Below are positions 1 through 19,026 of a stretch of DNA of 19,026 nt, one piece after another; within the stretch, counting starts at the first letter, position 1, and the number at the start of each line of letters is the position of its first letter. Below the pieces are notes generated by a model, which worked only from the letters and a program-made list of their open reading frames with translations, did not search any database and was not told the origin of the DNA. This stretch comes from Promethearchaeota archaeon. GTDB taxonomy: Archaea; Asgardarchaeota; Lokiarchaeia; Sigyniarchaeales; SOKP01. The stretch covers positions 1 through 19,026 of the forward strand of contig JAHLWS010000050.1 in NCBI GenBank assembly GCA_019057795.1. Reading direction: 5' to 3'. The position numbers and the translations under genes are program-made.

Positions 1-50
1 TAGAAACTATTGGGATTGAGGTTAAATATTAAAATAATAAATCTATAAAT

Positions 51-887
51 TTGGAATTCTCGGAAGGGTTAAGTCAATGTATTGATTATCTTTCTTCCTT
101 TAAATATGTTGGTTTGTGTTACAGAACTGGAAAAATTAGACAGCATTTGGAAAATATTTGTAATGTATTAACTATTAATAGAATAACTATAGATCTAAAA
201 AATTCTGTAATAAAGTTTCCAAATGAATTAATTGAATGTAAATTTAATAATAAAGATATTTTAAAACATGTTTTATTAAGAAGTTCAATGATTCTTTCAT
301 TTTATGATGCATTCAAAGATAAAAAAATAGATTATGGTGAGTTCCGAGATGGTAGAGGGTGGTTAGCAGTAAATTTCAAGAATCACTTACAGATAAATAC
401 CAATTATAATTATGAAAATAATTATGTTAGTCTTGGGGTAAATTTAGAAAGAAAAAACCCTTTTAGGAATATAATAAAAAATATTACACGTAATGATATT
501 TTGAATCTAGAGAAGCTTTTCCAAGATTACCCTTATATGCAAATATATTTTTCTATAGATAGGAGAACTACACCAACAAAAGAAAATAAAAAGGAGTTAG
601 AAACAATATTTAAAGATTATTTAGATATGAAAATTCATTATTTAAATACTGGAAGAGAAGCTATTATATGGAAGGATCTAAAATTATCTGATATAGGGGA
701 TGAAAAAATAAAAATTCTTATTGAAATAATTAGAAAAACTCTTGAAAAAAAGCATTGGAGACCACATATAACAATTTATGTAAAATTGTGGAATGTAATT
801 AATAATAAGCAATGGCATATCAATAAAATAAATGAGGAAAAAAATAAGTTAATGAAATTCGTTAATTTCTTTGAAAAATTAGTCTAA
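51..887 (+). CDS. Hypothetical protein (278 aa)
   Basis: Long open frame in AT-rich DNA with a TTG start that is uncertain. No motif recognised. Confidence 0.6.
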   Translation: MEFSEGLSQCIDYLSSFKYVGLCYRTGKIRQHLENICNVLTINRITIDLKNSVIKFPNELIECKFNNKDILKHVLLRSSMILSFYDAFKDKKIDYGEFRDGRGWLAVNFKNHLQINTNYNYENNYVSLGVNLERKNPFRNIIKNITRNDILNLEKLFQDYPYMQIYFSIDRRTTPTKENKKELETIFKDYLDMKIHYLNTGREAIIWKDLKLSDIGDEKIKILIEIIRKTLEKKHWRPHITIYVKLWNVINNKQWHINKINEEKNKLMKFVNFFEKLV

Positions 888-1086
888 TTGTTTGCAATTT
901 TACATAACATTGAGCATATAGTCACATAATCATTTCACCAATATTTAACTGTTCATAAAATTATTATAATTACCTTATTTTATGAAAGAGAGAGGAATAT
1001 TAAAGTAAAAAATATAAAGTTAAGATTACATAATTTATCAGAAAAATAATATGTAAAAATTATATTATTGTAAGAAAGGAAGTATT

Positions 1087-1977
1087 ATGAAGAAATTTAT
1101 TCATAGGATTGTAACAGGACATGAAAAACAAGATATATATGCTGAGCAATTTTTAAGAACAAATGTGGTAGCAGTTGGATGGTCTGAGATAGGTAATATT
1201 ACTAATATGAAAAAGGGAGAATTAAAAAAAGTATGTAAAGATAAATTACCAAAAGGTGAGAATGTAAAAGAAGCTACAAGTGTGTTATCAAGGTTTAAAG
1301 ATAAGATAAAAATTGGTGATTATGTTATTGCTTATAAATCCCCCAATACTATAGTTGCAGTCGGTGAGGTTGTTAGTGACTACTTTTTTAATGACAAAGA
1401 CAAATTAGGTGATCCAAATGGACTACATTATGCCCATAAAAGAAGAGTTAAATGGAAAGAAAAACCACGCATATTTAACAGGAATTTTTTAAATGAAAAT
1501 TTAGGTTCAAAAGTATCACTTCCTGGAACACTTATAACATTAGAGTATGATATTGAAAATCTTGAGAAGGAACTTGAAAAAATACCTGAAGAAAAAGAGA
1601 AAGAAAAGTTGCTTGAGGTTGAAAGTGAAGAAAAAATAAGATTATATTACAAAAATAACATTAAGCAAGTTGGAAAAAGTTTCACATCGCTTGATGATAG
1701 AGAAACCTCTATTGGACAAGTTGATATTTTGGCTAAAGATGGAGATTTTTGGGTGGTAATTGAGGTAAAAAGAAATGCATCAGATTCATCAGTAGGTCAA
1801 ATATTAGGATATATGGGTGCAATAAAAAATGACAAGAAAACAGATAAAATTAGGGGAATAATCATTGCTGAAAGCTTTGATGATCGTGTAAAAATAGCAA
1901 GAGATTTTTTAAGAGATTCGAATATTAAAATAGCCTTATACAAATGCCGGTTAAAGTTTGAAGGAAAATTTATCTAA
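1087..1977 (+). CDS. Putative modification-dependent (type IV-like) restriction endonuclease: N-terminal Mrr/McrB-type PUA/EVE-like domain plus C-terminal NucS-type PD-(D/E)xK nuclease
   Basis: N-terminal VAVGW...IKIGDYVI...VGEVVSDY...HKRRVKW. C-terminal E...GQVDILAKD...VVIEVKR...VGQILGYMG...RGIIIAESFD. RBS AAGGA upstream. Confidence 0.75.
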   Translation: MKKFIHRIVTGHEKQDIYAEQFLRTNVVAVGWSEIGNITNMKKGELKKVCKDKLPKGENVKEATSVLSRFKDKIKIGDYVIAYKSPNTIVAVGEVVSDYFFNDKDKLGDPNGLHYAHKRRVKWKEKPRIFNRNFLNENLGSKVSLPGTLITLEYDIENLEKELEKIPEEKEKEKLLEVESEEKIRLYYKNNIKQVGKSFTSLDDRETSIGQVDILAKDGDFWVVIEVKRNASDSSVGQILGYMGAIKNDKKTDKIRGIIIAESFDDRVKIARDFLRDSNIKIALYKCRLKFEGKFI

Positions 1978-2324
1978 AAATAATATAAATAAACAGGTAA
2001 AAAATTATATTAGTTTTATTTTCCAAGCATTTAAAACCTTATATTCTCAATTATTACATAGTTTTTTAAAGAAGCTTTCTTACTACAAAAAAGTTTTGAT
2101 CCTCTTTAGTCAGCTCATAAAAAATATTAAGGAAAGCTTCTTTTTTAGTTGATTCAATTGTTAATTCTCATATACTTACTGAAAATTTTAAAGAAAGTAA
2201 AGAGTTAGGTAAAAAAGAAAAGAAAGTGCTAAAAAATGTTATGAATCAATTAAAGGAGATTGTATAGCATCAGAAACAATATATCTGTATCTGTTTTGTT
2301 CTTATTGTGAAAAAAATTCTAAGA

Positions 2325-2739
2325 AAGATTAAAAAAGTCTATTAAATAGACCCTCTCCAATGTCCTAAATGTAAGGGTTAGATGAAAGTCATTGGTTCTA
2401 TTACTAATTACTCTATGGTAGACAGAATCATTAATCACCTCAAGCTCACATTTATAGCAGAAAGACTACCTCCACGGCAACCCCCTCACCAGCGGCTTGA
2501 TATAGTAGCTTAGGAGAAAAGTGAATATTTCTGATAACTGAAAATGATTATCGCTCTTGGGGGTAAGTCTATATTATCCTGAGTTTTTTTCTTAGTTATC
2601 TATCTATTTGTAATTTTTTATTTATTTTCTGTGTTTGACAATCACTTTTTGTTGTGATATGTAATATAGAGCAGGTAAAATGATGAAATTTATAGGGAAA
2701 AATGAGGAAAATTGTGACAAAACCAAAAAAAATTCCTAT
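2325..2739 (+). mobile_element. IS91/ISCR-family (Y2 rolling-circle) transposase 3' remnant with oriIS-like end
   Basis: 2328-2534 translates to IKKVY*IDPLQCPKCKG*MKVIGSITNYSMVDRIINHLKL...PP, the CxxC-containing C-terminus typical of this family, with three in-frame stops. The element ends in AAATTCCTAT (2730-2739), like the TTCCTAT oriIS ends of IS91/ISCR. Confidence 0.7.
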
Positions 2740-2923
2740 AAATTTTAGAAATAAAACGACTAGAATATTTTCAAAAATTCTTTTAGATTATCTTTTTTAA
2801 TTTTAAATATTAATGTCATTGAAGATAACTACAACCTAAGAAAAGATAGTTTAAAACTCTTGCATATAAAATATAAATAGCTAGCGAGTTAAATCGAAGG
2901 TCTTTAAATTATGGAGAAGAAAA

Positions 2924-3712
2924 ATGTATCCTAAAATTTACATTGATTTATTTAGATCGTTTGATAGGACGCCAGAAGTATTTGTGGCAATGCCATTTTC
3001 TGAAGAATTTGAGCCACGATGGAAATCAATTTTTAAACCAGCCATCAAATCCTACAATTTAAAACCATATCGTGTTAAAGAACGCTTGGTTGGTGATTCG
3101 ATTCCAATCGATATTTTAAATGGACTTAATAGAGCAAAATTCTTGCTATTTGATATATCAAATGAAAAAACGGGAAAACCAAATTCAAATGTAATGTATG
3201 AATTAGGTATTGCTCACGCTACTCGGTTGCCAGAAGAAGTCATTATTGTCCGAGATGAACAATCTAAAGACATTCCTTTCGATATTAAGCATATTAGATG
3301 GAACAACTTTTCTCCCCAAAAAATTGACCAATCAGTGGGCAAAATAAAAAACCTTATTAAAAAGGCTGAAAAGGAGGTTGATTTAACTAAAGATTTATTG
3401 ATCCAAAAAACTCTGAACTCACTAGACCAAGATATGATGGGTTTCTTAGAGACTGTTCGAAATTTTACCGAAACAGGTTTTGACTTATACCCATTTGATC
3501 CAGATGGTAAGGGTCTTTATGGTCTACCTAATAAAGATTGTAGTGAAGAATATTTACTAGAACTCGCACGAAGCCTTATTAATCTTGGAATTATTAGAGG
3601 TGCAGAACCGCTTCCCTTACAGGAAAGGTTCTATGGAGTAACTCCTGAATATCATTTTACAGAGCTTGGTAAAGCCATTCTGCCGAAAATACCTAAATTT
3701 TCAAAAACATGA
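2924..3712 (+). CDS. Nucleoside 2-deoxyribosyltransferase-like domain plus C-terminal winged-helix-like domain; candidate defence effector
   Basis: VFVAMPF...AIKS...RV...I...IL..LNRAKFLLFDIS....PNSNVMYELGIAHA...IPFDIKHIR. C-terminal LINLGII...YHFTELGKAIL. RBS GGAG. Confidence 0.7.
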   Translation: MYPKIYIDLFRSFDRTPEVFVAMPFSEEFEPRWKSIFKPAIKSYNLKPYRVKERLVGDSIPIDILNGLNRAKFLLFDISNEKTGKPNSNVMYELGIAHATRLPEEVIIVRDEQSKDIPFDIKHIRWNNFSPQKIDQSVGKIKNLIKKAEKEVDLTKDLLIQKTLNSLDQDMMGFLETVRNFTETGFDLYPFDPDGKGLYGLPNKDCSEEYLLELARSLINLGIIRGAEPLPLQERFYGVTPEYHFTELGKAILPKIPKFSKT

Positions 3713-3816
3713 AGAAGTGAGTCTTAGAATATAACCAATCATAAATTCTATATCATAGTCAGACCTAAAATTAAGTATCTTTTATTTTATCTTTCATTTC
3801 CCTAAATGGATTCGGA

Positions 3817-3842
3817 ATTTCATATAACACATTTTTAGGCGA
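3817..3842. other. attI-like tyrosine-recombinase simple site
   Basis: Plus strand ATTTCATATAA-cacattt-TTAGGCGA. Minus strand reads GCCTAAA-AATGT-GTTATAT (L box, 5 nt, R box). Confidence 0.45.
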
Positions 3843-4073
3843 GGTATACCTAATGTCCAAGTTTATTTCCTCCTTTGTTCCCATAATTGTTTGATATATC
3901 AGGTATGTAGTGGTCCTAATTTATAGTTAGTCTCTTGAGGAAATTTTAAAATTCTCATATTTGTCTAGATAATACATTTTAAAATAATGGAAAGGAAAGA
4001 CTTGGAACTAAGCCATTAAGTTATTAAGTATTATGAGTTTTAACCTATTTTTTAATACTCCTACAACATTTAT

Positions 4074-4304
4074 TTGGATTTAAATAGAGTCAAGAATTTA
4101 CCAATCGTAGCAGTTGATCCAGATATTATTCCTTTATATTCAATAGTAGAAATAGAAAATCTGGGGGCTTTTATAGCATTAGATACAGATGGACTTATAA
4201 AGGGAAATAGAATTGATATTCTTTTTCCAACAAAAAAAGAAGCTATAAATTTTGGAATTAAAAAAGAAAGGGTAAGAATCATTAAGAAAGGTATTTGTAA
4301 TTAA
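4074..4304 (+). pseudogene. 3D (Asp-Asp-Asp) domain protein, probably N-terminally truncated; phage-type
   Basis: VAVDPDIIPLYS...ALDTDGLIKGNRIDI...AINFG. The usual N-terminal part is missing and DTGG appears as DTDG. Confidence 0.7.
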
Positions 4305-4372
4305 CACCAGTTTAAAGTTAACGGTATGTTAACACGCATCTTTAGATAGTGTCAATAGTAGATTAACTAAAT

Positions 4373-4627
4373 ATGAGTAAAAACTTGAAAAGAACCAAAA
4401 AATATGCAATTTTAATAATACGAAAAGAGAGAGGAATTTCACAACAAGAACCAGCTGACAAGCTAAATATTAATAGAGCTTTAATATCCCAAATAGAAAC
4501 AGGCTTTGTTTTACCAAACTTTGATACTTTATTAAATATAGCAAGAATACTCAATTGTCTAATAACTGATCTATATCGAAAAGAAGAAATTAATTTCATT
4601 AAAGAAATAAGAAATAAGGAGGATTAA
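4373..4627 (+). CDS. Cro/XRE-family helix-turn-helix regulator, possibly degenerate
   Basis: IRKERGISQQEPADKLNINRALISQIETG...P..DTL..IA..L. Pro occupies the usual QxEL-A leucine position. Confidence 0.8.
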   Translation: MSKNLKRTKKYAILIIRKERGISQQEPADKLNINRALISQIETGFVLPNFDTLLNIARILNCLITDLYRKEEINFIKEIRNKED

Positions 4628-5232
4628 ATACCTATATCACAAAAGGTAGGTTTAGATTATTTTCCATTAGATACTGATATGGAGAAAGACGATAAAATTA
4701 CTTGAATAGAAGCTAAATATGGGATTGTGGGTTTCGGTGTAATTATAAAACTATTTAAAAAAACCTATCATAGTGATGGCTATTATTGTAATTGGAATGA
4801 GGAAATACAATTACTCTTTTCTAAAAAATAGGAGTTGATTTTGAGAAAGTTATAGAAATTGTAAATGATGCAATTAAATGGAATTTATTTGATAACAAAT
4901 TATTTAAAAAACATAAAATACTTACTTCTAAGCGAATACAAAAAACATATATTAGTGTCACATATAGAAGAAAGAAAGTAGAAATTATAAAAGAATATAT
5001 AGTAAATGGAATAAATGATTACATAAATAAAGTAAATGTATACATAAAATCAATAAATGATAGCAATAATAAACAAAGTAAAGTAAAGAATAAATATATA
5101 CATATTTTAAATTTTTGGAACTTAAAAGAAATAATGAAACATAGACCATTAAAGCCAATTCTTAAACAAATAAAAATGGCTTATAAGAAACATGGAAAAG
5201 ATAAGATAATTAAAGCTATTGAAAATTGCTAA
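4628..5232 (+). pseudogene. DUF4373 (Lin1244/Lin1753-like) phage replication initiator, disrupted
   Basis: RBS AAGGAGG then ATA. Translates to GLDYFPLDTD...KI.*IEAKYG..GFGVIIKL...GYYCNW. TGA at 4703-4705 and a frameshift in the A-run at about 4823-4828. Continues LFD...ILTSKRIQKTY...QSKVK. Confidence 0.8.
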
Positions 5233-5335
5233 ACAATCTAAAAGAAGCCCTTTTTTTCTTAATTTATCGTGCTAAACAACCATAGCAGAGATAATATTTC
5301 TCCTGGCTCTTTTTATATATCGGAGGTTATTGTAT

Positions 5336-5483
5336 ATGTCATCAAATAAACCATCCCCACCCTGTAGATATCCCCTATGCCCAGAGCTTCAATATATTTT
5401 AGGTCACAAATATCTATCTTCTATACAGATTACACCCATATATAGCCTAAAGATCTACATAAAAAGCTAAGGAAGGATAAATA
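5336..5483 (+). pseudogene. Chimeric relic: phage HNH-endonuclease N-terminus joined to a tyrosine recombinase C-terminus
   Basis: GGAGG RBS, then MSSNKPSPPCRYPLCPEL (like the MPxKPxRPCxxPGCPxL start of phage HNH proteins) running into QYILGHKYLSSIQI-(frameshift)-YTHI*PKDL (integrase LGH...TQIYTH box). Confidence 0.5.
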
Positions 5484-5644
5484 AGAAAAGAAAGATGAAG
5501 ACTTAAAAAATTTAGTAGATCAACTGATTGAACAACAGAAACTAACTATGAAAGTCTTGGAAGCTATTACTGAAAGAATAAATAAGTAATTTATAAAAAT
5601 ATATTGTTAAATAGCTTTAACAAAAGATATATTCTTACTAAAAT

Positions 5645-5668
5645 ATTTCATATAAAAATAGTTAGGCG
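5645..5668 (+). other. attI-like site, start of the GIY-YIG gene cassette
   Basis: ATTTCATATAA-aaata-GTTAGGCG. GTTAGGCG (5661) complements, with one mismatch, the R'' box CGTCTAAC (6232) after the gene. The spacer is 1 nt shorter than in the other copies. Confidence 0.6.
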
Positions 5669-5683
5669 ATATTTTGTTTAGAG

Positions 5684-6181
5684 GTGAATACTAAGATGAA
5701 TAGACACAATCAAGTGAATTGTTGCGAGGATCTTTTTACCGAATTCAAGTTTCAGGATTTGCGAAGTGCTTCTCCACCAAATAAAAGGGGAGTATATGTT
5801 TTACGAGTCAAAAAAGAGGGCAGTTCTGTAAAAGAAATAGTTGAGCAACTAAAACAGCTTGTACAAAATCTTAACTGGACATTAGTTGAAAATTATATTC
5901 TTAATCGTATCAGCCGCCTTGAAAAGATAAATCAATGTCCAATAATATACATTGGTGCTGCAGGAACTCACAAAGACAGCAAAAATACTCTGAAAGGACG
6001 GTATAAAGAATTTTCTATGCGTCATACAGTAATGTATCCTATTTGGGCTTTGCTTTATTTTGGTTGGGAATTGGAATTTGGATGGAGGGAAGAAGATGAC
6101 CCAGGAAATGTGGAAAGTCAATTAAAACAAAAATATATAGAAAGACATAAAAATAAATTACCAGCTTTGGTTAAACAATGA
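5684..6181 (+). CDS. GIY-YIG-superfamily nuclease-like protein carried on an integron cassette
   Basis: GVYVL...IIYIGAAG...LKGRY...VESQL..KY...LP. Bounded by an attI-like site and an attC. Confidence 0.65.
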   Translation: MNTKMNRHNQVNCCEDLFTEFKFQDLRSASPPNKRGVYVLRVKKEGSSVKEIVEQLKQLVQNLNWTLVENYILNRISRLEKINQCPIIYIGAAGTHKDSKNTLKGRYKEFSMRHTVMYPIWALLYFGWELEFGWREEDDPGNVESQLKQKYIERHKNKLPALVKQ

Positions 6182-6231
6182 TGAAATACAAAACAAAATG
6201 CTGCCCCCTTACGGGACTTGCACTAACTGGT

Positions 6232-6314
6232 CGTCTAACACAGCATATATGGCTCTCTTCGTTAACCCAAATTTCAGCTTCGCCAAAACCTCGTATATAC
6301 TGAAAGCGTTATAT
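6232..6314 (+). other. attC integron cassette recombination site
   Basis: R'' CGTCTAAC, L'' region CAGCATATATG (6241), L' region CGTATATACTG (6292), R' GTTATAT (6308). Imperfect palindrome of 83 bp, 50 bp after the stop codon. Confidence 0.75.
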
Positions 6315-6416
6315 GAAATTTATATAGAAATAAGTCGATGCAATAATAAGAAGAGAAAAAAATACAGGATCAATAGTTACATAAAAGCAAGATTGAAATA
6401 ATAGAGAGTATCACAA

Positions 6417-6779
6417 ATGGAAAAACCAAGATATTTTTGTCAAGAATGTAATAAAGAATTAGAACCAGATCAGAAAGTGTGTCCGGTTTGTAAAAGTAGT
6501 AAACGTCTAATAAAGAAGAAATTAGAGGGAGAAATTAAACCAAGAGGCAGTATTGGAGCGAAACAGAAACGAAAAGGTTTTAAGAGACCTCTAAAAGAGA
6601 TTATTAAGGGTTGGTTTGAAAGCGGAGACAAAAAGAAACATCCTAAAGATGTTATAAAAGAAAGGGTAATTGATAGAGAAAAAGATATATATGAAGAAAA
6701 AGTAGTTGATATAAAAACAGGTAAAACTACTCGCGATATTAAAGAACCGCTAAGTAAACATGGGACAAAGAGGAAATAG
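6417..6779 (+). CDS. Zinc-ribbon-containing hypothetical protein
   Basis: CQEC...CPVC at the N-terminus, basic central part, C-terminal RVIDREKDIYEEKVVD...TG...EPLSKH. Lies directly after the attC. Confidence 0.7.
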   Translation: MEKPRYFCQECNKELEPDQKVCPVCKSSKRLIKKKLEGEIKPRGSIGAKQKRKGFKRPLKEIIKGWFESGDKKKHPKDVIKERVIDREKDIYEEKVVDIKTGKTTRDIKEPLSKHGTKRK

Positions 6780-6838
6780 AGAAGATTAAAAATAAATGAT
6801 TCATTTATTGATTTTTATTTTAGTATAATTATTTTATT

Positions 6839-8086
6839 ATGGGCCCAATTATTATATTTGATAAATCTACTTTACAAAGCCTGAGTGTTGATGAGTCTTG
6901 TTGGCTTGAAAATTTCTTCTTAACCAACTTAACGCCAATATTTTTTATTGAGTGTTTGGCAGATTTAGAAAAACTAATAAAAGGGAACAAGACGCCTCAA
7001 CAAATGGTTTATGAATTAGCGTTAAAAACACCCCAAAGTTGGTCTTATCCAAATGTATACCATCATAGATTAATAGTTGGCGATTTACTTGGTTACAAGA
7101 CTGAAATGTCAAACCGCCCCATTATAAGAGGTGGTAAATTTAAGGTCACAACTAATGGAAGACTAGGTGTTCATTTTAATCAATTTCCAGAAGCAGAAGT
7201 TATGCAAAGATGGCAAAATATGGAATTCTTGGAAATCGAGCATAGTATTGCTAAAGAATGGAGACAATCGCTATCAAATATCAGCTTTGATAGTTTTACA
7301 GGTTTGGTAAAAAATATTATCCCACAAGGAAAGAGGTTTAAAAGCCTAGAGGAGATAAAGAATTTTGTTGACTCTTTTGTCAAAGGAGACTATAAAGATC
7401 GTCTCCATTTGGCTTTCAAAATTTTGGGAATTCCTTCTCAATTTCAATTTCATATAATAAATAGATGGCTATATGAGAAATGCCCAACCCTAAATGATTT
7501 TGCTCCTTATGCTTCTTATGTGCTAAAAGTTGATTTGTTCTTTTATCTTAGCTTGTTATCAAATTTAATCTCTGGAGATAGACCAAGCAATAAGATAGAT
7601 TTAGCCTATCTTTACTATCTTCCCTTTTGTATGGTTTTTACATCAAATGACAAACTTCATAATAAAACAGCACCTCTTTTTATGGAAAAGGGGCAAGTTT
7701 TTATTAATGGTCAAGATCTAAAATCTAACCTAAGGGTGCTAGATGATTATTATTCAAAATTTCCTGATGAGGTCAAGGATCAAGGTATAATGAAATTTGC
7801 TGTTTATCCTCCAGAGAATATAGACAATTTGGTATCGCAACTTTGGGATAAGTTTTTACCAATTTGGCGAAAACACCTAGAAGAAAAAAAATCCAAGCCC
7901 CAATTGTCTGAGAAGTCTGAAAAAGAGTTGATCCAGAGTCTTAGAAGAGATCTGAATGAGTCAATTCTTTTAGATATGTCTGTACAAGCTACAACAAATG
8001 AGGCTGACCACGTTGTATTTAAAAGAGAGGTTAGAACAAAAAAAGGGAAATGGAGAATTTTACCGCCGGAAGTTGAAAAAAAATAA
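6839..8086 (+). CDS. Hypothetical protein, probable PIN-like fold
   Basis: N-terminal IIIFDKS, E in FFIECLAD and late NKIDLAYL..LPFCMVFTSNDK match the order of PIN acidic residues. Confidence 0.55.
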   Translation: MGPIIIFDKSTLQSLSVDESCWLENFFLTNLTPIFFIECLADLEKLIKGNKTPQQMVYELALKTPQSWSYPNVYHHRLIVGDLLGYKTEMSNRPIIRGGKFKVTTNGRLGVHFNQFPEAEVMQRWQNMEFLEIEHSIAKEWRQSLSNISFDSFTGLVKNIIPQGKRFKSLEEIKNFVDSFVKGDYKDRLHLAFKILGIPSQFQFHIINRWLYEKCPTLNDFAPYASYVLKVDLFFYLSLLSNLISGDRPSNKIDLAYLYYLPFCMVFTSNDKLHNKTAPLFMEKGQVFINGQDLKSNLRVLDDYYSKFPDEVKDQGIMKFAVYPPENIDNLVSQLWDKFLPIWRKHLEEKKSKPQLSEKSEKELIQSLRRDLNESILLDMSVQATTNEADHVVFKREVRTKKGKWRILPPEVEKK

Positions 8087-8650
8087 TAAAGATAAATTGT
8101 TGAATTATTTAACAAAACAGTATTTTCTTAAAAGAAAAGATATATTTATCTTATTAAAGTAATATAAGCATTCTTTTCAGGGGAAATGCTAAGGTTGAAA
8201 ATTTTTTAAATGGCCTACATTTTATAAAGATTTTTTAAAAAATTTTTTTTATATATTTCAATAGTAATTAATTCAAGATTAATTTAAGGTAGTTCATAAA
8301 TATATAGGCGTCAATACTTTTGAAAACTTTCTTAAAGTAAGGTTTTGATTCTTTTCCCAAAAAGAAGAATAATATAATGTCTACCTCTTTTATTCAATTT
8401 CTACCATCTGGTGGTATATTATACCTAAAATTTGCACTATAATTGCACTATGTGTGGTTAGGTTCATCTTCAGCTATTTCTTATCATTTATTTTATTAAG
8501 TAATCTATTTCAATCTGTTATTCTTTATAATGAATGTAGAATAATGTAAAGAACAAAAATAAATTATTGGAAGAGCAATTAACATACCACAGATATAGTT
8601 GGAGTAGAAAATTATTTAAAAAATAATATATTAAAAATCATTAAATTAAA

Positions 8651-8674
8651 ATTTCATATAAAAACAAGTTAAAA
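8651..8674 (+). other. Orphan attI-like simple site
   Basis: ATTTCATATAAA-AACAA-GTTAAAA. Same geometry as the attI1 core (CCCTAAA-ACAAA-GTT) and the sites at 15770, 16336 and 17076. Confidence 0.5.
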
Positions 8675-8914
8675 AGTTATATTTATTTTTATAATAGGGG
8701 TATAGTATATTAAATAGCTTTAGCCTTCGCTCCCTAAACTGTGTGAATCTGTTAATTTCTGCAGTATTGCATAAGGAGGTATATTTCTTATTTCATTATA
8801 TTATCAATTATTTTGATACTATTATTAAATAATAAATTCTCAATTAATACTTTTTACTTGTCTAAAAAATAAAATTTATACTATTATATAAATAATTAAT
8901 TTGATTATAAAACC

Positions 8915-11083
8915 TTGCAACAATCTAAGCTTATGGAAAAATTTATAAAACTTAGCATTGATAGAATTAAGCTCTTTAATTTACCTATTAATGTAAAAGA
9001 TGAACAAATAGGTATAGCAATAAGTGTTAACTCAATAAAAGAAACTGAGAATGAAATTGTGATTGATATCTCATACCGGGATCAAGAATTAAATGAGGAA
9101 ACCAAACAAATAAATCTATCCTATAATAAAAATAAATTAAGTCCATATGATTATATACTTATTGGATGGATCTATATAGTATATTATTATTGTAAAAGTT
9201 TCACTGAAAAAGATGAGCATTATAAAAATACAGCAAAGGAATTTCTAATAAAATCAATTAAAAAAGGAGTTAATTCTTGTTTGCCACATTATTTACTTGC
9301 AGATTATCCGTTAAATTACATAGAAGGTATAAATCGTTTAGATAAGCTATATTTTGCCTTAGATGTTTATGATGACACCTTTCCTGATTTTTATTCTTTG
9401 GTGTATAAGGAAGACAAAAATAAAATTAGGGCTATAGGTTTATTAAAAAAAGGTTTAGAGAAATTTCCTACCAGTTTTATTTTAAATTATCACCTTTCAA
9501 ATTATCTAATCAGAAAAAAAGATTACAAGGAAGCTTTAAAATTTCTAAGAAAGATAAATTTAAAAGAATATGAAGATTATTATGGTCATAGATTTCTTGT
9601 ACATCTTTTTTATAACGTGTTTATGTGCAATATTAATCTTGGTGATTTTGATAAAGCAGAAAGAACCATAAAAGATAATGTTGTATTTAACAAATACGAG
9701 ATATCATTACTTAGGGGATTATTAGAACACCACAAGTCTGAATTTGAAGCTGCATCAAATTATTTTTTAGAATGTATTCAGAAAAATTTATCAATGTTAG
9801 TAAATTATTGCAGTTACTATTATCTTTTAGATTGTTATGTTAAATTAAAAAAATATGACCTATTAAATGATATATTAAGCGTTATTCCTGATGAGAAGAT
9901 AGATTATCTCGATTATTATTTAAATATGGTATTCCAAGATTTAGCAGAAAGTTGTTTAGAAGAAATTATTAAATTAGATATTGATGAAATGTCTATTGCA
10001 AGAGCAAAAGGTCTGTTAGCTCCAATAATTTTATATGAAAGATTGCCTAATTTTAATTATGAACCAAAAAGAATTCTTACAAAAAAAGAAAAAAATCTTT
10101 TAGAAAAAACAGAGTCACTAATTAAAGATACCCTAAATTTTTATCCAATTAATCAGTTTTTCCTAACAACTTTTTCAGATGTATTATTCCTTAAGGGTAA
10201 ATTTGATGAGTCTATGATTGTGAAGTTGAAAAGTTTGGAATGTAGGATTTATAACCAAGTTTCTGAAGCGTATACAAATATCTCTTTAGAAAACTGTACC
10301 GAAACATTTATAAAGAATTATAAAAACCGAATAGAAGAAATATTCTCTGAAAAGAAAAAATTAAAAGAAATTTATGTAAAAGAGCAACTTCCATTAGATA
10401 TAAAAGATTTATTTAGTATGAAAAGATATGATGTAATAAACAATTTATATTTTTACCTTAGAGAAGATATAGATTTTGACAATTCAGATTACCTTTTTGA
10501 GATTGCATATTCCTTAAAGGAGGAAGAATATGTTGATGAAGCAGAAATTATCTATAACAAGATTTTAGAAAGAGAACCCAAGAATACTTCAGTATTAAAC
10601 AACCTAGCTATAATATTTGAGAAAAAAGGAGAATTAGATAAAGCAATAGATTTAATAAAAACAGCAAAGGATTTAGATCAAAAAGACACTGTTATAATCA
10701 ATAATTTTAATAGAATTACAGGTCTGGTTAAACATAAGAAGGGAAAGAAAAGGAAAATAAATTTTGAAATAAAGCAAAAACCAAAATTACATTTTGACAC
10801 TGAAAAAAGTAGAATTTTTTATGGTAATAAATTTTGTGAAATTCCTATTAGTACTTATGAATATTATTTATGTAAGGCAATTTTTTCTAAACCATTAGGG
10901 ACTAAAATATCAGAAGAAGAGATTTTTGAGGTTTTGGATAGAGCTAAGCTAGTAGAAAGAAGTAGAACAATTTATGATACTTGCCTAAGGATTAATAAAA
11001 AAGTAGAAAGTAGTATAGGTTTAAAAAAAATACTAATAAATAGAGGCGCTATGATTTGGATTAGAGATGAATTTATAAAGTGA
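8915..11083 (+). CDS. TPR-repeat protein with C-terminal winged-helix (OmpR/PhoB-like) DNA-binding domain
   Basis: TPR motifs such as EAEIIYNKILEREPKNTSVLNNLAIIFEKKGELDKAIDLIKTA. C-terminal FD...IFYG..CEIP...YYLCKAIF...RTIYDTCLRINKKV. True start may be the ATG at 8933. Confidence 0.75.
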   Translation: MQQSKLMEKFIKLSIDRIKLFNLPINVKDEQIGIAISVNSIKETENEIVIDISYRDQELNEETKQINLSYNKNKLSPYDYILIGWIYIVYYYCKSFTEKDEHYKNTAKEFLIKSIKKGVNSCLPHYLLADYPLNYIEGINRLDKLYFALDVYDDTFPDFYSLVYKEDKNKIRAIGLLKKGLEKFPTSFILNYHLSNYLIRKKDYKEALKFLRKINLKEYEDYYGHRFLVHLFYNVFMCNINLGDFDKAERTIKDNVVFNKYEISLLRGLLEHHKSEFEAASNYFLECIQKNLSMLVNYCSYYYLLDCYVKLKKYDLLNDILSVIPDEKIDYLDYYLNMVFQDLAESCLEEIIKLDIDEMSIARAKGLLAPIILYERLPNFNYEPKRILTKKEKNLLEKTESLIKDTLNFYPINQFFLTTFSDVLFLKGKFDESMIVKLKSLECRIYNQVSEAYTNISLENCTETFIKNYKNRIEEIFSEKKKLKEIYVKEQLPLDIKDLFSMKRYDVINNLYFYLREDIDFDNSDYLFEIAYSLKEEEYVDEAEIIYNKILEREPKNTSVLNNLAIIFEKKGELDKAIDLIKTAKDLDQKDTVIINNFNRITGLVKHKKGKKRKINFEIKQKPKLHFDTEKSRIFYGNKFCEIPISTYEYYLCKAIFSKPLGTKISEEEIFEVLDRAKLVERSRTIYDTCLRINKKVESSIGLKKILINRGAMIWIRDEFIK

Positions 11084-11128
11084 CTCAATTGACTCACTAA
11101 CTAACTCAAAATATTCAAACTTGACTCA
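11081..11128 (+). repeat. Four direct T(G/A)ACTCA heptamers, operator- or iteron-like
   Basis: TGACTCA at 11081, 11090 and 11122; TAACTCA at 11102; inverted copy TGAGTTA at 11176. Confidence 0.65.
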
Positions 11129-11140
11129 CATTAAATAAAG

Positions 11141-11174
11141 ATAGACTCTTATAAAAAGAGTCTATTTTTATTTT
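11141..11174 (+). terminator. Perfect 10-bp hairpin followed by a T-rich tract; intrinsic terminator and/or Rep nick-site hairpin
   Basis: ATAGACTCTT-ATAAA-AAGAGTCTAT followed by TTTTATTTT. Confidence 0.6.
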
Positions 11175-11187
11175 ATGAGTTAAAGAT

Positions 11188-11352
11188 ATGGATCACAATA
11201 TATATCAAAAATTATATAAAAAAGAATTAAAGAAGGAAGAAAAATTTGAAATTGAAAATAATTTATTTGGATTTTTCGAGCTTCTTATTGAAATTAACAA
11301 GGAACTAGAGAAAGATGATAGACACAATAGTACTAACAATTCCAAAAAGTAA
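11188..11352 (+). CDS. 54-aa protein overlapping the rep start (not in the ORF track)
   Basis: MDHNIYQKLYKKELKKEEKFEIENNLFGFFELLIEINKELEKDDRHNSTNNSKK. The EIxxNLxGFFELL helix resembles small ORFs I recall upstream of island serine recombinases. Confidence 0.6.
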   Translation: MDHNIYQKLYKKELKKEEKFEIENNLFGFFELLIEINKELEKDDRHNSTNNSKK

Positions 11353-12469
11353 ATATACTATTATTAATTATGATAGATTTAGTCCTTCTACAAGAGGGCT
11401 TTTTGAAAGCCCCTACTATAATTTAGGTGCAAGGAATAATTTTTCATGTAAACAAAACCCAACTAAAAAAGATTTTTTAAGTGGAATATACAAACCCAGG
11501 TTAACTGTTACCAAAAGGGTAAGAAAAGGCGGTTATGTAACACCTTTAAGAATTGAATTTTCAATACCAAAGCTTATATTTTCAAACAATTTTGATGAGA
11601 TCCAAGAAAATGATTTTGAACTGGTTATAAAGAAATTAAAAGAAAGATTAAAGGATATGGAGATACTTATAAAAGAAAGCGACCTCACAAATGCCAACGT
11701 ATCATCAATTCATTTTTCAAAAAATATAGCTCTAACTGATTATTCAAGTTGTTCAATGGTTATAAATGACCTAGCAAAAATTAATTTAACCAAAAGGTTG
11801 GATTTAAATAAAACTTCTTTTAGAAATGGAGGTCAGGTTATTCATTATCACTCTAACTCATATGAAATTGCTATATATAATAAAATAAAAGACTTAGAGA
11901 AGGCAAAAATAAGTGAAAAGAGATCCATAGAAAAAGATAATATTATTCAAATAAACCTATTAGATAATTTAAATAAAAAAAAGCCATTTGAAGTTTTAAG
12001 AATAGAGGTTAGACTAAATGATAGAAATAAAATTAAAAGGCTCTTAAAACGCCTAAATATAGCCCTAGAATCTACTTTTGTAAACCTTTTTAACCAAGAT
12101 ATATCTGAAAGCATATTAACTTATTTCTGGGATGAAATTATAAAAAATACTCGCTTTTTATCTATAGATACCAGAGAACCATTTAAATTACTTGAAATAA
12201 TAATTAAAAATAATCCTAATATAAAAAACTCAAAAGCTTTGAAGTTACTTGCTTCCATTATTGTTATGCAAAATGCTGGAGCTAGAAATTTCAGAAATTT
12301 GATCAATAATAGCTCTAGAAACAACAGATTCTGGTATAGTCTCAAGAAAGAAATAAAACAACTAAGTTTACCTATGGATAGTAGATATAACTCTATTACT
12401 GAAATAAGTAAATTAATTAGAAGTTTTAAACCATTAAAGTTAAAATATCATCAATTAGAAAGAATCTAA
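11315..12469 (+). CDS. Phage/plasmid rolling-circle replication initiator, gene II/X (Phage_CRI / Rep_trans-like) family
   Basis: Motif order MIDT...IEFSIPKLIFSNNF...VSSIHFSKN...IAIYNKIKD...VLRIEVRL. Confidence 0.65.
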   Translation: MIDTIVLTIPKSKYTIINYDRFSPSTRGLFESPYYNLGARNNFSCKQNPTKKDFLSGIYKPRLTVTKRVRKGGYVTPLRIEFSIPKLIFSNNFDEIQENDFELVIKKLKERLKDMEILIKESDLTNANVSSIHFSKNIALTDYSSCSMVINDLAKINLTKRLDLNKTSFRNGGQVIHYHSNSYEIAIYNKIKDLEKAKISEKRSIEKDNIIQINLLDNLNKKKPFEVLRIEVRLNDRNKIKRLLKRLNIALESTFVNLFNQDISESILTYFWDEIIKNTRFLSIDTREPFKLLEIIIKNNPNIKNSKALKLLASIIVMQNAGARNFRNLINNSSRNNRFWYSLKKEIKQLSLPMDSRYNSITEISKLIRSFKPLKLKYHQLERI

Positions 12470-12480
12470 AAAGTAAATAT

Positions 12481-12759
12481 GGGAATATTAGAGCATTTTT
12501 TAAAAGAATATTGGATAATAAAAGTAAAATCACAGGATATATTGAAGAAAAGCATCCAAATATTAAATAATCAGACTTTATTGAAAACAGGGAACAAATA
12601 CAAAGATACATAGAAGCTTTTTCAAATTTTATTTTGGCTAATTAATAAAAGATCATATATATTAATGAAGAACAATTTTTCAATAGTATAAGTAAAGAAG
12701 TTTGTAATTATTATATTGTAGGCTATCAGGTTATAACTAAATGGTTTTAAGACAGAAGG
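12481..12759 (+). pseudogene. Collapsed Type ISP/IIG restriction-modification gene: nuclease N-terminal fragment joined to C-terminal specificity fragment
   Basis: KITGYIEEKHP..*SDFIENREQIQRYIEAFSNFILAN, then IYINEEQFFNSISKEVCNYYIVGYQVITKWF*DRR. These resemble the GYIEAK...EQLxRY...NLILTN and YIN..QYF...VW...IGGYQV..KWLKDRK motifs. Confidence 0.65.
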
Positions 12760-12766
12760 AGTAAAA

Positions 12767-14305
12767 ATGAAAGCAATAATACTTGCCAGAGTATCAACAA
12801 AAGAACAAAAAGAATTAGGTCATTCTTTACCTGCCCAAGTTATAAAACTTAAAGAATATGCACAAAAAAAAGGTTTTGAAGTTATAAAAGTATTTTCATT
12901 TTCTGAAACTGCTGGAAAAAAGATAAGAAAAAGATTTGAAGAGGTAAAAAAATATTTTAGGAAAAATAAGGATGTCAAAGTTCTTCTAGCTCAAAATGTG
13001 GATAGAGCAACAAGAAATTTTAGGGATGCAGTTGATTTAGATGATATGAGAATAAATGAAGGACTTGAAATACACTTTGTTCAAGATGGCTTTTATATTA
13101 ATGCTGAATCAACAGGAAGCCAGCTATTTATGTGGGAAGCAAAAGTATTTTTGGCAAAGCAATATATAAATAGATTATCTGATGATGTTAAAAGAAGCAT
13201 TGAGCAGAAAATTAGAAATGGTGAATGGACAAGCAAAGCACCAATAGGCTATTTAAATGTAAAAGATGAGATAACTGGCAAAAATACAATTATTTTAGAT
13301 AAAAAAAGATCATTTCTAATAAGAAAAGCTTTTGAAGAATATTCTACTGGCATTTACTCATTAAAAGAGATTACATCTAATTTAAAAAAATACGGACTAA
13401 GAGCAAACACAAAAAGTAATAAACCATTACATAAAAGTGCTGTTTATAAAATGATAAATAATCCTTTTTACTATGGTTATATGAGAATAAAGAATAAGCT
13501 ATACCCTCATAAATATGAGCCAATTATAACTAAATATCTATTTGATAAATGTCAAGAAGTAATTAATAGCTATTCTAAAAAACCATTTAAGTATTCTGCA
13601 AAACCATTCATATTTAGAGGTCTCATTAAATGTGCTTATTGTGGATGCACAATTAGCTCAGATAAAAAGAAGAACAAATATATTTACTTATCATGTTCGA
13701 AGTATAAAGGTAATTGCGACTCGATAAGAGTTAGAGAAGAAGTTATCCTAGAGCAAATAAAAGATATTTTTGAAAATATCCAAATCCCAAAAAGAATATT
13801 AGAAGATGTTAGAGAGTATCTAATTAAGACAAATGATTCTAAAAGGAAATTTCAAAAATGCGAAGAAAAACAAATACGCGAAGAATATAATAAAATTCAA
13901 AGAAAACTAGATAGATTACTTGATATGGAACTTAATGAGAGTATTACTCAAGATGAGTATGATAAAAAAGCCTATCAATTAAAGCAAAGACAATATGAAT
14001 TAAATGAAAGACAAAAACAATATATAGAAGCAGATGAAGAGTTCTCTTTTACGCTCATAAACCTTATGGAATTAGCCTCTAGAGCCTATGAATTATTTGA
14101 ATTTTCGAAAGTAGAACAAAAAAGAAAACTAATAAATTTCGTACTTTCGAACTTAAAATTAAAGGGTAAAACATTAGAATTTGAGCCTAGAAAACCCTTT
14201 AATGTCTTCATAAATCTTAAAAATGCTAAAAACCGTTCTGTTTGGCTGGGGAGAGAGGACTCGAACCTCTGCTTGTGGATCCAAAGTCCACCGTCCTACC
14301 ACTAG
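12767..14305 (+). CDS. Large serine recombinase (resolvase, recombinase, zinc ribbon and coiled-coil domains)
   Basis: ARVSTKEQ with catalytic Ser10, DRATRN, APIGY, NPFYYG, FRGLIKCAYCG...YLSC...C. RBS AAGGAG. Confidence 0.95.
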   Translation: MKAIILARVSTKEQKELGHSLPAQVIKLKEYAQKKGFEVIKVFSFSETAGKKIRKRFEEVKKYFRKNKDVKVLLAQNVDRATRNFRDAVDLDDMRINEGLEIHFVQDGFYINAESTGSQLFMWEAKVFLAKQYINRLSDDVKRSIEQKIRNGEWTSKAPIGYLNVKDEITGKNTIILDKKRSFLIRKAFEEYSTGIYSLKEITSNLKKYGLRANTKSNKPLHKSAVYKMINNPFYYGYMRIKNKLYPHKYEPIITKYLFDKCQEVINSYSKKPFKYSAKPFIFRGLIKCAYCGCTISSDKKKNKYIYLSCSKYKGNCDSIRVREEVILEQIKDIFENIQIPKRILEDVREYLIKTNDSKRKFQKCEEKQIREEYNKIQRKLDRLLDMELNESITQDEYDKKAYQLKQRQYELNERQKQYIEADEEFSFTLINLMELASRAYELFEFSKVEQKRKLINFVLSNLKLKGKTLEFEPRKPFNVFINLKNAKNRSVWLGREDSNLCLWIQSPPSYH

Positions 14306-14316
14306 ACGACTCCCCA
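14243..14316 (-). tRNA. tRNA-Gln (anticodon TTG), CCA encoded
   Basis: Reverse complement TGGGGAGTCGTCTAGTGGTAGGACGGTGGACTTTGGATCCACAAGCAGAGGTTCGAGTCCTCTCTCCCCAGCCA folds as a cloverleaf. Anticodon at 14284-14282, T-loop GGTTCGAGTCC. Confidence 0.97.
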
Positions 14317-14413
14317 ATAAGATTTAGATTAAATTATATTTATTTTTAATTTAGGATTTTTTATTGGGTAATTTTATATCTAAAGATAGTATATCAAAAA
14401 AAATTGAAATATT

Positions 14414-14575
14414 TTACTTTGTAAAAATCATATGTAAGGATATTAGAAATAAAGCAAACCCAAATAATTTTCTTAATATTTCACTTGATAATCCAATAGC
14501 TATCTTTGCATCAATTAAACCACTAATAGTACCTGATAATAATCCAATCAGTATATAAAGAATAATGTTAACCAT
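14414..14575 (-). pseudogene. TauE/SafE (TSUP) family membrane protein with an internal deletion
   Basis: AAGGAG RBS. MVNIILYILIGLLSGTISGLI joined to DAKIAIGLSSEILRKLFGFALFLISLHMIFTK. The family N- and C-termini are fused and the GIGGG region is missing. Confidence 0.6.
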
Positions 14576-14871
14576 ATTCTTTCTCCTTTAATTTTTAATT
14601 GAATTGCATTTCTTTAGATTAAAAAATGTATTACAGATTATACAACCTAATTAATATATGTCAAAAATTTTAAATTTTAAAGAATCACAAAGTCAATATG
14701 AAAAAGAGTTAATTATTTTCTGGATTAAGTATTAAGAAAATAATGATTTTTTGACTCCTAATGAATTCTTCTGAAGGTGTTATAAGTGAAGTTCATACTT
14801 GTAAATAAATTATTAAATAATTATGTATAATTAATCTAAAAAATGGGTGGTGAAATTTACTCAGCTGCACT

Positions 14872-15182
14872 TTTGAAAATTTATCAAATAGTTCAAAAAC
14901 TGGAAGAATGTACTTCAGAATTGAAGGAGTGCACGGTATTAGCTCGGTAGATGTTAAAAGTGGTAAAGGTGAAGCTAAATTAGGAGGGGGGCAAGCCTTG
15001 ATTGAGTGTTAATAGTAGAAGGCAGCTGTATGAAAGAAAGCACGTGGGAGCATAATATAAGACAACGACTAACCGATAAAATAGGTATAGCAGCATTTGC
15101 CACTACTCCTAAAGGGAAAATATGGATACACAAATTATATGATGAAAAGAGAAGTCTCTGCAGGCATTATTATGTGGTGTAG
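14872..15182 (+). pseudogene. Phage terminase large subunit ATPase fragment
   Basis: SSVDVKSG...GGGQ, frameshift, then LD*VLIVEGSCMKESTWEHNIRQRLTDKIGIAAFATTPKGKIW. Resembles the RG.GLD..hhDE Walker B, IRPxLxD and TPKG.NW motifs. Confidence 0.55.
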
Positions 15183-15211
15183 ACTAACTAACATGCCCCT
15201 GTGTCATACAG

Positions 15212-15355
15212 CAGCTAACATTCCTGGCGTTGGATTAGCCCTCTATGCACAGGCTGATAAGTAACTTCTGCACGCCAAGACACTCTATTAAAAATGTTTT
15301 TTACCCACTGATAAGGAGCGAGTTTGTGCGTCAGTTGTCAGCAGCTTGTTAAGGG
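15212..15355 (-). other. Degenerate or mosaic attC-like region
   Basis: Minus strand CCCTTAAC-aagctgctgacaactgacgc (attC-like left arm) and ggaatGTTAGCTG (R'-like). The arms pair poorly with each other. Confidence 0.35.
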
Positions 15356-15443
15356 AAGCAGTTGCATTCATTGTTCATGTTTGAGTGATCCTGACATTGA
15401 CAAGCTCATCTACAGCATATGTATTAGTAAGGCTGGTGGACTT

Positions 15444-15671
15444 TCACGGTTGCCAAGTGGGGCTACCATCAGACGCAGGGTTGTTCGTTAACCTAGTCTG
15501 TTGCGAGCCATCAGAATTCATTACGTAGATTTCAGCGTTGCCATCGCGTCCGGAGATGAAGGCAATACGACTTCTAATAGATGGTTTTTCTGGAACACAA
15601 CTAACTATTAAAATAATCGCAATCACCAACACCACGAAGAGTGTCAAAACTCTTAAATTTTTTGTGTTCAT
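15444..15671 (-). CDS. Short lipoprotein with one TolB/PD40-like repeat; first cassette of the left platform
   Basis: Signal peptide with lipobox IVSC, then [34 protein letters not shown]. Confidence 0.7.
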
Positions 15672-15763
15672 CTTTATTATGATTTATTATCTAATTTCTT
15701 GCGAAATAATTTGATTCCGACCTTTAAATATTTTACCTTTTTCAAGGTGAGGTTCGGAACTTC

Positions 15764-15791
15764 AAATAACTCGGTTTTATACGAAATGTTT
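15764..15791 (-). other. attI-like site of the left integron platform
   Basis: Minus strand aaacATTTCGTATAAA-ACCGA-GTTATTT. The crossover G (15770) is 115 bp from the relic integrase start. Confidence 0.7.
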
Positions 15792-15884
15792 TCTTTATAA
15801 CAACACTAACTTATATATTATACAGAATATATAAAAATTATCTTATAGTTTAAACTGTTTAAATTTTAACAAATCCATAAAATT

Positions 15885-15950
15885 ATATAAAATTATCTGA
15901 AACAAATCGAAATAGAGTTAAAACTTAGAAATTACAGCTTAAAAACTATC
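15885..15950 (+). pseudogene. 5' stub of an integron-type tyrosine integrase
   Basis: ATA TAA AAT TAT, translating as (I*)NYLKQIEIELKLRNYSLKTI. Homologous to QKQLNQTEKELRLRNYSPKTV of the relic at 16961. Confidence 0.7.
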
Positions 15951-16314
15951 GGAAAGGTGGAAGGGAGTTAAAACCATACTTTGTATATCAAAAATGCTCT
16001 ATAGGTAAGGTTCTATTTACATTTAATTCAACCTAAACCATAAAAGGCATAGAAAAATAAAGACAGGTAATCTAATATTAATCCAATGTGGGAGTTAAAC
16101 CCCACTCCCATAATTTAGCAATAACATTGTCTACCATAGTATATATTTTTAGTAAATATTTATATAAATACGTATACATTTCAGTAGTTTTGTATATATT
16201 TTTATATTGACAAAAAATAAAAAATTTATGTATCTGAGAGAGAGGTAAAAGTTATCTGATAATAACGCGATGGTGCAACCCTTTTAATAGTATGATATTA
16301 AAAACTATCATATT

Positions 16315-16342
16315 AAACATTTCATATAAAAATTAGTTAAGT
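16315..16342 (+). other. Orphan attI-like simple site
   Basis: aaacATTTCATATAAA-AATTA-GTTAAGT. Shares the upstream AAACA with the two integrase-linked sites. Confidence 0.55.
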
Positions 16343-16434
16343 AAAATTGCAGTTTTTTAACTAAAAGGGGAGATTATATAGAGATATAAAATTATTTTTT
16401 ATTAGAATGGTAACCAATATAGGGAGATGAAAAA

Positions 16435-16515
16435 ATGAAAAGTAAAAAAAAGAAAAAGTTAGATAGACTAAGACATAGAAAACGAGAAAAAAAGAAAAGA
16501 AAAGGTAAAAAATGA
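16435..16515 (+). CDS. 26-aa Lys/Arg-rich peptide
   Basis: MKSKKKKKLDRLRHRKREKKKRKGKK with GGGAG upstream. Confidence 0.3.
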   Translation: MKSKKKKKLDRLRHRKREKKKRKGKK

Positions 16516-16580
16516 ATAAAAAAATATTTATTTATTTTTATAAAAAGGGGTATAGGGGTATAAATACCTGTGGCTTTCAC

Positions 16581-16961
16581 TCCATAGGCTAGCGAAAGTA
16601 AAAGTTTATGTTTTGTGTTCTTAGTTGCCTTTATTACTTTTTCAATTTCGTTCCTTGAGAGAATGACCGGAAGTTTCTTTTTTCTCTTTGCAGACCGTAT
16701 ATCGATCTTTTGGTTTGTTTTTATAACATTGCGGTAGAAAAACTTTATTGCGTTTAAGAATAGATTGTGTGTTTGGGCAGAAGCACCATCTTTTTGTTTT
16801 TGAAGTAGAAAATCTTTAATGTTTTCAATATCCAAAACTTCAAGACGCCGCTTTTTAAAGTTAAAATATTCCTCGAGAGCGTAAAGATAGCTTTTAACTG
16901 TTTTAGGACTATAGTTGCGAAGCCTGAGTTCCTTTTCTGTTTGATTTAGTTGCTTTTGTAT
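16581..16961 (-). pseudogene. Truncated integron-type tyrosine integrase (SAM-like N-terminal domain; catalytic domain lost)
   Basis: The frame extends up to ATA at 16961: QKQLNQTEKELRLRNYSPKTVKSY...SAQTHNLFLNAIKFFY...KKLPVILSRNEI...KHKLLLSLAYG. It breaks just before the catalytic GLR. The rest of ORF 16392-16580 is read-through. Confidence 0.85.
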
Positions 16962-17054
16962 AATCGGAAAAAATTTGTTAAAGTTAAAACAACTATGTAA
17001 AATATTAGTTTAACAGATTTTTGTATAACACACAATTAAGACATAAAATTGCGA

Positions 17055-17087
17055 AAACAGTTCGTATAAAAACGAGTTATACGAAAT
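17055..17087 (+). other. attI-like site of the right integron platform
   Basis: aaacagTTCGTATAAA-AACGA-GTTATACGAA. The crossover G (17076) is 115 bp from the relic integrase start. Confidence 0.75.
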
Positions 17088-17132
17088 AAAATGTCTGCAT
17101 GAAAGAGGTATTATATAGATATTATTTTAATT

Positions 17133-17672
17133 ATGTTTATTGCATTTGGATTAGCAATGGATGCTTTCGCTGTATCTATCACAAGTGGATTAACAATTAA
17201 ATCCTTGAAAATTAATAATGCTTTAAGGATTGCAATATTTTTTGGGTTATTTCAGGCGATTATGCCATTAATTGGGTGGTTAGCAGGACTTAGCTTCCGA
17301 GATTTTATTTCAGGCGTTGACCATTGGATAGCTTTTGGACTTCTAAGCATAATAGGCTGTAAAATGATTTATGAATCATCTAAAATGGAGTTAAGCAACA
17401 AGAGAATAAATCCGCTGAATGTTTATGTTCTGCTGATGTTATCTTTTGCAACAAGTATCGATGCTTTGGCTGTTGGTTTAAGCCTATCATTCTTAAACGT
17501 TTCCATTGCACTACCTGCAATAATAATTGGAATTGTAACATTTTTACTATCGATTTTTGGTGTTTATCTTGGTAATAGATTTGGACACTATTTTGAAAGA
17601 AAAATCGAAATAATCGGTGGTTTAATTTTAATTGGTATTGGAATAAAAATATTAATTGAGCACTTAACCTAA
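17133..17672 (+). CDS. mntP: Manganese efflux pump MntP family protein (cassette 1)
   Basis: GLAMDAFAVS, FGLFQAIMP, DHWIAF, ATSIDALAVG, EIIGGLILIGIG. The RBS-aligned start is ATA at 17115. Confidence 0.93.
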   Translation: MFIAFGLAMDAFAVSITSGLTIKSLKINNALRIAIFFGLFQAIMPLIGWLAGLSFRDFISGVDHWIAFGLLSIIGCKMIYESSKMELSNKRINPLNVYVLLMLSFATSIDALAVGLSLSFLNVSIALPAIIIGIVTFLLSIFGVYLGNRFGHYFERKIEIIGGLILIGIGIKILIEHLT

Positions 17673-17689
17673 AGGGCGACAGTTTAGAT

Positions 17690-17781
17690 CATATAACACG
17701 GTGTATGCGGTTCGGGTTAATGACCTTACTGAAATGCTCAGCTTTGCCTCGCACTTCGCATATACCCAGAACATTATACGC
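17690..17781 (+). other. attC site with R' mutated from GTT to ATT
   Basis: R'' CATATAAC, L'' GGTGTATGCG, L' CGCATATACC, R' ATTATACGC. Starts 17 bp after the mntP stop. Confidence 0.75.
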
Positions 17782-17831
17782 AAGCGGCTTCGTGACACCA
17801 AAATAAGAAAATTTAAAAATAGTAAACAATT

Positions 17832-18464
17832 ATGATAGGTGATAAGAAAATGAACAAACAAATATTTCTAAAATGGCTTAAAATTAACAGTTTATGTTTC
17901 ATAGGTGCCTTTATTGCAGTATTCCTTTTGGTCCAATTATTTCCCAATATCATGCTCGGATTTCTAGGAGGATGGACTACTTTAATAGAGATGACAGGAG
18001 CTAAGAAGATGGCAGAACTTCCTTCCAGGTTTGATGCATTCATTCATACACTTTCCAGAAACAGCGTCTCGATCATTATTGTTTTTATCACTGCACTACT
18101 CTTGCAGGCACCAATTTTGATGGTAGTGTTTGGTTCATTCTATTCTCTTATAGCTTTTCTTGCCCCGCTAACGATTGGAAAAACATTCGCTCTTTTCGAT
18201 TGGATTCTAATTGCAACCGAAGCACTTTTCTTTATTGTAACTGCCACTTTTGCATCAACTCTTGCTACGGAAGTATTTGGAGTAAAACCAGAGAAAAAAC
18301 AGATATTAGAGTATTGGAAAAAAAATTGGAAGAAGTTACTTCCTGAGCAAAAAAGAAGTTGGAGGATTGTGTTCAAAGAAAACATGAAAGAATTTACCTT
18401 TTTCATCATAATAATTTTAGCATTACTCATATTTGGAGCATGTTTTGAAGTTTGGGGTTATTGA
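17832..18464 (+). CDS. Integral membrane protein, SpoIIM (DUF95)-like (cassette 2)
   Basis: Several hydrophobic helices, FIH...RN, a mid-helix Glu and C-terminal LLIFGACFEV. Likely start at 17850 after AGGTGA. Confidence 0.55.
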   Translation: MIGDKKMNKQIFLKWLKINSLCFIGAFIAVFLLVQLFPNIMLGFLGGWTTLIEMTGAKKMAELPSRFDAFIHTLSRNSVSIIIVFITALLLQAPILMVVFGSFYSLIAFLAPLTIGKTFALFDWILIATEALFFIVTATFASTLATEVFGVKPEKKQILEYWKKNWKKLLPEQKRSWRIVFKENMKEFTFFIIIILALLIFGACFEVWGY

Positions 18465-18536
18465 AATGGAAAGAAGTCAAATGGTGTCCCTTCGCTGACT
18501 CTTCGGAATGCTTCGCATTCCTTTTCCCTATCGGGA

Positions 18537-18560
18537 GCGTATAACATCGGAAGTATGGGA
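18537..18560 (+). other. Collapsed attC remnant
   Basis: R'' GCGTATAAC complements the cassette 2 start (G)TTATACGC. The internal arms are missing. Confidence 0.5.
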
Positions 18561-18637
18561 ACAATTTCCAAATTTGCTTCGTCTAAAATGTAATTATTAT
18601 TATTAACCCAATACTTAACTCATAAGGAGGTTCAGAA

Positions 18638-19026
18638 ATATCGAAAAAGCTGGAAGAGCGCATGAACGTAATCGCTGTGTTGCTAGCAGTTTTGGTTCTA
18701 CTAGCTAACTGCAGACCTCCAGGAGAGATCAAGCTGGACGCTGGTAACAATGGCAGCCAGATCGAGATTGAGCAAGGTCAAATCCTGGTCATTACATTGG
18801 AGGCTAATCCCACTACTGGTTATACGTGGGAAATGATCGAAGGCGAGGAACAAATCCTGCAGCAAGTAGGAGAAATTGAGTTTCAACCGGATTCTAAGTT
18901 AATAGGCGCTCCAGGTATACAGACCCTGCGTTTAGAGGCTGTTAATGTAGGAAAGATAACTCTCAAATTGATATACCACCGACCCTGGGAAGAGAATGTG
19001 GACCCACTAGAAACCTTCTCTGTCCA
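18638..19026 (+). CDS. Protease inhibitor I42 (chagasin family) lipoprotein, running off the window end
   Basis: NPTTGYTW, IGAPG and YHRPWE motifs; lipobox LANC. AAGGAGG precedes ATA at 18638, with an in-frame ATG at 18662. Confidence 0.88.
   Translation, partial: MSKKLEERMNVIAVLLAVLVLLANCRPPGEIKLDAGNNGSQIEIEQGQILVITLEANPTTGYTWEMIEGEEQILQQVGEIEFQPDSKLIGAPGIQTLRLEAVNVGKITLKLIYHRPWEENVDPLETFSV

Follow-up and report, generated by a model that had tools for sequence, protein, structure and literature searches.

Probable attI-type docking sites of an integron-like cassette system with decayed recombinase genes, dispersed over a 19-kb contig

The DNA analysed here, referred to as the window, is the whole 19,026-nt contig JAHLWS010000050.1 (28% G+C), which was assigned to the genome bin of an Asgard archaeon. 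It contains a tRNA-Gln gene, relics of tyrosine recombinase genes, several gene cassettes and six occurrences of a short motif, here named sites A to F (Table 1). The core TTC(G/A)TATAAA-N5-GTTA has four exact matches, at 8653(+) in A, 15785-15767(-) in D, 16321(+) in B and 17061(+) in C, while the copy at 5647 in E is 1 nt short and the variant at 3819 in F has two mismatches. All the copies listed in a preliminary description of this DNA were thus recovered where it had placed them. Most of the sites lie in direct orientation, at spacings of 0.7-7.7 kb.

Table 1. Sites, recombinase relics and cassettes of the window, in order of position.
Feature	Position	Strand	Description
Site F	3817-3844		11-nt arm ATTTCATATAA, 7-nt spacer, TTAGGCGA
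Short tyrosine recombinase relic	5384-5431	+	208-242 aa type; LLGH...Y region
Site E, left half	5645-5661	+	arm ATTTCATATAA, spacer AAATAG; crossover after G5661
Cassette e1	5662-6308	+	starts TTAGGCGAT; ORF 5684-6181, 165 aa; own attC
Site E, right arm	6309-6319	+	TTATATGAAAT, displaced by cassette e1
Site A	8647-8670	+	type-2 attI-like unit, exact motif; crossover after G8668
Site D	15768-15825	-	full attI unit (accessory repeat and simple site); crossover between 15770 and 15769
Relic 2	15897-15950	+	residues 5-22, possibly up to ~40; belongs to D; tblastn E 0.005, 78% identity
B module	16303-16535	+	type-2 attI-like unit and mini-ORF
Relic 1	16578-16961	-	residues 1-128 of ~270; beside C
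Site C	16996-17078	+	full attI unit; crossover between G17076 and T17077
Cassette c1	17077-17773	+	mntP, ORF 17133-17672, and attC; Pfam Mntp 6.6e-55
Cassette c2	17774-18590	+	210-aa membrane protein, ORF 17832-18464; degenerate attC 18536-18593
Cassette c3 (start uncertain)	18591-19026	+	chagasin-family peptidase inhibitor, runs off contig; Pfam Inhibitor_I42 9e-23

The contig is probably mis-binned: its tRNA-Gln is of a bacterial type, seven of its segments share 88-99% identity with a Humimicrobiia MAG, and its sequence points to a bacterial, Humimicrobiia-like lineage (Actinomycetota) rather than to the Asgard genome of the bin. Because the tRNA and about one third of the sequence indicate such a source, the contig is unfit as evidence on Asgard archaea. 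The idea that platforms accumulate here at a tRNA hotspot is not supported, as the tRNA-Gln is the target of a large serine recombinase element and not of the cassette platform.

Relic 1 is 81% identical to the homolog P0002 (E 6e-65). It has ATA as start codon, the gene is broken off after LAYG, and no recombinase homology was found past 16578. The two integrase relics noted earlier are confirmed, and C and D each lie ~100-115 nt from the start of their relic. Relic 1 belongs with XerA/IntI-like recombinases of ~270 aa, found mostly in Patescibacteria, whose full-length members measure 270-274 aa. Its top NCBIfam match is the IntI model. Against that model (TIGR02249, cut-off 265 bits), the homologs score 210-224 bits, the match being split into two stretches that leave out the IntI insertion; against PRK15417 (cut-off 435 bits), they reach 137-144 bits. 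The closest solved structure by sequence, VchIntIA (2A3V, E 9e-47), is likewise matched in two stretches. With NF040815, the model of XerA-type site-specific tyrosine recombinases/integron integrases (cut-off 220 bits), P0002 (222.1 bits) and P0003 (225.1 bits) pass and P0010 (214.5 bits) falls just short; relic 1 obtains only 61.9 bits because it is truncated. Since the window copies are N-terminal relics, the IntI insertion was judged from the homologs, and the IntI-specific additional domain near patch III is absent from the full-length ones. The locus is therefore not a canonical integron in the sense of IntegronFinder and of Messier and Roy: its recombinase, of ~270 aa, lacks the IntI insertion and falls below the IntI cut-off. 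No intact cognate recombinase was found in the window, the bin or G154, a related Humimicrobiia MAG.

A second, shorter type of recombinase has left a relic next to E. It was detected by tblastn with a 242-aa recombinase of G154 (E 0.009, 62% identity), and the 3′ end of the decayed gene runs on to a stop ~55 nt before E. Contig C16 of G154 contains four copies of the stretch 5381-5633, with 80-86% identity, in one case overlapping with a short recombinase gene at the gene's 3′ end. G154 carries intact recombinases of this type (208-242 aa), including one of 208 aa that lies, co-oriented, ~110 nt upstream of an attI unit.

The anatomy of the recombinase family, attI and attC was derived from 80 loci. 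The same core lies upstream in 57 of the 59 intact homologous loci examined, 46-134 nt (mostly 60-134) from the recombinase gene start, and a site is found directly upstream of the 270-aa recombinase gene in 58 of 73 family loci. At homologous loci, the sequence is conserved up to G|TT and variable beyond, and several contigs terminate precisely at the crossover. An attI that adjoins a recombinase gene and has its crossover at G|TT is what is expected of an integron. The 73 loci of other genomes have one site per platform or none, never extras, and the multiplicity in the contig under study therefore needs a special explanation.

C and D are strongly recognised by both an attI HMM and a weight matrix, which were trained exclusively on other genomes. 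The HMM gives E-values of 9e-12 for C and 1.2e-7 for D in the window, and of 2.4e-9 and 3.1e-5, respectively, genome-wide. The matrix, with a training minimum of 16.7, scores C at 33.4, D at 28.1, B at 19.9 (inside the training range) and A at 14.2; it passes over E because of the 1-nt deletion, and F obtains less than 8 on the plus strand and 12.2 on the minus strand. The core of C is a perfect palindrome, and its position and flank are also found beside the intact recombinase homolog in L037. A and B are two copies of a conserved variant unit; the left flank of A has paralogs at B and, in G154, at C4:9946 and C7:178736. In B, a 24-mer at 16315-16338 (crossover after G16336) is followed by a lysine-rich mini-ORF of 26 codons (16437-16517), and the whole module is ~99% identical to the copy in G154 C4, where the flanks differ. 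When e1 is taken out, the left half of E and positions 6309-6319 form a perfect 11-6-11 palindrome. The right arm of E also occurs at G154 C16:40742 and C7:186373, in two apparently empty units. A dif core measures 28 nt, with 11-nt arms and a 6-nt spacer; with arms counted as 11 nt, the spacer is 7 nt in C, D, A and B and 6 nt in E. F, whose arm matches those of E, A and B exactly, is of ambiguous orientation and may represent a junction scar. The six sites are of unequal quality, and F is doubtful.

Cassettes were delimited with an attC covariance model, again built from other genomes only. Its strong matches, at 6230-6311 for e1 (54.3 bits, E 1.6e-10) and 17688-17776 for c1 (45.3 bits, E 1.7e-8), are on the correct strand and exactly at the predicted cassette ends, and the attC of c2 gives a weak match (10.5 bits). 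There are no further matches in the bin: none follows A, B, D or F, and none lies between F and E. The R'' box of e1, CGTCTAAC, is complementary to the cassette start, and that of c2, GCGTATAAC, is perfectly complementary to the start of c2 itself. Complete cassettes are headed by two sites, E (5662-6308) and C (17077-17773), where the earlier description had counted one. A Pfam search with the 165-aa ORF of e1 returned no match. Cassette c3 is 95% identical to G154 C6:25962-26444, where it stands in a different context. Downstream of the cassette start, its reverse complement is found again in 24 of 37 loci from other genomes (13% in controls), and a 12-bp stem is common to 28 attC sites, with seven of its 12 pairs covarying, a pair count inflated because the selection rule for training demanded L''/L' pairing. 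Native intergenic regions alone showed no significant folding. The cassettes end, as integron cassettes do, in attC sites with R''/R' and L''/L' pairing.

Site C displays natural cassette polymorphism. Three natural sequences share its left half at 96-97% identity and continue into three different first cassettes, each joined at G|TT. In G154 C18, the same truncated relic and attI (97% identity) are followed directly by c2 (98.8% identical, 91514-92235), with no mntP; in JRER01003340, a third cassette, which carries an attC of its own, comes after the attI half (96%). Cassette c1 is missing from both, precisely at its borders. The neighbouring recombinase gene is dead in all three sequences, which supports the conclusion that, at C at least, the cassette content changed after that gene had been truncated; such a change fits service in trans. 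In G154, mntP could instead have been lost through a deletion that used the 9-nt direct repeats TTATACG(A/C)A, without site-specific excision. The comparisons made here demonstrate the identity of the sites, the anatomy of cassettes and attC, the exact G|TT junctions and the natural polymorphism of cassettes.

G154 itself is rich in such units. The motif pattern matches 16 times (once in the control), and at least 11 of the matches are aligned attI units, ~9 with both accessory repeat and core. They are interspersed with attC sites, and three to five co-oriented units lie within 14 kb of contig C7. Their left halves are conserved and their right halves diverge from G|TT onward. The density is at least 11 units in 1.6 Mb, as against five or six in 13 kb of the contig.

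Altogether, it appears likely that the motif marks the docking (attI-type) sites of an integron-like cassette system whose local recombinase genes have decayed, with repeated platform deposition and erosion as the proposed source of the sites and use in trans as their proposed mode of service. The motif would be the conserved left arm and spacer of the attI-equivalent site, ending at the G|TT crossover. A full site consists of an upstream accessory repeat followed by a near-palindromic core (11-nt arm, 6-7-nt spacer, 11-nt arm), and would be served by compact XerA/IntI-like tyrosine recombinases of ~270 aa without the IntI-specific insertion. Strand exchange is predicted at G|TT. A cassette begins with TT and right-arm-like sequence and ends in an attC-like site, the R'' box of which pairs with the first bases of the cassette, the L''/L' boxes forming the covarying stem. 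C and D would represent two platforms placed tail to tail, both with decayed recombinase genes, and E a bare palindromic site with one cassette inserted, next to the relic of the shorter recombinase type. As to how the units multiplied, we infer repeated deposition of platforms, or of modules that bear attI, followed by erosion of the recombinase genes, which left the attI units behind. As to the enzyme, the units would still be usable with a related recombinase in trans, either that of a neighbouring platform before its decay or a short recombinase like those of G154.

The preliminary description had proposed attI-like sites, mostly without an integrase alongside, and this proposal is supported. 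Of its two scenarios, repeated deposition and erosion agrees with the decayed platforms at C and D and with the abundance of units in G154; a distributed integron served in trans agrees with the cassette change at C, although the system is not a canonical integron. More tentatively, in one small-genome lineage of Humimicrobiia attI might have become a multi-copy element independent of an adjacent recombinase gene, with cassettes still exchanged, at units whose own recombinase gene is dead, by short recombinases acting in trans. These enzymes (~208-242 aa) have little beyond the catalytic domain and are co-oriented upstream of some units; the result would be cassette capture by a distributed network, in place of one integron at each locus.

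One alternative holds that the extra units (A, B, E, F and many in G154) are inert scars, produced by duplication or homologous recombination of one attI region, and never served as landing sites. The flanks of A and B are alike on both sides of the crossover, the borders of the nearly identical B modules do not fall at G|TT, and A, B and D are not followed by attC. This is nonetheless unlikely, since the complete cassette in E is inserted exactly at G|TT and the displaced arm reappears beyond it, and the break at G|TT between conserved left and differing right halves in G154 is predicted by site-specific exchange, not by simple duplication.

Slightly less probable still is that these are dif-like Xer sites and the intervening segments IMEX- or pdif-type modules, moved by housekeeping XerC/XerD with no dedicated cassette recombinase. 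Inverted 11-nt arms around a 6-7-nt spacer, the palindrome at E, the direct orientation and spacing of the sites, a recombinase family just over the XerA cut-off and two XerC/D-size recombinases in G154 would suit such modules. In chromosome dimer resolution, housekeeping Xer acts on one site per replicon, at the terminus, and five to six sites were counted in 13 kb and 16 in G154. G154 has, in addition, a canonical dif-like site of its own at C13:36212, whose XerD arm differs, the family loci place the site directly upstream of a dedicated recombinase gene, and the folded attC-type sites at the cassette ends, with their covarying stem, have no counterpart in Xer modules.

It is very improbable that the motif is an AT-rich repeat due to chance, or a promoter or operator element that has nothing to do with recombination. 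The low G+C content, the operator-like palindrome of C and an AAAGRGG...ATAT element common to A-D ~30 nt downstream could suggest one. None of 200 shuffles contained an exact match, nor did the other 86 contigs of the 4.95-Mb bin (4.93 Mb), so that within the bin the motif is confined to the contig under study; across the bin's taxonomic family (134 other genomes) its frequency is ~0.45 per genome, equal to that of a reversed-pattern control. Natural variants also break exactly at G|TT, and these junctions contradict the explanation. Least credible is a canonical IntI integron of an Asgard archaeon, even though integrons are enriched in Asgard MAGs (PMC9668308), G142, of the same genus as the bin, has one IntI above the model cut-off, and the IntI model is the relic's best match: it is contradicted by the scores of the 270-aa homologs (219-224 bits, cut-off 265, insertion skipped), by the absence of this recombinase from every genome of the bin's family, by the bacterial-type tRNA-Gln and by the identity to Humimicrobiia.

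The locus would thus act like an integron without the IntI insertion, its docking units multiplied and separated from the recombinase genes. If recombination in trans is true, automated integron detection overlooks an entire class of cassette systems, a genome could have far more than one landing site, and the origin of IntI from Xer-like enzymes becomes testable with living intermediates.

By definition, an integron has an integrase with a special insertion and a single attI per platform. With the chromosomal integron of Vibrio cholerae and archaeal integrons (PMC9668308), the system shares a recombinase gene divergent from an insertion site with accessory repeats, a crossover in a GTTRRRY-like box at G|TT, cassettes of single genes that end in imperfect-palindrome sites (ORF-less ones occur), pairing of the first 6-9 cassette bases with the R'' box of the cassette's own attC, and first cassettes that vary between close relatives. 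It differs in that the ~270-aa recombinase stays below the IntI cut-off, the attI core forms a near-perfect palindrome of 11 nt, the L boxes of attC are conserved in sequence (GTATAT/ATATAC), and attI in this lineage is multi-copy and mostly without a recombinase gene, in contrast to the single attI beside intI of an integron. Single-recombinase Xer/dif systems (archaeal XerA, XerS/difSL) resemble it in recombinase size, with 222-225 bits against the 220 of the NCBIfam XerA model, and in a core with 11-nt inverted arms that adjoins the recombinase gene, as difSL adjoins xerS. Modules that exploit Xer, such as IMEX and the pdif modules of Acinetobacter, are similarly bounded by repeated simple sites. 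In contrast to Xer/dif, the site described here takes cassettes with folded attC-type sites, its right arms vary from G|TT onward, its spacer is mostly 7 nt, and the relative G154 keeps its canonical dif-like site apart. Compared with the 73 ordinary loci of its own recombinase family, the contig stands out by its probable origin in Actinomycetota (Humimicrobiia), by several attI units of two subtypes, by decayed recombinase genes and by a second, co-oriented short recombinase type.

The pattern TTC(G/A)TATAAA-N5-GTTA is matched exactly at four points of the window, namely 8653+ (site A), 15785- (site D), 16321+ (site B) and 17061+ (site C), just where the preliminary description had placed them, and the copy one base short at 5647 (site E) and the two-mismatch variant at 3819 (site F) are likewise present as claimed. 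No exact match arose across 200 dinucleotide-preserving shuffles of the window, none occurs elsewhere in the bin (4.95 Mb in 87 contigs, the window being the complete contig C50), and 134 further genomes from the bin's taxonomic family average about 0.45 copies each, the rate of the reversed control. Because the motif is absent from the shuffles and the rest of the bin, and the family rate equals the control, its clustering in the window is real; the count exceeds that of an AT-rich background. The 11-nt arm ATTTCATATAA has six exact copies. The sixth (7447-7457) is followed by TAAATAG-AT within a 415-aa ORF (6839-8086) and probably arose by chance, though it resembles the arm and spacer of E.

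Sites C and D adjoin remnants of tyrosine recombinase genes (relics 1 and 2 in the table). The start codon of relic 1 (16959-16961) is ATA, where all homologs have ATG; the copy in a Candidatus Humimicrobiia MAG (Actinomycetota; hereafter G154), at C18:91398, shows the same ATA and an in-frame stop four codons on. The nearest full-length proteins are 270-274 aa long, reach 82% identity across the relic and come overwhelmingly from Patescibacteria MAGs. They score 222-225 bits against the XerA-type model NF040815 (cut-off 220) and 219-224 bits against the integron-integrase model (cut-off 265), the latter by two separate stretches that leave out the IntI insertion, and the nearest solved structures are VchIntIA (2A3V) and XerA (4A8E). 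The enzyme is thus IntI/XerA-like and lacks the feature defining IntI. No intact copy of the 270-aa recombinase was found in the bin or in 134 other genomes of its family, nor in G154 or four further genomes of its order. A C-terminal relic at 16147-16306(-), raised by weak tblastn matches, was ruled out, as the DNA alignment with three intact genes ends at 16578; at F, tblastn found no trace of the C-terminal recombinase part that had been supposed on the minus strand. A genome of the bin's genus encodes a canonical integron integrase (L006, G142:C116:508-2603, with 1044-2094 on the minus strand; 276 bits, above the cut-off), whose gene is interrupted between HAGCHTF and RHSFATHLL by a 92-aa GIY-YIG ORF that looks like a homing-endonuclease or intron-type insertion.

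At the intact homolog in locus L037, the same core lies about 100 nt upstream of the start, with the same flank as in the window. A core within 5 mismatches of the left half of C accompanies 57 of the 59 family loci examined, 46-134 nt (mostly 60-134 nt) from the gene start, and upstream of it stands an accessory repeat of the TTCGTATAAYATACAA type. These sites are conserved as far as the crossover G|TT and variable beyond, where the right arm still reads TTRNNNNAAAT. At least seven contigs with a 270-aa gene (L050, L052, L075, L079, L086, L102 and L109, all at contig starts) break off no more than a few bases from the AAC|T crossover, several contigs among the family loci stop precisely at it, as different inserts within a population would produce, and these assembly breaks suggest that the first cassette varies within the population. 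An attI HMM trained on 42 of the family loci recovers C from end to end at E 9e-12 and D at E 1.2e-7, and on A and B matches only with its last 20-24 positions. With a 24-nt weight matrix, as the preliminary description had proposed, C (33.4), D (28.1) and B (19.9) score above the training minimum of 16.7 and A (14.2) below it. The same matrix returned 58 primary and 0 extra sites in 643 kb of family loci, so several sites at one place are unusual for the family. One further HMM match (E 0.35), at C56:9403-9431, falls within coding sequence and was taken as chance. In L046, L053, L084, L098 and L105, as in many Patescibacteria platforms, the first cassette, in the first 150-250 nt beyond attI, is devoid of an ORF; its start pairs with an R'' box just 10-40 nt away across a conserved CGCTCCGCTC-type loop, and a long nested hairpin comes next. 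A decayed CTTCGCTCC motif lies 70 nt past site A (8725-8745).

The cassette side of the system is marked by attC-like sites. When the ten bases immediately past the crossover are reverse-complemented, they reappear within 3 kb at 24 of 37 loci of other genomes, against 13% with starts borrowed from other loci. A strict walker gave 33 candidate cassette ends, and a pairing filter retained 28. They share one layout: R''(...AAC), 1-3 nt of spacer, the L'' stem, a variable part, the L' stem, 4-7 nt of spacer and G|TT. The alignment of 21 of these candidate attC sites shows a 12-bp stem with 7 pairs maintained through two-sided changes, pair counts that are biased toward structure, since the selection rule itself demanded stem pairing. 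A covariance model built from other genomes' sites, with no window sequence included, found two strong attC sites and a weak one in the window, and a sequence HMM run on the whole bin yields just the two strong ones. These matches define the cassette borders (e1 at site E, and c1 to c3 after site C). The R'' box of c2, GCGTATAAC, is the perfect complement of that cassette's own start. With e1 taken out, ATTTCATATAA-AAATAG meets TTATATGAAAT in a perfect palindrome, and the right arm TTATATGAAAT of E is also present at apparently empty G154 units. Native intergenic regions, when folded, gave no significant hairpins, because the R' partner of a cassette sits at its own start and not past its attC. 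A looser attC finder allowing G-T pairs returned only AT-rich noise and was discarded. The mntP of c1 (17114-17666) is 64-66% identical in DNA to the chromosomal mntP of the bin (G000:C58:2597-3153) and of two genomes of its genus (G104 and G122), a resemblance that may reflect shared ancestry or just conservation plus AT bias.

Recombinase remnants, attC sites and cassettes in the window
Feature	Position	Strand	Description
Relic 1	16578-16961	-	N-terminal 128 residues of tyrosine recombinase; homology ends after LAYG
Relic 2	15897-15950	+	residues 5-22 of recombinase
Short-type recombinase	5384-5431	+	LLGH motif; just upstream of E; second recombinase type
attC (strong)	6230-6311	+	covariance model 54.3 bits, E 1.6e-10
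attC (strong)	17688-17776	+	covariance model 45.3 bits, E 1.7e-8
attC (weak)	18536-18593		weak covariance-model match
Cassette e1	5662-6308		165-aa ORF, no Pfam family
Cassette c1	17077-17773		carries mntP
Cassette c2	17774 to ~18590		210-aa membrane protein
Cassette c3			chagasin-like; continues past contig end

At site C the cassette content varies naturally. A 100-kb contig of G154 carries the same truncated relic and attI unit as window 16516-17087 (97% identity); there, c2 (window 17774-18495, 98.8%) directly follows the attI unit, and in a three-way alignment mntP is gone exactly between both predicted crossovers. The metagenome contig JRER01003340 matches window 16862-17088 at 96% identity and, past G|TT, continues into a third cassette, which starts with TTAGGCGACAT and carries an attC of its own (31.7 bits). 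Three natural sequences thus share one docking unit with three different first cassettes, and in each of them the recombinase gene next to it is dead. Since the truncation point is common to the window and G154, the mntP difference arose after the truncation. The same difference could have come about by deletion between the 9-nt repeats flanking c1; its being younger than the truncation favours cassette change through recombination supplied in trans.

The remaining sites are in various states of completeness. D is a full unit with its relic and borders a hairpin and a decayed PD40-repeat gene; the covariance model found no attC after it in the window. E lacks the accessory repeat; next to the complete unit at G154 C16:29028, it looks like that unit with about 50 nt deleted. 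A and B are paralogs, both of a variant (type-2) form of the unit; their common left flank, GATATTAAAAAC..TATTAAA, is found at G154 C4:9946 and C7:178736 as well. G154 carries the B module (16303-16535, including its 26-codon lysine-rich ORF) at about 99% identity, but between different flanks. This lysine/arginine-rich mini-ORF (16437-16517; MKSKKKKKLDRLRHRKREKKKRKGKK) is conserved together with its leader at about 99% in G154 C4. A 75-nt conserved element (8552-8626), which resembles a protein C-terminus (..LLEEQLTY..SW..KLFKK stop), stands ahead of both type-2 units, A and B, and has at least three further copies in G154 (C18:87881, C13:82 and C4 near 10000). F has the common arm and the common cassette start TTAGGCGA, a low score and an ambiguous orientation, and is possibly a scar.

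Multiplied units are also found in G154, where a 20-nt version of the site has 16 matches against 1 for the control. Among the 12 units aligned from the 20-nt and weight-matrix scans, about nine have accessory repeat and core, and two more are type-2. Contig C7 holds five co-oriented sites in 14 kb, three of them with the full accessory repeat, and attC sites are interleaved. Two short tyrosine recombinases, of 242 and 208 aa, are intact in G154, and the gene for the latter lies about 110 nt upstream of, and co-oriented with, the attI unit at C16:288931; a canonical dif-like site is also present, separate from the attI units. Recombinase catalytic-domain fragments (residues 124-161; C16:40568-40680 and C13:78445-78557) immediately precede two attI units in the same orientation and start at the LAYxAGLR position, the truncation point of relic 1.

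The window tRNA-Gln(UUG) (14243-14316) is of bacterial type, with a U1-A72 pair and an encoded CCA; the bin has a separate, archaeal-type tRNA-Gln with A1-U72. A 37-nt stretch of this tRNA has one match in the genome collection, in G154, to which the flank 14242-14849 is about 95% identical; seven window segments, which jointly make up about one third of C50, also match G154 at 88-99% identity. Against the 41 other genomes in the bin's genus, the only part of the window that matches is mntP, at 64-66% identity, and C50 is among the lowest 3.7% of the bin's equal-sized chunks in tetranucleotide usage, which is suggestive only. Taken together, these lines of evidence indicate that C50 is probably a bacterial contig placed in the wrong bin; contamination of the bin is estimated at 7.5%. 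The idea of a tRNA hotspot for platforms did not hold, as the tRNA-Gln is the target of a large serine recombinase element and not of a cassette platform, in the same layout at G154 C13. This element (8915-14305) is 92-93% conserved there (C13:9488-12583), its left cargo being 9.3 kb in G154 versus 2.5 kb in the window, and a second copy of its right end, at G154 C18:96659-96963, is joined to another flank, perhaps marking an alternative integration site or attP-like junction. Towards the left contig end, an EVE/NucS-like PD-(D/E)XK nuclease fusion (1087-1977) and a protein with a weak, sub-threshold TIR match (CAP12/Pycsar effectors; 2924-3712) together look like a small defence island.

Comparative sequence data show the sites to be attI equivalents of a compact, integron-like system in which cassettes enter at G|TT, with natural variation of cassette content at C. 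Repeated deposition of platforms or attI-bearing modules, followed by erosion of the recombinase genes, would have produced this arrangement, and recombination activity would be supplied in trans. Of the two scenarios proposed earlier, repeated deposition and erosion is consistent with the decayed relics beside C and D and with the 16 site matches in G154. The distributed integron keeps its attI-type sites, its turnover at C and a presumed supply in trans, and loses its place among integrons proper. In the literature searched, no paper describing an integron-like system of CPR bacteria was found. New here are the multiplied, orphaned attI units and the cassette turnover beside dead recombinase genes, together with a second, short recombinase type and a likely Actinomycetota host. 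Compared with IntI integrases, the ~270-aa family lacks the IntI insertion and falls below the integron-integrase model cut-off; the system is outside integrons as currently defined, yet integron-like in working.

What the first reader, a model, noticed from the sequence alone, without database searches (positions are those of the whole stretch)
8915..14305. Candidate new integrative rolling-circle element: TPR-wHTH sensor, gene II-like Rep and large serine recombinase at tRNA-Gln
Seen: an uninterrupted co-oriented module of TPR-wHTH, heptamer repeats, hairpin, 54-aa ORF, Rep and recombinase, with no capsid, Zot-like ATPase or conjugation genes. Known: gene II/Rep_trans proteins initiate rolling-circle replication in filamentous phages and plasmids and act as MOB-T relaxases in some mobilisable elements. 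Phage satellites mostly use tyrosine integrases with primase/helicase replication. Inference: a helper-dependent satellite or mobilisable island. The TPR domain could sense a helper protein, the wHTH could bind the repeats to switch on rep and excision, and the defence genes to the left could be cargo.
Basis: partly seen in the sequence, partly recalled or inferred. Interest (0 to 1): 0.8.

Follow-up and report, generated by a model that had tools for sequence, protein, structure and literature searches.

The report
tRNA-inserting plasmid-like element with serine recombinase
This is one copy of a widespread mobile DNA element, for which I found no published description, that inserts into the end of a tRNA gene with a serine recombinase and carries a distant relative of the filamentous-phage DNA-nicking replication protein; relatives exist as free 7.6-kb circles and mostly carry restriction-modification genes.

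Summary
Window 8915-14316 holds, all on the + strand, a TPR + winged-helix gene, four TGACTCA heptamers, a hairpin, a 54-aa gene, a 384-aa 'Rep' and a large serine recombinase. The last 20 codons of the recombinase are antisense tRNA-Gln.

- **Rep:** it matches no Pfam model itself. Of 114 family representatives, 18 hit Phage_CRI (gene II). Its model is closest to the Rep_trans initiators RepDE and RepSTK1.
- **Conservation:** Rep plus a downstream serine recombinase occurs in 67 of 81 loci across many phyla, and 45 of these end in an antisense tRNA. The exact TPR-wHTH/54-aa/Rep/recombinase order recurs in three other loci.
- **Mobility:** a relative was assembled as a 7.58-kb circle in two samples. 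Integrated relatives break exactly at its 10-bp core.
- **Window's own subfamily:** I found an empty attB, plus attL and attR sites with core TGGCTGGGGA (window 14243-14252).
- **Cargo:** between Rep and the recombinase, relatives carry mainly restriction-modification genes. No capsid or conjugation genes were seen.

Not shown: the replication origin, nicking, TPR 'sensing', and helper dependence. The window's attL is not on the contig, so its left boundary is open.

Two earlier follow-ups of this scan found the same family on other DNA. I found no published description.

The parts
8672..8914 (+). Conserved leader and promoter region of the regulator gene
   Evidence: 85% identical over 250 nt to the stretch just upstream of the TPR-wHTH gene in L127. 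Similarity starts at window 8672.
8915..11083 (+). TPR + OmpR/PhoB-type winged-helix protein (P0002). The wHTH is residues 626-709 (about nt 10790-11041).
   Evidence: TPR Pfam hits. The C-terminal 90-aa domain is shared with the upstream gene of 35 of 73 loci. Its AF2 model (pLDDT 88) matches only OmpR/PhoB DNA-binding domains, TM 0.65-0.72. Full-length homologues sit next to Rep in L125, L126 and L127.
11081..11128 (+). Four direct T(G/A)ACTCA heptamers (spacing 9, 12, 20 nt). The first includes the stop codon. An inverted copy lies at 11176-11182.
   Evidence: The first two copies are conserved in L125, L126 and L127. Phased repeats occur in this position in 25 of 73 loci, against 7% of shuffles.
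11141..11165 (.). Hairpin (stem TAGACTCTT, loop ATAAA) followed by a T-run. Probably the regulator gene's terminator or operator; a role at the origin is not excluded.
   Evidence: The stem sequence is conserved in L125, L126 and L127. It is absent from L003 and only half present in L004, although their Rep is 89-90% identical.
11188..11352 (+). Conserved 54-aa protein gene that overlaps the Rep start by 38 nt
   Evidence: Found in 11 of the genome loci by BLASTP and in L125-L127. Substitutions follow the coding pattern pos2 < pos1 < pos3. No family hit.
11315..12469 (+). Rep (P0001): gene II / Rep_trans-fold candidate rolling-circle initiator. Invariant residues E95, K136, N137, G173, Y188, K190, E231, R233.
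12470..12766 (+). Rep-recombinase spacer. This is the cargo slot in relatives and is empty here.
   Evidence: The gap is 298 nt here, against 0-6.7 kb of mostly restriction-modification genes in relatives. About 120 nt are missing in L004.
12767..14305 (+). Large serine recombinase (P0004). Residues 493-512 and the stop codon are encoded by antisense tRNA-Gln.
   Evidence: Resolvase + Recombinase + Zn_ribbon_recom domains. PHROG 95 integrase at 9e-67. CcrC/CcrB-like.
14243..14252 (.). attR core TGGCTGGGGA (the 3'-terminal 10 nt of tRNA-Gln), where crossover occurs
   Evidence: The identical core lies in the empty attB (L099 = G151:C17), in attL of L003 and L126 (L125 has TGGCTGGGA), and in attR of L003, L004, L126 and L127. 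Similarity of the window to the empty site starts at 14242.
14243..14316 (-). tRNA-Gln(UUG), intact. Its 3' end is supplied by the element.
   Evidence: ARAGORN; Rfam 66.6 bits.

Best explanation
The segment is the conserved core and right end of an integrative, plasmid-like element.

Shown by comparison:
- The large serine recombinase recombines a 10-bp core in the element's attP with the 3'-terminal 10 nt of a tRNA gene (tRNA-Gln here).
- attP lies inside the 3' end of the recombinase gene, and the element carries a replacement tRNA end. The tRNA therefore stays intact, while the last 16-20 codons of the integrated recombinase come from the host tRNA.
- Excision gives a free circle.

Inferred:
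- On the circle, the gene II/Rep_trans-fold Rep nicks one strand through Tyr188 and starts rolling-circle replication, which maintains or amplifies the circle.
- The upstream protein binds the phased TGACTCA repeats at the end of its own gene through its OmpR-type winged helix. It thereby controls the 54-aa-gene/rep operon, or helps define the origin.
- Its TPR part is a protein-binding input of unknown ligand.
- In relatives the element is chiefly a vehicle for restriction-modification genes. Here that cargo slot is empty, and the left arm may carry the cassette-like genes to the left.
For: 1. Recombinase class.
2. Free circle: L161 and L162 come from two samples, are 99.99% identical and circularly permuted, and have 123/127-nt terminal overlaps. 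Together they carry recombinase, Rep, a type II restriction-modification pair and small DNA-binding proteins, with no capsid or transfer genes.
3. Integrated relatives L015, L012, L147 and L150 match the circle up to its core TGGCTCCCCC. They resume with the circle's next bases 8.9-11 kb upstream.
4. Window subfamily: the empty attB in G151:C17 is 94-96% identical to window 14242-14849. The left flank of L003's attL matches the attB left flank, and L003's attR P-arm matches the window's at 44 of 45 positions.
5. Rep:
- 18 of 114 family representatives hit PF05144, best 3.8e-8.
- The AF2 model has pLDDT 81.6.
- The best solved folds are RepDE (Z 9.4, 231 residues aligned) and RepSTK1 (Z 8.1). 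Foldseek's top four hits are RepSTK1 chains.
- The alignment to M13 gpII is collinear: MID N-terminus, IEFSxPK against VEIKASPAK, FYDK against AYLK, RMEVRL against RFEARI.
- The Rep_trans active-site layout is taken from PMC4797284.
6. Linkage: Rep with a same-strand downstream recombinase in 67 of 81 loci, and an antisense tRNA at the recombinase end in 45.
7. wHTH and repeats.
8. Cargo.
Against: - No attL (core plus P' arm) is on the contig or elsewhere in the assembly. This copy may therefore be unable to excise, or it is longer than 14.2 kb.
- P0001 itself reaches no Pfam, PHROG or NCBIfam model.
- Profile comparisons with single gpII and RepC sequences are statistically weak: hhalign E 0.037 and 0.23.
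- The Rep_trans residues R(Y-2) and the R-x-D-x-A-x-D strand are replaced (S-x-H-x-S-K-N), so the chemistry is unproven.
- No origin or nick site was identified.
- The only conserved hairpin travels with the regulator gene rather than with Rep.
- The circles were found for a relative whose Rep is 48% identical, not for this element.
Confidence: 0.72

Rival explanations
1. Integrative mobilisable element. Rep acts mainly as a MOB-T-like relaxase: it nicks an oriT so that a co-resident conjugative element can transfer the excised circle.
For: Rep_trans-fold proteins serve as relaxases in Tn916/ICESt3-type elements and in streptococcal mobilisable elements, which can also carry serine recombinases (PMC5704250). 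The element has no transfer genes of its own.
Against: Most hosts are Patescibacteria, Rickettsiales-like and other reduced genomes, where conjugation machinery is rare (background knowledge, not tested here). No coupling-protein or T4SS family appears among 92 cargo proteins. The nearest sequence family is phage gene II, not MOB-T. Circles that assemble independently in two samples fit autonomous replication.
Confidence: 0.12
2. Helper-dependent phage satellite or defective filamentous prophage. Rep makes single-stranded circles that a helper virus packages, and the TPR domain senses the helper.
For: Rep is related to gene II of filamentous phages. The elements are small and carry defence genes, as many satellites do.
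Against: There is no coat, Zot/pI-type ATPase, secretin or packaging gene in the window, in a complete circle, or in the cargo set. There is no relative in 2.9 million IMG/VR contigs or 50,697 phage records. TPR is limited to one small subclade.
Confidence: 0.06
3. The window's copy is a stranded remnant. Its core genes are intact, but its left attachment site has been lost through the cassette rearrangements that riddle this region, so it no longer moves.
For: No attL is on the contig or in the assembly. A related genome holds a recombinase fragment cut off by a dispersed repeat (G151:C18). Dispersed repeats sit at 8552-8700, just left of the regulator gene.
Against: Rep, the recombinase, the regulator and the 54-aa gene are all full length with every invariant residue. 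The contig is only 19 kb, and L003 and L125 show that attL can lie many kb to the left. attL may therefore simply be off the contig.
Confidence: 0.3

Closest known systems
Filamentous-phage gene II protein (Pfam PF05144 Phage_CRI; M13 gpII)
   Same: The only sequence family hit by members of the Rep family (18 of 114, best 3.8e-8). It has the same N-terminal MID start and the same collinear motifs. The alignment pairs Rep Tyr188 with gpII residue 197, which I recall as its DNA-linking tyrosine.
   Different: The window's own protein does not reach the model. There are no phage morphogenesis genes. It is linked to a serine recombinase, and the hosts are mostly Patescibacteria and other uncultured lineages.
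Rep_trans initiators (pT181 RepC/RepD, RepSTK1; PF02486) and MOB-T relaxases
   Same: Best structural matches (Z 9.4 and 8.1). The fold is the same crescent, TBP-like sheet. The shared motifs are (R)IEF.P.K, Y-x-K and R-x-E.
   Different: No HMM match. The metal-binding strand R-x-D-x-A-x-D is replaced by S-x-H-x-S-K-N, and the arginine two residues before the tyrosine is missing. The C-terminal helical domain is different.
Integrative and mobilisable elements of Bacillota with a serine recombinase and/or a Rep_trans protein (PMC5704250)
   Same: Small integrative elements with a serine recombinase, a rolling-circle-type initiator or relaxase, cargo genes, and no transfer apparatus.
   Different: Those serine recombinases insert inside protein genes and disrupt them. 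This family targets the 3' end of tRNA genes and rebuilds them, which is the habit of tyrosine integrases. Its Rep belongs to a different family and the host range differs.
Staphylococcal/enterococcal cassette chromosomes (SCC; CcrA/B/C)
   Same: The recombinase's best NCBIfam hits are CcrC and CcrB (far below the equivalog cut-offs). Both insert at the 3' end of a conserved housekeeping gene, and both are excised circles that carry replication genes (the SCC replication genes are from recall, not tested here).
   Different: SCC uses rlmH, not tRNA, and helicase/primase-type replication genes, not a nicking initiator.
Actinomycete integrative elements such as pSAM2 (AICEs)
   Same: They integrate at a tRNA 3' end and replicate by a rolling circle after excision (from recall, not tested here).
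   Different: AICEs use a tyrosine integrase, an HUH-type Rep and an FtsK-like transfer protein. None of these is present here.

Membership tests
Phage_CRI / gene II (PF05144) | Match to the family HMM | tested here: inconclusive
   P0001 has no hit even at E <= 10. However, 3 of 26 and 18 of 114 homologues hit it, best 3.8e-8, and no other family recurs.
Phage_CRI / gene II (PF05144) | Collinear catalytic motifs, including the DNA-linking tyrosine | tested here: met
   The profile alignment pairs Y188-x-K190 with M13 A-Y197-L-K, R229-x-E231-x-R233 with R-F-E-A-R, and IEFSxPK with VEIKASPAK. Y188, K190, E231 and R233 are invariant in 114 representatives. That Tyr197 is gpII's active tyrosine is from recall.
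Rep_trans (PF02486) | Match to the family HMM | tested here: not met
   No hit for P0001 or any of 114 homologues. A six-frame search of the assembly found none.
Rep_trans (PF02486) | Crescent-shaped catalytic fold | tested here: met
   4cwc_A: Z 9.4, rmsd 4.1, 231 residues. 4cij_A: Z 8.1. Next come TBP folds at Z 6.6. Foldseek's top four hits are 4cij chains, at E 2e-3 to 1e-2.
Rep_trans (PF02486) | Active-site residues R-x-D-x-A-x-D, R-x-Y-x-K and R-x-E (PMC4797284) | tested here: not met
   Y-x-K and R-x-E are present. The first strand reads S-x-H133-x-S-K136-N137, and the arginine at Y-2 is absent.
Large serine recombinase | Resolvase catalytic domain + Recombinase domain + zinc ribbon | tested here: met
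   PF00239 at 1e-17, PF07508 at 5e-14, PF13408 at 1e-10. The N-terminal A-R-V-S10-T motif is present.
Large serine recombinase | Short crossover core with little attP/attB identity | tested here: met
   A 10-bp shared core, with unrelated arms in attP, attB, attL and attR. This holds for the Asn subfamily and for the window's Gln subfamily. The 2-bp crossover itself was not mapped.
OmpR/PhoB winged-helix (Trans_reg_C) | Sequence match to the Pfam family | tested here: not met
   No Trans_reg_C hit for any of the 34 domains.
OmpR/PhoB winged-helix (Trans_reg_C) | Fold: N-terminal beta-sheet, three helices, C-terminal hairpin wing | tested here: met
   The model has pLDDT 88.4. All 50 top PDB matches are response-regulator-type winged-helix DNA-binding domains, nearly all OmpR/PhoB family, with TM mostly 0.6-0.72 and probability 0.97-1.0.
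Integrative and mobilisable element | Own integration and excision module with att sites | tested here: inconclusive
   The recombinase and attR are present, and attB, attL and attP were found in relatives. The window's own attL was not found.
Integrative and mobilisable element | oriT/relaxase used by a helper conjugative element | not testable with these tools
   There is only a Rep_trans-fold protein as a candidate. No transfer genes are among the cargo.
Phage satellite / inovirus prophage | Capsid, packaging, morphogenesis or helper-interference genes | tested here: not met
   None in the window, in the complete circle, or among 92 cargo proteins. No relative in IMG/VR or INPHARED.

The most novel reading that the evidence does not exclude
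The elements form an undescribed, phylum-spanning class of 'integrative rolling-circle plasmids' with two built-in switches.

1. Integration swaps the recombinase's C-terminal tail: 540 aa on the circle against about 485 aa when integrated. This would make integration and excision differ without a separate directionality factor.
2. A swappable winged-helix protein, rather than Rep, gives the origin/operator its specificity. Its variable N-terminal domain (TPR here) would couple replication and excision to a cellular or phage signal.
Probability: 0.15. Interest if true: 0.85.

Novelty: new variant of a known kind. Interest (0 to 1): 0.68.

Why it matters
- Serine recombinases are prized genome-engineering tools, and I know of none that target tRNA genes. 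This family offers dozens of natural enzymes with short, conserved tRNA-end targets (Asn, Arg, Gln, Pro, His, Asp, Gly, Glu).
- The recombinase gene is itself rearranged by integration.
- The elements appear to be a main vehicle for restriction-modification genes in Patescibacteria and other poorly known, mostly uncultured bacteria. Plasmids and other mobile DNA are poorly known in these groups, and replicons for genetics are lacking.
- The 7.6-kb circle, with a defined Rep and attP, is a ready candidate shuttle backbone.

Tried and rejected
**Searches that found nothing or too little**
No read mapping for attP junctions or coverage was possible, and read laying was not attempted.
- A profile of the Rep family against PDB sequences gave no hit.
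- hhalign of the family against the single sequences RepC and gpII gave collinear but statistically weak alignments. The -glob mode failed.
- Homologues of RepC, fetched to build a Rep_trans profile, were all over 86% identical and so useless.
- PF02486 in 151 genomes of the assembly's order: none.
- An empty site among 40 relatives of the assembly: none, and not even the tRNA was found.
- No relatives in plasmids, phages or IMG/VR.

**Left boundary of the window's element**
- Searches for the tRNA 3' end, for the core with up to 2 mismatches (at chance level), for P' arms of relatives and of the whole assembly all failed.
- The 66-nt stretch 8561-8626, shared with L004, looked like an element end. 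It proved to be a dispersed repeat.

**Other dead ends**
- The second tRNA-Gln in the assembly is unrelated.
- A plain count of 7-mers with one mismatch did not separate loci from shuffles. The helically phased version did.
- The second family of upstream proteins (21 loci) aligns only weakly with the wHTH profile.
- The Rep-recombinase spacer has no strong hairpin.
- The 44-aa ORF at 12479-12613 matches L127 only because the DNA is similar.
- Complex prediction was not used, because the report claims no protein-protein contact.

Full report
**1. Observation**

The window is a whole 19,026-bp contig (C50) of a 4.95-Mb, 87-contig assembly.

- Four direct T(G/A)ACTCA heptamers begin in the stop codon of the 722-aa gene. 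With one inverted copy, they make up 5 of the 9 occurrences in the whole window.
- A 10-bp-stem hairpin with a T-run follows.
- The 54-aa ORF overlaps the start of the 384-aa ORF.
- The 512-aa ORF runs 63 nt into the antisense strand of an intact tRNA-Gln(UUG).
- No ORF in the window hits a capsid, Zot-like or conjugation family.

**2. The 'Rep'**

P0001 hits nothing in Pfam, PHROGs or NCBIfam, even at E = 10.

- It belongs to a large family of unnamed proteins: 1,464 clusters at 90% identity and 1,067 at 50%.
- When members were scanned one by one, the only recurrent family was PF05144 (gene II N-terminal). It was hit by 3 of 26 and by 18 of 114, best 3.8e-8.
- An AlphaFold model built on 26 sequences (pLDDT 81.6) has RepDE (4cwc; Z 9.4, 231 residues) and RepSTK1 (4cij; Z 8.1) as its best solved neighbours in an exhaustive search. 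Foldseek also ranks 4cij first. TBP folds come next, as expected for this crescent fold (PMC4797284).
- Across 114 representatives, the invariant residues are E95, K136, N137, G173, Y188, K190, E231 and R233.
- A profile alignment to M13 gpII, read from the phage record, is collinear end to end. It pairs MID with MID, IEFSxPK with VEIKASPAK, FYDK with AYLK, and RMEVRL with RFEARI.
- pT181 RepC shows the same order: RIEFNPNK, RLDLAFD, RIYNK, WRVEIEL.
- These pairwise statistics are weak (E 0.04-0.2), so the case rests on the Pfam tallies plus the fold.
- Two Rep_trans signatures are not kept: the R-x-D-x-A-x-D strand and the arginine two residues before the tyrosine.

I therefore file the protein as a new, distant branch of the gene II/Rep_trans fold, not as a member of PF02486. 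Nicking is inferred, not shown.

**3. Is the gene set conserved?**

Seventy-nine genome loci plus metagenome loci were analysed by script.

- A same-strand large serine recombinase lies downstream of Rep in 67 of 81 loci. Eleven of the other 14 have under 3 kb of sequence left downstream of Rep.
- In 45 loci the recombinase's 3' end overlaps an antisense tRNA (Asn most often; also Arg, Gln, Pro, His, Asp, Gly, Glu). ARAGORN misses some: L015 and L012 clearly have a tRNA-Asn end at attR.
- Hosts named in the records span Patescibacteria (many classes), Rickettsiales and other Alphaproteobacteria, Gammaproteobacteria, Omnitrophota, Babeliales, Dehalococcoidia, Ignavibacteriaceae, Pedobacter and Humimicrobiia.
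- The gap between Rep and the recombinase is 0-6.7 kb. Its 92 distinct proteins are overwhelmingly restriction-modification components: N6_Mtase in 17, Eco57I in 12, MmeI in 9, plus type I, III and ISP systems, EcoRI, EcoRII and GmrSD. No transfer or virion families appear.
- A same-strand gene of 150-570 aa sits upstream of Rep in 73 loci. Thirty-five of these share the window protein's C-terminal 90-aa domain. The N-termini are unrelated, and only the window's carries TPR.
- The TPR version is nevertheless a real subclade. Full-length homologues (43-58% identity) sit in L125, L126 and L127 in the same order: TPR-wHTH, 54 aa, Rep, recombinase. L125 and L126 have a restriction-modification system between Rep and the recombinase, and L127 has none.
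- L127 has the window's minimal layout at tRNA-Gln(CUG).

**4. The winged helix and the repeats**

- The C-terminal domain has no Pfam match.
- Its model (pLDDT 88.4) matches only response-regulator-type winged-helix DNA-binding domains, nearly all of the OmpR/PhoB family (all top 50; TM mostly 0.6-0.72). These domains bind direct repeats spaced about one helical turn apart (background knowledge).
- Within 110 nt after the upstream gene's stop, 25 of 73 loci have at least 3 copies of a 7-mer at 9-12 or 19-23 nt spacing. The figure is 25 of 365 for shuffles and 6 of 73 for control stretches inside rep. Related loci are not independent, so the contrast is indicative only.
- The repeat sequence differs between groups of loci (AGCTAAC, ACCTAAA, TCTTAGC, TGACTCA).
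- In the four TPR-wHTH loci the wHTH is nearly invariant, and TGACTCA-AT-TGACTCA at the stop codon is kept. The hairpin stem TAGACTCTT is kept too, while the spacer between them diverges.
- L003 and L004 have a Rep 89-90% identical to the window's but a different upstream gene. They lack the repeats, and they lack all (L003) or half (L004) of the hairpin. DNA similarity to the window starts only at 11187 and 11154.

The repeats and the hairpin therefore belong to the regulator module, not to Rep. The origin is unidentified. It lies either in the shared core or is specified by the regulator.

**5. Integration mechanism**

A metagenome scan gave two contigs, L161 and L162, from different samples.

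- They are 99.99% identical and circularly permuted, with 123- and 127-nt terminal overlaps. This indicates a 7.58-kb circle.
- The circle encodes a 540-aa recombinase, unknown proteins of 199, 158 and 356 aa, a SpoVG-like 97-aa protein, Rep, an HTH_17 (excisionase-type) 67-aa protein, and a methylase plus MvaI/BcnI endonuclease pair.
- L015, L012, L147 and L150 match the circle up to the 10-nt TGGCTCCCCC inside the recombinase's 3' end. They then continue into tRNA-Asn. The circle's next bases reappear 8.9-11 kb upstream, preceded by the same core. This is the attP, attL, attR pattern of site-specific integration.
- It also means the integrated recombinase (about 485 aa in L015) has lost the circle form's tail.

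For the window's own subfamily:

- The genome that holds L004, a Candidatus Humimicrobiia MAG (G151), carries an unoccupied tRNA-Gln(UUG) on contig C17. It is 94-96% identical to window 14242-14849, and similarity starts at the tRNA's 3' end.
- L003's core is 94% identical to the window's. Its attL consists of the same left flank as that empty site, then TGGCTGGGGA, then a P' arm. That P' arm is shared with L126 and L125.
- The window's attR P-arm matches L003's at 44 of 45 positions.

So the core is window 14243-14252. Residues 497-512 of the recombinase and its stop codon are host-encoded.

**6. Left boundary**

- No core plus P' arm exists in the window or elsewhere in the assembly.
- Homology to L127 upstream of the regulator gene begins at 8672.
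- Window 8552-8700 consists of dispersed repeats.
- In L003 and L125, attL lies 6.8 and 3.1 kb left of the regulator gene. The interval holds a short tyrosine recombinase and other genes. Window 5390-5648 is an 83%-identical remnant of that recombinase's 3' end.

The window's element may thus extend left beyond 5390 and off the contig, which would make the nuclease- and TIR-like genes cargo. Alternatively its left end has been lost. I cannot decide between these.

**7. Comparison with known systems, and novelty**

- Literature searches found no description of a serine recombinase that targets tRNA 3' ends, nor of this Rep family.
- A review of integrative mobilisable elements states that their serine recombinases insert within protein genes and disrupt them, whereas tRNA 3' ends are the targets of tyrosine integrases (PMC5704250).
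- The element works like an integrative plasmid. Its nearest analogues are those mobilisable elements, SCC cassettes and actinomycete elements of the pSAM2 type.
- It combines a gene II-like Rep, a tRNA-rebuilding serine recombinase whose gene spans attP, and a modular wHTH regulator.
- Two earlier follow-ups of this scan (e1-2070329 and e1-1042375) described the same family on other genomes. My analysis reached the same picture independently. It adds the Gln-subfamily att sites, the circles, the TPR subclade and the cargo census.

**8. Caveat on the host**

Contig C50 shares more than ten segments at 88-99% identity with contigs of the Humimicrobiia MAG G151. Two 6-kb samples from the assembly's largest contigs share nothing with G151. 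None of 40 relatives of the assembly has this tRNA-Gln. The contig is probably mis-binned (the assembly's contamination is 7.5%), and the host is probably a Humimicrobiia-like actinomycete.

Noticed in passing
window 1-19026 (whole contig): The contig is probably mis-binned. It shares more than ten segments at 88-99% identity with a 1.6-Mb Candidatus Humimicrobiia MAG (G151). Two 6-kb samples of the assembly's largest contigs share nothing with G151. Contig GC is 0.285 against 0.314 for the assembly, and its tetranucleotide correlation ranks 7th lowest of 70 contigs.
   Followed up: partly
window 5381-5690, 8552-8700, 14321-14410, 15763-15913, 16282-16549; also L127:324-557 and 1297-1435, and G151:C16 (four copies): Dispersed 80-250-nt repeats flank single genes like cassette boundaries. 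One family is the 3' end of a short (214-224 aa) tyrosine recombinase gene that is intact in L003 and L125 but only a remnant in the window. This may be an integron-like cassette platform carried inside these elements.
   Followed up: partly
L119 (G151:C18:96659-96963): A 305-nt recombinase 3' fragment is cut off on its 5' side exactly at a dispersed repeat. On its 3' side it ends after TGGCT, the first 5 nt of the att core, and is joined to unrelated DNA. This is a relic of a rearranged element and a hint at where the crossover lies.
   Followed up: partly
L162:6155-6355 and L162:4734-5024: The complete circular relative encodes an HTH_17 (excisionase-type) 67-aa protein just after Rep. It has a SpoVG-like 97-aa protein where the window has its 54-aa gene. 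These are candidate directionality and accessory factors, and they differ between subfamilies.
   Followed up: no
window 1087-1977 and 2924-3712: A 296-aa protein has EVE-like and NucS/PD-(D/E)XK nuclease hits, and a 262-aa protein has a weak CAP12/Pycsar TIR hit and PHROG 3634. Both are plausible defence genes. Whether they belong to the element depends on the unresolved left end.
   Followed up: no
assembly G000: ARAGORN finds only 14 tRNA genes in the 4.95-Mb assembly, so tRNA loci are largely unassembled. This limits any search for empty sites.
   Followed up: no
L015 and L012 attR: The tRNA-Asn at the recombinase end is not called by ARAGORN although its 3' half is plain. An earlier report mentioned an intron-containing tRNA-Asn in this family.
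   Followed up: no

Follow-up and report, generated by a model that had tools for sequence, protein, structure and literature searches.

Two probable decayed heads of a Xer-type integron-like gene-cassette platform lie tail to tail on a contig from an Asgard genome bin

Very probably, the locus described here is made up of two heads of a Xer-type, integron-like platform for gene cassettes, both of them pseudogenised and lying tail to tail. It was found in a window of 19,026 bases, which is a whole contig of a 4.95-Mb genome bin. Each head is composed of a docking site resembling attI, then 115 nt of leader in which a third arm for recombinase binding is located, and finally the beginning of a recombinase gene. 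Two copies of this module, at 15759–15950 on the plus strand and at 17087–16578 on the minus strand, are convergent mirror images, and each of them contains a core site and a leader, followed by the initial part of a tyrosine recombinase gene. They are placed between a truncated lipoprotein ORF (15671–15444, minus strand) and mntP (17133–17672, plus strand). The features of the two heads and of the DNA between them are as follows.

15759–15787, plus strand: left attI-like core site, with arms TTCAAATAA and TTATACGAA around a 7-nt spacer; the outer arm is degenerate.
15788–15884, plus strand: left leader, homologous to the leader of the family, with a decayed third arm, TTATACAGAA, at about 15818–15827.
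15885–15950, plus strand: left recombinase relic of 22 codons, with ATA in place of the ATG start and TAA as codon 2.
16319–16347, minus strand: third core site, isolated, simple, and degenerate, oriented like the right site, with neither a leader nor a gene relic beside it.
16578–16961, minus strand: right relic of the recombinase gene, 128 codons long and encoding an N-terminal SAM-like domain, with an ATA start and no internal stop.
16962–17058, minus strand: right leader, aligned with homologues, with a third arm, TTATACAAA, at about 17020–17029.
17059–17087, minus strand: right attI-like core site, TTCGTATAA-N7-TTATACGAA, near consensus.

A tblastn search using a full-length homologue as the query matched 16961–16578 on the minus strand over 128 codons with 78% identity (E = 1e-61) and 15897–15950 on the plus strand over 18 residues (E = 0.016); besides these two relics, no recombinase match was obtained across the window. 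The right relic corresponded to Pfam PF13495 (E = 2.6e-14) and was 78–81% identical to homologues of 270 amino acid residues, and its homology stopped after LAYG, just ahead of the catalytic Arg in the AGLRVSE motif. The identity of the left relic was also backed by a colinear DNA alignment with homologues. The homologues start with ATG, and both relics have ATA at that position. The C-terminal half of the recombinase was absent from the window and from the 4.95-Mb bin, and no recombinase debris was detected beside the sites at 3817 and 16319, even at an E-value of 50. No functional tyrosine recombinase (R-K-H-R-H-Y) was found next to the array, since both relics precede the catalytic residues. 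Both recombinase genes are dead. With the right gene broken off after codon 128, ahead of every catalytic residue, and no more than 22 codons left of the other gene, the locus is a fossil, and it could be rearranged only by a family recombinase supplied in trans.

For the right relic, 450 significant longer homologues were obtained, almost all of them consisting of 269–272 amino acid residues and being 60–81% identical over the relic. Their sources were many classes of Patescibacteria, which formed the majority, Omnitrophota, and one Humimicrobiaceae MAG, which we take to be a member of Atribacterota. Four full-length relatives (P0003, P0005, P0008, and P0065) were scored with two protein models. 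With NF040815, the NCBIfam XerA equivalog, they scored 220.7–225.1 bits and passed the cut-off of 220 marginally, the relic in the window spanning the N-terminal domain only. With TIGR02249, the model for integron integrase, they scored 213–224 bits against a cut-off of 265 and were matched in two stretches. Among PDB sequences, the family was matched best by VchIntIA (2A3V; E = 8.5e-45), which was aligned in two blocks, and the alignment with P. abyssi XerA (4A8E) was colinear (E = 2.8e-42). The sequence-only reading had stated that the IntI-specific insertion could not be checked, as the catalytic domains are gone. It could be checked in the full-length relatives, from which it is absent: 28 residues separate the two blocks matched to VchIntIA, compared with 71 in VchIntIA itself. 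As integron integrases are defined in the field, the family is thus not one of them and is a XerA-like enzyme.

To score the docking sites, a 29-nt matrix was derived from those of 50 homologue loci. The right and left sites scored 41.3 and 25.6 bits, respectively, and a fourth core site was found at 3817–3845 with 20.6 bits. The third site (16319–16347), which the sequence-only reading had placed between the two heads, scored 20.2 bits; in shuffled windows, the 95th percentile was 9.4 bits and the maximum was 15 bits. Only four positions in the 4.95-Mb bin reached at least 16 bits, and all of them were in the window, within 13.3 kb. Crossover would occur at C15770 in the left site (G|TT on the other strand) and at G17076|TT in the right site, positions placed from homology breaks and contig ends. 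The distance between the crossover and the gene was exactly 115 bp in both copies, as had been read from the letters (between 15770, the C of ATAAC, and 15885 in the left copy, and between 16961 and 17076, the G of GTTAT, in the right copy). The arrangement that characterises an integron, in which attI with a GTT crossover box lies next to the integrase gene in divergent orientation, was thus present. The third arm in the leader was of the TTATAC.. type in each copy. Promoter elements, which were also expected to emerge from the alignment of the two leaders, did not: a scan of 15650–17200 for sigma-70 consensus sequences gave 14 matches, compared with 9.7 ± 3.4 expected by chance. A single dif site per replicon without cassette turnover was considered as a classification and rejected, the window containing four sites and the relatives containing arrays of folded sites.

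In the relatives, the docking site was found upstream of the recombinase gene in 65 of 83 homologue loci, and the modal distance from crossover to start was 115–116 nt (25 of the 65 loci). Nine contigs of the family ended exactly at AACT of the docking site, as would be expected of an assembler if the crossover partners on the far side vary within a sample. The upstream ORFs were directed outward in 70 of 80 cases, and the ORF nearest the site was so directed in 31 of 32 loci; those downstream of the recombinase gene were split 22 to 36. The outward ORFs had unrelated functions, and each ORF in the arrays was followed by an imperfect palindrome of about 90–150 nt with an attC-type layout, consisting of ..cATATAAC, L″, variable hairpins that surround the conserved sequence CCCAAAT, L′, AAC, and GTTAnnnGAAAT.

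Folding of these sites was examined in several ways. Two attC-type sites of relatives folded as single strands with z-scores of −5.7 and −4.7 relative to shuffled sequences. When 18 attC-type sites were aligned, the two stems were 94.7% paired and slid controls were 20–46% paired, the former value being inflated because the sites had been pre-selected for L″/L′ complementarity. The compensatory changes, which are not inflated by this selection, comprised eight pairs with double changes, and the covariation score was 0.466 versus 0.117 for shuffled alignments (0 of 500 shuffles reached the observed score). A covariance model trained on these sites detected 72 sites at E ≤ 0.001 in the 83 loci. 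Of these, 54 were outside the training set, and all 72 lay on the outward strand and upstream of the gene, where the docking site is. The closest full-length homologues (L001, L004, and L005) proved to be associated with cassettes, as attC-type sites were present upstream of all three. Cassettes ending in folded attC sites, another mark of integrons, were thus found in the relatives. An intact platform would encode a 270-aa XerA-like tyrosine recombinase, divergent from a docking site in which two inverted arms of 9–11 bp flank a 7-bp spacer and crossover takes place at G|TT. Circular one-gene cassettes carrying a folded R″-L″...L′-R′ site would be inserted at this docking site in a single orientation.

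The same data bear on another explanation, namely that the locus is a decayed module for chromosome-dimer resolution, in which an XerA-type gene with a dif site beside it was duplicated and then inverted by a rearrangement of the terminus. The core site is dif-like, its inverted arms having ATAA / TTAT at their ends and a spacer of 6–8 bp between them, the homologues pass the XerA cut-off of NCBIfam, if barely, and the alignment with archaeal XerA is colinear. However, the site of the family always faces one-directional arrays of folded-site cassettes (72/72), contigs break at the crossover, and the recombinase is 60–85% identical over distant lineages, which is a better fit for a mobile system than for a housekeeping system. 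The GC skew did not show a switch at the twin-head locus either. We therefore regard a dimer resolution module as very unlikely.

The features relevant to the cassettes outside the two heads are listed below.

17076–17785, plus strand: mntP gene cassette, with the ORF at 17133–17672 and the ancestral start at 17115, which is now ATA.
17689–17785, plus strand: degenerate attC-type site of mntP, with CATATAAC as R″ and with R′ mutated to ATTATAC.
17832–18640, plus strand: possible second cassette (tentative), with an ORF for a 210-aa membrane protein at 17832–18464.
15444–15671, minus strand: truncated lipoprotein/PD40-like ORF of 75 aa, which comes first when moving outward from the left site.

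To the right of the right site, three of three ORFs were directed outward. The first of the cassettes encodes a manganese pump, MntP (PF02659; E = 6.6e-55). Its attC-type site was matched by the covariance model with 29.1 bits (E = 1.4e-4), with R″ and L″ in good condition, and its fold on either strand was no better than those of shuffled sequences (z = −0.13). The cassette had 92% nucleotide identity to positions 4222–4859 of another contig, L106, and the homology started exactly at 17076, the G of GTTATACGAAAT, which coincides with the inferred right crossover. In L106, mntP was followed by an intact attC-type site (51.7 bits) and then by two more sites. The mntP gene was found with 86–93% identity in four unrelated contexts. 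By these sequence comparisons, the mntP unit is a genuine cassette of the Xer-type platform. In the possible second cassette, a candidate 5′ half of an attC site, TATAAC ... CCAAATT, was located at about 18537–18575, and the model match at 18537–18640 (12.6 bits, E = 1.2) was not significant.

An unfiltered run of the covariance model gave two significant sites in the window, at 6231–6320 and at 17689–17785, both on the plus strand. The former (57.5 bits) was located behind a GIY-YIG ORF, outside the twin-head locus. A simple search of the window for TAAC and palindromes gave 9 attC candidates versus 4.2 ± 2.7, which was not above chance, and true attC sites in the window were separated by the covariance model only. 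On the left side, the orientation of the lipoprotein/PD40-like ORF fits a cassette, with no attC site after it, and the covariance model detected no attC-type site on the outward (minus) strand to the left of 15759. Of the cassettes that had been proposed to run outward in both directions, those on the right stand, with mntP, its G|TTA boundary, and its 29-bit attC site, and those on the left, where no outward attC site was found, do not.

The mirror-image layout was analyzed by repeat finding and alignment. A repeat finder detected inverted arms at 15761–15827 and 17019–17085 (67 nt, 72% identity) and a second pair at 15856–15874 and 16973–16991 (19 nt, 89%). In a gapped alignment, the similarity of the arms extended for approximately 190 nt inward from each outer end, into the coding starts, and both arms were colinear with the upstream region and the first ~25 codons of five outside homologues. 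The two convergent 5′ remnants of recombinase genes recognised by the sequence-only reading are therefore borne out by the repeat, the tblastn matches, and the colinear alignment. In a joint multiple alignment, the left and right heads were 56% identical to each other, and either head was 55 to 66% identical to the outside homologues. The leaders are homologous and diverged, as had been proposed. The heads are no more alike than unrelated members of the family, and none of the 85 homologue loci contained a second or inverted family gene, the only irregularities being two frameshifted genes. These results do not point to a designed bidirectional integron, which had been suggested from the outward arrangement. 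We infer that the twin layout most likely goes back to two copies acquired separately, or to an old duplication whose products then decayed. The right head, with an open frame, a near-consensus site, and an array led by mntP, would be the younger relic, and the left head, which is heavily decayed and has no recognisable cassettes, would be the older one.

An inverted pair of sites could also arise in a unit resembling a pdif module, in which the 1.3-kb segment 15770–17076, bounded by inverted Xer-type sites, was moved as a block. Two inverted core sites do bracket this segment, and the flanks on either side begin with GTTA-type half sites. However, the inverted arms represent two gene heads, with 115 nt of leader followed by coding sequence, the module recurs neither in the 85 homologue loci nor elsewhere in the bin, and the joined flanks do not give a normal core with a spacer, which makes such a unit highly improbable. 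The segment might instead be an invertible DNA switch, in which a recombinase acting in trans flips the DNA between the inverted sites. With its 41 bits, the right site comes close to the consensus, and action in trans is conceivable, given that an Atribacterota-type contig, L107, has an array without an adjacent recombinase. Nevertheless, the outer arm of the left site is degenerate, and the segment contains gene debris only, with a promoter signal not above chance; a switch is, in our judgement, extremely unlikely. Equally hard to credit is a mirror image produced by a chimeric or fold-back join in the assembly: the contig comes from a metagenome-assembled genome with 7.5% estimated contamination, and contigs of the family often break at the docking site, but the arms are only 56–75% identical, and so are not a collapsed or fold-back copy, and each arm is joined to different unique DNA. 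In particular, a fold-back misassembly appears unlikely because the heads have diverged to 56% identity. Two pseudogenised platform heads thus remain the preferred reading of the locus.

The source of the contig was assessed from its gene content. Its tRNA-Gln gene (14243–14316) has U1-A72, G73, and an encoded CCA, a combination that we take to be of the bacterial type, and the other tRNA-Gln of the bin has A1-U72. No other RNA was matched by Rfam in the window, and the homologue loci likewise gave only tRNAs. The best named relatives of MntP were from Atribacterota, with 85–88% identity. L107, a contig with genes for SmpB and Rho, contained the same kind of array, again without an adjacent recombinase. 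No close homologue of the recombinase was found in 60 Asgard relatives, which had only their own Xer of ~315 aa with 28–36% identity. In tetranucleotide composition, the contig ranked 20th lowest of 87 (r = 0.986 versus a median of 0.996), and composition was not decisive for its binning. The bacterial-type tRNA-Gln, the Atribacterota-like mntP, L107, the lack of a close Asgard homologue, and the 7.5% contamination estimated for the bin together suggest that the contig is bacterial and was probably mis-binned in the Asgard genome.

L106, in contrast, is archaeal. Its topoisomerase VI-B was 68–69% identical to Methanoperedens proteins, and the mntP cassette was located between topoisomerase VI and class I LysRS on this Methanosarcinales-like chromosome. 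With an archaeal L106 and a bacterial-type window contig, the mntP cassette is present in both kinds of DNA. A bolder reading, in which we place less than even confidence, is that Xer-type integron-like platforms, beyond Patescibacteria, are at work in archaea and in Atribacterota-type bacteria as well, moving cassettes between the two domains, and that the near-consensus right site is live and served in trans by a family recombinase encoded elsewhere in the true host of the contig. Its basis is the mntP cassette, shared with L106 at 92% DNA identity and with a boundary exactly at G|TTA.

Among integrons, the sedentary chromosomal ones are exemplified by the Vibrio cholerae array, whose integrase is VchIntIA. 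In the family described here, as in integrons, the gene for a tyrosine recombinase diverges from a docking site whose crossover box is of the GTT type, the cassettes are one-directional, mostly contain a single ORF, and each end with R″(..TAAC)-L″...L′-R′(GTTA..), and the palindromes have unpaired bases and co-varying stems. The family differs in that the recombinase consists of 270 amino acid residues without the IntI-specific additional domain, the docking site combines a symmetric, dif-like core and a third arm, and CCCAAAT in the centre and GAAAT in the tail are conserved among the attC-type sites; in the window, moreover, the enzyme gene has been destroyed twice. The additional domain, located around patch III, defines IntI and is searched for by IntegronFinder (PMC9668308), and integrons of archaea have been described by Ghaly et al. 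2022 (PMC9668308). The description of the locus as an integron needs to be narrowed accordingly: an integron-like relic with attI-like sites and a cassette is retained, and a strict integron, given the relatives without the IntI-specific insertion, is not. Its assignment to an uncharacterised class agrees with the literature searched, which gave no integron-like platform with a Xer-type recombinase.

Several other known systems resemble parts of the locus. Known Xer/dif systems carry out dimer resolution at a single site. The family shares its protein length and colinear architecture with archaeal XerA/dif (4A8E; Thermoplasma XerA, 5HXY), and it shares two inverted arms, a short spacer, and a site close to the gene with XerS/difSL and XerH/difH. 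In contrast to the Xer/dif systems, its site faces arrays of folded-site cassettes and has variable crossover partners. Pdif modules of Acinetobacter plasmids similarly have simple Xer-type sites inverted around a DNA segment, but they depend on host XerC/XerD and 28-bp sites and contain neither folded sites nor recombinase heads, whereas the repeat in the window consists of two gene heads. CALINs are clusters of attC sites without an integrase (Cury 2016, Neron 2022, Ghaly 2022). The right-hand array, L107, and L106 resemble them in having attC-type cassettes with no working integrase nearby; unlike in CALINs, the head of the platform remains visible here, and the cognate enzyme is of the Xer type, not IntI.

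The twin heads as such are dead and of modest interest. The contig itself, assigned to an Asgard bin and carrying a bacterial-type tRNA-Gln, calls for caution with claims of integrons in Asgard archaea, and if the cross-domain reading were true, part of the "integron enrichment" reported for Asgard bins could reflect such arrays or mis-binned contigs. Tools keyed to the IntI domain would be expected to overlook platforms of this type and to report their arrays as clusters without an integrase. From the window, it follows that the platform, or what is left of it, occurs outside Patescibacteria, and the boundary of the mntP cassette, the same cassette being found in an archaeal chromosome, places the crossover at G|TT. 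In integron biology, the extra domain of IntI is held to be necessary for recognising folded attC sites. A family that lacks this domain and yet, in hundreds of loci, shares the site logic of integrons bears on the origin of integrons from Xer-type enzymes.

The window carries a tRNA-Gln(UUG) gene, a large serine recombinase gene, and two further sites of the cassette system, as follows.

14243-14316: tRNA-Gln(UUG) gene with U1-A72, G73, and an encoded CCA
12767-14305, antisense to the tRNA-Gln gene: large serine recombinase gene (Resolvase, Recombinase, and zinc ribbon)
6231-6320, + strand: attC-type site (57.5 bits, E 2.6e-11, model from Patescibacteria sites)
3817-3845, + strand: fourth core site of the XerA-like recombinase family (20.6 bits)

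The U1-A72 pair, G73, and the encoded CCA of the tRNA-Gln(UUG) are bacterial identity features, and this tRNA differs from the other tRNA-Gln of the bin, which is located on contig C79. Together with this bacterial-type tRNA, the Atribacterota-like mntP of the window and the absence of the recombinase family from 60 Asgard relatives suggest that the whole contig was mis-binned in the Asgard genome. The serine recombinase gene extends antisense into the tRNA-Gln gene, and therefore the AT-rich DNA to its left is probably an integrated element, distinct from the cassette system.

The attC-type site at 6231-6320, the highest-scoring one in the window, is directly preceded on its 5' side by a GIY-YIG-like ORF (5684-6181), and this cassette is oriented like the right-hand array, unlike the left head, one of the two convergent recombinase relics. 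The outer flank of the core site at 3817-3845 (GGATTCGGAATTTCATATAAC) was similar to those of the left head and the outside locus L004, and neither leader nor recombinase debris adjoined the site.

At 17115-17135 in the window, ATA replaces the ancestral ATG start codon of mntP, which is kept in the outside loci L106, L107, and L109. Six codons downstream, the ATA of the relatives is changed to ATG, and the product from this shifted start has 179 aa versus 185 aa. ATA likewise occupies the start position of both recombinase relics.

In L106, a Methanosarcinales-like contig, three elements were observed between topoisomerase VI and class I LysRS (3930-6600): the C-terminal part (~60 codons) of a further tyrosine recombinase on the same strand as the cassettes, clustered arms of the TTCGGATAT type, and three attC-type sites in an array that has mntP as its first cassette. 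L107 is a bacterial contig (SmpB, Rho, L31) with an Atribacterota-like mntP. In its region 2690-7520, three attC-type sites scoring 34-46 bits form a + strand array ahead of mntP. A weak docking-like site was found at 2686-2729 with no recombinase gene next to it, and the array looks like a CALIN-like cluster, lacking an integrase, of the same system as that of the window.

Two elements were observed within cassettes. Many cassettes of different lineages have, after the stop codon and before the R'' box, a conserved GC-rich stretch of GAGCGnAGCG repeats, always on the same strand. In consecutive cassettes of one array, the same hairpin-containing sequence of ~70 nt immediately follows the crossover (GTTAGCCAAC..GTTGGCCAAC, for example), and may be a 5' element common to these cassettes.

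GAGCGnAGCG element (others too): L009 2096-2230; L016 2060-2100; L025 1810-1880; L037 2040-2075; L054 1440-1490
Shared ~70-nt cassette start: L047 1020-1090 and 2830-2900; L036 450-510 and 1800-1860

Nine public contigs (L008, L015, L018, L023, L034, L045, L069, L072, and L083) begin at the docking site, with its AACT 0-5 nt from the first base, and the recombinase gene starts ~115 nt downstream of this point. These shared start points suggest variation at the crossover within populations.
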